DNA of 64,000 nucleotides from Ignavibacteriota bacterium (GTDB lineage: Bacteria > Bacteroidota > Ignavibacteria > UBA10030 > UBA6906). Numbering within the stretch: position 1 is the stretch's first letter; every line of letters starts with the position of its first letter. The notes below the pieces were generated by a model that saw only the letters and a list, made by a program, of their open reading frames with translations, had not been told where the DNA came from and did not search any database. This document shows, piece by piece, positions 1 through 64,000 of this stretch. The translations under genes and the position numbers were made by a program. The stretch lies in the NCBI GenBank assembly GCA_963801355.1, contig CAWDEM010000008.1, forward strand, positions 1,568,001 to 1,632,000, given 5' to 3'.

Positions 1-484
1 CCGTGATCTGGAGAACGCTCGCAATCTCTTCATAGCGTTGCTCCTCAAAATAGAAGAGCAGCATCACTGTCCGGTATCGTTCCGGCAATTTCTGAAGTTC
101 GGCGCTGAAGATTTCGTGCCGCTCTTCAGCCACAAAATGCTCCAGCGCATCCTGTTCCGCCGATGCGATGACATACTCTCCGCCGGCCAGCGCAATTTCA
201 TCGAGAGAAGCCCCGGACGTCCGCCGGCGCGAAATGCGCGTGACGCAGGCATTGTACAGAATCCTGTAGAACCATGTGCCGAATTGCGATTCACCACGGA
301 ATTCCGCAAGGGAACGATACGCGCGCACGAACGCATCCTGCACAGTCTCCTCCGCATCCTCCCTGTTACCAAGAAGACGACTGGCGAGCGAGAAGGCCCG
401 GTCCTTGTACCGGTCCACCAGAACGCCGAATTGCCGCACATCTCCGGCGAGTATGCGGGCAACGATATCACGATCCGTGTTCAT
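1..484 (-). CDS. ECF RNA polymerase sigma factor (sigma-70 family), 3' end runs off the window
   Basis: Not in the ORF track because there is no stop codon. Manual translation from ATG at 484 gives MNTDRDIVARILAGDVRQFGVLVDRYKDRAF...AEETVQDAFVRAYRSLAEFRGESQFGTWFYRILYNAC (region 2) ...LPERYRTVMLLFYFEEQRYEEIASVLQIT (region 4). Confidence 0.93.
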   Translation of the reverse strand, partial: MNTDRDIVARILAGDVRQFGVLVDRYKDRAFSLASRLLGNREDAEETVQDAFVRAYRSLAEFRGESQFGTWFYRILYNACVTRISRRRTSGASLDEIALAGGEYVIASAEQDALEHFVAEERHEIFSAELQKLPERYRTVMLLFYFEEQRYEEIASVLQIT

Positions 485-492
485 CAACAGTT

Positions 493-523
493 CTTTAGAC
501 TACTCCCGGGCGAAAATGTTGCA
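493..523 (-). promoter_or_regulatory. Putative ECF-type promoter for the sigma factor gene (autoregulatory, near-leaderless)
   Basis: Minus strand TGCAAC-N17-GTCTAAAG, which has the AAC/GTC pattern typical of ECF promoters and is mirrored at 551-582. Confidence 0.6.
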
Positions 524-550
524 GCTTCGCACGATTGCGCAGTCCCGGGA

Positions 551-582
551 CGCAACATTCAGGGCTATCGTGAGGTCCAAAG
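551..582 (+). promoter_or_regulatory. Putative ECF-type promoter for the DUF6249 gene
   Basis: CGCAAC-N18-GTCCAAAG; shares GCAACATT and GTCYAAAG with the divergent copy. Confidence 0.55.
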
Positions 583-628
583 GATCAGGAAGTCACCACA
601 CAGCACATCAAGTCAGAAAGGAGCTCCC

Positions 629-979
629 ATGGACGCCGGACCGATAATCGCTACGGTGTGTTTCTTCTCCTGCATAGTGATCATCTGGGGGGGAATAATC
701 CTTACCCGTCACAAGGAAAAAATGACGATTCTCGAAAAAGGTTTGAACGCAGAAGAGATCAAGAGCCTGTACGGGCGAACCTTGAAGCCCTACAACCCGC
801 GGGCGCCTCTTATGTGGGGCATCGTGTTTACTTCCCTCGGACTGGCAGCGCTCCTCAGCCTGATCCTTGTCGACTGGTATAACATCGATGGGGGCGTCAT
901 ACCCGGGCTGATAGTGCTCTTCGGCGGGATTGGACTCATAGTGTTTCACGTCATCGCCGGGAAGAAGGAAACTCACTAG
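629..979 (+). CDS. DUF6249-like small membrane protein (116 aa)
   Basis: AAGGAG SD before ATG 629. One TM helix, then RHKEKMTILEKG, then two more TM helices. The ORF track start at 38 is an over-extension across the sigma gene. Confidence 0.75.
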   Translation: MDAGPIIATVCFFSCIVIIWGGIILTRHKEKMTILEKGLNAEEIKSLYGRTLKPYNPRAPLMWGIVFTSLGLAALLSLILVDWYNIDGGVIPGLIVLFGGIGLIVFHVIAGKKETH

Positions 980-999
980 GCCAAGCCGCGAGGCCGAAG

Positions 1000-1037
1000 T
1001 CAGACCCCTGGCGTGCAGGGCGTCTACAGGGGTCTGA
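1000..1037. repeat. REP-like inverted repeat between convergent genes
   Basis: TCAGACCCCTG (1000-1010) and CAGGGGTCTGA (1027-1037) are perfect 11-bp arms around a 16-nt loop. Confidence 0.7.
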
Positions 1038-1044
1038 TCCGGAC

Positions 1045-1085
1045 CGATTGACAATAGTCAATAGTCCATTGACTATTGTCGATCG
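1045..1085. repeat. 41-bp palindromic element with 7-bp periodicity
   Basis: CGATTGACAATAGTCAAT-AGTCC-ATTGACTATTGTCGATCG has 18-bp arms with one mismatch and overlaps the stop of the 1073..1318 gene. Confidence 0.85.
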
Positions 1086-1318
1086 TTTGACTCAGGGAAA
1101 TTCGACGCTTTTCCCTTCGCTTCCTCATCCAGACGCTTCTGGCGTGTAAGTATGAGCCGCAACGCAATCCGGATTGCGAACAGCGTCAGCGCCACCGAGA
1201 ACAGCGGCCAGTGCCACGACCGGGGCACCAGCTGAAAGAATACTATCGCCACCATGGCAAGCATGACCACAATAGCGACCATGCCGTACATGTTAACCCC
1301 TCTGTTCGTTACCTGCAT
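1073..1318 (-). CDS. Small hypothetical membrane protein (2 TM helices, 81 aa)
   Basis: GAGGAG SD upstream, two hydrophobic segments and a charged tail; lies downstream of mnmA in the same orientation. Confidence 0.7.
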   Translation of the reverse strand: MQVTNRGVNMYGMVAIVVMLAMVAIVFFQLVPRSWHWPLFSVALTLFAIRIALRLILTRQKRLDEEAKGKASNFPESNDRQ

Positions 1319-1345
1319 GTCTGCTCCTCTTCGTCTGGAAACACG

Positions 1346-2446
1346 TCAGGGGATGACCTCCTCAATGATTCCCCCTCCCACGACATCGTCCTCCTCATAC
1401 AGCACGACCGATTGTCCCGGCGTAATCGCGCGCCGGGGCTCGTCGAATAGCACCTCCAGCCGTCCATCCTCAAGCGTACGTGCACGCGCCGTTGAACCCT
1501 CATCTTTGTAGCGGACTTTCGCCGTCATCCGCATGGGCTCCCGGCATTCGGCATACTTGATCATGTTGACACTGCCGGCAACCAATCCCCGCGCCCTGAG
1601 GTCTGCCTCACGGCCAAGCTCCACCCTGTTCGCGTCCGCATCAATGCCCGTTACGTACAACGGCTCGCCCCGCGCGATACCGAGTCCCTTCCGCTGGCCG
1701 ATTGTGAAGAACGGATACCCCTTGTGCGATCCGATCGTCTGCCCATCCAATCTCAGTTCGCCGCCCTGCACACGCTGTTCGAGGCCGGGGACTCGCTCTT
1801 TCAGAAACCGTTCGTAGTTGTTGTCGGGAATGAAACAAATTTCGAAACTCTCCCCCTTGGCCGCCACGGGCAGACCGCGCCGGGCTGCGTAGTCACGGGC
1901 CTCCTCTTTGGCCATCCGGTCCAGCGGAAAGATCGTGCGCCGCAATGATTCCTGCGTCAGCCCCCAGAGCGCATAGGATTGGTCCTTCCTGCCGTCGAGG
2001 CCGCGCGATAACACCCACCGGCCGCTCCCGCTGTCACGGCGTACCGCGGCGTAGTGTCCGGTGGCGATTGCTCCCGCTCCCAGAGCTTCACTCTTCCGGA
2101 GCAGTTCCTCCCATTTGATTTTCCGGTTACACATCACACACGGATTCGGTGTCCTGCCGTTCAAATACTCCGCCACGAAATTGTCAATCACTTCCGCTGC
2201 AAACGGTGCACTGAAATCCAGAACGTAGTGAGGGATACCGAGGAGTGCTGCGACTGCGCGGGCATCATTAATGCCGTCGAGCGAGCAGCAGCTCGAGGCG
2301 CTGTCCGTATTGCCGCCGACATCTTCATACGCATACGTCTTGAGCGTGATGCCGATGACCTCGTAGCCCTGTTCCACGAGAAGCGCCGCCGCCACAGAAG
2401 AATCTACTCCCCCGCTCATCGCCACCACAACACGGTTCCGCACCAT
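1346..2446 (-). CDS. mnmA: tRNA 2-thiouridine(34) synthase MnmA
   Basis: AMSGGVDSS PP-loop, TPNPCVMCN, IATGHYA, KDQSY, TIGQRKGLG and ITPGQ motifs. Start set at ATG 2446. Confidence 0.97.
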   Translation of the reverse strand: MVRNRVVVAMSGGVDSSVAAALLVEQGYEVIGITLKTYAYEDVGGNTDSASSCCSLDGINDARAVAALLGIPHYVLDFSAPFAAEVIDNFVAEYLNGRTPNPCVMCNRKIKWEELLRKSEALGAGAIATGHYAAVRRDSGSGRWVLSRGLDGRKDQSYALWGLTQESLRRTIFPLDRMAKEEARDYAARRGLPVAAKGESFEICFIPDNNYERFLKERVPGLEQRVQGGELRLDGQTIGSHKGYPFFTIGQRKGLGIARGEPLYVTGIDADANRVELGREADLRARGLVAGSVNMIKYAECREPMRMTAKVRYKDEGSTARARTLEDGRLEVLFDEPRRAITPGQSVVLYEEDDVVGGGIIEEVIP

Positions 2447-2485
2447 TGCCCCGCCGTCTCCTCTCCGTTCTTCCACTGGCGCCGT

Positions 2486-3451
2486 TCAACCCCGGTGTGA
2501 CAGTTCATGCCAAATCAGCGCCGCCGCGCCAAGAACCGCCGTATTTCCTTCCGCCAATCCCGAGGGAAGCAGCTTCACTTTGTTCCGGAATATGTTCAAC
2601 ATGTACTGCTCCATATAGCGGTGCGTCGGCTCGAAGATCAGAGGGCCTGCGTGGGCAAGGCCGCCAAAGAGCACAATGGCTTCCGGACTGGTATGCGCGA
2701 CCGCTTCGGAAAGCTTCAGCCCGAGGATACGTCCGGTTACCTCGAATGCCTCCCTCGCAATGATATCCCCTCTCAACGCCGCATCAGTAATCATTTTGGA
2801 AGTAAGCTGCTCAAAGGAAATCGCCCGCAATTCAGAATCCTCGCGGCGGACAGCCAGCAATTCAAAGACCGTGCGGCAGATGCCGCCCGCCGAAGCGTAT
2901 GCCTCCAGACACCCCCGCCTCCCGCACCCGCACCAGCGGCCATTCACGTCGACAGTCGTATGCCCCAGCTCCCCCGCAAATCCATCCGACCCGTAGATCA
3001 ACTTGCCGTTTGCAACGAGTCCGCTCCCCACCCCCGTGCCAAGCGTGATCACAATGTAGTCTTTCATCCCTTTTGCCGCCCCGAACATTCCTTCCCCGAG
3101 AGCCGCGGCGTTGGCATCGTTCGTGATCACCACCGGGAGTGAGAAATGCCTCTTGAAAAGTCCCACGACATCCACGACTCCCTTCCAGCTCAGGTTCGGT
3201 GGACTCTCCACCGTGCCTCGGTAATAGTTGGCGTTGGGCGCACCTATGCCTATGCCGACCATCGTATGGGAGGATTTCAAGGAAACGAACCCGCCTTGAA
3301 CGGCCTCGACAACACGGTCGACAAACAACTCGGGTGGTTCATGGGCGTTCGTGAGTATCGATTCCTCGCGGTAACAACGACCTCCTTTGTCCACGAACCC
3401 GAATTTGGTATTCGTGCCGCCAACGTCAATGCCGACAACAACTTCTGTCAT
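2486..3451 (-). CDS. ROK family sugar kinase (glucokinase)
   Basis: GIDVGGT, NDANAAALGE, TLGTGVGSG, AGELGH and CGCGRRGCLE motifs; no N-terminal HTH. Confidence 0.93.
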   Translation of the reverse strand: MTEVVVGIDVGGTNTKFGFVDKGGRCYREESILTNAHEPPELFVDRVVEAVQGGFVSLKSSHTMVGIGIGAPNANYYRGTVESPPNLSWKGVVDVVGLFKRHFSLPVVITNDANAAALGEGMFGAAKGMKDYIVITLGTGVGSGLVANGKLIYGSDGFAGELGHTTVDVNGRWCGCGRRGCLEAYASAGGICRTVFELLAVRREDSELRAISFEQLTSKMITDAALRGDIIAREAFEVTGRILGLKLSEAVAHTSPEAIVLFGGLAHAGPLIFEPTHRYMEQYMLNIFRNKVKLLPSGLAEGNTAVLGAAALIWHELSHRG

Positions 3452-3492
3452 GGTTTTTCCTGACTCAACGTGTATGGTCGCAGTTATCCAAT

Positions 3493-5454
3493 CTATGGCG
3501 GATCGATCTGAAAATCAACCTGTACAGCAAATTGAGCGTCACGCGAATTGCTGCGCCCGCCAACCACGCGCTCCGTTGAGGCGTAGTGCGCTGAAATGCG
3601 CCAGTCGGGAAGCGGCCGGCACATCACATGGCAATACCACCGGCGTCCGGTACCGGAGAGCAGTGTCAACCCCGAAAGCCCTTCCAGGGTCGTCTCAATG
3701 GCGTAGAGCCGGGAACCATAGGATTCTGACTGGAACAACGTCACACGTCCGGCGACGGCGATCCACCGGGCCGGTTCCCATCGCACCTCCCCTGCCGCCA
3801 TCCAACCGTGCTCATCCGCACCGGTGACCGGATCGGTGAACCGGAGTATTTCGATCCGGCCCCGGAGGCGCCATTGCACACCGCGTGTGAAATTCGCCGT
3901 GCAGTGAATCCTTCTGCGTGCTTCATCGGCAATCGCAGTACCCGGTCTTGCACCCGCAGCTGTCCGGATGCCCTGCTCGATCCACCTCTCTTCGCCGCGG
4001 ACGGTGAGCCTGAAGCCTTTCGCCAGATGCACTCCGGCCTCTCCCGCGATCTCCCTCCCTCCGGTGGGAAAGAGTCCCCCCGTGCTCCGCCAGGGCCTCC
4101 TGAATTGCAACACCTCCGCTTGCAGGTAGGAGTCGCTCGGCAGTGGGGTTTCAAGACTCCACCGCACTTCGCTCGAGTTGCGCACCGCCTCGCCAAATCC
4201 TCCTCCGAGCGCAAGAGGACTGTGAAATCCCGGCTGGCAGTAGCGGACGAGCAACTGCGCCGCACAGCGCTTCCCAACACTCATAGTAACCAACGCCGCA
4301 ATTCCCATCCCCCCCTGTGAGATCGCGTACTCCAACGCGCACCGTGCGAGCCCTGCCGCCGCCTGGCCGTCGATGCCCAATGTACCAAAGCCCTTCCCCG
4401 AAAGTTCGAACGGCCGATCGAACTTGATTGCATGATCGAACCACGACTGCACGGCGCTCACACCGATGCGCGCTGTTCCCGGAGCACGGAATTCGACGCG
4501 GCCACCGACGCACGAAAACAGCGCGGCATTTCTCCGCTCCACTGCCCGGGCGCTCCGGTACGCGCCTCCCGCCGCCAGACTCGTGATCTCATCCAGACTG
4601 TCGATCGAGGCGGCACACGGAGTGCGTGCGGCGAACAGGCAAGCTCGCACCTCCCCGCTCCCCGCAGGTATGCCAAGACTCACTCCCGCGCCGCGCAGAA
4701 AACCTTGCTCTCCTGAAGAGCGATGAGGAATGAAGCTGCCGCTCACCGGAGCGTTGAGAAAGGCATCCCTGCGCACTCCCTGACCCCAGAGCAACCCCAG
4801 TCCCGCCGTTGCCTGGAAATCTCCCAGGATGATTTGCCGTATACATCCCGCGGACTCATGCTGTACATATCCCGAAAGAGCCCCATCCCTGAGCCGCTCA
4901 CCCGCGTCGGCGACTCCCACCACTCCGGACTCCCAGCCTCTCGCGGGAGACACGACAGCACGCACATACCGCGAAACGTTTGGTCCCATGTACGAAGTGT
5001 CAGCGCCCGGTGTGCCGGGTAACGGCCGGAGCACACGTGAGCGAAGGGCAAGCATGTGCACGCGGCGCGGTGAGACGGTAACAAAAGGGCGGATCGTGGC
5101 CCAGACCCTCGAAGTTACACCCTCGATTCCGGCCAGGTCGAATGCAGACTTGAATGGCCCATGCGTCCGGCGATAGCGTTGTATCGCGCCGGCAGCCACC
5201 ATTGATATGCCGGGAAGGGCGAGCAACTCATCCTCGCCTGTCTCGTTGAGTTCAATCGGGTGCTCGCGGAACCAGACCAATCTCTCGAAGAGATCGCTGT
5301 CCATCTCTGTGCCGAGAAGTTGTTCGGCGATATCTTCCAGCGGCAGAATCGCAGAGGTATCAGGGGATTGGCTTAGCGTATCCGCGAAGTAGGTGCGGGC
5401 TGCACACGGTGTGCAGAGGACCAGAAGGGATGCCGCAGCGATGCACCTCTGCAT
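3493..5454 (-). CDS. ComEA-like helix-hairpin-helix protein with C-terminal beta-barrel-like region
   Basis: Signal peptide from ATG 5454, 1 nt after the upstream stop. HhH motif PIELNETGEDELLALPGISMVAAGAIQRYRRTHGPFKSAFDLAGIEGV, followed by long amphipathic beta-strands. Confidence 0.8.
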   Translation of the reverse strand: MQRCIAAASLLVLCTPCAARTYFADTLSQSPDTSAILPLEDIAEQLLGTEMDSDLFERLVWFREHPIELNETGEDELLALPGISMVAAGAIQRYRRTHGPFKSAFDLAGIEGVTSRVWATIRPFVTVSPRRVHMLALRSRVLRPLPGTPGADTSYMGPNVSRYVRAVVSPARGWESGVVGVADAGERLRDGALSGYVQHESAGCIRQIILGDFQATAGLGLLWGQGVRRDAFLNAPVSGSFIPHRSSGEQGFLRGAGVSLGIPAGSGEVRACLFAARTPCAASIDSLDEITSLAAGGAYRSARAVERRNAALFSCVGGRVEFRAPGTARIGVSAVQSWFDHAIKFDRPFELSGKGFGTLGIDGQAAAGLARCALEYAISQGGMGIAALVTMSVGKRCAAQLLVRYCQPGFHSPLALGGGFGEAVRNSSEVRWSLETPLPSDSYLQAEVLQFRRPWRSTGGLFPTGGREIAGEAGVHLAKGFRLTVRGEERWIEQGIRTAAGARPGTAIADEARRRIHCTANFTRGVQWRLRGRIEILRFTDPVTGADEHGWMAAGEVRWEPARWIAVAGRVTLFQSESYGSRLYAIETTLEGLSGLTLLSGTGRRWYCHVMCRPLPDWRISAHYASTERVVGGRSNSRDAQFAVQVDFQIDPP

Positions 5455-5455
5455 T

Positions 5456-6280
5456 TTACGGAAACGAGATGGTGAGACCGATGGCATGCGTGGCGCCGAG
5501 AATCCAGTGATATGCCAGCCCGTATTCCACCGCAACATCCCCCATGCGGAACGCGCACCCTCCGGAAACAACAGAGGGGTTGTCGATGATGCCCGCACGG
5601 AGAGTCATCCACTCGACGATGTCCGCCTCAACGCCACAACGGAGCTCCGGAGCAGAAAGGATCTCCTTTCCTGCAGAGACCGCAATGCGGAGATCAGGGA
5701 CCGGGGAGTACCAGACGCCGCCGGTGAGTTCCTGGGGGATCATTTCGCCCGATGTGCCGAGTGTGGATCCGGTCACGTTGGCATAGGCGCCCCCGATGGA
5801 AAGACTGGACGAACAGATGATCCGGATGCCCAGATCCATCGTGACTGCCGAACACGCACCGTAACCGTCGATTGCGAGCCGGTTGAGCTGGAACCTGCAG
5901 CCGAACTCGAGTCCGGACACGACACTCCGGCCGGCCGCGAGCCCGATCACGGTTTCATTGTAGAGGTCGTAACCGAACCGCGTGGCGGTGAGAGCCAGCC
6001 CTGTTCCTGCGACGGGCAGCAACAGTGCTCCGCCTGTGTACCGCAGTTCGCTCATTCCGAACAGCCCCGGAACATAGAAGAATCCGGCGCTATTCGAACG
6101 GCAGGCTGCCAATCCGGCCGGATTCACGAATGCCGTCCAGATAGCGGGGCCTGAGGCGACAGCCGCATTCCCGAGTGAGAGCGACTGGGGGCCCGTGGCA
6201 ACATGATCGAATGCCGCCAACGTCACCTGTTCCCGGAGGAACACTGCCAGTACGCCCGCGAAAACCGTGTGAAAAGACAT
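5456..6280 (-). CDS. PorV/PorQ/FadL-superfamily outer membrane beta-barrel protein
   Basis: GGAGG SD before ATG 6280; GPQSLSLGNA...AFVNPAGL N-terminal motif; alternating beta-strands ending THAIGLTISFP. Confidence 0.7.
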   Translation of the reverse strand: MSFHTVFAGVLAVFLREQVTLAAFDHVATGPQSLSLGNAAVASGPAIWTAFVNPAGLAACRSNSAGFFYVPGLFGMSELRYTGGALLLPVAGTGLALTATRFGYDLYNETVIGLAAGRSVVSGLEFGCRFQLNRLAIDGYGACSAVTMDLGIRIICSSSLSIGGAYANVTGSTLGTSGEMIPQELTGGVWYSPVPDLRIAVSAGKEILSAPELRCGVEADIVEWMTLRAGIIDNPSVVSGGCAFRMGDVAVEYGLAYHWILGATHAIGLTISFP

Positions 6281-6333
6281 AGCGATCCTCCACCAGTTAC
6301 TACACGCAGACAGACGGATTTGCGATGTGAGCA

Positions 6334-6362
6334 TTGAACTGGTGGAGAATTTGCAGTATATT
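6334..6362 (+). promoter_or_regulatory. Sigma70-type promoter for the DUF4835 gene
   Basis: TTGAAC-N17-TATATT, followed by an AAGGAG SD before ATG 6395. Confidence 0.6.
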
Positions 6363-6394
6363 CTTCCAGTAGACTGTCAGTACAAGGAGCCATC

Positions 6395-7300
6395 ATGTCC
6401 TTCCCACATCTCGCGAGATGCGGCGCGCTCGCAGCGTTCCTGCTTGTGTGCCCGCTGCCCGCACTAACGCAACAGGTGGATTGCACGGTCAATGTGAATT
6501 ATGAAGCCGTCGCCACCTCCAATAAGGATTTGCTGCGGGATTTTGAAAACGATATTCGGAACTATGTCAACAACTACCAGTGGGGGGAAGAGCAGCTCGA
6601 TGAGAAGGTGAAATGCACCATAGATGTGTTCATCCAAAATGTCACCGGCGAGAACAGGTATATGGCTCAGGTATTCATCGGCAGTCAGCGGCCGATCTTC
6701 AACTCGAAGCAGAGTACCGCGGTCGTACGGCTGTTCGACGAGGCCTGGGAGTTTACATACCTGAAAGAGCGGCCGATCAACCACAACCCGTACAGCTACA
6801 GCGACCTCGCGAGTTTTCTCGACTTCTACATTTACCTTATCCTGGGATACGACTACGATTCATACGAGAGACTGGGCGGGAGTCCATGGTTCCAGAAGGC
6901 CTCTGATGTCGCGAGCATGGGGCGCTCGAGCAGCCAGAAGGGATGGCAACCTGTAACGTCGGGCTACAGCAGAACGCAAATGGTGACGGATATTCTCAAT
7001 CCGACGGTCAACCCCGTGCGCGCAGGCTTCTACCGGTATCACTTCAGCGGATTGGATTCACTGGCGGCCGACAGGCCGAAGGCTCAGGAACGAATCAAGG
7101 GGGCACTGGAGCAGATCGGGATGGCTAGAAAAGCGATCGACAGCCGGAACCTGATGGTCAAGAATTTCTTTGATACAAAGTATCTCGAGATCGCCGACGT
7201 GTTTCTGGACTATCCCGATCCCGCGTTTTACATCATACTCTCAAAGATTGATCCCGCACACCAGAGTACGTACGACGAGTACCGCCTCAAGAAGCGGTGA
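6395..7300 (+). CDS. DUF4835 family protein (T9SS-associated PorD-like)
   Basis: Signal peptide then QQVDCTVNVN; SQRPIFNS, FYIYLILGYDYDSY and YRYHFSGLD motifs typical of DUF4835. Confidence 0.85.
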   Translation: MSFPHLARCGALAAFLLVCPLPALTQQVDCTVNVNYEAVATSNKDLLRDFENDIRNYVNNYQWGEEQLDEKVKCTIDVFIQNVTGENRYMAQVFIGSQRPIFNSKQSTAVVRLFDEAWEFTYLKERPINHNPYSYSDLASFLDFYIYLILGYDYDSYERLGGSPWFQKASDVASMGRSSSQKGWQPVTSGYSRTQMVTDILNPTVNPVRAGFYRYHFSGLDSLAADRPKAQERIKGALEQIGMARKAIDSRNLMVKNFFDTKYLEIADVFLDYPDPAFYIILSKIDPAHQSTYDEYRLKKR

Positions 7301-8408
7301 GCATTGAAAGGACCGCTGCAACCACGTGATCGGTCGTGATCATGCGGATGCAATGCGCCCCGTACCGTTCCCCCTCCGGAATACGATCCGCACAAACCCC
7401 CGCGGGGCAGGAAGGACAGTTCTCCCCGCCGCGAAGAATCCGGCACCGGTCGGATTCCGGATACACATTCCACTCGCGGTCATGAAACCGGCGGAAGAGT
7501 GCAAGCGTTCTCGCGCCTGCAGCCACGGCCAGGTGACGCGGGCCGGAGTCGTTCGACACCACCAGCGTACTCCGGGAGAACACACCTGCCAATCTCTGAA
7601 GATTTCCCTCCGTCGCCACCAGCGGCACCGCGTGACGCATGTGGGAGCGTACCTGTTGCAGGATATCTCCGTCAGCGTGCCCCCCGCACAGCAGGACAGG
7701 GATATGCAGTTCCTGCAGACGATCCACCAGAGCAGCAAATCTTTCCGGCGGCCATATCTTGTAGTCCCCGCTTGCACCCGGGTGGATGACCACCGGCGCT
7801 GCATTATCCCCGCACTGTTCTGCGATGCACTCCTTCGCCCAATCCATTGACTCGGGGCTTACAGCGAATTCCGTTGCGGTCGATACAACTTCCGCTCCAA
7901 GGGCACGGGCAAGGTCACAGTAGTACTCCAGGACGCCGCGATCGCTCTTCGCGATGTCGGGGGCCAGATTCAGGAGCCATCGGAGATTCTGGCGGCGCTG
8001 CCCTACGCGAAGTTTCGCGCCCGAGAGGTACGCCAGCACAGCAAAGCGGTCTTCAGGAAATGTGCAGATGGCGGTATCGAATTTCTGCGAACGGACCCAC
8101 CGGATAACACCCGATTCCGCACGCACACGGTGCACGCCCTTCAAAGCGCGCAGGGAACCACGGTGGAGTTCGAATACTCTGTCCACAGCGGCATTGGATG
8201 TGAGGACCCCTGCAGTTCCCCGGGGATCGGCCTTGCGAACGGGGCCGGGATCCCCGGCATCGGAGCTCTTGCCTCCGCGCCGCTGGAGGATGAGAACGGT
8301 GGTGCGGGATTCAGAAAAGGCGGATTTGAGGGCTCGCAGGGCAGGTGTGAGCAGGAGCAGGTCGCCGAGCTGCCCTTCTGCCAGAACAAGGATGTTGCAC
8401 GGGGACAT
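7287..8408 (-). CDS. Glycosyltransferase family 9 (ADP-heptose:LPS heptosyltransferase-like)
   Basis: LGDLLLLTPALRALK, IHPGASGDYKIWP and VSNDSGPRHLAVA motifs. Confidence 0.92.
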   Translation of the reverse strand: MSPCNILVLAEGQLGDLLLLTPALRALKSAFSESRTTVLILQRRGGKSSDAGDPGPVRKADPRGTAGVLTSNAAVDRVFELHRGSLRALKGVHRVRAESGVIRWVRSQKFDTAICTFPEDRFAVLAYLSGAKLRVGQRRQNLRWLLNLAPDIAKSDRGVLEYYCDLARALGAEVVSTATEFAVSPESMDWAKECIAEQCGDNAAPVVIHPGASGDYKIWPPERFAALVDRLQELHIPVLLCGGHADGDILQQVRSHMRHAVPLVATEGNLQRLAGVFSRSTLVVSNDSGPRHLAVAAGARTLALFRRFHDREWNVYPESDRCRILRGGENCPSCPAGVCADRIPEGERYGAHCIRMITTDHVVAAVLSMLTAS

Positions 8409-8420
8409 GGGGTACGGGTC

Positions 8421-8515
8421 TGAAGTCAGGGAAAAAAGCCTGAGGAAAAACTCAGACTTTAAAGTCAGACTTTGAAGTCAGGGAAAAAAGCCTGACATCA
8501 TGTTTCATCATGTTT
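8421..8515. repeat. Intergenic repeat cluster: two 23-bp direct repeats, interlocked palindromes and a 10-bp tandem duplication
   Basis: TGAAGTCAGGGAAAAAAGCCTGA at 8421-8443 and 8473-8495; GACTTTAAAGTC palindrome between them; CATCATGTTT twice at 8496-8515. Confidence 0.85.
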
Positions 8516-9921
8516 TAGAAATAGGGCCGCTTCGAAAATACCGCCCCTACCTCCTCCTCAACAAACTTGCGGGCACGGGCTTCGTCCACTTCCTGCAGGT
8601 CAACAATCGTCATGACCACGCGGGGAAGCAGTCGTACGGCTTCCTTCGCGAATTCGACCATCGCGGGGAAGTAACGCGCGCCATCCAGCCGCATGAGTGC
8701 GCCATACTGCAGGGGGTCGGTGGAGTTCAGGCTGATGGAGACCGCGTCAATCAACCCCACCAGCTCCGGAACAATGTTCCGCTTGTTGATGATGTTGCCG
8801 TGACCGTCGGTGTTCACCCGCGTGCGACCACCCCGGTCTTTCACCCACCGCGCAACCTCCTTGAGCGCATCCAGTCGGATGGTCGGCTCACCGTAACCGC
8901 AGAAGACAATCTCACTATACCGCGTCGGGTCGCCTATTTCCGCGATGACTTCCTCCGCGGACGGTTCCCGGTCAATCTTCAAATTGTGACCCTTGACAAC
9001 GGCCTCCCCCTTGCGGTCACAGAAGACGCAATCCGCGTTGCATCTGATGGTGAGATTGATGTACAGAGAGTTTTTCAGCTCGTAGGTAATGCGCGGAGGA
9101 GGAACCTGACCAATGCCAAACAACCTGTAAACTCCGTAGTTGGCCGACCTGGTGATATCTTCCACTTCGAGATGCTGGAGTTCTGCAATCCGCGCGGCTA
9201 TCAAAGGAAGATGTGCAGGTTCATTGCGCTTGCCCCTGTGGGGGACGGGTGCAAGATACGGGCTGTCGGTCTCGAGAAGCTGGTGTTCTGTGGAGACCCC
9301 TGCAGCCACTTCTGCGGCTGAGCCCGGTTTTTTAAACGTGACGATTCCCGCCAGGGAAAGATAGAAACCCATTCCCACAAGCCGCCACGCCGTGGCTACG
9401 TCGCCGGGATAGCAGTGAAACACGCCGCGCGCCGGTGAAGAGCGTCCGCCGGTGCCTCGCGCGCCGTTTCTCCAGCCGGGGGACCGCTCGATCTCGCGAG
9501 CGACCATGGCGATCGTGTCATCAAGGGACTCGCGTGTGTGAACGATCACGGGCAGATTTCTGCGGGCAGCAATTTCAAGCTGCGCTGTCAGTACATCCTG
9601 CTGCACCTCGCGTGGCGAGAAGTCGTAGTGATAGTCCAGACCGATTTCGCCAATGGCTACCACTTTCGGGTGGCCGGAAAGATCTTCGATGTCACGGAGG
9701 AGGGCGGGCGTCGCATGGCGTGCTTCGTGCGGATGGATCCCCACTGCGGCATACACCATGGGATGGCGGTCGGCAAGCTCGACGGCCCGCCGGCTGTCGT
9801 CGAGGTTGGTGCCGGGGTTGATGATGAATCCCACGCCCGCGTCGCGCGCGCGCTCGAGCACGGCCTCCCGGTCAGTGTCGAACTCGGTTGACGTCAGGTG
9901 TGCGTGCGTGTCAATGAACAT
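8515..9921 (-). CDS. tatD: TatD-family hydrolase fused to a TatD-associated radical SAM domain
   Basis: N-terminal part has DTHAHL, GIHPH, IGEIGLDY and ETDSPYLAP. C-terminal ~200 aa has LYINLTIRCNADCVFC (CxxxCxxC), FCGYGEP and NTDG. Confidence 0.93.
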   Translation of the reverse strand: MFIDTHAHLTSTEFDTDREAVLERARDAGVGFIINPGTNLDDSRRAVELADRHPMVYAAVGIHPHEARHATPALLRDIEDLSGHPKVVAIGEIGLDYHYDFSPREVQQDVLTAQLEIAARRNLPVIVHTRESLDDTIAMVAREIERSPGWRNGARGTGGRSSPARGVFHCYPGDVATAWRLVGMGFYLSLAGIVTFKKPGSAAEVAAGVSTEHQLLETDSPYLAPVPHRGKRNEPAHLPLIAARIAELQHLEVEDITRSANYGVYRLFGIGQVPPPRITYELKNSLYINLTIRCNADCVFCDRKGEAVVKGHNLKIDREPSAEEVIAEIGDPTRYSEIVFCGYGEPTIRLDALKEVARWVKDRGGRTRVNTDGHGNIINKRNIVPELVGLIDAVSISLNSTDPLQYGALMRLDGARYFPAMVEFAKEAVRLLPRVVMTIVDLQEVDEARARKFVEEEVGAVFSKRPYF

Positions 9922-9942
9922 GCATGTGTTCCGTTCAGTCCC

Positions 9943-12021
9943 TTACTTCACGATGCTGCCGCTGGGGATATCACCCGCAGGAGTCAGGATGAGAAGATGC
10001 CCGGCAGTATCCGACGCCGCGAGAAGCATCCCCTGCGACTCCTGCCCCATCAATTTTGCCGGCTGCAGATTGAACACCATCACGATCGACTTTCCGATCA
10101 GCGATTCGGGGGCGTAGTGCTGTGCGATGCCCGCGATGATCTGCCGGCGTTCGGTGCCGACTTCAACCTGGAGTTTCAGGAGTTTCTCCGACTTCTGGAC
10201 TTTTTCCGCCGCGACGATGGTTGCAACGCGCAGGTCCAGCCTGGCAAAATCATCGTAGGTGACTGCCGGCTTCGCCGGTGGCGGAGGCGGCACCGCGGCC
10301 GCGGGGGCCGGTGCGGCGGGAGTTCTCAGAGACTTCAATTCCTCTTCGATCGTTGTATCCTCGATTTTTGTAAAAAGGATCTCCGCCTTGCCAATCGGAT
10401 GGCCGCTGTGCAGGGCCAGATCCGACGCGCTTTGCCACGATTGGTCTTCAACCCTGCCCGGGAGCTGCAGCATCGCCCACAGTTGTCCGGAGGAGTGCGG
10501 TACCACCGGGTACATCAGGATTGCCAGTGCCCTGGTCACCTGCAGACAGAGATTGATGGTTGTTCCGCAGCGGGCCGGATCGGACTTTGCAGTCTTCCAG
10601 GGTTCGCTATCGTTGAAATACTTGTTCGCCGCACGCGCGAGATTCATCACCTCCGTAATGGCGTCACGGAAGCGGTACTGGTCGAAGCATGCAGCGGATG
10701 CCGGGGGGGTCCGGCGGAGCACGGCGAGGATGGTGTCGTCCAGGGAGTTGAGTTCTCCGCGGGCCGGGACGGAGTTCCCGAACGTGCGGCCGCAGAACGC
10801 CAGCGTGCGATTGACAAAATTCCCGTAAATATCCGCAAGCTCGCTGTTGTTCTTCGCCTGGAATTCCTTCCAGAAGAAATCCGAGTCATGGGATTCCGGG
10901 AGAGTCATTCCCAGATAATACCGCAAGGGGTCGGCCGGGTAACGCGACAGGAAGTCCTCCACGTCGATGCCCCATCCCCTGCTCTTCGAAAACTTCTGTC
11001 CCTCGAAATTCAGGAACTCATTCGCGGGGACATTGTCCGGCAGGACGTATTTCTCGTCGTGCACGTCATTCCACGCCATCAGCATGGCAGGAAAGACGAT
11101 GCAATGGAAGACGATATTGTCTTTGCCGATGAATGCCACGTACTTCGTGTCGGGTGCAAGCCAGTACCGGCGCCACTCATCCGGCGTCCCCCGCAGCAAG
11201 GCCCATTCCTTCCCGGACGAAATGTAGCCGAGGACTGCATCGAACCAGACATAGAGGACTTTGTTTTCGTAACCTTCCAGCGGGACCTTCACACCCCAGT
11301 CCAGATCGCGCGTCACAGCGCGGTCCTGAAGGCCGGTGGCGAACCATCCGCGGCAATAGTTCAGCACATTCTCCCGCCATGTTTCGACGCTGCTTTTCTT
11401 GCGGATATACGCTTCAAGGCGTGCCTGGTATTCGCCGAGGGGGAAGTACCAGTGTGTCGTCTGGCGGACTTCCGGGGTTTCCCCGGTGATTTTGCTGCGG
11501 GGCGCGATCAGCTGCAGCGGGCTGAGGTACGTGCCGCATTTCTCGCACTGATCGCCGCGGGCATCGGGATTGCCGCAGACGGGGCAGATCCCCTCGACGT
11601 ACCGGTCAGGAAGGAACTTGCGCGCCTTTGCATCGAAAAATTGCTGCTCCTGTTTTTCACGGAGTATCCCGCGGTCGTGAAAGTCGGTGAAGAATTCCCG
11701 GGCAGTGTCGTGGTGCAGCGGCAGTGACGTGCGCGAATAATTGTCGAAACTCATACCGAACCGCTCGAAGGCCGCTTTGTTGCGCTGATGGAAGCGGTCC
11801 ACGACCGTCTGGGGAGAGACGCCTTCCTTGTCGGCCGTAATGGTGATGGGGACGCCGTGCTCGTCCGACCCGCAGAGAAACAGCACATCCCGATGCTGCA
11901 TGCGCTGGAAGCGGACATACAGGTCCGCCGGAAGATACGCTCCGGCCAGGTGGCCGAGATGGATCGGTCCGTTCGCGTACGGCAGTGCCGCAGTGACCAG
12001 GATCCGCTTGTGTTGACTCAT
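9943..12021 (-). CDS. metG: Methionine--tRNA ligase with C-terminal tRNA-binding domain
   Basis: ALPYANGPIHLGH, zinc knuckle CPVC...CEKC, YVWFDA and KFSKS motifs; Pro/Ala linker and EMAPII-like domain. Confidence 0.98.
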   Translation of the reverse strand: MSQHKRILVTAALPYANGPIHLGHLAGAYLPADLYVRFQRMQHRDVLFLCGSDEHGVPITITADKEGVSPQTVVDRFHQRNKAAFERFGMSFDNYSRTSLPLHHDTAREFFTDFHDRGILREKQEQQFFDAKARKFLPDRYVEGICPVCGNPDARGDQCEKCGTYLSPLQLIAPRSKITGETPEVRQTTHWYFPLGEYQARLEAYIRKKSSVETWRENVLNYCRGWFATGLQDRAVTRDLDWGVKVPLEGYENKVLYVWFDAVLGYISSGKEWALLRGTPDEWRRYWLAPDTKYVAFIGKDNIVFHCIVFPAMLMAWNDVHDEKYVLPDNVPANEFLNFEGQKFSKSRGWGIDVEDFLSRYPADPLRYYLGMTLPESHDSDFFWKEFQAKNNSELADIYGNFVNRTLAFCGRTFGNSVPARGELNSLDDTILAVLRRTPPASAACFDQYRFRDAITEVMNLARAANKYFNDSEPWKTAKSDPARCGTTINLCLQVTRALAILMYPVVPHSSGQLWAMLQLPGRVEDQSWQSASDLALHSGHPIGKAEILFTKIEDTTIEEELKSLRTPAAPAPAAAVPPPPPAKPAVTYDDFARLDLRVATIVAAEKVQKSEKLLKLQVEVGTERRQIIAGIAQHYAPESLIGKSIVMVFNLQPAKLMGQESQGMLLAASDTAGHLLILTPAGDIPSGSIVK

Positions 12022-12028
12022 GAGCGAC

Positions 12029-13159
12029 TCACAGGATATGTGTTTTCAACCTCCCGGCAAGTGCATACAAAACGAGAGTAATGTACACATTTCTGTCTAC
12101 AAGGGAAATCGCGTACTCGAGGTCCGCCATCACCGCGCCCAGGTTGGCGCGGGGGAACCTGGCGACAAACTTTTCGAGGCGATCGGACTGGTCGAGATTG
12201 ATCACCGACCCGCCGCGCCCCATGACCATCGCATCCCGGATCCAGATCAGCGTCAGGTGAAGAAATCGCACCACGCGGTCGCGATCGCGCCCTGCGGTGA
12301 TCCGCTCGATGATTTCACCCACATCGATGTGCCGGTGGCCCAGGGTATTGCTGATGAAGTCGACCACATCGATGCGTTCCTGCACCAGATCCTTCTCGAG
12401 GAGTTCGAGCGCCCAACTGTAGCTGCCGTCCGACAAACGGGCAACCAGCCGTGCCTGCGCCGCGTCGACGTGCTTTCGTTCCATCAGTGCGGCCTGGATC
12501 TGCGGCTCCGTGATGGGGTCGAAGCGCACCTGCTGGCAACGTGAGACGATGGTCTGGAGTAATGCTTCGCGGCGCGCTGTGGTAAGGATGAACATAGTTT
12601 GCGGCGGCGGCTCCTCGAGAGTCTTGAGTAGCATATTCGCCGGAGCCGGACCCATTTCATCCGCGTTGGAGATCACGTAGACGCGCCGGAGTCCATCCGG
12701 TGATGAGAGCGGGACTTCTCGCCGGATATCGCGGATACTGTTGATCTTGATGCCGCTGGCGCGCGGGATGGAAATTGCGAAATAGGGGTCAGCCCCCTTC
12801 CGGACGAGCTGCGCGCGGATCTCCTCCAGGTCATCGGACGTCAGTTTCTCCAACGGTCCATCATCGCTGTCTTCATTCTTCCCTACCGGCAGGGCCATCA
12901 CGAAACGGACGTCAGGGTGCTGCAGCGAATCCATCCTGGCGCATGACCTGCAGGTGCCACAGGCGGTATCGCCGCCCCTTTCGCAATGGATCAAGCGGGC
13001 GAGTTCCAGAGCCGTGGCATCTTTCCCGACTCCTTCCGGGCCATAGAAGAGGTAGGCATGGGCGAGACGTCCGCTCCGCACGGCGCTGAGAAGCAAGGTC
13101 TTGACGCGTGCCTGACCGATAACCCGTGGCCACAATGCGGAGGAAGTGTCAGAAGGCAT
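12029..13159 (-). CDS. holB: DNA polymerase III subunit delta'
   Basis: AHAYLFYGPEGVGK, C4 zinc module, HPDV, ANMLLKTLEEPP and TIVSRC motifs. Confidence 0.93.
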   Translation of the reverse strand: MPSDTSSALWPRVIGQARVKTLLLSAVRSGRLAHAYLFYGPEGVGKDATALELARLIHCERGGDTACGTCRSCARMDSLQHPDVRFVMALPVGKNEDSDDGPLEKLTSDDLEEIRAQLVRKGADPYFAISIPRASGIKINSIRDIRREVPLSSPDGLRRVYVISNADEMGPAPANMLLKTLEEPPPQTMFILTTARREALLQTIVSRCQQVRFDPITEPQIQAALMERKHVDAAQARLVARLSDGSYSWALELLEKDLVQERIDVVDFISNTLGHRHIDVGEIIERITAGRDRDRVVRFLHLTLIWIRDAMVMGRGGSVINLDQSDRLEKFVARFPRANLGAVMADLEYAISLVDRNVYITLVLYALAGRLKTHIL

Positions 13160-15326
13160 GGCCGATCCCGAAATGGAACACCCCGTCGCTGAAGGTCTCG
13201 CCGATCAGCCGGCGCTGCGTGATCCATTGATGTCCGCTGGCTTCCGCGGGATTGTAGATGCGAATGCCCCAGTCAAGGCGGAAGGGACCGAACGGCGTTT
13301 CGTAGCGGATGCCTATTCCCGTGGCCATTGCCACCGATTTGAAGCGGAAGTCCTTCAGATCACCCCAGACGTTGCCGACATCCAGGAACGTCACGATCCA
13401 CATTTTGTCGAGGAGGCCGTCACGCAGGCTCTGCAGCACATTGATCCGCGCTTCGAGGCTGGCTTCGAGAGAGAGATTCCCGCCCAGTTCCGGAGTGCCG
13501 GAGGCAATGAGGTCGCGGGACGCCCATCCCCTGATACTGTTGCCTCCTCCGGCATAGAAGCGGTGGGTCTGGGGAATATTCCGGCTGGAATCGCCGCGGC
13601 TCTCGCCGTATTTCTCTTCGATACCTGCTTTGAGTTTGCTGGCGAGGATCAGGAAGCGGTGATCGGACCGGTCGGCATACCATCTCCCGACGACCATGGC
13701 GCGAACGAACTGCGTGAACGGAAGGGTCGAAAAGAGATTGCGCATCGCGAGCGGGAGCGCTCCGGCTTCTTCAATGGTGGCCGCATGCACAAATCCTTCC
13801 GTGGGCGAAAAAAGGTCATTCGTCTTGTCGCGCGTAAGTGTAAACGACAGGATCGAGTTGAACTGCCGCTCTTGCAGGTAACTCAGTTGCCGTCTGATTT
13901 CGGGGTTTTCCTGGAACGCCAGGAAATTGTCATTCTTCCGCAGATCGATATTCTCGAGTGTCCATTCCAGGACGCCGCTGGTGAACTCCGCATATCTTCC
14001 CGTGAATCCCAGTCTGTTCCTGAAGATGTACTGGAGGTACGGCTTCTGTTTGTCGAGGATATAGGAAAATGACCATGTGCCCTTGACACGGTTGGTGAAG
14101 ACGTATGGCTGCACCAACTCGAAGGTCAGGTCCAGGTTGGACACCGCCTTGTCGTCGACCTTGAAGTAGTCGGGGAACCTGCCGATGGTCTGGGTCTGGA
14201 ACCGGATGCGGGGATTGAACATCCGGGCTCCGCCGAAGAAGTTCCTGTTGGTGTAGCCGAGGCCCGCGCCGATATTGAACGCGCCGTCCTGATCGCTGAC
14301 CAGCAGTTCCGGGGCCAGTTCGTGCTTGTTGCGGGGGCGGATGGTCACACGAGTGGGCACGACGATCGAGGAATCAGCGGGCGCCGGGACGAACGTCTCG
14401 ATGCGGCGGAGATCAAAAATCCCGAGGCTGTTCAGACTGTGTTCACTGCTGATCCGGCTGGCCAGGCTGTAAAAATCTCCGGGCTCATAGTCCATCTGTC
14501 GCACGACGATTTCGTCGGTGATATCCACGTGTTCCTGTTCACCGCGAAGGGAGTCGATCTCCTGCCGCACGGTAATCGGACCGAAGACATAGCGGCGGCC
14601 GGGATGGAACAGGAGGCGGATGATGTAGTTCTTCGTGCTGACATACCGCCGTGAGTACGAACTGTCCGGGTCACGGACGAACTCGGCGTTGGGAAATCCA
14701 TTGTTCGCGAAGACCGTCAGGACGCGCCGGACCTCGTCATCCACGAGTTGTGTGTTGAACGGATCGCCGGCATAGATGAGCGGGCCGCTGCGGATGTCCT
14801 CCCACACGGTTTCCGGGAAGTCCACGATCCCCTTGTACATCACCTGCTGGATAATCGACCGGTACCCCTCCGTGATGCGGATGGTGAGGTCGACCGTTCC
14901 CTTTTCGCGGTCGAACAGCATTGCCGTATCGACGCGCACTTCCGAGAATCCCCGGTTCTCGAAAAACTTGCGCAGCCGTTCGGCATCGCCGGAGAACATG
15001 ACCGCACTAAAAAACTCGTCCTTGCGGCCAAGCCGTTCACTGATGTTGCGGTAGAGGAACTTGTTGAAGGATCCGGGGGTTTCCCGGGTGGTCATCTGCG
15101 CCCGGAGTTCACTTGTGGTGAACGTTGAGGAGCCTTCGAAGGTGATCGAGGTGATTTCGAATTGGGCCGGCGGCGCGGGCTGCGCGTGCAGGGATGCTGC
15201 CGCCAGGATGATGGCGACGAGGGTGGCTTCCCGCGGTCCGCGCCGGCGGACACGGTGAAGCAGAAAGCGGATCGCGTTAGGGACGCACACGAGCCCGGAA
15301 TGAAGAGTGATGGTATGGTGAAGCAA
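13149..15326 (-). CDS. BamA/TamA (Omp85) family outer membrane protein; start uncertain
   Basis: POTRA-like repeats, RFYAGGGNSIRGW, and C-terminal GIRYETPFGPFRLDWG...FHFGIGHAF. Confidence 0.9.
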   Translation of the reverse strand: MLHHTITLHSGLVCVPNAIRFLLHRVRRRGPREATLVAIILAAASLHAQPAPPAQFEITSITFEGSSTFTTSELRAQMTTRETPGSFNKFLYRNISERLGRKDEFFSAVMFSGDAERLRKFFENRGFSEVRVDTAMLFDREKGTVDLTIRITEGYRSIIQQVMYKGIVDFPETVWEDIRSGPLIYAGDPFNTQLVDDEVRRVLTVFANNGFPNAEFVRDPDSSYSRRYVSTKNYIIRLLFHPGRRYVFGPITVRQEIDSLRGEQEHVDITDEIVVRQMDYEPGDFYSLASRISSEHSLNSLGIFDLRRIETFVPAPADSSIVVPTRVTIRPRNKHELAPELLVSDQDGAFNIGAGLGYTNRNFFGGARMFNPRIRFQTQTIGRFPDYFKVDDKAVSNLDLTFELVQPYVFTNRVKGTWSFSYILDKQKPYLQYIFRNRLGFTGRYAEFTSGVLEWTLENIDLRKNDNFLAFQENPEIRRQLSYLQERQFNSILSFTLTRDKTNDLFSPTEGFVHAATIEEAGALPLAMRNLFSTLPFTQFVRAMVVGRWYADRSDHRFLILASKLKAGIEEKYGESRGDSSRNIPQTHRFYAGGGNSIRGWASRDLIASGTPELGGNLSLEASLEARINVLQSLRDGLLDKMWIVTFLDVGNVWGDLKDFRFKSVAMATGIGIRYETPFGPFRLDWGIRIYNPAEASGHQWITQRRLIGETFSDGVFHFGIGHAF

Positions 15327-15351
15327 AAAACCCAGCCTGAGGGCTGGGTTT
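15325..15351 (-). terminator. Rho-independent terminator downstream of the DUF2795 gene
   Basis: Minus strand AAACCCAGCC-CTCA-GGCTGGG-TTTTTT. Confidence 0.8.
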
Positions 15352-15394
15352 GTATACTAACAAATTCCGATATGATAAGCAACGGCGCGGGTAT

Positions 15395-15619
15395 TCAGTA
15401 TTCGCCTTCATCTTCATAGAAGAAATCTTCCCCGGTGGGATAGTCGGGCCAGATGTCCTCCATACTCTCGTAGGGTTCTTCCCCGTCTTCAAGCTCTTGC
15501 AAGTTATCGACGACCTCGATAGGCGCGCCGGTGCGGATGGCATAGTCGATGAGCTCCTCTTTGGTCGCCGGCCACGGGGCGTCGTCCAAGTAGGATGCCA
15601 GCTCCATCGTCCATATCAC
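15395..15619 (-). CDS. DUF2795 family small acidic protein
   Basis: WTMELASYLDDAPWPATKEELIDYAIRTGAP matches the conserved Bacteroidota/Chlorobi family; GAGG SD before GTG. Confidence 0.9.
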   Translation of the reverse strand: MIWTMELASYLDDAPWPATKEELIDYAIRTGAPIEVVDNLQELEDGEEPYESMEDIWPDYPTGEDFFYEDEGEY

Positions 15620-15640
15620 GTGATCACCTCTTGAATATCA

Positions 15641-16615
15641 TCATTGCTGAACAGAGTTCGCCTGGGCATGGGCAAGCAGGGCACGATAGCGGGCTGCGTC
15701 GACGTCATCGAAGAAATAGTCAACGGGATTCTGGCTCACTCCGTTGCGCCGCACCTCATAGTGCAAATGGGGTCCGCTGACGAGGCCCGTGCGCCCGCAC
15801 CGCCCGATCAATTCTCCGCGCTTCACGCTCTTGCCGGTCGGCACGAGCACCTGGGAAAGATGCCCGTACAACGAGGTGATGCCATACCCGTGGTCGAGTT
15901 CGACATGGATACCGAGGCCACCCTGTGTTCTGCCGGAGAACCGCACCACTCCGTCAGCCGCTGCGTACACATCGGCGCCGACGTCATTGATGATATCCAC
16001 ACCGTAGTGCATGCGGTACACATGGAGGACCGGATGGAGGCGCATGCCGAATCCGTTGATTGAGTAGGGTCCCGCCATTGGCTTGATGGCCGGCAGATGT
16101 GCGAAGAAGCTCTTGTTGTACTGTAGGCGGGTTTGAATCTCTTCGTAGCTTTGCTGCTGGAGCCGCACTTCGCGTGCGAGGCGGTCGATCAGCTTCTGTG
16201 ACTCTGCAAGCAGGGTGCCGGCCTCCCCGGTGAGGAACGCCGACGTGGAGGGTTCACGTGTACCGCCGATGGATGCAGATCGCGTGTCATCATCGATCCG
16301 GCGCAGGTCCACACTGACGCGGAGTTCGTTGCCCCGTTCCGCCAGCCCTTCCAGGGTTCTCTGGACGACCAGCATTTTGCGACCCATTTCGCGGACCTGA
16401 TCTTTCAGGATCCGGTTTTCCGTGGTCAGCAAGGACTTCTCGCCATAGCCGAGCCCGATAACGTCGTCGAGCAGAAGGTTGCCCAGGAGCAACAGGCCCA
16501 GGAGCCCCAATCCGAGAGCCAACCCGGAAGCGACAAGTTTGGTCTTGAAAAAGCGAACTTCGCGAAGGTCAAGCGAAGAGCTTCTAAAGACGAAGAATCT
16601 CGATTTGCGGGACAT
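15641..16615 (-). CDS. M23 family metallopeptidase (peptidoglycan endopeptidase)
   Basis: TM anchor, coiled coil, HYGVD (HxxxD) and GPHLHYEV (HxH); AAGGAGG SD. Confidence 0.93.
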   Translation of the reverse strand: MSRKSRFFVFRSSSLDLREVRFFKTKLVASGLALGLGLLGLLLLGNLLLDDVIGLGYGEKSLLTTENRILKDQVREMGRKMLVVQRTLEGLAERGNELRVSVDLRRIDDDTRSASIGGTREPSTSAFLTGEAGTLLAESQKLIDRLAREVRLQQQSYEEIQTRLQYNKSFFAHLPAIKPMAGPYSINGFGMRLHPVLHVYRMHYGVDIINDVGADVYAAADGVVRFSGRTQGGLGIHVELDHGYGITSLYGHLSQVLVPTGKSVKRGELIGRCGRTGLVSGPHLHYEVRRNGVSQNPVDYFFDDVDAARYRALLAHAQANSVQQ

Positions 16616-16754
16616 CCGTACCTCCTTTAGTATCAGCAGCGACCCGATGAGCGGATTGCAAACGCCATGCCATGGACATATGATGGTCGAAATCCCCGTC
16701 CAACGCCTGCATCACCAACGCCCACCAGAGGAGGGTTTCTGCAAAAGCGACGGA

Positions 16755-16783
16755 AAAGTAAAGAATATTCACAGGAGTGTCAA
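16755..16783 (-). promoter_or_regulatory. Sigma70-type promoter for the M23 gene
   Basis: TTGACA-N17-TACTTT on the minus strand. Confidence 0.65.
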
Positions 16784-16801
16784 GGAAAAACTTCCTGTTT
16801 T

Positions 16802-17809
16802 TTACTCAAAATCGTGCTCAAAATAGTTGATTGCGCGGTTTCCTTGCCCTTTTTGCTCGATCATACCCTCCAGGCGCTTGGCCAGGACCTTGGCGGCATC
16901 ATAGCCGTAGTGCCGGAGAAGGTAATTCAGCGAAATGACCTCGGTTATGACGGTAACATTTTTACCGGGAAATATGGGAAGGCGGACAAGCGGGATATCC
17001 ACATCAAGAATCGAAAACTCCGAATTGTCAAGGCCTGTGCGTGTGTACTCATCATTCTCCCGCCAATCCTCCAACTCGACGATGATTTCCACGCGTTTCT
17101 GATACCGGATGGCACGGATGCCGAACATACTCCGGACATCGATCAATCCGAGCCCCCGCACCTCCATGAAATGTTTTACCAGATCCGTCCCCGCACCGAT
17201 GAGAATTCCCTCCCCCTTGCGGGTGATCATCACCACATCGTCCGCCACGAGCCTGTGGCCTCGTTCCACGAGATCGAGGGCGATTTCGCTCTTGCCGATA
17301 CCGGAGCGCCCCGCGAGAAGTACTCCGACACCGTAGACATCGACCAGCGAACCGTGCACCACGACTTGCGGGGCAAATTGGTCGTCGAGGAAGTCAGCCA
17401 GGAAGTACGAGATCTTTGTCGTGCTGAATTCCGTCGCGAACACGGAGATGTTCTTTGCCGCTGCAGCGTCGAGAAGGTCTTTCTCAAGCCTGTTCCCGTT
17501 TGTGAGCACGATGCAGGGAATGTCAAATTCGAGCAGTGACACAAACGCATTCCGGCGCTGCTCACCGTCCAGCGAGTTCAGATACCGGATCTCGGTATTG
17601 CCCATAATCTGCACCCGGTCAAAGGTGAACAGCCCCCGGTAGCCGGCGAGGGCAAGTCCGGGCCGGTGCAGGTTTTTGTCTTTTATATCGTTGCCGAACC
17701 CGCTCTCCCCGTTCAGGCTTTCCAGTTTGAAGCGGTCTTTTGTCGCCTCATAGAAGAATCCGACTTTGATGCTCCGCTTCCGTGTCTCGCTGCTCGGATC
17801 CAGCTTCAT
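16802..17809 (-). CDS. hprK: HPr(Ser) kinase/phosphorylase
   Basis: RPGLALAG, Walker A GRSGIGKSE, LVADD and MEVRGLGLID motifs. Confidence 0.96.
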   Translation of the reverse strand: MKLDPSSETRKRSIKVGFFYEATKDRFKLESLNGESGFGNDIKDKNLHRPGLALAGYRGLFTFDRVQIMGNTEIRYLNSLDGEQRRNAFVSLLEFDIPCIVLTNGNRLEKDLLDAAAAKNISVFATEFSTTKISYFLADFLDDQFAPQVVVHGSLVDVYGVGVLLAGRSGIGKSEIALDLVERGHRLVADDVVMITRKGEGILIGAGTDLVKHFMEVRGLGLIDVRSMFGIRAIRYQKRVEIIVELEDWRENDEYTRTGLDNSEFSILDVDIPLVRLPIFPGKNVTVITEVISLNYLLRHYGYDAAKVLAKRLEGMIEQKGQGNRAINYFEHDFE

Positions 17810-18138
17810 ACTTTCTCCCTGATCGTTCGCACCTTTCCTTTGTCCTTCGCACGCAGTTTGTTCTTGTACTTCTGAAGTTGCAGCATCACCTTTTCGGAAG
17901 CCAGATCAATCGACTTGTCGAAGTCCTCTGTTTCGGCTGAGGCGTTCAGGATTCCTCCGTACACCTGAAGATTGATTTCGGCGCGTTTCACACTGTTCGT
18001 CGCTCGTTCAAAGCTCAGAATCACCGTTGCACCCACGATGCCATCGTAATACTTCCCCAGCTTTTTCACGGTCTCCTGCGCATGTGCTTTCAGATCGGCA
18101 TGAGGCCGGAAATGGCGCGCGGTGAGTTTAATGTTCAT
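17806..18138 (-). CDS. hpf: Ribosome hibernation promoting factor (HPF/RaiA, short form)
   Basis: GGAGG SD then MNIKLTARHF...DFDKSIDLASEKVMLQLQKYKNK; its stop overlaps the hprK start (ATGA). Confidence 0.92.
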   Translation of the reverse strand: MNIKLTARHFRPHADLKAHAQETVKKLGKYYDGIVGATVILSFERATNSVKRAEINLQVYGGILNASAETEDFDKSIDLASEKVMLQLQKYKNKLRAKDKGKVRTIREKV

Positions 18139-18169
18139 GGTCTGCCTCCATTGAGTGTCACGACTGTCA

Positions 18170-19066
18170 TTACGACCCTTTCGGGTGTGCCTGAGCATAC
18201 ACATGTTTGAGACGATCGATGCCGACGTGCGTGTAGATCTGAGTCGTGGAGAGACTCTCGTGACCGAGAAGTTCGCGCACAGCCTGGAGATCGGCACCGC
18301 GATTGACAAGATGGGTGGCAAATGTGTGACGGAGAACGTGCGGACTGCGCTGCTGGAGATGTGCGACAGCACCGATATAGGAACTCACCAGCCGGTTTAC
18401 CCCCTTCGGGGTCATGCGCTTGCCGCGCACAGAAATGAAGACCGTTCCGGGATCCGTCAGGTTGCCGAGCATGTGCAGTCGCATCGCCATCCATCGCCGG
18501 AGGGCTTCACCGGCCTTCCGCCCGAACGGGATGATGCGCTGCTTGCTCCCCTTGCCGGTTACCTTCACGGTCTCTCCGGTTACATCGACATCCGACGGCC
18601 TCAGCGCCAGCAATTCGCTCAGGCGCATTCCCGTACTGTAGAACAGCTCGAGAATCGCCGCATCGCGCATTCCTACCGGCGTTGAGCGATCGGGCCGGTT
18701 GAGGACTTCCAGGACCGCATCTTCCTCCAGGAACTGAGGAAGCCGTCGCTCCAGACGCGGCGACGCCACGATCGCGGTAGGTACGGAGTCCACCAACCCC
18801 TTCCTTCTGAGAAACTTGTAAAAAGAACGCAAACATGCAAGCTTCCGGGCGGCACTCCGTTTGGACAGCCCCCGGTCGAGCAACGAGCCGAGGAACCGGC
18901 GGATGATCAGATGATCCACCGCCGCGACGTCACACCCGGATGCTCCAAGAAATTGTGTATAATCACGAAGATCGTCTTCGTAAGCGGCGAGGGTGTGCGG
19001 CGAGACATGACGTTCCGCCTGCAGATACTCGAAGAACATGCGGATGAAATCAACGTCCGCTGCCAC
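18170..19066 (-). CDS. xerC: Tyrosine recombinase XerC
   Basis: SPHTLAAYEDDL, YSTGMRLSEL, GKGSKQR, PHVLRHTFATHL and LLGHESLSTTQIYTHV motifs; housekeeping context after topA. Confidence 0.9.
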   Translation of the reverse strand: MAADVDFIRMFFEYLQAERHVSPHTLAAYEDDLRDYTQFLGASGCDVAAVDHLIIRRFLGSLLDRGLSKRSAARKLACLRSFYKFLRRKGLVDSVPTAIVASPRLERRLPQFLEEDAVLEVLNRPDRSTPVGMRDAAILELFYSTGMRLSELLALRPSDVDVTGETVKVTGKGSKQRIIPFGRKAGEALRRWMAMRLHMLGNLTDPGTVFISVRGKRMTPKGVNRLVSSYIGAVAHLQQRSPHVLRHTFATHLVNRGADLQAVRELLGHESLSTTQIYTHVGIDRLKHVYAQAHPKGS

Positions 19067-19070
19067 TTCT

Positions 19071-21446
19071 TCACCCTTCGTTCGTCACCCGGGGCTGCTC
19101 CTCCGGCGACACTTCCGCCTTGCACGACGGACAGACCAGATAATCACCTCGGGTTTGATTGTACTTCTGCACCATGTAGCCGTTGCCGCACGTATCGCAT
19201 GTCCGGGACACAGGCTTGTCCCACGACGCAAAATCACAGTCGGGATACCGCGAGCAGCCGTAGAATACGCGTTTCCGTTTGGTTTTCCGTTCGATGACGT
19301 CGCCGTCCTTGCATTTCGGGCACTTGACCCCTATCGAGATGGGCTTGGTGTTCTTGCACGCCGGATAGTTCGAGCAACCGAGGAACGCCCCGAACCGTCC
19401 GCCCTTGATCACCATATCGCCGCCGCAGAGCTCGCACTTGAAGCCGACAACATGCTTGTTCTGTTCCTGCTCCTCGGGAAGGGGTTTTGTGTTCTTGCAG
19501 GCGGGATACCCGCTACAGGCCATGAAACGGCCGTTCCTCCCCCACTTGATGATCATCGGCTTGCCGCACACCTCGCACAGTTCGTCCGTGCTTTCCTGCA
19601 GCGACTTCTTGATGGCCGCACTTTTTTTGTCGACCCCCTCCACATCCCGTATGAAGGGATGGTAGAAGTCTTCCATCACCTGCTTGTACGATTGTTTTCC
19701 CGAGGCGATGGTGTCGAGTTCCTCTTCCATCCTTGCGGTGAAGCCCACCGTGAAAATATGCGGGAAGTGCTCGACAAGGATTTTGTTCACCGCCTTGCCC
19801 AGCTCCGTCGGATAGAGACGCCGCTCCCGCTGCTCGACGTACTTCCGTGCCTGGATGGTGTCGACGATCAGGGCGTAGGTGCTCGGGCGGCCGATACCGA
19901 GCGCTTCGAGTTCGCGCACGAGATTGCTTTCCGTGAACCTGGCCGGCGGCTTCGTGAAGTGCTGGTTTGGGAGCAGGTTGGTCAGCGCTGCATCCTGCCC
20001 CGCAAGAAGCCCGGCGGGAAGCTTGGAGACCGGATCTTCGTCGCCCGCCTTCTCCGTTTCGTCAATCATATCATCGTACACCTGCAGGAAGCCGCGGAAT
20101 ACCGGCATCGTGTCCGTCGCACGAAAGAGGTACACGCCGCCCCGGATATCCACCGTAGTCTGTTCGCTCACCGCCGCGTTCATCTGACACGCCACGAAGC
20201 GGTTCCATATCAACTCGTACAGGTCGAACATTTCCGGGTCGAGGTACTTCTTCACCGCCCGCGGTGTGTGCTTCGACGAGGTCGGCCGGATAGCTTCGTG
20301 GGCATCCTGGGATCCTTTTCCCTTCTTGAAGAGACGGGGTTCGTGCGGCAGGTATTCCTTCCCGTAGTTCTCAAAGATGTATTGCCGCACCTCCGTCACT
20401 GCATCGACGCTGAGCCGCGTGGAGTCTGTACGCATGTACGTAATGAGACCGACGCGCCCTTCGTCGCCGAGTTCGACACCCTCGTAGAGCTTCTGGGCGA
20501 GCATCATCGCGCGCTTCGCCGGAAACCTGAGTCGCCGCGCCGCTTCCTGCTGCAACGTGCTGGTGATGAACGGCGGGGGGGGATTGCGCTTAACAGGCTT
20601 CTTCTGCAGATCGGCGATGACGTACTCCTGCGCACGCAGATCTGCAATCAGCGTCTCCGCCGCGGCGCCGTCGCCGACCACAGGATCCGCACCCGACACC
20701 TTGAACAGCTTGGCAAGAAAGGGGTCGCCTCCCGCAGCGCGGAATTCGCCGATGATGGACCAGTACTCCACCGGGACGAATGCGTTGATTTCCGCCTCGC
20801 GTTCGCAGATCAGGCGTACGGCGACCGACTGTACGCGGCCGGCCGAGAGCCCGTAGAACACGGTTTTCCAGACGAACGGGGAAATTTTGTATCCCACCAG
20901 CCTGTCCATCGCCCGACGCGCCTGTTGCGAATCGACCAGGTGCTGATCGATATGGGCGGGATGCTGCATGGCTTCCGCAATGCCGCGTTCCGTGATTTCG
21001 TGGAAGAGCACGCGGAAGATGTTCTTGTTTGAAGGTTCGACTTCCTGCGCGATGTGCCAGGCAATGGCTTCCCCTTCGCGGTCAGGGTCCGTCGCGATAT
21101 ACACTGCACTGGCACCGGTGGCATGTTGCTTCAGCCGGGCGATGACCTCGTCTTTCCCCTTGATCGTTTCGTATTCCGGTGTGAAACCGGCATCCACATC
21201 AATGCCGAGTTTGCTTTTCGGAAGGTTCTTGATGTGCCCGACCGAGGGCTCGACGTGATACTCGTGCCCCAGATACTTGTTAATGGTCTTTGCTTTGGAG
21301 GGCGACTCGACGATGATCAGGGCTTTCCCCTGGGGATCAGCGCCGCGCGCCGGCACCGCTTTCGTGCGTTTTTTCCGGGGAGGTTTTGGGGTTGTCGTTG
21401 CGGGTGATTCCTCACTATCCTTCTTCTTCAGCTTCTTCACCGTCAT
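19071..21446 (-). CDS. topA: DNA topoisomerase I with zinc ribbons
   Basis: IVESPSKAKTI, ATDPDREGEAI, SAGRVQS, ITYMRTDS and GIGRPSTY motifs; C-terminal C4 ribbons. Confidence 0.98.
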   Translation of the reverse strand: MTVKKLKKKDSEESPATTTPKPPRKKRTKAVPARGADPQGKALIIVESPSKAKTINKYLGHEYHVEPSVGHIKNLPKSKLGIDVDAGFTPEYETIKGKDEVIARLKQHATGASAVYIATDPDREGEAIAWHIAQEVEPSNKNIFRVLFHEITERGIAEAMQHPAHIDQHLVDSQQARRAMDRLVGYKISPFVWKTVFYGLSAGRVQSVAVRLICEREAEINAFVPVEYWSIIGEFRAAGGDPFLAKLFKVSGADPVVGDGAAAETLIADLRAQEYVIADLQKKPVKRNPPPPFITSTLQQEAARRLRFPAKRAMMLAQKLYEGVELGDEGRVGLITYMRTDSTRLSVDAVTEVRQYIFENYGKEYLPHEPRLFKKGKGSQDAHEAIRPTSSKHTPRAVKKYLDPEMFDLYELIWNRFVACQMNAAVSEQTTVDIRGGVYLFRATDTMPVFRGFLQVYDDMIDETEKAGDEDPVSKLPAGLLAGQDAALTNLLPNQHFTKPPARFTESNLVRELEALGIGRPSTYALIVDTIQARKYVEQRERRLYPTELGKAVNKILVEHFPHIFTVGFTARMEEELDTIASGKQSYKQVMEDFYHPFIRDVEGVDKKSAAIKKSLQESTDELCEVCGKPMIIKWGRNGRFMACSGYPACKNTKPLPEEQEQNKHVVGFKCELCGGDMVIKGGRFGAFLGCSNYPACKNTKPISIGVKCPKCKDGDVIERKTKRKRVFYGCSRYPDCDFASWDKPVSRTCDTCGNGYMVQKYNQTRGDYLVCPSCKAEVSPEEQPRVTNEG

Positions 21447-21904
21447 CAGTGTATCGTGTCCTCGTTATTTAACATGGAGTGGCCCCCGCCGCCGGAGGGC
21501 CGTTCCCCGGAGAAGAGCACCGTCGCCACGATGTCCCGCACTTCCTGGACAGTCAGCCCGGCATATCCGGATGACATGGCGCGTTCAAGAACAATCTCGA
21601 CCTCGCGGTCGTTCACCAGTCCCAGTTCGATCAGCTGGATCATATAGCCCTGGGCGGCCGTCGAGAGCACCGCTTTCTCCGCTTCATGGAAGATGCGGCG
21701 CGATCCGGCGGCGGCGGCACCCGACTTGATCGATTCGATGCGGCCGGCGCGGCTGTTTTCGTACAGCCAGCTGAAGGCGGCACTGATCTCCGACGTGGTA
21801 TATCCGCGGTCGCGCAGTTGCGACAGATCCACCTCGTGCAGCGGCTTATTCTCCTGAAGTTCCGACATCAGGAACACCAGTATTTCCACAACGCGATCTT
21901 TCAT
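21446..21904 (-). CDS. DUF494 / Smg family protein
   Basis: VEILVFL...GYTTSEISAAFSWL...RIFHEAE; typical position upstream of topA. Confidence 0.85.
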   Translation of the reverse strand: MKDRVVEILVFLMSELQENKPLHEVDLSQLRDRGYTTSEISAAFSWLYENSRAGRIESIKSGAAAAGSRRIFHEAEKAVLSTAAQGYMIQLIELGLVNDREVEIVLERAMSSGYAGLTVQEVRDIVATVLFSGERPSGGGGHSMLNNEDTIH

Positions 21905-22344
21905 GCGATTCCCCTGCGACCTGCCGCCCGAAACATGCGTGCAAGATAGAAATCTTCCCGCTCTCGCATACGTTTCCGGTCCTCCGGCAGGCGGTCATCA
22001 TACCCCGTCAGGTGAAGCGTTCCGTGCACCACGAGACGGACAAGTTCATGTGTCCGGGTGACGCCGTATTGCCGTGCCTGCACCCGTGCGCGATCGAGAT
22101 TCACGTAGAGTTCCCCCTCGACGGCGTCCCCTTCGCCCAGAGGAAAACTGATAACATCCGTGGCGTATTCGTGGCCGAGAAAACGGCGGTTCATCCGTCG
22201 TGACAGGCCGTCGCCGACGCAGATGACTCCAATCTCTCCTGCACCGCACCCTTCACCCCGTGCGACCATGCGCACACTCCGGGCGATCAGAGACGCCGGG
22301 CATCGGGCACTGCGATGGGTGTTGGCAACGCGCACCGTCATCAT
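21901..22344 (-). CDS. ybeY: rRNA maturation RNase YbeY
   Basis: MNRRFLGHEYATDVISF, GELYV and VHGTLHLTGYDD motifs. Confidence 0.93.
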   Translation of the reverse strand: MMTVRVANTHRSARCPASLIARSVRMVARGEGCGAGEIGVICVGDGLSRRMNRRFLGHEYATDVISFPLGEGDAVEGELYVNLDRARVQARQYGVTRTHELVRLVVHGTLHLTGYDDRLPEDRKRMREREDFYLARMFRAAGRRGIA

Positions 22345-22832
22345 GCCTTGGCGCGGCTGCGCACCCTCCGTGCCGCCGGTCTGTGCTGCTGCGCCGGCGG
22401 CTCAAGCACTGAATCCGTCAGCGAGAGTGCGACTCCCGACATCATGATCTGCGGGGCGAGAGTGGTGAAATCGCCCGACACCACCGACCGGTCGACGTTC
22501 GCGAACAGCGAGCAAGCGGCGCCCCGTTCGATGATCAGGCCCGAGAGTTTGTCACCTGCTTCCGCCACAAACGTAATTTCGCCGAGTGATTCGCTCGCGA
22601 CGAACGCGGTGCAGAAATGCAGTTGCAGGTGCGCGTTCTCCGTGAAGACCGACACCATGGTGCCGGTTTTCTTCCCGATCCGGATGTGCATGTACACTTC
22701 GAGGACGAGGGAGCGATGCGGCGCTTCGGCACCGCGAATCGCGAACCGGAGAGTGTTGCCCATCCGGTGCACAGCGGTGCCCAGCACCTTCTCGATCTTT
22801 CTGATATCGGCGGGGGTAAATGTCAGCGGCAT
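22341..22832 (-). CDS. Conserved hypothetical protein (163 aa)
   Basis: First ORF after a consensus promoter; overlaps the ybeY start; globular-looking composition. Confidence 0.7.
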   Translation of the reverse strand: MPLTFTPADIRKIEKVLGTAVHRMGNTLRFAIRGAEAPHRSLVLEVYMHIRIGKKTGTMVSVFTENAHLQLHFCTAFVASESLGEITFVAEAGDKLSGLIIERGAACSLFANVDRSVVSGDFTTLAPQIMMSGVALSLTDSVLEPPAQQHRPAARRVRSRAKA

Positions 22833-22850
22833 GAGAGCCTCGCTGGAATG

Positions 22851-22879
22851 ATGATACCCACGAATCCCGTGATTGTCAA
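22851..22879 (-). promoter_or_regulatory. Sigma70-type promoter of the hyp-ybeY-smg-topA-xerC-hpf-hprK run
   Basis: TTGACA-N17-TATCAT on the minus strand. Confidence 0.7.
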
Positions 22880-22889
22880 GACGCGATCC

Positions 22890-23786
22890 TCACCAATCGA
22901 TCTCCATGCCCTCCGCAGCGGCAATGCAGTCGAACTTGTAGTTGCGTTTCTTGATCTCCCTCCTGCACGTCTGCAGGATCTCATCGACCTTGTCATCGCT
23001 CCGGGACTGCTCGTGGTGGAAGAGCACGAGCCGCTTGACGGCGGCTTCCGACGCCACTTTGAGCGTGAATAGATAATGTGAGTGCCCCCACCCCACATGA
23101 CTGACATATTCTTCGGGCGTGTAGGTGGTGTCGTGGATCAGAATATCCGCGCCGCGCGCAAAATCAAACACCCGCTGATTCGGATCGCCCCTCTGGCTCA
23201 AGTATTTGGCCACGACGTACTTGTCGACATTCCGCAGCGATTTGGCCACTTCGCGATCGAACGGCTCGTTGTCGCTGATATAGACAAGCGATCGTGTGCC
23301 GACGGCGAGACGGTACCCCAGCGCAAACGACGGGTGGTTCACGAACATCGACGAGAGCGTGCCGTTGAACACCGGAATCGTGTTTTCACGCATCGAATGA
23401 AACCGGATGTGCGCTTTCAACTCGTTCAGCTGCACGGGGAAGAATACCTTGTCCATCTGCGAGGCGAGCATATGCCTCAGCGTGATTTCCTTCGTCTGCG
23501 CTCCGACAATCGTTATCTCGTTGCCGGAAATGAACGCGGGCTTGAAGAACGGAAAACCCTGGATGTGATCCCAGTGCGGGTGCGTAACGGCGATCACCGC
23601 CTTGATCGACTCCCCGCGCACGATCAATGCATCTCCAAGACCCCGCAACCCCGTGCCGGCGTCGAAGATGACCAGATTGGTGTCGCTGAGACGGACCTCC
23701 ACGCATGAGGTGTTGCCACCGTAGCGTACGGTATCCTTTCCCGGTGAGGGGACGGATCCTCGGGTACCCCAGAAAGTGACTTTCAT
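22890..23786 (-). CDS. MBL-fold metallo-hydrolase (RNase Z / cyclic nucleotide phosphodiesterase-like)
   Basis: FWGTRGS, YGGNTSC, DAGTG, THPHWDHIQG, GWGHS and LFHH motifs. Confidence 0.9.
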   Translation of the reverse strand: MKVTFWGTRGSVPSPGKDTVRYGGNTSCVEVRLSDTNLVIFDAGTGLRGLGDALIVRGESIKAVIAVTHPHWDHIQGFPFFKPAFISGNEITIVGAQTKEITLRHMLASQMDKVFFPVQLNELKAHIRFHSMRENTIPVFNGTLSSMFVNHPSFALGYRLAVGTRSLVYISDNEPFDREVAKSLRNVDKYVVAKYLSQRGDPNQRVFDFARGADILIHDTTYTPEEYVSHVGWGHSHYLFTLKVASEAAVKRLVLFHHEQSRSDDKVDEILQTCRREIKKRNYKFDCIAAAEGMEIDW

Positions 23787-23844
23787 GGGAGCATCTGGCT
23801 TTGCGCGTAGTGCAGGTATATGAGGACGAACGGTGACGCCCGGG

Positions 23845-24663
23845 TTAGCCGCCTGCGCGCGGCGGCACCCATCCCTGGCGGTTCCATCTCATCAGTTCAA
23901 TAGTCACACTGCCGATGAATACCTTCATTTTCGCAAGCACCGGGATGCGCGCCTCATCGGCACTGAACCAGCCGGTGAAATCTCCGGTCAACCCGTACAG
24001 CCCTTCAAAGTCCAGCTTGCCTTCAAACTTCGTCACATCGACGGGATAGTCAATGGCATCCACCTCCACACTCGTCCGCTCTTTGTAGAAGTCGATGAAG
24101 GTGTTCACCGCCTCTTCCTTCACGACGCACGGAATGTTTACTTTCTTTCCGCTGAACAGCATTTCCCGCGCATAGAAGAACAGCGAGAGGCCGTCCTGCT
24201 GAACACCCCTCACCTGCAGCGTTTCCTTCCTGGCAACCACGGTGTCGCGCGCACCGATTTCCATGATCACGCGCTGACGGTCGTAGTCGAAGTTGTAGCG
24301 CGCAAAGTCCCACTGGTCGTCCTGCCTCACCTTCCCGACAAAACCCCGCGAGAACACCGATGCCGAGTCCATGCGGCTCTCGAACGTGGCGTGCAGATCG
24401 ACAAACGGGATGCCGCGATATGAATCAATCAGCGCCTTCCCATCGTAGGCGGCATTCCCGGACTGATGGTGTTTGCCCAGAATCTTGATGCGCACCTGTC
24501 CGAGGTCGATGAACGCGTAACGGACATTGTAGACGAGATCTTCGCCCTCGACGAAAATCCGAGACGGCGGATCGCCGCTCACCTGCGCGCACGCAGGTAA
24601 TGGAGGAAGGACGGCTGCAGAGACAAGAAGTGCGGCGGCCGCACAGATCAGCATCTTCTTCAT
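23845..24663 (-). CDS. DUF3108 family exported protein
   Basis: Signal peptide; EGEDLVYNVRY and WFSADEARIPVLAKMKVFIGSV. Confidence 0.75.
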   Translation of the reverse strand: MKKMLICAAAALLVSAAVLPPLPACAQVSGDPPSRIFVEGEDLVYNVRYAFIDLGQVRIKILGKHHQSGNAAYDGKALIDSYRGIPFVDLHATFESRMDSASVFSRGFVGKVRQDDQWDFARYNFDYDRQRVIMEIGARDTVVARKETLQVRGVQQDGLSLFFYAREMLFSGKKVNIPCVVKEEAVNTFIDFYKERTSVEVDAIDYPVDVTKFEGKLDFEGLYGLTGDFTGWFSADEARIPVLAKMKVFIGSVTIELMRWNRQGWVPPRAGG

Positions 24664-26276
24664 TACCTGCTCGTCAATGCTCTGGCGATTTTCTCCGCCT
24701 CGGGAAACAGCGACAGGGCCTTTTTGAACTGCACGTCAACCCCGAGCATGACCCGGGCCGACCCCTCATTCCCCCAGATGCCCCGGCCAATGTATGCCTT
24801 CGTGAACGCCTTCAGGTAGGCAAGGTCCTTGTCGTACTGCTCCTGATTGAAGGCCACGCCTTTGGCCTTCGCGATCTCTTTGATGTCATCCATCATCGCG
24901 GGAGTCACGTCGAACGTCTCTGCAAAACGGGCGACGTCTTTGCCATACTGCGCCCGCAGCTCCGTGCCGTGCTCATCGAGGTATTTATCCGCCGCCTGCA
25001 GGAATACCAGCTTGCTGCGCAGCTGCACGCTGTATTCGTTCAACCTGTCGGACTTCACGAGGTAGTCGGGAGTGATTCCGCCGCCGCCGTACACAATTCT
25101 CCCGCCCATGGTTTTGAACCGTTGACGGGTGGAGTCTTTTTCTGCTTCATGCGTGAGATTTTCCCCTTCCTGCTCCTCGCGCTCGAAGGGTTCGCGCTGG
25201 TATTTCATCTTGTCTTTGTCGTACGGCCGTTGGATCAGGCGCCCGCTCGGGGTGTAATACCGGGCCGTGGTCAGGCGGAACGCGGACCCATCCTTCAGGT
25301 CGAATTGCCGCTGCACGAGTCCCTTGCCGAATGTGGTCTCTCCCACCACAAGCCCCCGGTCCCAGTCCTGCACCGCCCCGGCAACAATTTCGGATGCGGA
25401 GGCGGAGCCATTGTTCACCATCACGACGAGCCCGATGTCCTGGTACCGCCCGGCGCCGGAGGCGACGTATTCTTCGTTGAACTCCGACCGGCGTCCCTTT
25501 GTGAAGACGATTTTCTTTCCCTTGGGGAGGAGTTCATCCATGATCTTGTAGGATTGCTCGAGATAGCCGCCGGCGTTCGTGCGCAGATCGAGAACCAGCC
25601 TCTGCATCCCGGCATCCTTCAACTTGGCCATCGCCTCCATGAACTCCTGGTGCGTCGTTGCCGCGAAACGGTTGACGTTGACGTAGCCGGTTTTCCCGTC
25701 GATCATAAATGACGCGTCAACGGTGTAGATCGGAATCTTGTCGCGCACGATGTCGAACTCGAGCTTGTCCTTGATCCCGCTACGTACGATCGTCACCTTT
25801 ACGTGCGAACCCTTGGGGCCCCGCAGCTTCTTCTGCACACCTTCCTGGGTAATACCCACGGCCGAAGAGTCGTCGATCCTGACGATCTTGTCGCCCGACT
25901 GGATCCCCAGAGCCTCACTCGGCCCGCCCACAATGGGGGCGACCACCAGCAGCGTGTCGTTCAACACCTGATATTCTATGCCGATGCCCTCGAAACTCCC
26001 CTGAAAATCCTCGGTCACCTTCTGCATGGCCTTGGCGGGTATGTACACGGAGTGCGGGTCCAGTTGCCCGAGCAAGCCGTTTATTGCCGCCTCCGTAAGC
26101 TTCTGGCTGTCGACGTCGTCAACATAGTACTTGTAGGTGAGGTTCAGCACGTCATTGTATTTCCCCACCTGCTCGTAGATGCTGTCACCGGAGAACATCC
26201 GGTTAAGCTGGGCGCCTGCCAGTAACGCCAGGACGACGAAGATGCCCAGTGTGAACAGCGAAAATCGTTTCCTCAT
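24663..26276 (-). CDS. S41 family carboxy-terminal processing protease (CtpA/Prc) with PDZ domain
   Basis: LDPHS, GIG PDZ loop, DLRTNAGG, SASASEI, TFGKG and GGITPD motifs; GAGGGG SD before ATG 26276. Confidence 0.95.
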   Translation of the reverse strand: MRKRFSLFTLGIFVVLALLAGAQLNRMFSGDSIYEQVGKYNDVLNLTYKYYVDDVDSQKLTEAAINGLLGQLDPHSVYIPAKAMQKVTEDFQGSFEGIGIEYQVLNDTLLVVAPIVGGPSEALGIQSGDKIVRIDDSSAVGITQEGVQKKLRGPKGSHVKVTIVRSGIKDKLEFDIVRDKIPIYTVDASFMIDGKTGYVNVNRFAATTHQEFMEAMAKLKDAGMQRLVLDLRTNAGGYLEQSYKIMDELLPKGKKIVFTKGRRSEFNEEYVASGAGRYQDIGLVVMVNNGSASASEIVAGAVQDWDRGLVVGETTFGKGLVQRQFDLKDGSAFRLTTARYYTPSGRLIQRPYDKDKMKYQREPFEREEQEGENLTHEAEKDSTRQRFKTMGGRIVYGGGGITPDYLVKSDRLNEYSVQLRSKLVFLQAADKYLDEHGTELRAQYGKDVARFAETFDVTPAMMDDIKEIAKAKGVAFNQEQYDKDLAYLKAFTKAYIGRGIWGNEGSARVMLGVDVQFKKALSLFPEAEKIARALTSR

Positions 26277-26319
26277 GCTTAATGTCCCCTCTCGATCGCC
26301 GATCTTAAGTATAGATTTT

Positions 26320-26348
26320 ATTGTATCCAAATTCCCCGCTAAAGTCAA
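26320..26348 (-). promoter_or_regulatory. Sigma70-type promoter for the S41 peptidase
   Basis: TTGACT-N17-TACAAT on the minus strand. Confidence 0.65.
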
Positions 26349-26375
26349 ACCGCTCTATAATACGGGCAAAAACCT

Positions 26376-27110
26376 CTACCGCACGGGTTTCCACTCGCTC
26401 AGAATGGAGCGGTGGAGAAAGAACACCGACAAAAAGTTCAAAAACCACGTTGCGGTGACCCAGGCATACCCGAAACGCCTGTAGCGGCGAGGGGATTCGA
26501 GCACCGCGACATCCCTCAGGAACCTGATTCGCCCGAGCGGCTCCAACCGCCGGAACATGTCATAATCCTCGCCGGCGGCGATATGGTCCGCGTATCCGTC
26601 GACACGGGCGAATACGTCCCGTTTCATAACGTGACATTCTCCACGCCCCATCCCCATCCCCACCTGATTCATCATGTAAAAGAACCAGTTATAGAACCCA
26701 TGGAAGGCTCTGTCACTCCAGCGCTCTTCTTCCGGATATACGCGCACGGCACATGTCACGGCGACCGTTCCCGGTTTTTCTATTTCCTCGGAAATCCGTT
26801 CAAAGAATGCTTCATGATGTTCGATAAACGTATCGGCATTAAGAAATACGAAGATTTCCCCGTTGGCTTTGTGCGCACCGGCGTTTCTTCCGGAGGAAAT
26901 CGTTTGTTTGACGTAAGGGATGTTTTCCGCGACGACATGCGCATGCGCACGGGCTATTTCCAGCGTCCCATCCGTGCTCCCGCCGTCACTCACTACGACC
27001 TCAATGTCAAAGCGCTGTATGAGGCCGGGAGTGAACTGGCCCAGCATCCGGGGAAGTAGCCTGGCTTCGTTGATAGCGGGGATGATGACGCTGAATCGCG
27101 GTCTGTTCAT
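26376..27110 (-). CDS. Glycosyltransferase family 2
   Basis: SVIIPAINE, DGGSTDGT, GRNAGA, FLNAD, GEDYD and SPRR motifs; start overlaps the GH57 stop. Confidence 0.92.
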   Translation of the reverse strand: MNRPRFSVIIPAINEARLLPRMLGQFTPGLIQRFDIEVVVSDGGSTDGTLEIARAHAHVVAENIPYVKQTISSGRNAGAHKANGEIFVFLNADTFIEHHEAFFERISEEIEKPGTVAVTCAVRVYPEEERWSDRAFHGFYNWFFYMMNQVGMGMGRGECHVMKRDVFARVDGYADHIAAGEDYDMFRRLEPLGRIRFLRDVAVLESPRRYRRFGYAWVTATWFLNFLSVFFLHRSILSEWKPVR

Positions 27111-29290
27111 GATTCCCGTTGTGAGAGTACCTGTTTGACACTGACCTTCCATTGAGAAGCCATCTGTCCACTTGCTCCGAGCCGTAGGTTCCAGAATGGC
27201 AGGAAAACCGTTCCCTGATAGAGTCTCTCAAAGCCTGATTCGGACAATGAAACGGTTTCAAGGGGAAAACGCCAGAGGGTTGCCGGTTGACTCAGCTCCC
27301 AATATGAAGCGACGCGCATCCATTCGTCGGTGGCTCTGAAATTGAGCACGTCGCTCTCCTCTCCCTGACTGCGCAGCCTCCTGTCGGCCAGGGGCCTAAA
27401 CGATTGTGGATTATGGATTGTCGATCCACTATCCACAATTGGTATGCCTCCGACCTCAAGGTATCGGTCTGCAGCATCTCCGGCCATCCCGCCAAGTGCG
27501 AATTCGATACCGAAACGACATTCGATGGGGGTGTCTTCGAGGTTCGATACTTCGTAATGTGCCGTGAAACCAGCCTCTCCCTCCAGGATCACGATTTTCT
27601 TGGTGACCAGAAGCCGGTGCGGAACCCCGTCCTTCCACAGAGCACCTTGCCTGGAAAGCTCGATCTCCACGTGCTCCCGGTCCTTCGTTATCGTGCTCCC
27701 GTACGGCTGGTTGACGAAATCACCTATCTCGCGATGCCGGCAGGCTGCAAACGCAGCGAGATCGGCGGTCTCGTCGAAGAAGTGATCCAGCAACGAGGCA
27801 TGACGGTACCAGTCGAAGAATATATGCTTGTGAAGATCTTTTTCCTTGGCGAGCAGTTCATCCCACCCCTCTCCGGCGTTTTCTTCCTTCATGGCTTCCA
27901 GAAGCCTGCGGTGCGAGTATTCCTCCCGGCGGCTGAGTATGTCAAGAAGGTTGACCGCTCCAGGCCTGAAGCTCAATTCCACCAAACACCCGCCCGAATC
28001 CGGCTTGAAGCAAAGATCGTTAAGTGTCGATTCAACAACAAGTTCATTACTTCCATCACAATCAAAATCATAACTCTCACAAGTCACGGATCTGCTCTTG
28101 CGTGTCCGTTCGATGGCCGTTTCGGCTTTGAGAAGACTCCGGTAAACAGGAAACCGGAGGTTGGGGAGGTACAAGCCGCCGAAGAGACCGTGCCAGTACG
28201 GGTCGTTACATTGTCCGGCCCAGATGTCATCCAGGATCACAGGCGGCGTGCTCCCGAGGGCGAAAGCCTTCCTCATCTTTTCCGAAATCCGGAGCATCTT
28301 CTTGTGCATGTGATTCGACTCAGGGTACTTCGCAAAGAAGTTCCTCCAGTAACCTCCCCTGACGAACATGGCGTTGGTTTCGTAGGTCCCCTGCTCTTTC
28401 AGACTCTTCTCAAACGCATCCAGCCGGAGCGCCACAGAGGGGCTGAGTACCCATTTTGTCATTTCGGCGTACGTTCCGGTGGGCAGGTAGATCCTCCCGC
28501 GGGCGGGCTGGGTATCCAGAACTGTTCCGAAATGGGCTGTCTTTGCGAGCTCTTTATGAGTCTCGAGCATCGCACAGAAGCGCTCAAGCCAGCCGTCTTC
28601 GTACACGTGTTTGTATGTCTTTGGCCATACACCGAACTTCTCGCCGTCATCGGCATGCACCGTCACGCGCATGCCGTCGGGCGTGGCCGCCTGCCGCAGA
28701 TACTCGAGTGTATCGCTCACCAACCTGAAGGGAATGGCATAGCGGAGTGTCTTGTCTATCGGAAAGAGCTTGAGAGTCTCCCCCAGTTCCTCAGTGACAT
28801 AGTACCCGTACAGCTGATCGTCCAACAGCCCGGCATGGCGGAAATGCGTATCGTCAACCACCACAAACTCCACACCCGCGCGTGCCAGAGAGCCGGCGAG
28901 GTGCGGCTCCCAGACGCGCTCGGCGAGCCATGCGCCTCTCGGGGAATAGTCAAATACAGTCCGGATGAGCCGCGTGAGCTTGTGGATTTGTCCGATCCGG
29001 TCCGCCTCGGGAATGACAGCGAGAATCGGTTCATAGAAGCCCCCGCTCAGGAGTTCCAGCTGGCCGCGTTGCACCATCGATCGCATCAGCTCAATGCACT
29101 CCGGATGCTTCTTCACCAGCCATTCCAACAGGGTTCCCGTCCAGTGTTGCGTGAACGCGATGGCGGGATGGCGGTCCAGTACTTCAAGGAACGGCAGGTA
29201 GGAGCGGCGGTAGGCATCCTCCATCACCGATTCGAAATTGCCGCTCGGCTGGTGGTTGTGCACCGCAAACACGAGGGTCAGGGAGGTCAT
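27107..29290 (-). CDS. GH57 alpha-amylase / 4-alpha-glucanotransferase
   Basis: HNHQP, nucleophile WLAERVWE, acid/base DDGEKFGVWP, GQCNDPYWHG and ETVSLSESGFE motifs. Confidence 0.93.
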   Translation of the reverse strand: MTSLTLVFAVHNHQPSGNFESVMEDAYRRSYLPFLEVLDRHPAIAFTQHWTGTLLEWLVKKHPECIELMRSMVQRGQLELLSGGFYEPILAVIPEADRIGQIHKLTRLIRTVFDYSPRGAWLAERVWEPHLAGSLARAGVEFVVVDDTHFRHAGLLDDQLYGYYVTEELGETLKLFPIDKTLRYAIPFRLVSDTLEYLRQAATPDGMRVTVHADDGEKFGVWPKTYKHVYEDGWLERFCAMLETHKELAKTAHFGTVLDTQPARGRIYLPTGTYAEMTKWVLSPSVALRLDAFEKSLKEQGTYETNAMFVRGGYWRNFFAKYPESNHMHKKMLRISEKMRKAFALGSTPPVILDDIWAGQCNDPYWHGLFGGLYLPNLRFPVYRSLLKAETAIERTRKSRSVTCESYDFDCDGSNELVVESTLNDLCFKPDSGGCLVELSFRPGAVNLLDILSRREEYSHRRLLEAMKEENAGEGWDELLAKEKDLHKHIFFDWYRHASLLDHFFDETADLAAFAACRHREIGDFVNQPYGSTITKDREHVEIELSRQGALWKDGVPHRLLVTKKIVILEGEAGFTAHYEVSNLEDTPIECRFGIEFALGGMAGDAADRYLEVGGIPIVDSGSTIHNPQSFRPLADRRLRSQGEESDVLNFRATDEWMRVASYWELSQPATLWRFPLETVSLSESGFERLYQGTVFLPFWNLRLGASGQMASQWKVSVKQVLSQRES
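27401..27441. repeat. 41-bp 7-bp-periodic palindromic element inside the GH57 coding sequence
   Basis: CGATTGTGGATTATGGATT-GTC-GATCCACTATCCACAATTG, read on the minus strand as PIVDSGSTIHNPQS. Confidence 0.8.
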
Positions 29291-29355
29291 GGAGTCCTTG
29301 CGGCCGTAGGAGTTACGAATCTGTCATGAAGAGAGGAGAACCACAGAGACACGAT

Positions 29356-30867
29356 TCATCGTTCCGGTTTCATCTGTGGAAAGAAGATCACGTCACGAAT
29401 GGATTCCTGGCCGGTGAGCAGCATGGTGAGTCGGTCGATTCCGATGCCCAGACCGGCGGTGGGAGGCATCCCGTATTCCAGCGCGCGGAGGAAGTCTTCG
29501 TCGAGGGGCTGGATCTCCACTTCACCGCGGGCGCGGGCCTGCATCTGTTCCTCGAACCGTGCACGCTGATCCAGGGGGTCGTTGAGCTCGCTGAAGGCGT
29601 TGCAGAGTTCGTGGCCGTTGCAGATTGCCTCGAAGCGTTCCACAAGACCCGGCTCGGTCCGGTGGCGTTTGGCGAGCGGAGACATCTCCACGGGATAGTC
29701 GGTGATGAATGTGGGCTGGATCAGGTGGTGTTCCACCTTTTCGCTGAAGATCTCATCAATGATTTTCCCCGCCCCGTCAGCAGGAGCGACCTCCACATGC
29801 AGCCGCTTCGCCACGTCACGGAGTCCGGCGGCATCCATCCCCCGCAGGGAATAGCCGGTCTTCTCGTTGATCGCATCGAACATGGAAATCCGGCGCCACG
29901 GCGGCGTGAAATCGATCTGCTGCCCGCCGATTTCCACCAGCGGGGAACCGTTCAGCACCCGTGCAACACCTGCGATCATCTCCTCCACCATCCCCATCAT
30001 CCAGATGTAATCGCGGTAGGCGACGTACACCTCGAGCATGGTGAATTCGGGGTTGTGGGACTTGTCCATTCCTTCGTTGCGGAAGTCCTTCGCGATCTCG
30101 TACACTCCATCGAACCCGGCAACGATCAGTCTCTTCAGATACAATTCGTCGGCAATGCGCAGGAAGAGGTCGATGTCGAGGGTATTGTGGTGGGTGACGA
30201 AGGGACGGGCGAACGCCCCGCCGTATTGCGGCTGCAGGATGGGCGTTTCCACCTCCAGGAAGCCCTTGCCGTCGAGATACGTCCTGAGCGCCGATATAAT
30301 CCGTGCCCGGCTGACGAACACATTCCGCACGGCCGGGTTGACCATGAGGTCCACATAGCGCTGACGGTACCGCAGCTCCTTGTCGGAGAAGGGATCATAG
30401 ATGGTCTTGTTGCCCTGTTCGTCGATCTTTTCCTTGGCTACGGGAATGGGGCGCAGAGATTTTGTGAGCAGCTCCAGATGCTGGACATGGACGGACACTT
30501 CACCGGTTTTCGTCCGGAAGACAAACCCCCGCACGCCGATGATATCGCCGATATCCATGAGCTTGAACGCCTCATAGAGGTCCCCGAGGTCGTCGCGCTT
30601 GAGGTAGATCTGGATGCGTCCGCGCGAATCTTCAATGTGGCAGAACGAGGCTTTCCCCATTCTGCGCAGGGAAAGTATGCGCCCGGCGACGGAGACGGTG
30701 CGGACAGGTTGATCCTCGCGGTACTCCGCAATCACGTCGGCGGAATACGCCGTGCGCTCGAAGAAATAGGGATACGCGTTGATACCGCGGCGCTTGAGCT
30801 CATCCAGCTCTTCCCTGCGGCGCAGCATCAGCTCGTTCAGTTCCTGGTGTTCACCACGATCATCCAA
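29356..30867 (-). CDS. lysS: Lysine--tRNA ligase (class II)
   Basis: [39 protein letters not shown]...HNPEF and [16 protein letters not shown] motifs; TTG start with GGAG SD. Confidence 0.98.
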
Positions 30868-30880
30868 AGGGCAGACTCCG

Positions 30881-30992
30881 GCAGATGATAATCCGAGCTA
30901 CTAGTGCAGATGATAATCCGAGCTACGAGTGCAGATGGTAGTCCGAGCTACGAGCGCAGATGGTAGTTCGAACTACGAGTGCAGATGATAAT
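30881..30992. repeat. 25-bp tandem repeat, about 4.5 copies, in the lysS leader
   Basis: Units start at 30881, 30906, 30931, 30956 and 30981 (partial); approximate consensus GCAGATGRTARTCCGAGCTACGAGT. Confidence 0.95.
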
Positions 30993-31004
30993 TCCAGTGA
31001 CGTT

Positions 31005-31033
31005 ATGATAGCCAGAAACACGTCGAGAAGCAA
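31005..31033 (-). promoter_or_regulatory. Sigma70-type promoter for lysS
   Basis: TTGCTT-N17-TATCAT on the minus strand, just upstream of the tandem array. Confidence 0.6.
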
Positions 31034-31071
31034 AAATACCCGTGCGCACAGAGGACACCGGGGATCTTCCG

Positions 31072-32157
31072 TTACCTCTTTATTCTCGCGCTTCCTCCCC
31101 CCATCACATGCTTAATTTCCTCCATCGTCACCATACTGGTGTCGCCCCGGGTGCTCTGAAGCAGTGCACCGTGTGCCGCCCCCATTTCCACGCATTCCTG
31201 GGGTTGCATGCCGTGGAGGAGTCCGTAGACGAAACCACTGCAGAACCCGTCGCCGCCGCCGACGCGGTCTTCGATCTCCAGGTGTTCATAGCGGCGGGAT
31301 TCGTAGAACTCTCCGTCGTAATACATGATCGCAGACCAGTTGTTCACCAGGCCGCTCACGACCTCACGCAGGGTTGTTCCCACGGCGCGCACATGTGGAT
31401 GCGCCGCCACCACCCGCTCGACCATTTTTTTGTACCCCTCAATCGGAAGCTTCTTCAAATGCTCATCGGTCCCTTCAACAGTGAACCCGAGGACCTTCTG
31501 GAAGTCTTCTTCGTTGCCGATGAGCACATCAATGTAGGGAACCAGCGTCTTCGTGACTTCGATGGCTTTCTTGCTGGTCCAGAGCTTGCTGCGGAAGTTC
31601 AGATCGTAGCTCACAATCGTCCCGGCATCATGGGCCGCTTTCATGGATTCCAGGGCGACGTCCGCGCAGGTGTCGCTCAGCGCGGTGAATATGCCGCCGG
31701 TATGAAACCAGCGCACGCCGCGTGCGCCGAAGATGCGCTGCCAGTCCACGTCGCCGGGTTTCATGTGTGCAACGGCGGTATGACCGCGGTCGTACATGGT
31801 CACGCTTGCGCGCACACCCACGCCCACCTCGGTGAAATTCAAGCCAATCCGGTCGGCGCGGCCCACACCATCGTACGGCACCCAGACCACCTCGCTGACA
31901 TCCATGCCGCTTGTGCGTGCATGATTCTTGATAAACTGGCCGAGCGGATTATCCACGAGGCGCGAGATCCAGCCTGTTCTCATGCCATACCGCGACAGCG
32001 CATACGCGACATTGTATTCGCCTCCTCCCGCATAAATCTCCAGCACGGGTGACAGCTCGATGCGTTGATGCCCCGGCGGACTGAGGCGAATCATGCATTC
32101 GCCGAGTGCGAGCAGATCGAAGTGGGTGTTCTCTGCGGGTTTAAGCGTTATGCCCAT
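31072..32157 (-). CDS. kdgK: 2-keto-3-deoxygluconate kinase (PfkB family)
   Basis: GGGEYNVA, SYDLNFRSKLW, GNEED and DRVGGGDGF motifs; GGAG SD before ATG 32157; uronate locus context. Confidence 0.88.
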   Translation of the reverse strand: MGITLKPAENTHFDLLALGECMIRLSPPGHQRIELSPVLEIYAGGGEYNVAYALSRYGMRTGWISRLVDNPLGQFIKNHARTSGMDVSEVVWVPYDGVGRADRIGLNFTEVGVGVRASVTMYDRGHTAVAHMKPGDVDWQRIFGARGVRWFHTGGIFTALSDTCADVALESMKAAHDAGTIVSYDLNFRSKLWTSKKAIEVTKTLVPYIDVLIGNEEDFQKVLGFTVEGTDEHLKKLPIEGYKKMVERVVAAHPHVRAVGTTLREVVSGLVNNWSAIMYYDGEFYESRRYEHLEIEDRVGGGDGFCSGFVYGLLHGMQPQECVEMGAAHGALLQSTRGDTSMVTMEEIKHVMGGGSARIKR

Positions 32158-32188
32158 CGTGTTCTCCGGAGAAATAGTATTTGTATTC

Positions 32189-32244
32189 GGCACGGGGCAC
32201 CGGGCACGGGGCACCGGGTATGGGGCGCCAGGCTCGAGGTTGCC
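32189..32244. repeat. Eight degenerate tandem heptamers (GGnnnnn) between kduI and kdgK
   Basis: GGCACGG GGCACCG GGCACGG GGCACCG GGTATGG GGCGCCA GGCTCGA GGTTGCC. Confidence 0.8.
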
Positions 32245-32252
32245 ACGTGTCA

Positions 32253-33086
32253 TCAGCCCAGTTGGTCCACTTTCACGCCGTCCATGTCTTCAAACACCTG
32301 GTTTTCGCCGCCCATAGCCCAGATGAAGGTGTAGGCACAGGTCCCGACGCCGGCATGGATGGACCAGCTGGGATTCAGAATCGCCTGTTCGTTCCGCATC
32401 ACCATGTGCCGGGTATCCCCGGGCTCTCCCATCATGTGAAACACCACGGCCGCGGGCGGGATATTGAAATACATATAGACCTCGGAGCGGCGCTGGTGGG
32501 TGTGGGGCGGCATGGTGTTCCAGACGCTCCCCTCTTCCAGCTCCGTCAGTCCCATCACCAGCTGGCAACTTTTTGCGCCCCGGGGATGGAAATACTTGTA
32601 GATCGTTCTGCGGTTCGCATCCGCCTGTGATCCGAGTGGCCCGTGTTCTGTTTCGCCGAGGCGCACATGCGTGGTCGGGTACACTGCATGCGCCGGATAG
32701 CTCACGAAGTAATAGCGCGCCGGATGGGCGGGATCGTTGCTCTTGAACACCACCTCTTTGGCACCGCGGCCGATATAGAGGCCGTCGCGATGAACCATCG
32801 GAATATCCTTCCCGTCGACCACGATCGTGCCGTTCTGGCCGATATTGATGATGCCGATTTCGCGCCGTTCGGCAAAATAGTCGGCCGCCATCTCCTTCTT
32901 GCTTGCTTTGAGTTCCAGCGCCCCGGCCACGGGGACGGCCGAGCCGGTGATGGAACGGTCGATGTCGGAATACACCATCGGCACATCATCCGGCACGAAC
33001 AGAGAAGTGATGAGAAAGGATTCGCGTAGCTGCGCTGTGGTCATGCCGCGGAAACCGCGGGGATCCGTTGACGAACGTACATCCAT
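32253..33086 (-). CDS. kduI: 5-dehydro-4-deoxy-D-glucuronate isomerase
   Basis: RREIGIINIG, SCQLVMGLT, WNTMPPHTHQRRSEVY, PSWSIH and FIWAMGGENQ motifs. Confidence 0.96.
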   Translation of the reverse strand: MDVRSSTDPRGFRGMTTAQLRESFLITSLFVPDDVPMVYSDIDRSITGSAVPVAGALELKASKKEMAADYFAERREIGIINIGQNGTIVVDGKDIPMVHRDGLYIGRGAKEVVFKSNDPAHPARYYFVSYPAHAVYPTTHVRLGETEHGPLGSQADANRRTIYKYFHPRGAKSCQLVMGLTELEEGSVWNTMPPHTHQRRSEVYMYFNIPPAAVVFHMMGEPGDTRHMVMRNEQAILNPSWSIHAGVGTCAYTFIWAMGGENQVFEDMDGVKVDQLG

Positions 33087-33140
33087 GATAGGTGTTCCTC
33101 CTGTATGATCGAGTAATCGTCTGAACAGAAAACGAACCTG

Positions 33141-34310
33141 CTACTCCGTTACCACGGTTTCCACCTTTACCGGCTCGCGCATGCGAAGCGACCAGTGTGC
33201 GAGCAGCGCTTTCCAGTCTTCGACTGAATTGAAGTCCCCGCTGCGTGTCCAGCCTGCCCCGGCAAAGTATTTCACGGGTACGCCCTGCCGCACCTGTGCG
33301 GTGAGCAGGTATTGATCCTTTTCTTCAGTCATGCCCAGAAAGCCTTCCCTGGAAAGCACGACACCGGTTCCGAGCTCCCCGTTCACGGGATCGTCGTTCA
33401 CCGCGCCCCAGAGTGCGAGCCAGCACGCCGCACTGTCATACGCTACTGATGTATTTTTCCTCTTCACGAGACCGGCGACAAACCGCAAGGAGTCGTCATT
33501 CCCGATGCCGGTGAAGACAGTTCTGATAGTGTTCAGATTATGACCGGCGTCCACGGAGTACGTCTTCACTTCTTTGTAAGGTGTGCCGTTGATCATCCCC
33601 TTTTCGTAGGTGACCGTAAACATTGCCCGCACGGGTCCGGTTGCCAGGATCTGCTGGCTCGTAAAGACGCCCGGTTGATGCAGCGTCCGGCCCCGGGCAA
33701 TGGTGGAACCGCCGGCACCCAGCGTCCGGCCCACGCTGAAGAAATCAGCTCCTTCGCCGTGGTCTTCATGGTACGTGTCTTTCTTGCTCTCGGCGCTGGC
33801 CTTGTACCATTTGTCCACGATGAGTGAACGCACCCGTTTCACCCAGACATCCACACCGTTGTCGACGTCCGCTGCAAGCGCCGGACCGTAAATTCTAAAC
33901 GCGATTCTGTCGCTTTCCCATGCGACATCTTCTCTCGGGAGCTCAAAGCGGGCATCGACGAGCGAAGGAAACTCCTGCCGTCCTGCCACCGGGCGGATGT
34001 GCAATACCCTCCGGGCGTGTGGCCGGAGGTCCACCTGAAACAGGAGCACGTCGGGAACACCATTGCCGTCACTGTCCAGGAGCTGGCTGGGAAGCTGTTC
34101 CTTCTGATGGAAGACCGCAACGTTCGACGGTGTGAGCCGGGGAAGCTGCGTGACCAGTTGCTGCCAGGGAAGTTCGATGGTTTCCGACCGGCGTTCGCAT
34201 GCCGACGGATTTGTCACGGTGACGCGGAGCGCGGGGGCGCCGCTGGCACTGCATTGCAGCAGGATGACGAATATACCGGACCACCACTTCAGAGTGTGCC
34301 GCATGTTCAC
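33141..34310 (-). CDS. DUF4861 family exported protein
   Basis: Signal peptide; DVAWESDRIAFRIYG, DVWVKR, YHEDHGEGADFFSVGRTLGAGG and YFAGAGW. Confidence 0.85.
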   Translation of the reverse strand: MNMRHTLKWWSGIFVILLQCSASGAPALRVTVTNPSACERRSETIELPWQQLVTQLPRLTPSNVAVFHQKEQLPSQLLDSDGNGVPDVLLFQVDLRPHARRVLHIRPVAGRQEFPSLVDARFELPREDVAWESDRIAFRIYGPALAADVDNGVDVWVKRVRSLIVDKWYKASAESKKDTYHEDHGEGADFFSVGRTLGAGGSTIARGRTLHQPGVFTSQQILATGPVRAMFTVTYEKGMINGTPYKEVKTYSVDAGHNLNTIRTVFTGIGNDDSLRFVAGLVKRKNTSVAYDSAACWLALWGAVNDDPVNGELGTGVVLSREGFLGMTEEKDQYLLTAQVRQGVPVKYFAGAGWTRSGDFNSVEDWKALLAHWSLRMREPVKVETVVTE

Positions 34311-34379
34311 CTCATGAAATCCCAGAAATCGTTGTGTGCGGGCAACCCCGCATTTCTTCCTTCCCCTCTGTGACGCCTC

Positions 34380-36146
34380 TCACTTGACACGAAGAATTTT
34401 CCGGGACGTCACACTCCCGTCGGTGGCGAGCCGCGAGACATACATCCCGCTCGAGAGGCTTGAACCATCGAAGAAGACGGCATAGGAGCCTGCCGATTTC
34501 TCCTCGTTCACCAGCGTCTCTACCTCCCGGCCGAGCAGGTCGTACACGCAGAGCCGCACCCACATATTACCTATTGCCTCGTGCCCACTGCCTTTTCCCG
34601 GTACTGTATACCCTATGATCGTCCCCGGGTTGAACGGATTCGGATACGCCGTCAGGAGTGGCCGTTGACCGGCCGCCGGCGCGTGCTGGTCTCCGCGGAT
34701 ACCGGTCGTGCCGCTTTGCGGGCCGACATCATCCGCGGTCAGGGGAGCGAACAGGACCGGGTCGGTGCTTGCTTCGTCGGCCCCGACATCGCGCAGGGAA
34801 TCGCGCTTCTGCCCGTCGATATCCCCCGTTACCCACGGGTATGACCCCGCGGCGGCGTCGATAATCGGACTGCCGAGAAGGGGGCGGCGCAGGCCGTCGG
34901 GTGCCGCCGAGCCAAGCGAGGGGTTCGTCACGGTGATCCCCGGCCCGCCGGAGATGCCGAGCGTCGCACCGAATGCAATATTGCCCTCCCATGTGATGTT
35001 GACGGGTACATCGGTGTAGCGCACAAGAGGTCCGGCGGAACTCACGATGAGATTGTTTGCCAGCACACAATCGACCGGAGGGAGGATGTTGTCCGAGTCC
35101 TTGCCTGCACCGATATCCATGCTGGACGTATTGTCTGCCAGTGTATTAAATGCAATCGTGGCGCGTTTCACCTGATAATAACCGTTCAGGGGAGAATTCT
35201 GAATGCCATCCATCACAGAGATTGCAGCCCGGAGCCCCGTCCCTTTCGTGCCGCTTACGTAGTTGTTGACGATGGTGTGGTCTTCGCCGATGACGCGGAT
35301 GCCGCCCGTATTGGCAATCCCGTTGCCGAAGAAGAAATTTCCTTCGACCCGGCACCGGTTGCCGTGCCGCAGGGTCAATGTCCCCACACAGCTGCGGAAT
35401 GTGTTGTTGCGATAGATATTGCCGCACGACTTGTTCGAGATGATTTCGATCTCGCCGTTGCATTCTTCAAACAGGTTCTGCTCTACGATGGCGAAAGAAT
35501 CGTACATCGACCAGTCGGACGTGCCGATGCGGATGGTTTCCCCGCCGTTGACACCCAGATCAGGCCGCCGCCCGAAGGAGTTGTGGTCGATGCGATGGTA
35601 ATTCGGAACGGCGGAGAGCCAGACGACCAGCGTTGCCCCTGCGTTGTTCTTGCCTTTCAGCAGGCAGTGATCCACCCGGTTGTCATGTCCGTACAATGAA
35701 ACCCATTTGTATTCCGTCGTCGTGCTGTCGGGGTTGAAGTCGAGAATCGTGGTATTTGTCAGACGGCAGTGATGGCTTTCGACGGAAGGCGATCCTCCCC
35801 GGAAATCAACCACACCCCCTGACGGGCAATAGCCCCGGGTGAAGGTCAAACCGTCGACGACAAGATAACTGCCGGCGATCTGGAGATTGGACGCACCGGT
35901 GATGGTGACGCTGTTTGCCGATGGTGCGCGCAACAGAATCGGTCCATCTGCCGATCCGTTTCCCTGGAACAGGATGCGGACATTGTTCCAGATACCCGCC
36001 GACATCGTCAGCGTGTCTCCCGCCCGGGCGGAGAGCATGGCTGCGGAGATCTCTGCCGGAGAAGAGACGGGATAATCCTTTGCAGCGCAGGCCGGCACAA
36101 CGGCGAGAACGCACAGGATGGCGAAACAGGAACGGCGCATGGTCAT
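34380..36146 (-). CDS. Polysaccharide lyase family 6 (alginate lyase / chondroitinase B type) with T9SS C-terminal domain
   Basis: NGGETIRIGTS, CNGEIEIISNKS and LTLRHG beta-helix motifs; C-terminal YPNPFNP...VYDLLGREV...SSGMY CTD. Confidence 0.92.
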   Translation of the reverse strand: MTMRRSCFAILCVLAVVPACAAKDYPVSSPAEISAAMLSARAGDTLTMSAGIWNNVRILFQGNGSADGPILLRAPSANSVTITGASNLQIAGSYLVVDGLTFTRGYCPSGGVVDFRGGSPSVESHHCRLTNTTILDFNPDSTTTEYKWVSLYGHDNRVDHCLLKGKNNAGATLVVWLSAVPNYHRIDHNSFGRRPDLGVNGGETIRIGTSDWSMYDSFAIVEQNLFEECNGEIEIISNKSCGNIYRNNTFRSCVGTLTLRHGNRCRVEGNFFFGNGIANTGGIRVIGEDHTIVNNYVSGTKGTGLRAAISVMDGIQNSPLNGYYQVKRATIAFNTLADNTSSMDIGAGKDSDNILPPVDCVLANNLIVSSAGPLVRYTDVPVNITWEGNIAFGATLGISGGPGITVTNPSLGSAAPDGLRRPLLGSPIIDAAAGSYPWVTGDIDGQKRDSLRDVGADEASTDPVLFAPLTADDVGPQSGTTGIRGDQHAPAAGQRPLLTAYPNPFNPGTIIGYTVPGKGSGHEAIGNMWVRLCVYDLLGREVETLVNEEKSAGSYAVFFDGSSLSSGMYVSRLATDGSVTSRKILRVK

Positions 36147-36180
36147 ACTCACGGGCACCTCTTCATCGCACACGATGGAA

Positions 36181-36218
36181 CGGAGACGCCGATTCCCGCG
36201 CCGGGAGCGGCGTCTCCG
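36181..36218. other. Strong intergenic GC-rich hairpin (possible terminator or mRNA stabiliser)
   Basis: CGGAGACGCCG (36181-36191) pairs perfectly with CGGCGTCTCCG (36208-36218), with further internal pairing; no U-tract. Confidence 0.6.
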
Positions 36219-36251
36219 TGTTCCGCAATTGAACAACCGGATCGAGAACAG

Positions 36252-37802
36252 CTACTTGAGCAACAACATCTGCCGGGTCCGGGTCAACGCACCCGCACGC
36301 ACCTGGTAGATGTACATGCCCGTTGACAGGGAGCGTGCGTCAAACGACACCCGGTAGGTGCCCGCCACCTGCTGCTCGTTGACGAGTGATGCCACTTCCT
36401 GCCCCAGCGTGTTGAATACCTGTACCGACACCATCTGCTCGGACGGCAGCGAGTATTCAATCGTGGTGGAGGGATTGAACGGATTCGGATAGTTTTGCTT
36501 CACGGCAAATGCCAGTGGAAGCTCGTTCACCCGCTCTACGGCCGCCGAGGGACTCTTCAGCGAGTTTTCTGTCGAACCTGTCTGGCGCGAGAGAGCCATA
36601 TACATGAATTGGCCGCTCTGCAGTATCTGCGGCGTTGCCGCGTCTGACTCGATGAGCCGCGGGAGACTGTCAAGGGCGGTGAGGTATGGTACGGTGGTCG
36701 GACCGACACCCGTCCATGTGGCTCTGGCGCTGTCTGCGATAGCGACACGCAGGTTGGTATTGCCTGCCGCCACACCGTCGTCCAGGCCATACGACACTGA
36801 GAACTTGTCAAACGTCATCGATGTTGCACCGGACGCGCCCTTGAGATAGGAGACTTTGAAATAGCGGACTTCGGAGACCTTGTCGATGGTCCCGGCAAAG
36901 GCGCTGCTCCCCGGGTTTGCATTCCCGGCAATTGCTTCGACCCGCGCATAATGCCCAGTCGCGATTCCAGACGTTGTGCACCGGACCCTGACGGGTCGAT
37001 ACCCCTTGGCATCGCCAATCTGGAACCACCGATCGGCGCTGCCGCTGTTGGTCATGCCGCGCCCCATGGCACCCAGGACATAGCTTGTGTCAGAGCCACC
37101 AATGACAATGGCAGCCGCAGTATAGAGTTGAACCAGAGCGTACGGGCCCGTTTCCACCAACCCCCGTTGGAACACCAGGTCGGGGTTCCCCGGTGGTTCG
37201 CTGCTGCTGCCCCCCGCCATCACCACATCGGACCCCAGGATGACGCGGCCGGTTCCGGACTTGTTGATGGTGAAGCCGTTGAATTCGTTGTTTGTAGTCG
37301 TGTAGGGCCCCATAGTGATGACGTTGTTCCCCGGGCCGACAGCCAGGAAATTCACCACTCCGAGCGTGCCGCCCGCGGATCCCTGGCGCATGTCAAAGTT
37401 GGATCCTGCATTGGTGAGGTTCCCGTACAGGTTGACTTTGTGTACGAGGGATCCGGTGACTGAGCGGCTTTGAACTTTGAAAATGCCATTAGCCTTGACT
37501 TCAAGATTTCCCATGACCGAGAGTGTGGTGGTGTCCACCTTCGAGAACAGAAACACTCCCGATACACCCTGCCCGACCGTGAGGCTATTCACGGTGGCAT
37601 CTTTGGCATCAAACGTCACCGTATCGCCGTCCACAATTGTCACGTTGTCGCTCGGACCGGGGACGACGCCACCCACCCACGTGCTATTCTCACTCCATTT
37701 CCCTTTGGCACCGGCGGAGGAAATGTCGGCAGCCACGGCAGACGCGACCATCGCGCCCGCCAAAAGGATGACAACGATAAGCAATCGTGCCGTGTTGCGC
37801 AT
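36252..37802 (-). CDS. T9SS type A CTD secreted protein of unknown function (G8-like N-terminus, beta-rich)
   Basis: GAGGAGG SD; signal peptide; GKWSENSTWVGGVVPGPSDNVTI; C-terminal QNYPNPFNPSTTIEY...STGMYIYQV...MLLLK. Confidence 0.85.
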   Translation of the reverse strand: MRNTARLLIVVILLAGAMVASAVAADISSAGAKGKWSENSTWVGGVVPGPSDNVTIVDGDTVTFDAKDATVNSLTVGQGVSGVFLFSKVDTTTLSVMGNLEVKANGIFKVQSRSVTGSLVHKVNLYGNLTNAGSNFDMRQGSAGGTLGVVNFLAVGPGNNVITMGPYTTTNNEFNGFTINKSGTGRVILGSDVVMAGGSSSEPPGNPDLVFQRGLVETGPYALVQLYTAAAIVIGGSDTSYVLGAMGRGMTNSGSADRWFQIGDAKGYRPVRVRCTTSGIATGHYARVEAIAGNANPGSSAFAGTIDKVSEVRYFKVSYLKGASGATSMTFDKFSVSYGLDDGVAAGNTNLRVAIADSARATWTGVGPTTVPYLTALDSLPRLIESDAATPQILQSGQFMYMALSRQTGSTENSLKSPSAAVERVNELPLAFAVKQNYPNPFNPSTTIEYSLPSEQMVSVQVFNTLGQEVASLVNEQQVAGTYRVSFDARSLSTGMYIYQVRAGALTRTRQMLLLK

Positions 37803-37847
37803 AGCAAACCCTCCTCAGTATTGAATGAAATACGAGACAGACGATAA

Positions 37848-39296
37848 CTAGAAATTCAGCGATGTTTCAAGGACCACGACATGATGAGACAACGTGTTCG
37901 TATTCACATTGGTTTCCCAGAGATCCTGGTATTTCAGATGCTGGTATTCGTACGCCAGGTCAACACCGATAGCTCCAAACCGCACGCCAACCCCGCCGGT
38001 GTATGCCGAGCCGCTCACCGGATCGCCGATCAACCCTGCATTCTCGCCGCCGAAGGACGCGACCTCCTCCCGGTAGCCCACGCGCAGGAGAAGCCATTCG
38101 GACGCCGCGTATTCCACCCCCGCCCGCAATGACTTGCTTCCCACCCACGGCCTGAACGTCGTGTCTGCGCCGGCATATTCTGCATCGCCGAGCTCGCGGA
38201 TGATGTAATCGACCCCGATGCTCAAGCGCGCGCTGGGCATCAACACGCCGCCGAACGAATAGTTCGCCGGCAGCTTCAGCTTGTCTGAACCGCTTTTCGT
38301 CACTGTCGTCGATGACCCCGTCGTATCATGGTCCAGGATTTGATCCCATGTGCGGGTCACCGTGGCGGGCAGCTGCACTGCGGCACCGATACTGAAATGC
38401 GTATCCCGGTAGAAGACTCCCAGGTTCGCAATGAGACCCGAGTATGTTGACGCAGTTCGTGACGAAACCCGGTTGAACACGGAGTCATTGCGCACGCGGT
38501 AGACGGCATCGAAGACGAGCCGGCCACGATCACGCCATGCCTCTGTGTCATCGGATGAACCGGTCAACACCGACACTCCCACACCCACACTCAAGTCGTC
38601 CAGCGGCTGTATGGCAACCGCCGGAGTGATGCCGTAGATGGCGCCTTTTCGGTGCACAGTAGTGGCATACCACCTCGCCACCAGTGTGTCGACCCCTTTC
38701 AGAACGGGCATAGGCGACGGGCGGTAGTCGCCGATGTTCGGCGACATATTATTGTTGTTCTGATAATAATAATCAAGATTTGTGGCTTCGGCAAATCCTA
38801 TTCCTGCGACACAGCGGACATCGCCGAACAACGTGAAGGGCAACGCGGCCGAGATCGTGGCCGGGCGGAGGATGGATCGCGTGGATGACCAGTTCGGTAC
38901 GAGATCGTCATAGGGCACCTGGAGTTCATCAGCCGGATTGACGACCACCGGGGGTTTTATCCCGCCCGTCAGATTCTCCATCAGGAGGCTCAGGTTGGGG
39001 TAGAACCGGTTCGGGATCCATTCCTGGGTCTGGTCGGCGGTACTGCTGTAGAGGGTTGCGCCGAGGCGCACCTCGGGCATCTGCAGCTGCATCAACGCGG
39101 CCGGATTGCTGAAGAGCGCGGTGGCGTCATTGGACAGCGCTATCGAGGTCCCACCCATTGCAACCGTTCGTGCGCTGCGAACGGAACTGTGTTCCATCCC
39201 CTGGAACGAGAGCGGATGATAGGTTCCCTGCGCCGCCACGAGAATGGGAAACACGAAGAGCAGTGCCCCGAGCGAGAGTGTACGTTGAGTCTTCAT
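37848..39296 (-). CDS. FadL/PorV-superfamily outer membrane beta-barrel
   Basis: Signal peptide then Gln; SARTVAMGGTSIALSNDATALFSNPAAL; amphipathic strands; terminal Phe. Confidence 0.8.
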   Translation of the reverse strand: MKTQRTLSLGALLFVFPILVAAQGTYHPLSFQGMEHSSVRSARTVAMGGTSIALSNDATALFSNPAALMQLQMPEVRLGATLYSSTADQTQEWIPNRFYPNLSLLMENLTGGIKPPVVVNPADELQVPYDDLVPNWSSTRSILRPATISAALPFTLFGDVRCVAGIGFAEATNLDYYYQNNNNMSPNIGDYRPSPMPVLKGVDTLVARWYATTVHRKGAIYGITPAVAIQPLDDLSVGVGVSVLTGSSDDTEAWRDRGRLVFDAVYRVRNDSVFNRVSSRTASTYSGLIANLGVFYRDTHFSIGAAVQLPATVTRTWDQILDHDTTGSSTTVTKSGSDKLKLPANYSFGGVLMPSARLSIGVDYIIRELGDAEYAGADTTFRPWVGSKSLRAGVEYAASEWLLLRVGYREEVASFGGENAGLIGDPVSGSAYTGGVGVRFGAIGVDLAYEYQHLKYQDLWETNVNTNTLSHHVVVLETSLNF

Positions 39297-40336
39297 GGCA
39301 TCAGCACTCCCAGACTGATGCGATGCACTCTGGCCAGATAGTCCCCCATCGAACCGTAGCTGTAATCGAAGGCAAGCGTGACGCCGCCGATTCCGGTCTT
39401 CACGCCGGCTCCCAGCGTCAGCCCGTCGTTGTCATAGTTCGACTTGTAGCCCGCACGGAATGCTACGACTTCCTGAAACGCGTACTCCATTCCGAAGTGC
39501 ATCTGCTGCGCGTAGTCGTTGGGTTGATGGATATCGTATGCCACCGTCACCCGGTTCTCTCCGGACGGCACGAAAAGCCCGTCGGGGCCCATGATATCGG
39601 CAGCGGCACCGAGCCGGAATGTGAGCGGTGCGGGGTAGTCCTCCTTCGCGAACCGCACCTGGGACCCGAAATTCTGCACCGCGGCGCCGATCCGGATGGA
39701 CCGGAAACCGGTGTTGTACGTGATCCCGAAATCGAACAGCCACACACTCGCATACGTCTTATACTCCTCCGATGCACCCGTCTCGGGGTTTGTCACCGAC
39801 AACGCGCCGCCGCTGTACAGTGATTCGCGGACATATTTCACGGTCAGTCCGGCCGAAAATGCCTCCGTCAACTGACGCGCAAAGGAGAGCCCGAACAGGT
39901 ATGTGCTGGGAGAGAAGGTGTTGCCCGTCAGGCCCGGATTGTACACCTGATTGCCGGCCGGGCCGACAAACTGGAGCTGATCCACGCGGGTTTCCTCGAT
40001 CGTTCCGAAATCGACATACTGGATCTGCATGCCGATCGTGCCGATATCTTCGATCGGCAACGCATAGGCCAGAGCGCCCTGCTTCGTATCGAACAGCCAG
40101 AGCGTCAGCGTGCTTACCACCTCGTGCCGGTTACCGACCGTCAACCCCGCGGGATTCCAGAACACCGCGTCGGCTCCCGCCGGGAGCGCGGCAAATGCTT
40201 CGCCCATGGCGGTCGCGCGCGCGGTCGGCATCACCTTCAGGAACTGCAGGGACGACGTGCCCACCTTCTGCGCGGGGGCCTCGCTGCCCACGACGAGGAG
40301 CAGCGCCACCATCAGTACACTCATCCATCGATGCAT
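39293..40336 (-). CDS. PorV/PorQ family outer membrane protein
   Basis: GAGGAGG SD; APA-QKVGTSSLQFLKVMPTARATAMGEA...AVFWNPAGL; C-terminal FDYSY...HRISLG. Confidence 0.85.
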   Translation of the reverse strand: MHRWMSVLMVALLLVVGSEAPAQKVGTSSLQFLKVMPTARATAMGEAFAALPAGADAVFWNPAGLTVGNRHEVVSTLTLWLFDTKQGALAYALPIEDIGTIGMQIQYVDFGTIEETRVDQLQFVGPAGNQVYNPGLTGNTFSPSTYLFGLSFARQLTEAFSAGLTVKYVRESLYSGGALSVTNPETGASEEYKTYASVWLFDFGITYNTGFRSIRIGAAVQNFGSQVRFAKEDYPAPLTFRLGAAADIMGPDGLFVPSGENRVTVAYDIHQPNDYAQQMHFGMEYAFQEVVAFRAGYKSNYDNDGLTLGAGVKTGIGGVTLAFDYSYGSMGDYLARVHRISLGVLMP

Positions 40337-40350
40337 GGTGTTGATCCTCC

Positions 40351-42564
40351 TCAGTGAATGATGACAAATCGACCGCTGGTACGGGTGCCATCCGGCGTTT
40401 CCACCACGTAGAAGTACACCCCCGATGCCATCACCTGATTGTTCCGTGTCACTTGCATATACTCCGTGGAATACAGTTCGTTGTCGTGCACAATTGTCTG
40501 AACGAGCTGCCCGCTGTACGAGATCACGCGGATGGTGCAATGTTTGGGAAGATTATAGAATCCGATCTTCCCTCCCGCATCGCCACCGGTGCTTGTTGTG
40601 CCGCTGAAGCCGGACCGCACCACAAACGGATTGGGCACCACGTGGACCGTCCCCAGCGTTTCCGTGCCGCCGATCTGCGTCTGATGCAGGGTGAGGTTGC
40701 TGCGGCCGCTCCGGTTCCCGGCTCCATCCACCGAAACCACGCTGTAATAGAACGACTCGCCCACACGCGTCCCCGCATCGACAACCTTGTAGACGCCGTT
40801 CTTGAAGTAACGCACATCGCCCACCCTGATGGAATCAGTCCGCGTCCAGGGTCCCAGCGGGTGGCTGGCCTTGCTGAGCTCGTAATGGTGCAGGGGTGAC
40901 AACAGGCGGGGAACGGAGAATGATTCCACCTGCGGCCCCCAGACAATTTCGTTCTCCGCACTGGATGTGTTGCTGACGGTAATCGCAGGCGCAGGCACGG
41001 TGATGGCGACCTTGTACACCCCGCGGTCGGGCGAACGCTCGGGCCAGTACTGAGACGTGTCGTAGTCCATCAAGGCCTGGCCGGTATACATCTCGATAGC
41101 GCGGTCGGCCACTTCACGCACGGTGACGGTGTTGGAATTGACATACTGGGGAAGCGGCGCGATGCTGAGATAGTTGCTCCCGTGTTCGTACGCATTGCCG
41201 TTTACGCCCCCGTAGGTGCGCGGCTGGTACCAGTTCGGCACCGGGTTGAATGCGTTGGAAGCGGGCGATGTGGGTTCGCCGCACAATTCTCCGCAACTCC
41301 CTCCCTCGTCTTTGAGCCCGGCCACCGACTCCTCAAGGCGCGCTGCGCCGTAGCCCACCACTTCGGCAACGGCAAAACGGATCTTCTCACCATGGTTCAG
41401 AATGTACGGGCCGAAGCCGAGGATGTGCCCCGTTCCGAATTTCTGCGAGTGACGCCAGTTGTAGCTCCCGCGGCCCACCCAGTCGGGTCCGAATGCGTTC
41501 ATGTCCCGGTAAGGGTTGTTCTTCCTCGTCTGTATCACATCCAGGTATGGTTGTATCTTGGGGATGGTGAAGTTGATGGTCTCCATCCGGTTGAGCCATG
41601 GTTGCTTGAGGTGCCCGTTTGCGTCCCACACTCTCACGGAGTCCGTTTCCGCCACATTGGCCAGCGTGTTCCCCTTCCGGGCGAGGTGCGTCGTGTCGTA
41701 GTACAACGGGAAAAATCCGGGTGCCTGGGGAGACAGGAGCCCGCCGCCGAATTTCTGGCTCGCAGTCCATTCTGCGAAATATTTCGCATCGGGCTTGCCG
41801 TCACGGTCGAGATTATAGTTCATCCAGCGGCGCCTGTCGAACCGTGGGAACTGGTCAAGGGAAGAGTAATCCGTGCCATCCCACCGGTTGAATTTCCGCT
41901 CATACCCGAACATTGACGGGCCGAACCCGTAGGCAAACGCGACGATCACGTCGGTGAGCGGGAGAAGATTCGCCGGCGTGCCGGCGTCGCCGTCAACATC
42001 ACCCGTCGCTTCGATTTCATATTCGTAAATGATGAAATCGTCGTAGTCGGGCAGACTCCAGGCCCGGCTTGTCCGGGTTACGGTAAGCCCGATATTGGTG
42101 CCCCACTGGGAGATGATGATTTCCTCGGCTTCATCCGGTTTGTAGGAGGGATTGAGTCCCCCGTCGGCGAGTACCGGAAAATTTTCAAACCGTTTCACCA
42201 TCACGGGGAAGGCAAACCTGCCCGCCACCGGTTCGTTGTTCGCCGCCCCGCAGTACGAGAATAACCGTGCGGAGGTGTCGCTCCGGCTCACCGAGAAATA
42301 GACACCTCCCCCGAACGAGTTGTACTGGCCGTTGTAGGACACCCCGTCCACGACGGCATCCGAAGGAGAAGGCCACTCGCAGCTCGGCACTCCCCGGGCG
42401 CTGCCGCCCGTGCCGCCGTCATAGGCGCGCCCGATTTCCCCCGTGTTGAAAATCGTCTCCCGCAGCATGCCCCTGCGGTGAACAGCAAAGTCCCGCAACT
42501 GGGCCTCCGCTTCACCGGCAAGGATCAGGCAGGCAAGAAGACTCAGGACAAGTGTTGTTCTCAT
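40351..42564 (-). CDS. Secreted protein with Fn3-like domain and variant T9SS CTD, TBDT-associated
   Basis: SPI signal AEA-Q with no lipobox at the cleavage site; YYSVVSVD Fn3-like strand; CTD VVPNPF...FYNLPKHCTIRVISYSGQLV...ASGVYFYVV...GRFVIIH. Confidence 0.8.
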   Translation of the reverse strand: MRTTLVLSLLACLILAGEAEAQLRDFAVHRRGMLRETIFNTGEIGRAYDGGTGGSARGVPSCEWPSPSDAVVDGVSYNGQYNSFGGGVYFSVSRSDTSARLFSYCGAANNEPVAGRFAFPVMVKRFENFPVLADGGLNPSYKPDEAEEIIISQWGTNIGLTVTRTSRAWSLPDYDDFIIYEYEIEATGDVDGDAGTPANLLPLTDVIVAFAYGFGPSMFGYERKFNRWDGTDYSSLDQFPRFDRRRWMNYNLDRDGKPDAKYFAEWTASQKFGGGLLSPQAPGFFPLYYDTTHLARKGNTLANVAETDSVRVWDANGHLKQPWLNRMETINFTIPKIQPYLDVIQTRKNNPYRDMNAFGPDWVGRGSYNWRHSQKFGTGHILGFGPYILNHGEKIRFAVAEVVGYGAARLEESVAGLKDEGGSCGELCGEPTSPASNAFNPVPNWYQPRTYGGVNGNAYEHGSNYLSIAPLPQYVNSNTVTVREVADRAIEMYTGQALMDYDTSQYWPERSPDRGVYKVAITVPAPAITVSNTSSAENEIVWGPQVESFSVPRLLSPLHHYELSKASHPLGPWTRTDSIRVGDVRYFKNGVYKVVDAGTRVGESFYYSVVSVDGAGNRSGRSNLTLHQTQIGGTETLGTVHVVPNPFVVRSGFSGTTSTGGDAGGKIGFYNLPKHCTIRVISYSGQLVQTIVHDNELYSTEYMQVTRNNQVMASGVYFYVVETPDGTRTSGRFVIIH

Positions 42565-42586
42565 GGTACCTGCTCTCCACCATCAA

Positions 42587-45415
42587 CTAAAAGTTCACGA
42601 TGAGGCCGAAATAGATGGAACGCGGCTCGTTGGAATACAGACTGAACGTCTGATCCACCAGGAACGGCGTGAAGTCGTCAAAGTACTGCAGCGTCTCCCG
42701 GGCCGTCTCGTACTTGCGAACGTTCCGGTTGATGTATGAGCTGCCTGTGGCCGAAGTACTCGTCAGGAACACCCTGTTGTAGGAATAGATCTTCTGTTCA
42801 AAGAGATTGAACACCTCCGCGTACAGGCTCAGGTCCACGCCAAGGACATGGCGGAATTTCTTGCTGAGCTTCAGGTTCGTGTTGTATTCCGTCGGTGTGC
42901 GTTTGTTGTTGATGACCCCGAGCCCCTCTTCATCAAACGTGTAGGGCCGGCCGCTCCGGATCGTAGATGTGACGGCAAGGGTAAGATCATCCAGCACTGT
43001 ACTTTCGAAAGACCAGAGTCCCGCTTCGCCCCCGAAATTCATCGTGATGTTTGCCACGAGGTTGTGCGTGCGGTCGAAGTCCAGGGTGATATCCTTCGGC
43101 GTCGGCAGCTCAACCTGGCCGGTTTCGTGGAACGTCGGGGATGCATTGAAGGACGTGCTGCTCTTCCCCGTCGCAACGGAGTAGCTGTAGTTGACGGTGC
43201 CCATCACCCAGCCGCGACGCTTCGCGAGGGAGAGACGGAACCCGCGGATATCCGCATAATCGCGGTTCACGAACGTACTGTACTGTGTCTGCTGGATATC
43301 GTAGAAAAACGCCCGTTCCACAAGATTTTTGACATCCTTGTAATAGCCTGAAACGTCGAGCGTGAATCCTTCGCCCAGTCCCTGCGTCACACCCACGTCA
43401 TAGCTGTTAGTCTCCTGGGCCTCCAGCCGTGGGTTCCCGATCTGCATCCTCGCGAAACCAACCCGCGGCAGCTGGCTGGAAATCGTGTACTGGAATGAGG
43501 GCCGTTGCACAAACGAACCGTAGTTCAGATGGAAGACGGTCGACACAGACACCGGGAAAGAGATGCCGATGCGTGGCTGGAGCTTTCCCAGCGTGGGCGT
43601 TTTTGCCTTCGCTGCGCGCTCGCGGTCATAGACGATCGTCGAATCGTTGACCATCAAACGGAACGGCGAATAGGGATCCGCATAGTAGTCGGTGTTCTGG
43701 TTCCAGAGATCGAAACGGAGGCCGATGTTGCCGATCATCCCTTCGAACTCCATCTTGTCCTGTACGAACAGACCCAGCTCGAACGGCTGCGCGGAATACT
43801 GTTCGTAGCGCTCACCCCCCGTGGAAGAGAGGTTGGTGCGATTGTCCACGTCGATGGTGTAGGAGTTCAATTGCAGACCGGCAAGCAACAGGTGGGAGGG
43901 AGTCACCTGGCTGGTCAGTGATCCGTCCAGAGACAGTGTACGTGTCTTTTCCGAACGGAAGTCGTTGTCGAATCCCCCCACCACAAACTTGTCGGGCGTG
44001 TTGCCATACGGGTACATCATCAGCTTCGACCAGTCACCCACCCAGCCGCCCGGATCGATGATCGGTGAGCCGTCGCGGTAGTCGGTTGCGAGCCGGTTGA
44101 CCTTCACTTCGTAGAATGTGCTGGGACTCAGGGCGTGGACAAAGCGGACACCGAGCTGCACGGTCTTGTCGTCGCTTGCGCTCAGACCTATGGCGCGATC
44201 CCAGATCCAGTTGTAGAAGCCGGTGGTGCTGAGGGAGCGGAGAAGATTCTCCCGTTTGTTGGCATAGGCGCCGCTGAGACGCAACGACATCCCTTCCCCG
44301 ACATCAAATGCCAGATTGCCCATGAACTGACGCTTCTGGTCGGGTTCGGGTGTCGGCAGGAACAGCCATTCGCTCTCCGTATGTGCCGCAAGAAACAGGC
44401 GCGTGACATCTGAGAGCGGCCCGCCGACATTGAAGTCCGTTGAGTAGTCCCACGTGTTGTTGTACGTACGACCGATGTCGCGGCGGCCCTGCGAGCGCCA
44501 GAGGACATAGGCAATCTGGGACAGCGTGATGGTGTCTCTTCCGAAACGGTTGTCAAACCCGTTGCCGAATGAGCTGTAGTACCGGGTGCCGCTTGATCCC
44601 TCCGAGGAGATATCCGCGCCGAGCCATTTTTCGGGACTGTCCAATAGGGTCAGATACGGATTCGCGACGGGGTCGTACACGTTTGCACCGAAGTGCTTGT
44701 AGCCGGGAAGGCGGGTGCGGAACTCCGAGCGTCCTGCCCATCGGTCACGCCTCCCTTCTTTCATGGAGATGTTCACCACGCCGGATTGCGCATTGCCATA
44801 CTGGGCACCGAAGCCGCTGGTGATCACTTCCACTTCTTCGACGGCACTCATGATCGGTGCGAACGAACTGGCGTTGTAGAGGGGATTCACGATGCCCATG
44901 CCGGCCAGCGTATAGAGTTCCTCTCCTTCACGCCCGCCGCGGAAGTGACCATCCACGACATCGGACGAGAGTGACAACATGTCGGTGAGGTCGCGGATCC
45001 CCGGAGTGAGCAGCACTTCCTCGGCCCGGATGATGTCACTTGTGGAGGTTTTCTCTCGGGCGACGTCTGGACGTTCAGCCGTGATGATCACCTCCTGACC
45101 GACCACGGTCGTCTGCCCGAGACTGAAATTCACGCTGGTGGTACGGTTCACGTTGACGAGGACCCCCCGCTGGGTTACCGTTCCGTATCCGACCATGGAG
45201 GCCGAGAGATCGTAGACGCCGGGAGAGACATTCAGGATGAAATAATTCCCTTCAATGTCGGTCGCGGCACCCATCCTCGTGCCCTTCACTATGACGTTCA
45301 CTCCGGGGACCGGTTCCTTGGAGCCCGCGTCCCTCACGACGCCCGCGATTTTGCCGGCGTCCTGCGCCCACAGCGAAGAGGCGAAGAGCAAAAGACAGGC
45401 AAGCGCTCTCTTCAT
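42587..45415 (-). CDS. TonB-dependent transporter with N-terminal carboxypeptidase-regulatory-like domain (non-SusC type)
   Basis: GKIAGVVRDAGSKEPVPGVNVIVKGT; plug FRGGR...EEVEVITSGFGAQYGNAQSGVVNI; QPRIGISFPV, GNPRLEAQET and terminal PRSIYFGLIVNF. Confidence 0.93.
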   Translation of the reverse strand: MKRALACLLLFASSLWAQDAGKIAGVVRDAGSKEPVPGVNVIVKGTRMGAATDIEGNYFILNVSPGVYDLSASMVGYGTVTQRGVLVNVNRTTSVNFSLGQTTVVGQEVIITAERPDVAREKTSTSDIIRAEEVLLTPGIRDLTDMLSLSSDVVDGHFRGGREGEELYTLAGMGIVNPLYNASSFAPIMSAVEEVEVITSGFGAQYGNAQSGVVNISMKEGRRDRWAGRSEFRTRLPGYKHFGANVYDPVANPYLTLLDSPEKWLGADISSEGSSGTRYYSSFGNGFDNRFGRDTITLSQIAYVLWRSQGRRDIGRTYNNTWDYSTDFNVGGPLSDVTRLFLAAHTESEWLFLPTPEPDQKRQFMGNLAFDVGEGMSLRLSGAYANKRENLLRSLSTTGFYNWIWDRAIGLSASDDKTVQLGVRFVHALSPSTFYEVKVNRLATDYRDGSPIIDPGGWVGDWSKLMMYPYGNTPDKFVVGGFDNDFRSEKTRTLSLDGSLTSQVTPSHLLLAGLQLNSYTIDVDNRTNLSSTGGERYEQYSAQPFELGLFVQDKMEFEGMIGNIGLRFDLWNQNTDYYADPYSPFRLMVNDSTIVYDRERAAKAKTPTLGKLQPRIGISFPVSVSTVFHLNYGSFVQRPSFQYTISSQLPRVGFARMQIGNPRLEAQETNSYDVGVTQGLGEGFTLDVSGYYKDVKNLVERAFFYDIQQTQYSTFVNRDYADIRGFRLSLAKRRGWVMGTVNYSYSVATGKSSTSFNASPTFHETGQVELPTPKDITLDFDRTHNLVANITMNFGGEAGLWSFESTVLDDLTLAVTSTIRSGRPYTFDEEGLGVINNKRTPTEYNTNLKLSKKFRHVLGVDLSLYAEVFNLFEQKIYSYNRVFLTSTSATGSSYINRNVRKYETARETLQYFDDFTPFLVDQTFSLYSNEPRSIYFGLIVNF

Positions 45416-45475
45416 ACGGCAAACCCTTTCGCAAAAGGTAAAGATGATGCAACGAAGGAACTTCCGGGCACGCGT

Positions 45476-46789
45476 TTACGGCGTTGACGCTACCGGATGG
45501 AGGAGAATAGCATATTCCCTCGCGGCCTTCTCAGGAGCCAGCGTGCGTTCCGCACCGGCATACGTGCTGCCCCACTTCTGTACCGCCTGACGGATGAGAT
45601 CCCACAACAGTCCCGGAACAAACCCTCTGATTTCCTGCACTTCCCAGCGCTGTGTGCCGAGCGCGAACGGCAGCAGGTAGTCGAGCGCGCCACGGATGCT
45701 CCTCCCGTCCGCCGTGCGGTAGTTCCAGAGATCCACGCCGGCGCGTTCAGCCAGAGTTGCGAGCGTGAACATTCCGTCGGCGTTCATGCAGGAATACTGC
45801 CAAGAGCTGGTGCGCGCGAGCTCTTCCGGTTGTCTGCCGTCGGGCTCGATTTGACTCGCGATACGCCTGGTTGTTGCTTCCCCGGCAATTGTCCGGGCCA
45901 GCACTGTGTCGCGGACGAACAGGGCAAGGGCCACGGCCTGAACGTCGTACCAGGTGCCGTGGTTGTTTTTTGCTTTCATCTCATGCCGGCCGTTCTCGCT
46001 CTCCCGCAACCAGGAGAGATAGAGCCGGCACCATTGCGTCATCCCCTGATCGTCGGCGGCGCTCCAGGAAGGCGAACCGCGCAGGAGAATCACAGCATCC
46101 AGCACACTTGTTATTCCCCGCACATCGATGATCCCCGCGCCACGCCCCTCATTTCTCCCCGGAATTGCCTGCGCGAAATTCAGGTTCGGGTTCATCCTCG
46201 TATCGGGATCGAGAAACCACGTGCGCAACAATGCCGCCGCGTGCTCGGCGGATGCCGGCGTCCCCGCAATGAAGTATTCAAGTGAGAGAACCCGCACGGC
46301 ACGGACCAGGATGGCGAAATTGTCGTGATCGGGGAAGTCCCGGATTTCAGGGTTTGATTCCCCGTCCTTCCGTATGTACGGCTTGCTTTTGTCGCCCGAC
46401 GGGTCGGGCCACCAGTACCTGCCCATGCTCATGTAGTCGTGCCTGTCACCGCTCGGTGGCAATTGCCGCTTCTGCATCACGGATACCGGCTCGAGCTTCA
46501 TGGCTTTGCCGGCATCCGAGCGGAGTCGGGAGAACACGGCCCGGTATCCGGGTGCGTCTGCCGCATATGCCGCGCGGGCCTGCATGAGAGCCGCGGGATC
46601 CATGACCAGCGTTGCCGGCCCCGCTTGTAGCCCCGCCCGATGCTCAGCTCCTTGCTCGGCCTGCTGGTCGGCCGTTTGGTACGCCTGCTGGTCACCCTGC
46701 TGTGCGGCCGTTTGGTACGCCTGCTGCTTAGCCGGCGCGGAAACGGCGGCGCACCACAGCACCATCATTGTCCAAAACAGACGGTTCAT
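45476..46789 (-). CDS. Alginate_lyase-fold lyase, PL38-like (alginate / glucuronan lyase)
   Basis: PPSGDRHDYMSMGRYWWPDP, PYIRKDGESNPE, NNHGTWYDVQ and QPEELART motifs. Start chosen 6 nt after GGAGG; alternative starts exist up to 46813. Confidence 0.85.
   Translation of the reverse strand: MNRLFWTMMVLWCAAVSAPAKQQAYQTAAQQGDQQAYQTADQQAEQGAEHRAGLQAGPATLVMDPAALMQARAAYAADAPGYRAVFSRLRSDAGKAMKLEPVSVMQKRQLPPSGDRHDYMSMGRYWWPDPSGDKSKPYIRKDGESNPEIRDFPDHDNFAILVRAVRVLSLEYFIAGTPASAEHAAALLRTWFLDPDTRMNPNLNFAQAIPGRNEGRGAGIIDVRGITSVLDAVILLRGSPSWSAADDQGMTQWCRLYLSWLRESENGRHEMKAKNNHGTWYDVQAVALALFVRDTVLARTIAGEATTRRIASQIEPDGRQPEELARTSSWQYSCMNADGMFTLATLAERAGVDLWNYRTADGRSIRGALDYLLPFALGTQRWEVQEIRGFVPGLLWDLIRQAVQKWGSTYAGAERTLAPEKAAREYAILLHPVASTP
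46669..46726. repeat. Coding repeat: 22-bp duplication at 36-bp spacing within a 12-bp periodic tract
   Basis: CGGCCGTTTGGTACGCCTGCTG at 46669-46690 and 46705-46726; encodes part of QQAYQTAAQQGDQQAYQTADQQAE. Confidence 0.85.
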
Positions 46790-46823
46790 CATCATCCTCC
46801 GGAGCAATGGCATCGCGCTGTTC

Positions 46824-47792
46824 TCAGGCCTGGATCAGGTGGACTGCAAAGCCGGCGAGGTCCATGTCAAGATACACCGCATGGGGCTTGCCGTTTTTCT
46901 CGAGCATTGTCTCGGGGAGGATCTTGAATCCCATCCGTTCAACGTACACAATCGCACGCTCGATGAAGTGCGTGCCGATGGCAAGATGCCCGTGCGTGCC
47001 CGGCGATGCGGCCTTCCGGAATTCCACCTGCGCGCCGGCAAAGAACGCCGCGGAGGTCTCACGCGACGCGACGTTGAGCAGGCCCCCGGTCAATCCCGCG
47101 AGTCGCGCAGCCTCCTCTGCGCTGCCGCTGTTGATCCCCACGTGTGCAACATGCAGTCCGAGCATCGTGCCGACCGCCTTTGCGGAGAGCGTCCGGATCT
47201 CCTCGAATTTCCCCGCGGCGATGAGATCCGATTTGACCATCCAGCTCCCGCCGCAGGCGTGCACGCGGGGGGATTTGAGATAGGAGAGCAGCAGCGACTC
47301 GTCGATGCCGCCCGTCGGGATGAACTTCATCGCCTTATAGGGGGCGCCGATGGCGTTGAGGTAGCTTAATCCGCCCATTGCTTCCGCCGGGAAGAATTTC
47401 ACGACCTCCAGCCCGAGTTCGATCGCCACTTCCACATCGCTCGGTGTGGCCACTCCCGGCGTGACCGGGATGCCGTGCGTAAGGCAGTACTCCACAACCT
47501 TGCGGTTGAGTCCGGGAGACACGATATACTTCGCACCACAGTCCACAGCGGTGGCCACCTGCTCGACCGTGAGCACCGTGCCCGCACCCATGAGCATGTC
47601 GGGAACGCCGGCGGAGATCTGCCGCATCGCGTCCCTGGCGGCATTTGTCCGGAAAGTGATTTCAATGCAGGGAATGCCCCCCTCCATCAATGCGCGGGCG
47701 AGGGGTACCGCATTGTTTGCGTCATCAATTGCGACGACAGGGACAATGCCGGTCAATCCGATTTTCTTGAGAATGGGGTCCACTGATGTCAT
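46824..47792 (-). CDS. eda: KHG/KDPG aldolase, long form with C-terminal extra domain
   Basis: IEITFRT, GAGTVL, VSPG, KFFPA, PTGGI and GGSW motifs, plus about 110 extra C-terminal residues. Confidence 0.93.
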   Translation of the reverse strand: MTSVDPILKKIGLTGIVPVVAIDDANNAVPLARALMEGGIPCIEITFRTNAARDAMRQISAGVPDMLMGAGTVLTVEQVATAVDCGAKYIVSPGLNRKVVEYCLTHGIPVTPGVATPSDVEVAIELGLEVVKFFPAEAMGGLSYLNAIGAPYKAMKFIPTGGIDESLLLSYLKSPRVHACGGSWMVKSDLIAAGKFEEIRTLSAKAVGTMLGLHVAHVGINSGSAEEAARLAGLTGGLLNVASRETSAAFFAGAQVEFRKAASPGTHGHLAIGTHFIERAIVYVERMGFKILPETMLEKNGKPHAVYLDMDLAGFAVHLIQA

Positions 47793-47815
47793 CCTTTACG
47801 ATTGATCCAGAAGAT

Positions 47816-48571
47816 TTACCGCGCCATCCAGCCGCCGTCAACGACCAGCACGTGCCCGTTGACGTAGTCCGAAGCCTTCGAAGCAAGAAAAATTGCCACA
47901 CCGCCCAGATCTTCGGGAATTCCCCACCGCCCCATGGGAATGCGCTCGGAGATTGCACGGGTACGTTCGGGATCCTTCCGGAGGTTTGCGGTGTTGTTCG
48001 TGACCATGTAGCCGGGAGCGATGGCATTGATATTCAGACCGTGCTGCCCCCACTCGTTTGCCAGCGCCTTCGTGATCTGTGCCACCGCACCCTTGCTTGC
48101 CGAGTACGACGGGACGTTGATCCCGCCACTGAAGCTGAGCAGCGATGCGACGTTGATGATTTTCCCCTGCTTCCGTTTCAGCATATCGCGCGCAACCGCC
48201 TGGCTGAGAAAGAAGACGGTCTTCGCATTGAGGGCCATCACCTCATCCCAGTCTTTTTCGGCAAAGTCGATGGCCGGCGTGCGGCGGATCGTTCCCGCGT
48301 TGTTCACCAGGATGTCAATCCTGCCGCATGCGGCAATCGCATCCGCGACCACCTTGCGGAGTTGCTCCATTGACGAAAGATCGGCTACCAGGGTGATGGA
48401 TTTCCGTCCCAGCCCCGCAATGGCTTTCGCCGTTTCATCCGATTCCACGCGGTCCACCAGCACCAGGTCGGCCCCTGCGGACGCCAGTCCCAGGGACATG
48501 CCCTGGCCCAGACCCGTGCTGGCTCCGGTCACCATGGCGACTTTACCCGTCAAGTCAAACAAGGTATTCAT
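47816..48571 (-). CDS. kduD: 2-dehydro-3-deoxy-D-gluconate 5-dehydrogenase
   Basis: TGASTGLGQG, NNAGTIRR, ASLLSFSGG, YSASK, ALANEW and VDGGWMAR motifs. Confidence 0.93.
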   Translation of the reverse strand: MNTLFDLTGKVAMVTGASTGLGQGMSLGLASAGADLVLVDRVESDETAKAIAGLGRKSITLVADLSSMEQLRKVVADAIAACGRIDILVNNAGTIRRTPAIDFAEKDWDEVMALNAKTVFFLSQAVARDMLKRKQGKIINVASLLSFSGGINVPSYSASKGAVAQITKALANEWGQHGLNINAIAPGYMVTNNTANLRKDPERTRAISERIPMGRWGIPEDLGGVAIFLASKASDYVNGHVLVVDGGWMAR

Positions 48572-48608
48572 GACACCTCCGGATATTGAGTAAGCCTCGG
48601 CTGTTTCA

Positions 48609-49898
48609 TCACTTCGTCCGGGTCACCGCAGTCGGATCCACCCGCCCGATATTCCCCGAGAACAGGAAGACCATGAGCGTTCCCAGGGGGACAAGGGATG
48701 CTGCGAGGAAGAAGAAGAGCAAGTAACTGGTTTGCGTTATGGACGGCACCATCCAGGTTGTCACCAGCACACCCGCCACGGCACTGGTCCCGCCGAGCCC
48801 CGCAAGCGTGCCGACCGATTTCCCGGAGAAGAAGTCGCTGGGGAGCGTCTGGATATTATTGATGACAATCTGGTAGCCGAACAGGGCAACGGCGATGAGC
48901 AGCACGGCGGCAAGCGGGTCCGCGGCATACGCGCTCGCGATCAGCAGCGGGAACATGATGGCTCCGCCGCCGACGATTGTCCACTTCCGTGATTTGTTCA
49001 CGGACCATCCTTTACCGATCATGTAGCCCGAAAACCATCCCCCCAGAAGACTGCCGGCCGCCGCGCCGACGTAGGGCACCCACGCGAAGAGGCCGATCTG
49101 CTTGATATCGAACCCGAACTGCTCCGCCAGGTAAATGGGCATCCAGTTCACGAACAGCCACCAGATGGGATCGATGAAGAACCGTGACGCAATCACCGCC
49201 CAACTCTGCCGCATACCGAGCAGTTCACGCACTGTCAGCGCGCGGTCTCCTGATCCGCCGGCGTTCTCCGGTGAAGATTGCCCGCTGAGAATGTGCCGGC
49301 GCTCCGTATCGGAAAGCCAGGGATGCAACTCGGGCTTCGCCCTGTTCACGATCAGCCAGGGTATCACCCAGAGCAACCCCAGCCCGCCGACGATGACAAA
49401 CGTCATGCGCCAGCCGACGAGCAAATACAGCCATGCGATCACCGGAGCCGAGAGGACGGCGCCGAGGGACGCCCCGGCATTGAAGATCCCCTGTGCAAAC
49501 GCGCGTTCGGTGACCGGGAACCACTCTGCATTGGATTTTGTCGCACCCGGCCAGTTACCCGCTTCGCTGAACCCGAGCAGCCCCCGGACCATGGCGAAGC
49601 TCGTGACGCTCCGCGCGAGCCCGTGCAGTCCGCACGATATCGACCACATCACAATCGTGATGACAAACGAGATACGCGTGCCCAACCAGTCGAAGAATTT
49701 TCCCGACACCCCCTGCCCGATGGCATAGGCGACCATGAACGCGGAGATGATCATGGCCAGCTGTTCTTTCTTCAAGCCCAGGTCAGCGGAGATGCCCGAC
49801 CACATCACCGTGAGGGAGTTCCGGTCGATGTAGTTAATGATTGTGGCCACTCCAATGAGCGCAATGATCCACCACCGTACGCCCTTGACAATGCGCAT
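48609..49898 (-). CDS. exuT: MFS hexuronate transporter (ExuT / ACS family)
   Basis: RWWIIAL...INYIDR, EAGNWPGATK and RFFIDPIWW motifs; multiple TM helices. Confidence 0.85.
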   Translation of the reverse strand: MRIVKGVRWWIIALIGVATIINYIDRNSLTVMWSGISADLGLKKEQLAMIISAFMVAYAIGQGVSGKFFDWLGTRISFVITIVMWSISCGLHGLARSVTSFAMVRGLLGFSEAGNWPGATKSNAEWFPVTERAFAQGIFNAGASLGAVLSAPVIAWLYLLVGWRMTFVIVGGLGLLWVIPWLIVNRAKPELHPWLSDTERRHILSGQSSPENAGGSGDRALTVRELLGMRQSWAVIASRFFIDPIWWLFVNWMPIYLAEQFGFDIKQIGLFAWVPYVGAAAGSLLGGWFSGYMIGKGWSVNKSRKWTIVGGGAIMFPLLIASAYAADPLAAVLLIAVALFGYQIVINNIQTLPSDFFSGKSVGTLAGLGGTSAVAGVLVTTWMVPSITQTSYLLFFFLAASLVPLGTLMVFLFSGNIGRVDPTAVTRTK

Positions 49899-49901
49899 GG
49901 G

Positions 49902-50258
49902 CTACCCTTTCCGGGCGAGAAAATCCTCGCGGGCAGGTGTGAAAACATCCAGCAGGCTGCTCCGTTCGAGCGCTACGACACCGTGCGGTATCTCCGGCGG
50001 GATGAAGTAGCAATCACCGCCTTTCAGCACCTGCTTCTCGTCCCCGATCAGCACTTCGAACGATCCAGACTCGATATAGGTGACCTGCCGGTGCGGGTGC
50101 GTGTGCACATAGCCGACCGCGTCCTTCTCGAACTGCACGCGCACCAGCATCAACTGGTCGTCATAACCCAGGATCTGCCGGCGCACTCCGGGCCCGGGTG
50201 CCTCCCAGGCACACGCGTCTCCAGAGAGGAATCGCTTCGGATCATTCGGAGAATTCAT
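49902..50258 (-). CDS. kdgF: Cupin protein KdgF (unsaturated monouronate linearisation)
   Basis: RQILGYD, HTHPHRQ, PHGV and DVFTPAREDF motifs; context. Confidence 0.9.
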   Translation of the reverse strand: MNSPNDPKRFLSGDACAWEAPGPGVRRQILGYDDQLMLVRVQFEKDAVGYVHTHPHRQVTYIESGSFEVLIGDEKQVLKGGDCYFIPPEIPHGVVALERSSLLDVFTPAREDFLARKG

Positions 50259-50313
50259 GAACGTTCCTTCTCGTTGTCAGGATGCCATCGGTCGACGCCG
50301 GCCCCGCACCGTG

Positions 50314-52482
50314 TCACTGCTGCAATGCCCACGGGCCGGTCCAGGAGTAGAGTTCTCCGGCGGCGTTGATCGTGTGCCGCAGCGCGGGATCAGGCGATCC
50401 GTTCGCAACCATGAAGCGCCAGCGTAAGTCGCCCTTGCCGGTGATCTCGACCACCGTCCCCTCTTCCGTCGCGGCGATCACCCGCACGTTCTGAACGCGC
50501 GGCTGCGCGTCGTTGGAAATCTCCTGCACCGGTTCGAATTCTCCGTGGGGCTCGATCACTGACGCAAACACGGTTGACCGCGCTGCACGGCGCAAAATCA
50601 CTGCAGGCTCGTTGCGCAGGTTGAAGTTCGGGTCGTGGGCGCCGATCCGGACAAAAAATACTTCGGTCCCGGAGTCAGCCGCGCTGGTCACCGTATAGTA
50701 ACGCCGGTGCAGCAGCCACGAAAACTGGACTGTCTCATCTGTGCGTCCGGACGCCTCCCGCCAGAGATGCTGATACCCGTCGCGGGCACCCAGCGGTGTG
50801 CGCATTGCCGTCGCCGCCTCATACCGGACGTTGGTGTACACCAGCTGCCCCATATAGTAGAACGGAAGGTCGTAGACGTGCGAAGCATCGGAAACACAAC
50901 GGAAGACATCGATAACAACGGGGCGCGAAAACATCGGGCTTTGCACCAGCGCCATCGTCCGCTGCATCTGCACTCCGGGATACGCTGCGCTCTCCCGGCC
51001 GCTCATCACCTGCACGGCCGCATCGTCTGCGGCAAAGATATGCCTTACCCCGGGGGACCTCTCGCCCTTTTCCGTGCTGCCGCCGAACTGCGATCGCCCG
51101 TCCACGGTCACGGTATTGTGTGCAATGGTCTGTTTCGCCCAGGTTTTATTCTCCTCAAGGTACCGCCCGCCGAATTTCGGCTCCACGTTGATGAACCGCG
51201 CAGATCCGTAGTCCTGAATCACCTCCCGCTTCTGTTCGTACAACGAGAACCCGAGGCGGTCGAAATGCCCGTGCCCCATTCCCTGCGCGGCGTACTTGAG
51301 CACCAGCAACGACTGCTCGTCCCGCGGAAACGCGCGGAGCAATCCCACAGCGCCGCTCGTTCCCTCCGGTCCGTCACGCAACTCGACGCTCGCAAACCGG
51401 AAGGGTTGCTGTTTGCGTGCGGCGACATCCCGGGCGACCTCCAGCCCGGCACCGCTCAACATCACGACACCCTGGCGCTCTGCAATATCGAGCAATTGCG
51501 GATTGTGACCCCCCCGCGCATAGGTGACGTCCAGCGATGTCACCATTTCTTTGGCCGTGATGGCCATTTCTTTCAAGGCATCGTTGTACGGGATGAAACG
51601 CCCCGCAGGTGTGAGCTGCTGCACTCCTATCGTGAGGGCTTTGGCCAGGATGCTGTCGCGGTAGGCAAAGATGCGCATTGCGGGACGGTTGTGGTCTATC
51701 GCCTGCGCAAAGAGATAAAACGGCATCAGCGCATACCGGGTGTAGTACGGTCCTTCGGTGTAGTAGCCGTCGGGCGAGAAGAGCAGGTCCAGCTGCCGGA
51801 GGAATCCTCCTTTGCGGTCTTTCTTCGTCCCGAGCAGCGCCTTGTCAACGAGATCGGCATCCCGCAACGCGAATCCCAGCATCCCGACCGATGTCACCAT
51901 CCAGGTGCCGTGATTGTGGATGCGGTCGTACTCGGCTGCATGAGGTCCGGTGAAATATCCGGCCATCGGGCGGAGCACGGAGTTCTCGATGCGCTGCCGC
52001 TCCGCAGGGGTGAGGGCCTCATACACGCAATCGTACGCTTGCGCGACATGCACCAGCCAGACCGTTTCGTTCAGGGTTTGCCAGAAGAGACGCCCCCCGG
52101 ACTCTTCCGAGTTGGCTTTGGGATGGAGTCCGAGCGTCGGGTACAGGTCCGCATAGAGGAGAAGCATGTCACGGATAAATTGCGCGTAGCGGGATTCGCC
52201 GGTCATCGCGTACAGCACGCCGGCCGCCTGCATCTGCGTGTAGTTCAGCTTGTGGCGCTCGTGCGTGTAGCCCCCCGCATCAACCGGACGCGGCACGTCC
52301 ATCGGCTTCGTAAAAGCGTCCTCGAGCAGTGCCCGAGCGCGCGCATAAGAGGAATCAAGGAGCGGGAGCGTGCCGAGCGCCGAGTGCATCGCCTGTGCGT
52401 CACTGCGGGTAATCACCAGCGATGGGCGCGGTGGACCTGCCGCGAGTGTCGTCATCGCCACGAGGAGCGCAAGGAGACGCAT
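50314..52482 (-). CDS. PL17 exo-oligoalginate lyase
   Basis: GGYTHERHK, FWQTLNE, HNHGTW, EGPYYTRY, GHGHFD and DYGSARF...KFGGRY motifs; AAGGAG SD before ATG 52482. Confidence 0.92.
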   Translation of the reverse strand: MRLLALLVAMTTLAAGPPRPSLVITRSDAQAMHSALGTLPLLDSSYARARALLEDAFTKPMDVPRPVDAGGYTHERHKLNYTQMQAAGVLYAMTGESRYAQFIRDMLLLYADLYPTLGLHPKANSEESGGRLFWQTLNETVWLVHVAQAYDCVYEALTPAERQRIENSVLRPMAGYFTGPHAAEYDRIHNHGTWMVTSVGMLGFALRDADLVDKALLGTKKDRKGGFLRQLDLLFSPDGYYTEGPYYTRYALMPFYLFAQAIDHNRPAMRIFAYRDSILAKALTIGVQQLTPAGRFIPYNDALKEMAITAKEMVTSLDVTYARGGHNPQLLDIAERQGVVMLSGAGLEVARDVAARKQQPFRFASVELRDGPEGTSGAVGLLRAFPRDEQSLLVLKYAAQGMGHGHFDRLGFSLYEQKREVIQDYGSARFINVEPKFGGRYLEENKTWAKQTIAHNTVTVDGRSQFGGSTEKGERSPGVRHIFAADDAAVQVMSGRESAAYPGVQMQRTMALVQSPMFSRPVVIDVFRCVSDASHVYDLPFYYMGQLVYTNVRYEAATAMRTPLGARDGYQHLWREASGRTDETVQFSWLLHRRYYTVTSAADSGTEVFFVRIGAHDPNFNLRNEPAVILRRAARSTVFASVIEPHGEFEPVQEISNDAQPRVQNVRVIAATEEGTVVEITGKGDLRWRFMVANGSPDPALRHTINAAGELYSWTGPWALQQ

Positions 52483-52493
52483 GGATACTCCTT

Positions 52494-53240
52494 TCACGAG
52501 AAGTATGTTCCGCCGTTGATGTCCACACAAGCTCCCGTGATGAACGAGGCTTCGGCCGAAGCAAGATACGCCACAAGTTCGGCGACTTCGGAAGCTTCTC
52601 CTTCTCTGCGCAGCGGGGTACCCGCCGCCACGCGCTCTCGCACTTCAGGTTTGGTGAACACGTTGTGGAACGTTGTATTGATCATTCCCGGGGCAACACA
52701 GTTCACCCGGATCTTGCGCGGACCGAGTTCTTTCGCCAGGCCGCGCGTCAGGGTCATCACGCCGCCTTTCGCCGTGGCGTACGCAATCGCGCCCGGCCCG
52801 CCGCCGTCGCGGCCTGCCTGCGAGGCGAAATTCACGATCGCTCCGCCTTCCGGCATGTGGGGCAACACTTCCCGGGTCACGAGAAACACACTGCCGAGGT
52901 TTAGCAGCTGGACAAACTCCCAGAACTTCTGATCCATCTCCGCCATCGTCTTCCGGGCGACGAGCCCGCCTGCAACATTCACGAGGATGTGGATCGAGGC
53001 ACCAAAATGCTCCAGTGTCTCTCTGACCAGCCGTTGTACATCCTCAGGGCGCGTGACGTCCGCCTGCAGCGCGACGGCTTTCCCCCCCGCAGCGGCAATT
53101 ATCCGGACGGTTTCCTCAGCGTCTCCGGGATTGTCAAAATAGTTCACAGCAACCGCCGCTCCACGCCGGGAAAGATTCAGGGAGATCGCGCGGCCGATGT
53201 CCCGCGCTCCACCGGTAACCAAAGCAACACTGCCTTTCAT
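52494..53240 (-). CDS. SDR oxidoreductase, probable DEH reductase
   Basis: TGGARDIG, AGGLVARK and GRDGGGPGAIAYATAKG resemble alginate DEH reductases; adjacent to PL17. Confidence 0.82.
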   Translation of the reverse strand: MKGSVALVTGGARDIGRAISLNLSRRGAAVAVNYFDNPGDAEETVRIIAAAGGKAVALQADVTRPEDVQRLVRETLEHFGASIHILVNVAGGLVARKTMAEMDQKFWEFVQLLNLGSVFLVTREVLPHMPEGGAIVNFASQAGRDGGGPGAIAYATAKGGVMTLTRGLAKELGPRKIRVNCVAPGMINTTFHNVFTKPEVRERVAAGTPLRREGEASEVAELVAYLASAEASFITGACVDINGGTYFS

Positions 53241-53251
53241 CCTGTTGACTC

Positions 53252-53974
53252 CTATGACTTGCGAGATTGTACTTGAAGCATGTGCCGTGCGTGTTCCTCG
53301 GCAATGCGCAAGTGTTCTGCCATGGTATCGCGCGCACCGTCGACATCCGCCGCAACGATCCGCTCGGTGATGCGGGAATGCCATTCCAGCGCGGATTCGC
53401 GCGCATGCTCGACCGTGGCGTACACGGAGGACTTGATTTCGGGCATGAGACGATGAATGGGATCGATAATCAGGGGCATCAGCGGATTCTGCGATGCCCG
53501 TGCGATGTCAAGATGAAACGCCATGTCCAGACCCGCTAGCTGCAGGTAGTCCTCCGATGCATTCCGCAATTCCTCCACATCCTGCCGGAGCTTGAGAATG
53601 TCGTCGTTGGTGCGCTGCGCTGCAGCCACCGCCGCAATGGACGGCTCGATGGCCTGACGCGCCCTGATGACGTCCAGGACGAAGACCTTTTCGTAGTTCA
53701 TGCTCAGATAGAGCCTGAGCGGGTCTGTGACGGCGGCTGCGGAGAGGGTATTGATGAACATCCCCTTCCCTTTTTCAATGGTGACGAGGCCTCTTGCGCT
53801 GAGCATGCGGAGAGCCTCGCGGACCGCAGTACGGCTCACGCCGAACGATTTGCAGAGCTCCATTTCGCTGGGGAGCCGCATCCCCGGCCCCAGGAGTTTA
53901 TCCTTGATGGCCTGTTCAATCTGCTCGACGACAGTCTGGCTGAGCAGTCTGCGGGCAGCTACTTTTTGGAACAA
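53252..53974 (-). CDS. GntR family (FadR subfamily) transcriptional regulator
   Basis: LPSEMELCKSFGVSRTAVREAL wHTH and FCD domain DMAFHLDIARASQN; TTG start inferred. Confidence 0.93.
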   Translation of the reverse strand: MFQKVAARRLLSQTVVEQIEQAIKDKLLGPGMRLPSEMELCKSFGVSRTAVREALRMLSARGLVTIEKGKGMFINTLSAAAVTDPLRLYLSMNYEKVFVLDVIRARQAIEPSIAAVAAAQRTNDDILKLRQDVEELRNASEDYLQLAGLDMAFHLDIARASQNPLMPLIIDPIHRLMPEIKSSVYATVEHARESALEWHSRITERIVAADVDGARDTMAEHLRIAEEHARHMLQVQSRKS

Positions 53975-54002
53975 TTTAGTTTTCCGCGAATGAGGTGGGA
54001 TG

Positions 54003-54027
54003 ATGTAACATGTATGACATCTGACAA
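54003..54027. promoter_or_regulatory. Putative GntR/FadR operator overlapping the transcription start
   Basis: Overlapping palindromes ATGTAACAT and ATGTATGACAT plus CTGACAA; fits the FadR-type GT-N(1-3)-AC pattern. Confidence 0.6.
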
Positions 54028-54033
54028 TGTGCA

Positions 54034-54062
54034 AATATAAAGCAGAAAAAGTGGGTTGTCAA
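54034..54062 (-). promoter_or_regulatory. Sigma70-type promoter heading the uronate locus
   Basis: TTGACA-N17-TATATT on the minus strand. Confidence 0.75.
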
Positions 54063-54076
54063 GGGAAAAATGACAA

Positions 54077-56404
54077 TTACCGCTTGTTGAACTTGTGCTT
54101 CAAATCGTCAATCGTGAACCGCCCCGGCTTCTCCACTTCCTTCGCCACTTTCTTCGCCGCTTCCTTCACCGCTTCCTTCCCCTCCACTTTGGGCTTCGCC
54201 TTCTTGTGCGGATGATGACTCTGATGCTTGTGCCGGACACCGGGTGATTTCATCGTCAGACTGATACGCTTCAATGCCTCATTCACCTCCAGCACCCGCA
54301 CCCGTACCACCTGCCCCACCTTCACAACCTTTTTCGGATCGTCCACAAATTGATCGGCGAGCTGCGACACATGCACCAACCCGTCCTGATGCACGCCGAT
54401 GTCAACGAACGCCCCGAAGTTCGTCACATTGGTGACGACCCCTTCAAGCTCCATGCCCGGAGTCAGATCCTTGAGCTCCTTCACCCCTTCTTTGAAGGTC
54501 GCATATTTGAACTCCGCACGCGGATCCCTTCCGGGCTTTTGCAGTTCGAGGAGAATGTCCCTGATCGTCGGTTCGCCCACGGACCCGCCGACGTATTTCG
54601 ATACTTCGACGTGTTTCAGCTGTTCCGGATGGCTCCCGAGCTGATCGACGGAAAGCCCGATGTCCCGCAGGATATTCTCCACCACCCCGTAGCTTTCCGG
54701 ATGCACCGCAGAATTGTCGAGCGGATTCACGCCTCCCTGGATCCGCAGAAAGCCCGCCGCCTGCTCGAACGACTTCGGGCCGAATTTCGGTATGGCGCGC
54801 AGCTCGCTCCGGTCCTTGAACGCCCCGTGCTCCTCGCGGTATGCCACGATGTTTTTGGCGATCGCCGAGTTCACACCGGCGACATATTTCAGCAATTCGC
54901 GCGATGCCGTATTGACTTCCACCCCCACATAGTTCACGCAGCTCTGGACGGTTTCTTCCAGCCGCTTCCTCAGCAGCTTCTGATCCACGTCATGCTGGTA
55001 TTGTCCCACACCGATCGACTTTGGATCGATCTTGACCAGCTCGGCCAGCGGATCCTGCAACCGCCTGCCGATGCTCACGGCACCCCGCACCGTTACATCC
55101 AGATCGGGGAACTCCTCACGCGCCGCAGGGCTCGCGGAGTACACCGACGCGCCCGATTCATTCACCATGACATACACGGGCCGGCGCTCCAGCGTGGCCA
55201 CGGTGTCGCGGACAAACTGTTCGGTCTCGCGTCCTGCGGTACCGTTGCCGATCGCAATCAGTTCGGCATTGTGCTTAGTGACCATCTCCTTCAGCATCTC
55301 TCCGGCGCTCTGACGCTGCGCCTCGGACTGATGCGGATAGATGGTCTGATGCTCCAGAAGCTTTCCTGTGGCATCAAGTGCCACCGCCTTGCAGCCCGTG
55401 CGCAAGCCCGGATCCACTGCCAGGGTAGACACCATCCCGGCGGGCGGAGAGAGCAACAGTTCGCGTAGATTAGTTTCGAATGTCCGGATGGACTCCTTAT
55501 CGGCCTCTTCCTTCCGCATCGCCCTCACTTCGCCCACCAGGGACGGACGCATGAGACGGTCGAACGCATCCCGGACGACGGCTTTCAGATATGTGCCCAG
55601 GCCCGGCCCGCGGGCGGCGATCTCCGCCTTCTCGAGATACGCATAGACCGGTCCGGTATCGAATGTCACTTCGATCGTCAGAATATTCTCCTTTTCCCCG
55701 CGCAGCAAGGCGAGCATGTTGTGCGGGTGGATTTCCTTCACGCGCACCTTGAATGATCGGTACATTTCAAATTTGGTTGTCCCCTCTGCAAACGCCGGTT
55801 TGACCGATGATTCAAAGATTCCGTGGAGCAGAATGTACTCGCGCAGGTGCGACCGGTGGACTGCCCTGTCGGCAACTCCTTCGGCAATGATGTCCGCAGC
55901 ACCCGCAAGGGCTTCCTCGATTGTGGGCACACCCTTCTCTGCCGACACGAACGGTAAGGCCTCGGCGGCCAGGTCCAGATCCGCCGCCTCCCCAATATTT
56001 GCCGCCATGATCCGCTCCGCCAGGGGCTCCAGACCCTTCTCGCGCGCGACAGTTGCCCGTGTGCGTTTCTTCGGGCGGTACGGCAGATACAAATCCTCCA
56101 GCTCCGTCTTCTGCAAACATGCCTGGATCTGCTCGCGCAGGACATCGGTGAGTTTGCCCTGCTTTTCAATAGACTCCAGAACGGCTTTCTTCCGCTGGGC
56201 CAGGTCCATGAGGTAGGAATACCGGTCAAACAGGCTGCGCAGCTGCACCTCATCCATCTCGCCGGTGCGCTCCTTGCGGTAACGTGCGATGAACGGCACT
56301 GTTCCCCCCTCTTTCAGCAACTGCAGCGCATTGGCAACCTGGAACTGTTTGAGATTGAGCTCGCGCGAGAGAAGTTGTTCGATGTCCATCATATCCTGCC
56401 TCAC
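54077..56404 (-). CDS. tex: Tex / YhgF RNA-binding transcriptional accessory protein
   Basis: TVPFIARYRKE, EDLYLPY, DPGLRTGCK, ESGASVYSAS and IGVGQYQHD motifs; S1 domain. Confidence 0.96.
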   Translation of the reverse strand: MRQDMMDIEQLLSRELNLKQFQVANALQLLKEGGTVPFIARYRKERTGEMDEVQLRSLFDRYSYLMDLAQRKKAVLESIEKQGKLTDVLREQIQACLQKTELEDLYLPYRPKKRTRATVAREKGLEPLAERIMAANIGEAADLDLAAEALPFVSAEKGVPTIEEALAGAADIIAEGVADRAVHRSHLREYILLHGIFESSVKPAFAEGTTKFEMYRSFKVRVKEIHPHNMLALLRGEKENILTIEVTFDTGPVYAYLEKAEIAARGPGLGTYLKAVVRDAFDRLMRPSLVGEVRAMRKEEADKESIRTFETNLRELLLSPPAGMVSTLAVDPGLRTGCKAVALDATGKLLEHQTIYPHQSEAQRQSAGEMLKEMVTKHNAELIAIGNGTAGRETEQFVRDTVATLERRPVYVMVNESGASVYSASPAAREEFPDLDVTVRGAVSIGRRLQDPLAELVKIDPKSIGVGQYQHDVDQKLLRKRLEETVQSCVNYVGVEVNTASRELLKYVAGVNSAIAKNIVAYREEHGAFKDRSELRAIPKFGPKSFEQAAGFLRIQGGVNPLDNSAVHPESYGVVENILRDIGLSVDQLGSHPEQLKHVEVSKYVGGSVGEPTIRDILLELQKPGRDPRAEFKYATFKEGVKELKDLTPGMELEGVVTNVTNFGAFVDIGVHQDGLVHVSQLADQFVDDPKKVVKVGQVVRVRVLEVNEALKRISLTMKSPGVRHKHQSHHPHKKAKPKVEGKEAVKEAAKKVAKEVEKPGRFTIDDLKHKFNKR

Positions 56405-56444
56405 GGTATTGTCACTCTGCTGTCTTCACGCCCGGCGTTCGGCG

Positions 56445-56771
56445 TCAGTCGCAATGGAACACTTCTTCGAGATTCGCCCACCATTCCCCCGGCTTTGCCG
56501 ACGCGACAGGCTGCTGGCAGGGATTGGTGTGTTTCCACCACTGCTGTGTAACGGGATCTGCCGCCATTTTCGCCATGTCCGCGTCGAAGTCCGTTCCCGT
56601 GTATTCGAAATACGAGAAGAGCGTGTTGTCACGGGAGTAGATCGAGTAGTTTCTGATGTTGCACGCTGCAATGGTCCGCAGCACCTCGGGCCAGGCAGCT
56701 GCATGGAGGCGTTTGTATTCCTCCAGCATTTCCGGCTTCACGCCGATCACCATTCCGTACCGTTTCATCAC
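56445..56771 (-). CDS. L-rhamnose mutarotase family protein
   Basis: EEYKRLHAAAWPEV, NIRNYSIY, LFSYFEY and EEVFH motifs. Confidence 0.88.
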   Translation of the reverse strand: MMKRYGMVIGVKPEMLEEYKRLHAAAWPEVLRTIAACNIRNYSIYSRDNTLFSYFEYTGTDFDADMAKMAADPVTQQWWKHTNPCQQPVASAKPGEWWANLEEVFHCD

Positions 56772-56840
56772 TGTTGTTCCTCGAAGTAGGATTGTATCCG
56801 GAGGACTCTCTCCGGGATTGCGTCATGCGGGAGCTCCCTG

Positions 56841-57512
56841 TCATGTACTCCGCTTCCCATCCAGCAGCCCGAGAAGCTGCCGCGGCGATTCGAGTATCAC
56901 GCGTGCGCCGCTCCGCTTGAGTTCGTCTTTTGTCCGGAATCCCCACGCAGCTCCCATCGCGAACATTCCCGCCGAGACAGCAGTCTGCATGTCCGTCCCT
57001 GTGTCCCCGAGATACCAGAACTGCTCCGGCTCGATCTGCAGCGCATGCGCAATTGCCAGCGCACCGGCAGGATCGGGCTTCCGTGCCACACCCTCCCGCT
57101 GGCCCTGGACGATATCGAATTCAGCCCCCCGCAACATCTCCGTCACGCATTGTGCGGTGGCATCATGGGGTTTGTTGGAGAGGACTGCCATCCTGACCCC
57201 CAGCGTATGGATCTGCGAGAGCATCTCCGGGATGCCCTCATAGGGCCTGGTCTTCAGATTCCACCGCACGGCATACTCCTCTCTGAACCGGGCAAGGCAT
57301 CGTGCATGGGTCTCCCCATCCCTGTGCATTTCGGGAAGCACGCGGCCGATCAGCACCGAAGCACCATCCCCGACAAAATACCTGTACGCCTCCACCGGGT
57401 GCACGGGGAATCCCTCTCCTGCCAACACCGCGTTCACAGAATCCGCAAGATCCTCAAGCGTATCCAGCAGGGTTCCATCGAGGTCGAAAATAATTCCGAG
57501 CGGCTTCTTCAT
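56841..57512 (-). CDS. HAD family phosphatase (Gph-like)
   Basis: FDLDGTLLD, LSNK, KPDP and GDTGTD motifs; start coupled to the upstream stop (TGATG). Confidence 0.9.
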   Translation of the reverse strand: MKKPLGIIFDLDGTLLDTLEDLADSVNAVLAGEGFPVHPVEAYRYFVGDGASVLIGRVLPEMHRDGETHARCLARFREEYAVRWNLKTRPYEGIPEMLSQIHTLGVRMAVLSNKPHDATAQCVTEMLRGAEFDIVQGQREGVARKPDPAGALAIAHALQIEPEQFWYLGDTGTDMQTAVSAGMFAMGAAWGFRTKDELKRSGARVILESPRQLLGLLDGKRST

Positions 57513-58774
57513 CAGTTCCGGCAATCGTTTAACGCTTTGAACAGCGCTTCGACGTTTTCTATGGGCACATTCGCCTGGATGTTGTGGATGGCATTGAAAA
57601 CGAACCCGCCACCCTCGTTGAAAATCCGGACGCGCTCAGTGACTTCATCGTACACCTGTGCGGGGGTGCCGAAGGGGAGCGTACGCTGCGTGTCCACACC
57701 ACCGCCCCAGAAAACGAGGTCTTTGCCATACTCCCGTTTCAGCCGCCCGGGTTCCATCCCCCGGGTGGATGTTTGCACCGGGTTGAGGATGTCGAAACCC
57801 GCCTCGATGAAATCGGGAATCAGATCCGACACGCACCCGCAGGAGTGAATGAACGTCTTCCAGGGCGTGTGCCGGTGAATGTACTCGTTGATCGTCACGT
57901 GAAACGGCATGAAGAGTTCCCGGTAGGCTTTGCGGGAGATGAACAGACTGTGCTGCGCGCCAAAATCGGTCCCCGAAACAAAGCCCGCCTGCACAAGGTC
58001 GCCCAGTGTCCCCACCAGAAGCTCAAGGTTTGCCAGCGCTACCTCGCACTGGCCTTCAAAGACTTTGAACACATAGTCGCGTCGCGCGCTGGTGGAGACG
58101 TACCATTCCTCCACGTCGCGGATGCCGTGCGTCTGTTTCCGACCGAGGGCGGGGACGAGAGCGATATCGCCGAAGGCAGCACCCGGGATGCCCACGACCG
58201 CGCCCTTCCGTGCAGCCAGGGAGCCCTCCGCCTGGCCGCGCAGATGTGTCAGGTCCTGCTCGGACAGCAGAGTGAATTCCTCCAGGTTGTTGCGGGGATC
58301 GAGTTCCTCCTCCACTACCGGCTCCTGGCGTGAAATTGCATCGAAGAAGTACCCGTCGCGAGGCATCCTGGCGCACGGCGGAACGGAAGTGTCTCCCTCG
58401 GGATACATCAGCAGGTCGCCGCCGGCGTCCGCTTTCACGTTGAAATTCTCCGGCACGAGGACGTCCGTCCCGTCGAACAACTGAAACGGTTTCCACCCCC
58501 GGTTTTCAAACCCGAACATATTGGTGCGGGCATAGACGCCGACCACATCAATGCCGAGGGCTTCCCGGAGTTCTTCGTCGACTTCCCCCAGCATCTGGTA
58601 GGGCTCGATCACGCGCACGCGGTACCCGGGATCTCCCAGCAGTCGCGCCCGCAACTTCGCAACGATGCTGGCAGCGATGCCGGTCACGGCCGTCGCACCG
58701 AAGTCCACGCACACACGATCAACCGGCTGGTGTGCAAGCGTGGTGAGCAAACGGTCACGGGAAGTCATGCTCAT
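57512..58774 (-). CDS. Uroporphyrinogen decarboxylase (URO-D / MtaA-CmuA) family protein
   Basis: MTSRDRL, GTDFG, HSCG, ILNPVQ, FWGGGVDTQ and HNIQANVP motifs. Confidence 0.85.
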   Translation of the reverse strand: MSMTSRDRLLTTLAHQPVDRVCVDFGATAVTGIAASIVAKLRARLLGDPGYRVRVIEPYQMLGEVDEELREALGIDVVGVYARTNMFGFENRGWKPFQLFDGTDVLVPENFNVKADAGGDLLMYPEGDTSVPPCARMPRDGYFFDAISRQEPVVEEELDPRNNLEEFTLLSEQDLTHLRGQAEGSLAARKGAVVGIPGAAFGDIALVPALGRKQTHGIRDVEEWYVSTSARRDYVFKVFEGQCEVALANLELLVGTLGDLVQAGFVSGTDFGAQHSLFISRKAYRELFMPFHVTINEYIHRHTPWKTFIHSCGCVSDLIPDFIEAGFDILNPVQTSTRGMEPGRLKREYGKDLVFWGGGVDTQRTLPFGTPAQVYDEVTERVRIFNEGGGFVFNAIHNIQANVPIENVEALFKALNDCRN

Positions 58775-61090
58775 CGTGGAGTCTCTCCCTCCCAGTAACG
58801 GAGCTTGACCACCCCGGGTTGCGGGCGGCTCCCATCGAATGCCAGGTCACATTCCAGGGCCCCCTGTTCGTGCAACACCCGTCCTTTGTATTCGATCTTC
58901 GAGCCGACCGCCATGCCGTACCGCACCTTCCGTGGATTCAGAACAGCGAAGAGGGTCATGGCGTCGGTGGTGAAATCGCCGAATTTCACCTTTCCTGTTT
59001 CGTATGTATACATGGGGCGGCGCCAGTCACGCACGATGTCCGCCTGCAGGTCCATCTTCATCCCGACCAGATACGATGTCTCCCCCGAGGTGAGCGTGAT
59101 GCCGAGAGTACGCCTCAATTCCTCAACGGGGAGGAGGCGGACGCGGTCCAGAAGCGTCTTCGGATCAACACCTTTGTCATGGGGGATGAGCACGGTGATG
59201 AACGTCTGCATGTCGTTCAGATTCCCGTGCCGTCCGATCATCTGATAGAGTGATTGCTCCTGCTGCCAGTAGCGTTGTTGTGGCACCACCCCTTCCTCCA
59301 TCTGCGCGCGCTGGGGGAACACCACCAGCAAGCGGTCGTCACCGCGCACGTCCCACGTCGCGAGGGAGTCGTACGCAGTGTCGAACCAGCCGGGCCCCCG
59401 GGCGAGCACGTGCCGCGTGTGCCAGAAGTTCGCCATCGTGAGATACCCGGGCCGCGTGTATCTCACGGCATCGAAGACGACGAACCAATCGAGCGGTTTG
59501 ACGTACACCACGGCTCTGTCCGCCTCGTATCCCCAATCCGCATCGATCACGCGCGAGCGGGAATATTCGAAGTCGCCGCACGAGAGGAAATCCACCTTCT
59601 GTGTGCGCACGTTGCGGTACGCGCCGGAATTGCGGAAAAAGTCGAGCACGTTCTGACCGGGGACCGCTTCCCGTTGCGGAGAGGCGTAGCGGAACTGGCC
59701 TGCACTCTGTCCGAGCGCAATCTTGTCGTTGCGCACCACGAGACGGTTGTGGAAGTAGTCCGCGCGGTACGCCCCGTAGGGTCCGCTGGGCATGAAGTCG
59801 CGGTAGCCTCCGTCGTGCAGGAGTATGCTCTTGTTGCGCATCAGGAGCGCTATGCTGTTCTCATCGGCGTGCCCGTGCGTCATTTTTTCTTCTTCAACGG
59901 GAATGCTCGTGCGGAGATATTCGCGGAAGAGCCACCCGCCGTCTCCCTCGTCGCGATAGTTGTACAGCATGTATGTGCTGTTGCCGGCCCACCCGTTTCT
60001 GAAGACGAACTTCTTCCCGACGATATCGTCAATGACCTGCCGGCTCCCGTTTGCCGGTTCCGCGGCGGGGAGCGAGAAATCCGCCCAGCGGTACGCATCG
60101 GACAGCGTCAGCCCGAGGAACACACTCCGTTTCGCCGGGAGCGGATCGCAATATTTGCGGAACATGCGGGCTGCCGCCCAGCGGAACCGCGGGTCGTGAT
60201 TCACCGCCGCCGCCTTCTCGAAAAACGGGATGAACCTGTCCCAACCGCTTGCCCAGTTGGCATCCCCGACGTCGGGCACCAACCCTGCCGGGCACATCAT
60301 CTGCAGGTAGTACTCCATGTTGTACTGCATCATCGGGCTGCGGTACAGAGACTCGTCCTGCCGTATATCGCTGACATAGCCGAGCAGGGAATAGAGCCAG
60401 ATGGCATTGTACCCTGTGGCGTCTTCGATCTCCCATTCGTCCCAGTTGTCGCCTGCGATCGCCCCGCCGATCGTCACCCACTTCGTGGCGGTGGGGATGA
60501 TCGGGAACCGCTTTGGCGGCATACAACAATCCCTCGGCCCTCAGGATCGCGCGATTCATGGCCCCCCATTCCTGGAAGGAACAGAAGAAGTCGGCGCTGC
60601 CTCCAATGTTATCGTCGATGGTCCGTTTCTCCGCGGCGGTCAGGGTGCGATGCTGTTTCAGGATGGTGTAGGCATGACAGTACTTGGCAAAGGTGAAGAT
60701 ATTGGGCAACGCGGGAAGTACGCCGCCGAATTCCGGACGGCTCTTCGCATACCCGGGAGGATACGCCTCGCGATGCTTGCCGTAATACAGCAGAAGCTCA
60801 CGCGCCCGGTCAAGATAGATCTCTTCTTTGGTGACTTCATAGAGGTTCGTGCACAGTGCCGCCAGATACGGTTCGTTGCCCGGAGGGGCATACCCGAACA
60901 CATAATTCGTATCGATGGTGGCACGGAACCGTTCACGGTCGGCATCCACCGCATTCCAGCCGTCCGCCGCCGCAGCGCGCATGTAGGTCAGATATTCGTT
61001 CCCGTTGACAGCTTGTGTCTCTTCCGCATGCCCTAACAACAGGGATGCACAACACACGAGGAAAAAACAAAGGGGTCTGCAGAGTTTCAT
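58771..61090 (-). pseudogene. Heparinase II/III-like secreted lyase split by a single frameshift near 60490 (pseudogene or sequence error)
   Basis: The frame from ATG 61090 (signal peptide ...WGAMNRA...AKAVPDHP) continues in another frame as KWVTIGG...EDATGYNAIW...HGHADENSI...FHN. The span is 2320 nt, i.e. 773 codons plus 1 nt. Confidence 0.78.
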
Positions 61091-61261
61091 GAGTGTCTCA
61101 CGGCTGATGGAATTGTGTGACTTGACAGGGAGTAGAGGACAACACCGGCGGCCGTTGTCGTGGTGAAGTGTGTTCCGTCGTCCGGACTCACTGCTCCGAG
61201 TCCGGGGCGGGAGACCATCCGCAGACGCCTCCCGCCCGTGATGCTCCCACAACTGACCGGG

Positions 61262-62464
61262 TCACTCGCCGGTCATCAGAAACAGCGGTCGCATCTCAAA
61301 ACTCCCATAATGCGGCCGCAACCGATCAATATTGTAGTGTTCCTTGACGTTGACGACCTTCTTGGAACTGGTGACGACGTCAATTGGCATGTTGTCGTAC
61401 CTGCCATTCTTCAGCACCACCAGCCTGCCGTGCACCTTCGAGAGAATAAGATCGAGCGCCAGATTTCCGTACGCCATGGGAACGATTGAATCGATGGCAT
61501 CCGGATCGCCGCCGCGGACGAGATACCCCAGCGTCTGCGTGATGGTGTTCACTTCCTTGCCATTGTTGTACTTCGGCGAGAGCTCCTTCAGTTTTTCCGA
61601 CACACGGTCTCCGATGCCGCCCAGCTTCTTGTGGCCGTAGGCATCCGTGGTCTCCTTCGCAAATACCATCTCCCCGCCTTCGAACATCGCGCCTTCGGAA
61701 ACCAGGACCACAGAATAATGGCTCGGGTTCCTGTTACGGTCGTAGCACAACAGCTCCGTCAGCCGTTCAATATTGAAGCGGTGTTCCGGAATGACGCAGC
61801 GGTTGGCGGCGCCGGCCATTGTCGGCAGCATGGCCGTGAATCCGGCATACCGGCCGAATACTTCAAGCACAAGGAATCGCTCGTGGGATCCCGCCGACGT
61901 CCGCAGGCTGTTGGTCATCATGATCGTGCGGGTGACACACGTGCTGAATCCGATGCAATAATCTGTGCCCGGGACGTCGTTGTCCATCGTTTTGGGGATG
62001 GCGACGACCTTCAGACCCTCCTGATACAGACGGACGCCGTAGCTGAGCGTGTCATCACCGCCGATCGGGATCAGTGTGTCGATGCCGAGCCAGGCGAGAT
62101 TCGTCTTCACCTCCTCCGTCAGATCGTTGACGTCCGCAGAGTACTTGTCGCGCAGGTGTTCGGGCACAACGTTCTTCTTCACGTGACTCGGCCGCGTACG
62201 GGAGGTATGGAGGAATGTCCCGCCGGTGCGGCCGGCTTTGTTGACGACTTCTTCGGTAAGAATCTGAAAGTTGCCGCTGTTGTCATAGTCCTTTTCCCGC
62301 ACGATGTCGATCAGCCCTCCCCATCCCCGGCGCAGGCCGATCACATGGTACCCTTCGCGTAACGCACGGATGGTAACAGCGCGTATTGCCGGGTTCAGGC
62401 CGGGGACATCTCCACCGCCGGTCAGAATGCCGATTACACCCTTGATTGACGCAATGTTTGCCAT
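61262..62464 (-). CDS. pfkA: 6-phosphofructokinase, probably pyrophosphate-dependent
   Basis: TGGGDVPGLN; GGDD and PKTMDND carry the Asp/Lys signature of PPi specificity; EVFGR. Confidence 0.9.
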   Translation of the reverse strand: MANIASIKGVIGILTGGGDVPGLNPAIRAVTIRALREGYHVIGLRRGWGGLIDIVREKDYDNSGNFQILTEEVVNKAGRTGGTFLHTSRTRPSHVKKNVVPEHLRDKYSADVNDLTEEVKTNLAWLGIDTLIPIGGDDTLSYGVRLYQEGLKVVAIPKTMDNDVPGTDYCIGFSTCVTRTIMMTNSLRTSAGSHERFLVLEVFGRYAGFTAMLPTMAGAANRCVIPEHRFNIERLTELLCYDRNRNPSHYSVVLVSEGAMFEGGEMVFAKETTDAYGHKKLGGIGDRVSEKLKELSPKYNNGKEVNTITQTLGYLVRGGDPDAIDSIVPMAYGNLALDLILSKVHGRLVVLKNGRYDNMPIDVVTSSKKVVNVKEHYNIDRLRPHYGSFEMRPLFLMTGE

Positions 62465-62500
62465 ACAACACTCCTGTGATGAAAGTATGAGAGCATGAAT

Positions 62501-64000
62501 CTAGCGTAGAAGAACGACTTTCTTCGTATCGGACCATGTACCTGCGCGAAGGGTATACAGATACGTACCCGATGCCACTGCGGCATGCTGATCGTTGATC
62601 CCGTCCCAGCGGACCACATAATGACCGCCGGGCAGATTCGCGCGCAGCAGGGTGCGCACTAACCGTCCCTGCAGATCATGCACCGTGAGTTCCACGTGCT
62701 GATCGCCGTACGGCGTGTTCACTGTCAACGGAATGATTGTCGTGGAGTTGAACGGATTCGGGTAGCTCTGCAAAAGCGCGAACGACGCCGGCCGGTCGAC
62801 GGGCAACAGCGGCGGCGGGACATCCGTGGTGAGCAGCGCGGCACCGGTTCCGCGTGAATTCCCTGCGGCATCGGCAAGGTACAAATTCACGAAGTCGGGC
62901 CGGGACGCGGGAAGTGTCGTGTATTCAGTTTTCCACTCCTCGTCGGTCAGCCTCCTGAAGTTCAGGCTGACGTACTCGTAGTAGCTGAGCACAGGCCCGA
63001 CGCATGCGATGCGCTGCCCGTCGGGCAGCGAGACGATAAACGCTCCCAGATTTACCGGTCCGGTCCCCGCATGAAGCACCCACCCGACCATAGAGCCCCC
63101 TTCATCAGTCGGGGCGGTGTGCACATCGGCCACGACGTAGTCATGGGATGTGAATCCCAACTCACCCGTGTAGAACAATCGCGCATACCAGCCTGCCGCG
63201 ACAGTCGTACAGCCGGACGGCACCTCATACAGCATCGTCCGGAGGAAGAGTTTCTCCACCTCCAGTAGTGGTGTCGAAGCGAGTTCCTTGCGCGCGATTG
63301 TGCCGAGCGTATCCATAACCTCTGCCATCCTGTCGAAATAGACACCTACGGACCACAGACCGGAGAGATCGGGCGACTTGAAACGCACGCTCGCGCGTTG
63401 CGCCAATCCCTTCATCGCATCATAGAACGCAGGGATAGGTTCAACATAGCTTTCGGGAAATGAACAAATAACCATGCCCGTATACGATTGCTTTGCGTAC
63501 AGCAGGTTGTCATGCCGCAACTGTGCCCACCCCGCCAGCTGCGTGTTCATCTTTTCCTGCCACCATGCCGCGGTCTTCATGAACGGAGGGAGCGATTCCC
63601 GTTCGAGAGGCGGATTCAACGTACGGAGGGCGTTGAGCCACCCGTTGTACATTGTCGCGTCCCAGAATGAAGAGCCGTAGCCGTCCACTAGGTAGCGCAG
63701 CGCCGCGAGGTTTGTGGCGTAATGGTACTGCGCCAAATCCGGCTGCAGGAGCTGCGCCGCCGCATCGTTGCCGAGGGCGAACAGGATATCAAGAGTTGAC
63801 GGCAGCATCCGGAGCATCTTCTGCCCCTGGTAGATGATCCTGTCATAGACCACGTTGCCGGTCACATACGAGTCCACGATGAACCGCTGCCCGACCAGAA
63901 GGAATGCCGAGGCCGGCACGATCTGCTCGGGATCGCACGGATCCGACCAGAGCATCTGCGAAATGATGCGCTGGGCCGCGTACGATTGCTGCAGGAGTTT
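62501..64000 (-). CDS. DUF3160 domain protein with T9SS/FlgD-like CTD, 5' end outside the window
   Basis: Frame is open to the window edge. GQRFIVDS, WAQLRHDNLLYAKQSY, VVADVHT and GPVLSYYE motifs; CTD YPNPFN...WDG...ASGTY. Confidence 0.85.
   Translation of the reverse strand, partial: KLLQQSYAAQRIISQMLWSDPCDPEQIVPASAFLLVGQRFIVDSYVTGNVVYDRIIYQGQKMLRMLPSTLDILFALGNDAAAQLLQPDLAQYHYATNLAALRYLVDGYGSSFWDATMYNGWLNALRTLNPPLERESLPPFMKTAAWWQEKMNTQLAGWAQLRHDNLLYAKQSYTGMVICSFPESYVEPIPAFYDAMKGLAQRASVRFKSPDLSGLWSVGVYFDRMAEVMDTLGTIARKELASTPLLEVEKLFLRTMLYEVPSGCTTVAAGWYARLFYTGELGFTSHDYVVADVHTAPTDEGGSMVGWVLHAGTGPVNLGAFIVSLPDGQRIACVGPVLSYYEYVSLNFRRLTDEEWKTEYTTLPASRPDFVNLYLADAAGNSRGTGAALLTTDVPPPLLPVDRPASFALLQSYPNPFNSTTIIPLTVNTPYGDQHVELTVHDLQGRLVRTLLRANLPGGHYVVRWDGINDQHAAVASGTYLYTLRAGTWSDTKKVVLLR

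Follow-up and report, generated by a model that had tools for sequence, protein, structure and literature searches.

Within the window analysed here, a 64-kb stretch of Ignavibacteriota DNA, five genes at 36252–45415 lie on the minus strand inside an alginate locus, each where the initial annotation had placed this linked, co-oriented set. The surrounding genes, likewise on the minus strand, belong to the alginate pathway. Downstream are a PL6-type lyase (34380–36236; Chondroitinase_B domain, PF14592, 320 bits) with a type A C-terminal sorting domain (CTD; TIGR04183, 28.8 bits), presumably the extracellular depolymerase, and genes for DUF4861/BT3233-like, KduI and PfkB sugar kinase proteins (31072–34310), among which NF058564 reached 273 bits, under its cut-off of 320. 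Upstream are an alginate lyase gene directly adjoining the transporter gene (45476–46813; PF05426, 284.5 bits), genes for a KDPG aldolase (Eda), an SDR reductase, an MFS transporter and a cupin (46824–50258), and a GntR/FCD gene (53252–54034) that likely encodes the locus regulator. A related alginate locus (L012) is likewise flanked by a GntR/FCD gene. SusD families were absent from the 37 window proteins scanned, in line with the claim that the locus contains no SusD.

The first of the five genes (42587–45415) encodes a 942-aa TonB-dependent transporter (TBDT; PF00593 69.6, PF13620 63.1 and PF13715 62.3 bits) composed of an N-terminal carboxypeptidase-regulatory-like (CarboxypepD_reg) domain, a divergent plug and a barrel. 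The Plug model PF07715 gave no match in it at E≤0.01; residues 189–224 hold plug-region matches to the TonB_dep_CU and PqqU models. As the SusC/RagA model TIGR04056, whose cut-off is 368 bits, scored 47.4 and spanned residues 22–133 only, the transporter is not a SusC by NCBIfam, as had been claimed. Directly after it, exactly in the susD slot, lies the gene for a 737-aa protein predicted to be secreted, here X737 (40351–42564), and 14 nt past its stop begins the gene for a 347-aa, 14-strand barrel of the PorV/PorQ family (39293–40336; NF033709, 211.2 bits, cut-off 90), so that both the spacing and the family proposed for it held. This barrel scored far below the equivalog cut-offs for PorV (91.4 versus 250) and PorQ (86.5 versus 220), and PorP/SprF models were not among its NCBIfam and Pfam matches. 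The next gene (37848–39296) overlaps the PorV-family gene, as the initial annotation had it; the overlap of its start with the preceding stop measures 4 nt. It encodes a 482-aa second barrel that is weakly BamG-like (NF053685, 68.7 bits, cut-off 250) and scored 28.3 bits on PF03349 (cut-off 29.7). Its AlphaFold2 (AF2) model (pLDDT 86.4) has the FadL fold, aligning to FadL (1t16, Z 33.1), BamG (9hj3_F, Z 31.9) and PorV (6h3i_F, Z 27.6). The fifth gene (36252–37802) encodes a 516-aa G8-domain protein (23.1 bits) whose ordinary type A CTD (PF18962 39.8, TIGR04183 43.1 bits) had been correctly recognised.

X737 matched no Pfam family at E≤0.01, no CAZyme family of Pfam or NCBIfam, and no PDB entry by sequence, which agrees with the view that it is neither a SusD nor a known CAZyme. 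Among 8000 scored candidates, 716 were homologues at E≤0.001, named solely "hypothetical" or "T9SS type A sorting domain-containing"; identity between Rhodothermales, Ignavibacteria and other lineages is 43–70%, and many Arg, Glu, Asp, Trp and Tyr residues are invariant. Its translation and the family consensus mark a signal peptide at aa 1–21 (42502–42564), with cleavage after AEA and a modelled helix at 2–18, and no lipobox cysteine is conserved there. In the AF2 model (pLDDT 86.8, pTM 0.86), residues 22–520 (41005–42501) form a β-supersandwich resembling galactose mutarotases and the N-domains of GH15, GH65 and GH94, with the VIA-align wide matches 9ju0 (Z 20.1, rmsd 3.3, 264 aligned), 1lf6 (Z 17.4), 1ulv (Z 17.2) and 4zle (Z 17.1). 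The supersandwich also matched alginate lyase C-terminal domains (3a0o, Z 12.0; 9irq, Z 10.9), and the model aligned to galactose mutarotase-like proteins at Z 11–12 and to the GH174 fucanase 9k1g at Z 12.7. The predicted fold is thus of a carbohydrate type, which on its own proves no function. An FN3-like β-sandwich follows at aa ~525–630 (40675–40992; modelled strands at 529–628), for which Foldseek returned tandem FN3 domains with probability 1.00.

The protein ends in a CTD (aa 632–737; 40354–40671) that belongs to a divergent, PorZ-like type A subclass. It had been called atypical, and it is divergent, but it marginally reaches the type A cut-off (TIGR04183, 26.2 versus 23 bits). The Pfam type A model PF18962 did not match X737, nor did the type B models TIGR04131 and PF13585 at E≤0.01, and the PorZ model NF052228 gave 19.4 bits over residues 633–730. 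Structurally, the domain aligned to PorZ (5m11) with Z 11.0, rmsd 3.2 and 23% identity over 88 residues; visual comparison with the ordinary CTD in the 36252–37802 protein shows that it carries an insertion of ~20 residues after the PNPF motif. Scanning a further 15 cargos of similar modules in the same genome against NCBIfam and Pfam, we found that none reached PF18962 (an ordinary CTD neighbour scored 44 bits) and only one passed TIGR04183, while the PorZ CTD end was the top NCBIfam match in 11 and matched at E≤0.01 in 12; the PorU CTD end was matched in two, in one of them as the sole CTD match. PorZ and PorU are also the two proteins for which PMC10202324 reports CTD retention, PorQ holding the one and PorV the other. 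With a CTD profile, 13 ORFs of the genome scored at least 54, all of them module cargos, and the remaining 119 matches scored at most 42; 12 of the 13 directly adjoin a PorV-family barrel, and the barrel of the last lies ~5 kb off within the same module. On these scores, module cargos carry a divergent CTD subclass related to type A. Of the distinct CTD class with a cognate barrel that had been suggested, a recognisable subclass beside barrels therefore stands, but as a type A relative and not as a separate fold.

We surveyed 80 loci related to that of X737, counting testable cases only. A TBDT relative lay upstream of the X737 homologue in 76/76, a PorV-family barrel downstream in 74/74, and a FadL-like barrel was present in 66/66. 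Because this order recurs in every testable locus, the arrangement is far beyond chance; the conserved unit consists of four genes, for the TBDT, X737, the PorV-family barrel and the FadL-like barrel. Hence the proposed TBDT-cargo-PorV triplet is strictly kept, but the core comprises neither three genes nor five. The G8 protein, with relatives at a summed tblastn score of at least 340 in only nine of the 80 loci, is an accessory of alginate-type loci outside this core. PL6-like matches occurred in 18 of the 80, and six of seven sampled loci without them held a PL17-like alginate lyase, GH28, GH88, UxaE or pectate lyase; in the genome of the window itself, the paralogue adjoins a GH28 gene.

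This genome (completeness 100%) contains 21 PorV-family matches over the cut-off, 17 of which lie within TBDT-cargo-barrel modules; PorQ and the housekeeping PorV, next to PorU, are among the remaining four. The T9SS is complete, with SprA, PorU, PorV, PorZ and PorQ found, whereas the SusD models PF07980 and PF14322 matched nothing in the whole genome, with both control searches positive in B. thetaiotaomicron. A TBDT profile matched 38 ORFs, on which intact module TBDTs scored at least 272 and non-module TBDTs at most 129, while the pieces of two split module TBDTs scored 52–198, partly inside the non-module range. In trees of 15 own-genome modules, the tree of TBDTs contains counterparts of all four starred PorV clades, and pairwise distances correlated at 0.88 (PorV-TBDT), 0.74 (PorV-CTD) and 0.84 (TBDT-CTD), values of which none was reached in 5000 permutations. 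The expected co-phylogeny was thus borne out in that transporter, barrel and cargo CTD co-diversify, although block duplication by itself leads one to expect such a pattern, which is no proof of physical contact.

We modelled the complex of barrel residues 22–347 with X737 residues 520–737 in three runs alongside three controls. Every run docked the X737 CTD on the barrel with an ipSAE of 0.93 (best control 0.00), so that the interface the initial annotation had called for does appear in the model; partner pLDDT was at least 90, the 175–179 contacts agreed between runs in at least 98%, and the predicted interface on X737 lies mostly inside residues 641–737. In calibration, 58 of 80 solved complexes attained the mark, as did two of 110 mismatched pairs, counts that hold only roughly here because custom alignments were used. 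The model may lean on solved PorV-substrate complexes and does not discriminate between a cognate barrel and PorV-like barrels in general. We propose that the adjoining barrel is a private paralogue serving as carrier and anchor of X737.

The arrangement resembles the SusC/SusD pairs of Bacteroidia PULs, where a TBDT gene with the same N-terminal carboxypeptidase-regulatory-like domain is likewise followed by a surface-partner gene within a CAZyme and pathway locus, and where such pairs are multiplied as paralogues in one genome. It differs from them in that the TBDT is not a SusC by TIGR04056 and the partner is not a SusD by sequence. Nor is it one by fold, as SusD is α-helical and the X737 model mostly β-strand; X737 has an SPI signal and a T9SS CTD in place of a lipid anchor, and the unit includes one or two extra barrels. 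Bipartite receptors of a TBDT and a surface lipoprotein, such as TbpA/TbpB, are similar in broad outline, with a protein exposed at the surface making captures for the TBDT, but their partners are lipoproteins that take other export routes, and they lack a T9SS, a barrel anchor and a glycan context. Parallels also come from PorZ-PorQ and PorU-PorV, where, as reported in PMC10202324, the uncleaved CTD of a T9SS cargo is what fastens it to a PorV/PorQ-family barrel. Module cargo CTDs best match the CTD ends of PorZ or PorU, but module cargos are not PorZ or PorU, module barrels are not equivalogs of PorV or PorQ, both of which the genome encodes in addition, and the pairs are tied to TBDTs in ~17 copies. 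Type B cargos such as SprB, whose CTD is thought not to be cleaved (PMC10202324, PMC10994853), are also encoded next to their own FadL-like carrier and anchor barrel (PorP/SprF), but the X737 CTD is a type A relative, its barrel is of the PorV/PorQ family, and the type B system lacks an association with TBDT uptake modules. In BamG-BamH of the Bacteroidota BAM complex, a FadL-fold barrel is described as the platform on which a surface protein sits (PMC12578637); the second barrel aligns to BamG with a similar Z score to FadL, but its BamG model score lies far below the cut-off, BamA context is absent, and its partner is not a lipoprotein.

Since the X737 CTD passes the type A NCBIfam cut-off, it could be cleaved and A-LPS-anchored as in an ordinary cargo, and the genome holds the complete PorU/PorV/PorZ/PorQ attachment set. 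The barrel might then act in export only, pulling a variant-CTD cargo from the T9SS translocon and being recycled once PorU has cleaved X737, which would end up released or A-LPS-attached, with the link to the TBDT a mere matter of operon co-regulation. A published model in which cognate carriers recognise substrates at the translocon (PMC10994853) fits this, and our complex model is equally compatible with transient and permanent contact. We nevertheless consider it unlikely: ~17 private carriers co-diversifying with the TBDTs are difficult to explain by export needs only, given that the housekeeping PorV already serves the other >100 CTD proteins, the cargo CTDs are most like the two reported as retained, and the private barrels described in PMC10202324 (PorP/SprF, PorQ) are anchors.

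It is similarly doubtful that X737 works as an enzyme on the surface, perhaps a uronate-acting polysaccharide lyase or hydrolase that has escaped recognition, rather than as a binder or lid, with the TBDT importing its products, although such an enzyme might nonetheless be barrel-anchored. SusD-like binders are usually less conserved than X737, whose strong conservation across classes and many invariant residues would fit an enzyme; supersandwich folds can be catalytic, as in its mutarotase-like and 9k1g matches, and the family is linked to loci for uronates. Against this, its sequence matches no Pfam or NCBIfam CAZyme family and no PDB entry, its top structural matches are non-catalytic N-domains, the locus already has the extracellular PL6 lyase and other lyases, and a fixed slot after the TBDT gene that is filled by many unrelated cargo types fits a partner role better. 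That both small barrels are BamG-like factors assembling the TBDT or its partner complex, and not carriers or anchors of X737, we regard as very improbable. BamG is the second barrel's top NCBIfam match and ties with FadL structurally, and BamG is reported to bind a surface protein through its loops (PMC12578637), but that match is far under the cut-off, the first barrel clearly falls within the PorV/PorQ family and is the one on which the CTD is predicted to dock, and a FadL-like barrel occurs in only two of the ~17 own-genome modules.

On balance, we lean towards reading X737 as a capture partner that the T9SS delivers and a barrel anchors, serving a TBDT for uronate oligosaccharides in a module for polyuronate (here alginate) uptake without SusD; the secretion of X737, its retention through the CTD, its glycan binding and its contact with the TBDT are what we infer. 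X737 would pass through Sec and next through the T9SS, its divergent CTD being recognised by the barrel encoded next to it. At the translocon this barrel would serve X737 as a private carrier, and it would afterwards hold X737 at the surface with the CTD uncleaved, much as PorQ holds PorZ and PorP/SprF hold type B cargos. The β-supersandwich would capture uronate oligosaccharides freed by the T9SS-secreted PL6 lyase and pass them to the co-encoded TBDT, and a periplasmic lyase, the MFS transporter and KdgF/SDR/KdgK/Eda enzymes would complete the pathway. The FadL-fold barrel would be a fixed fourth subunit of X737-type modules and may link the anchor barrel with the TBDT or bind X737 at a different part. 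Overall, the TBDT-cargo-barrel design, of which we found no description in print, is not the peculiarity of one locus that it had seemed: it is a genome-wide rule in this organism, with ~17 modules and varied cargos, and, as several of these modules lack recognisable CAZyme neighbours, the design as a whole is not specific to glycans.

The five co-oriented minus-strand genes at 36252-45415 had been described correctly in every particular by the initial annotation, in content, order, spacing and absence of SusD, because the five genes, their alginate flanks and the lack of any SusD in the alginate locus of the window were all confirmed. They encode a TonB-dependent transporter (TBDT; 42587-45415, 942 aa) with an N-terminal carboxypeptidase-regulatory-like domain and a barrel; a 737-aa protein, here X737 (40351-42564), with a signal peptide and a marginal score as a type A C-terminal sorting domain (CTD) cargo for the T9SS (type IX secretion system); a PorV/PorQ-family barrel (39293-40336, 347 aa) starting 14 nt past the X737 stop; a second barrel (37848-39296, 482 aa), weakly BamG-like and FadL-like, whose start overlaps the preceding stop by 4 nt; and, last in the block, a G8-domain protein (36252-37802) whose type A CTD is ordinary. 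The flanking genes form a complete alginate pathway, with a CTD-bearing PL6 lyase and a PF05426 lyase alongside DUF4861, KduI, PfkB kinase, KDPG aldolase, SDR, MFS, cupin and GntR regulator genes. Across 30800-50700, a sigma-70 promoter scan (10 sites, versus 6.0±2.3 in shuffles) and a terminator scan (16 versus 14.7±4.8) both stayed at shuffle level; as no terminator-like minus-strand site fell into the intergenic gaps of the block, the latter does not inform on operon limits.

Elsewhere in the window, a 765-aa ORF (50635-52932, plus strand) fills the interval that separates cupin from GntR, on the strand opposite to them; it matched nothing in Pfam or NCBIfam and may be a genuine gene of this locus or an ORF that arose by chance in DNA rich in GC. 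The plus-strand ORF at 29326-30888 was rejected as a gene, being the shadow of a minus-strand lysyl-tRNA synthetase (29356-30867) to which all Pfam matches belong. A DUF3160 protein (62501-63955, minus strand) carries a FlgD_ig-like C-terminal domain, probably a CTD-type tail as well; it counts among the CTD-like proteins of this genome, of which there are more than 100. A 725-aa Omp85/POTRA protein is encoded at 13149-15326 (minus strand).

The transporter was a TonB-dependent receptor but not a SusC, as had been proposed from its lack of the SusC plug signature. Taking membership of SusC/RagA as a whole-protein TIGR04056 score above the curated cut-off of 368 bits, the TBDT reached 47.4 bits, confined to residues 22-133, its N-terminal regulatory-like domain, and its paralogue L098 reached 39.7 bits. 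As a TonB-dependent receptor, defined by the 22-strand barrel domain (PF00593) plus a plug, it scored 69.6 bits on PF00593 over residues 382-871. A plug-less TBDT was ruled out, despite the lack of a PF07715 match at E≤0.01, by plug-like motifs in the translation and by partial NCBIfam matches in which residues 189-224 align with TonB_dep_CU and PqqU in the plug region of each model. A genome-wide search with the SusD models PF07980 and PF14322 returned zero matches in this 4.8-Mb, 100% complete genome, while the controls were detected in Bacteroides thetaiotaomicron. SusD was present in three of four other genomes that carry the X737 family, so SusCD and the arrangement described here can coexist.

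X737 itself belongs to a family without a name. A SusD score, which the initial annotation held to be fatal to its interpretation, was not obtained: X737 matched neither SusD nor any other Pfam family at E≤0.01, and a PDB sequence search with its profile gave 0 matches at E≤1. Among 8000 scored candidates, 716 homologues were found at E≤0.001, all named 'hypothetical' or 'T9SS type A sorting domain-containing'. A profile search over 1.84 billion cluster representatives produced 5300 matches at E≤0.001, falling to 2007 at 1e-10 and to 122 at 1e-30, and in many of them the likeness was confined to the C-terminal ~220 residues. The Protein Atlas yielded, as leads only, clusters without a name at 0.92-0.94, which come from Fidelibacterota, Zixibacteria and Gemmatimonadota. 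The predicted model (pLDDT 86.8, pTM 0.86) places a β-supersandwich at residues 22-520, an FN3-like domain at ~525-630 and, at 632-737, a domain that superposes on the PorZ CTD (Z 11.0, 23% identity). VIA-align, more useful here than Foldseek against the PDB (TM-scores ≤0.24 on the query, to N-terminal domains of glycoside hydrolases and FN3 tandems), found the supersandwich nearest to the domains at the N-terminus of dextran dextrinase (Z 20.1), of glucoamylase (17.4), of glucodextranase (17.2) and of GH94/GH65 phosphorylases, with a resemblance to alginate lyase C-terminal domains (Z 12.0 and 10.9) and galactose mutarotase-like proteins. We discarded the reading of X737 as a lipoprotein, since its 'LLAC' (residues 9-12) would imply a signal peptide of 11 residues and the family consensus does not conserve this cysteine.

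Upon scanning one genome per prokaryotic species, we found 295 relatives and kept 80 loci, from Ignavibacteria, Rhodothermales (including Rubrivirga sp.) and unclassified 'Bacteroidota' metagenome-assembled genomes. The predicted triplet of TBDT, cargo and PorV-family barrel held throughout: wherever the contig reached far enough, a TBDT lay directly upstream of the X737 homologue (76/76), a PorV-family barrel directly downstream (74/74) and a FadL-like barrel after that (66/66), and hence the conserved unit comprises four genes. The G8 protein is an accessory of this unit, with scores of at least 340 bits in only 9 of the 80 loci (for example L002, L003 and L009); some of the alginate-type loci have it almost in full, and it may be a surface protein, so far unrecognised, that acts on alginate or binds it. 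Of 301 genomes sampled evenly across the phylum of the window, 25 from several classes had the X737 family, which was absent from the three largest families sampled (0/63, 0/49 and 0/22). As cultivated bacteria carry the module (Rhodocaloribacter litoris, Rubrivirga sp. and probably Rhodothermus marinus), bench testing is possible.

Neighbouring genes tie the X737 subfamily to polyuronates. PL6-like genes were found within 10 kb in 18 of the 80 loci and PF05426-type lyases in 4, while among seven sampled loci without PL6-like matches two had PL17-like alginate lyases with MFS, SDR and GntR genes, three had GH28 and/or GH88 with UxaE or LacI, one had a pectate lyase and one had regulators only.

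The same design recurs many times within the genome that contains the window. Its T9SS is full, with SprA, PorU with an adjoining PorV (the best PorV candidate, 241 bits), PorZ and, elsewhere, PorQ (248 bits), and its PorV-family matches above the cut-off number 21; the four other carrier genomes hold 6, 10, 20 and 15, for a range of 6 to 21 over the five genomes checked. Using profiles built from the 80 loci to search all ORFs, we located 17 of the 21 inside modules, that is, sets of TBDT, cargo and PorV-family barrel, with this order in 15, the barrel first in one and the cargo ~5 kb away in one. Intact module TBDTs scored at least 272 on the TBDT profile, non-module TBDTs at most 129 and the pieces of two split ones 52-198, so that some of these pieces lie inside the non-module range. 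Module cargos span 514 to 1229 aa, and the 15 scanned besides X737 had no Pfam family over its cut-off. In this genome the FadL-like barrel accompanies only the window's module and a close paralogue adjoining GH28. Neighbours of the other modules were mixed (α-amylase, LacI, RpiR, an SSF transporter, GNATs and many unknowns), and the general design is thus not limited to glycans.

Among the 17 modules, three are affected by gene splits, in one cargo, two TBDTs and one PorV-family barrel (C4:1068868-1072339, C4:1210685-1213724, C8:2714035-2717030 and C8:2720564-2721644), which may be frameshifts, decaying copies or assembly errors. At C8:171415-174915, two adjacent PorV-family genes, one above and one below the cut-off, lie beside a gene for a CTD protein of 522 aa; the profile hits nearby include no TBDT, and the pairing falls outside both the module pattern and the housekeeping set. 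Five further pairs outside the window (L108:2635-7479, L109:631-5556, L110:477-5584, L111:426-6207 and L112:950-5499) represent a second kind of TBDT partner, in which a SusC-like TBDT (CarbopepD_reg_2 plus Plug) is followed at once by a CTD protein, with no PorV-family gene seen beside any of them. These partners (518-896 aa, three of ~590 aa) have ordinary type A CTDs, which in four of the five are the only Pfam match over cut-off, the fifth (896 aa) matching Beta_helix as well; two of those of ~590 aa share 29% identity. The five may constitute a further class of partner that the T9SS delivers and that is anchored in the usual way.

We found that the modules diversified as units. For the 15 modules of this genome that remained after two with split genes were left out, the PorV-family and TBDT trees shared the clades of T6 with the window's module, of T11 with the pair T5 and T14, and of T1 with the pair T3 and T7; all four starred PorV clades recurred in the TBDT tree, and the CTD tree gave the same groups. 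Pairwise distances correlated at 0.88 (PorV-TBDT), 0.74 (PorV-CTD) and 0.84 (TBDT-CTD), a level reached in 0 of 5000 label permutations for each pair. The co-phylogeny that the initial annotation proposed to test was thereby recovered within this genome, showing that modules duplicate and diverge without swapping parts, though co-diversification alone does not prove contact.

The cargos share an unusual CTD. For the C terminus of X737, thought on first sight to be atypical and of a class of its own, type A membership stood, marginally (TIGR04183, 26.2 bits over residues 670-735 against a cut-off of 23), while the type B models TIGR04131 and PF13585 (CHU_C) had no match at E≤0.01; paralogue L098 scored 19.9 bits on PF13585, under its cut-off of 27. 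Of the 15 further module cargos scanned, a single one passed TIGR04183, and neither these nor X737 matched PF18962 (cut-off 27 bits) at E≤0.01, on which ordinary CTD proteins of this genome score 25-48 bits and one in a module neighbourhood 44 bits. With a CTD profile of the X737 family, all 13 ORFs of the genome scoring at least 54 were module cargos, and the other 119 CTD-like matches scored at most 42. The last ~100 residues of PorZ were the best NCBIfam match in 11 of the 15 cargos, and PorZ matched at E≤0.01 in 12; the PorU CTD end matched in two, in one as the sole CTD match. By eye, the variant has a ~20-residue insertion past PNP[FY] and, behind the insertion, an F-x-N-L-P motif. A second subtype with a QEQQILDRY tail occurs in four modules; T1, T3 and T7 (L093, L095 and L099) form a distinct cargo class of ~1070-1090 aa with this ending, and their PorV-family barrels and TBDTs make up a well-supported clade of their own.

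The first barrel clearly belongs to the PorV/PorQ family (NF033709, 211.2 bits over residues 27-344, cut-off 90), and is neither PorV proper (NF033710, 91.4 bits, cut-off 250) nor PorQ proper (NF033711, 86.5 bits, cut-off 220). Neither barrel matched a PorP/SprF family at E≤0.01 in Pfam and NCBIfam, libraries that presumably hold such models. Following the suggestion to model the cargo CTD with the PorV-like barrel, we predicted a complex of barrel residues 22-347 and X737 residues 520-737, with a 40-row alignment for each. All three runs returned an ipSAE of 0.93, against 0.00 for the best of three controls, a pass that may reflect likeness because related PorV-substrate complexes are already solved. 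In the calibration of the tool, 58 of 80 solved complexes reached the mark, as did 2 of 110 mismatched pairs, counts that hold only roughly here since our own alignments were fed to the model. The runs gave 175-179 contacts, at least 98% of them common, with a partner pLDDT of at least 90, and the predicted interface consists chiefly of the CTD (641-737), the conserved N-terminus of the barrel (23-35) and barrel loops. The model supports, rather than demonstrates, binding of the CTD to the barrel, which we regard as quite probable, and it is unable to separate a cognate from a generic barrel.

We lean, with some caution, towards a reading in which the T9SS would bring X737 to the cell surface as a partner for the TBDT. 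Its private PorV/PorQ-family barrel would recognise it and afterwards keep hold of it by a PorZ-like CTD that is retained, and X737 would bind uronate oligosaccharides to be imported. Permanent anchoring by the barrel seems to us rather likely, and substrate capture for the TBDT about equally so; that X737 is a true SusD-like lid is doubtful. The barrel might instead be an export-only carrier, which we judge unlikely. Passages of the review PMC10202324 report PorZ and PorU as the two T9SS proteins with retained CTDs, held by PorQ and PorV, and speculate that cognate PorV-like barrels shield the CTD from cleavage; in parts of PMC10994853, cryo-EM shows T9SS substrates bound to loops of the cognate carrier, which for type B cargos remains the anchor.

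X737 might also be an unrecognised surface enzyme, an alternative of similarly low probability and compatible with anchoring; its fold matches are supersandwich domains, mostly non-catalytic, and no CAZyme family matched its sequence in Pfam, NCBIfam or the PDB. That the barrels are BamG-like assembly helpers is highly improbable. On the BamG model (NF053685, cut-off 250) the second barrel scored 68.7 bits and its paralogue 40.1. Its predicted model is a 14-strand barrel of the FadL/OMPP1 fold (FadL 1t16, Z 33.1, rmsd 3.5 over 371 aligned residues; PF03349, 28.3 bits, just below the cut-off of 29.7), and its Z of 31.9 to BamG, tied with FadL, and of 27.6 to PorV leave its role undecided by fold, since all three are close. 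Returning to T9SS delivery with barrel-held retention, we entertain tentatively the broader view that in Ignavibacteria, Rhodothermales and related non-Bacteroidia such nutrient-TBDT partners replace lipoproteins in a SusCD-like supercomplex. The barrel would first be an export carrier and then the permanent membrane anchor of its partner, a dedicated 'retained' CTD subclass would be the address label, and TBDT, barrel and cargo would be joined in the uronate subfamily by the second, FadL-fold barrel.

SusCD is the textbook account of glycan uptake in Bacteroidota. Passages of PMC10576277 describe susCD as scarce among Ignavibacteriales CAZyme clusters and as missing from the Kapabacteria ones, with no alternative offered there, and a portion of PMC5753385 lists susCD-based polysaccharide utilisation loci (PULs) in some Ignavibacteriae (PULDB). 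In a xylan-locus table of Rhodothermus marinus (PMC6987092), the entries after the TBDT Rmar_1070 are a protein labelled 'hypothetical' that has a Por sorting domain, one more labelled 'hypothetical' and then a second protein with a CTD; judged from these table entries, Rmar_1070-1073 looks like the same module left unrecognised. Our search of full-text literature, mostly open-access, found no description of a module of TBDT, CTD cargo and PorV paralogue. The module, strictly conserved and multiplied per genome, is a candidate alternative to SusCD where susCD is scarce; it would unite bipartite uptake of the SusCD kind with cognate carrier/anchor pairs of the T9SS, joining TonB-dependent uptake to type IX secretion, a link we did not find described. 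If this holds true, PUL predictors keyed to susCD would miss such loci, many unexplained PorV/PorQ paralogues would gain a function, the CTD subclass could become testable as a 'keep, do not cleave' signal, and a large nameless family (2007 cluster representatives at E≤1e-10) would be defined. The broader view would also mean a second, independent way to build outer-membrane 'utilisomes' and would assign the T9SS carriers, as a family, a new role in physiology.
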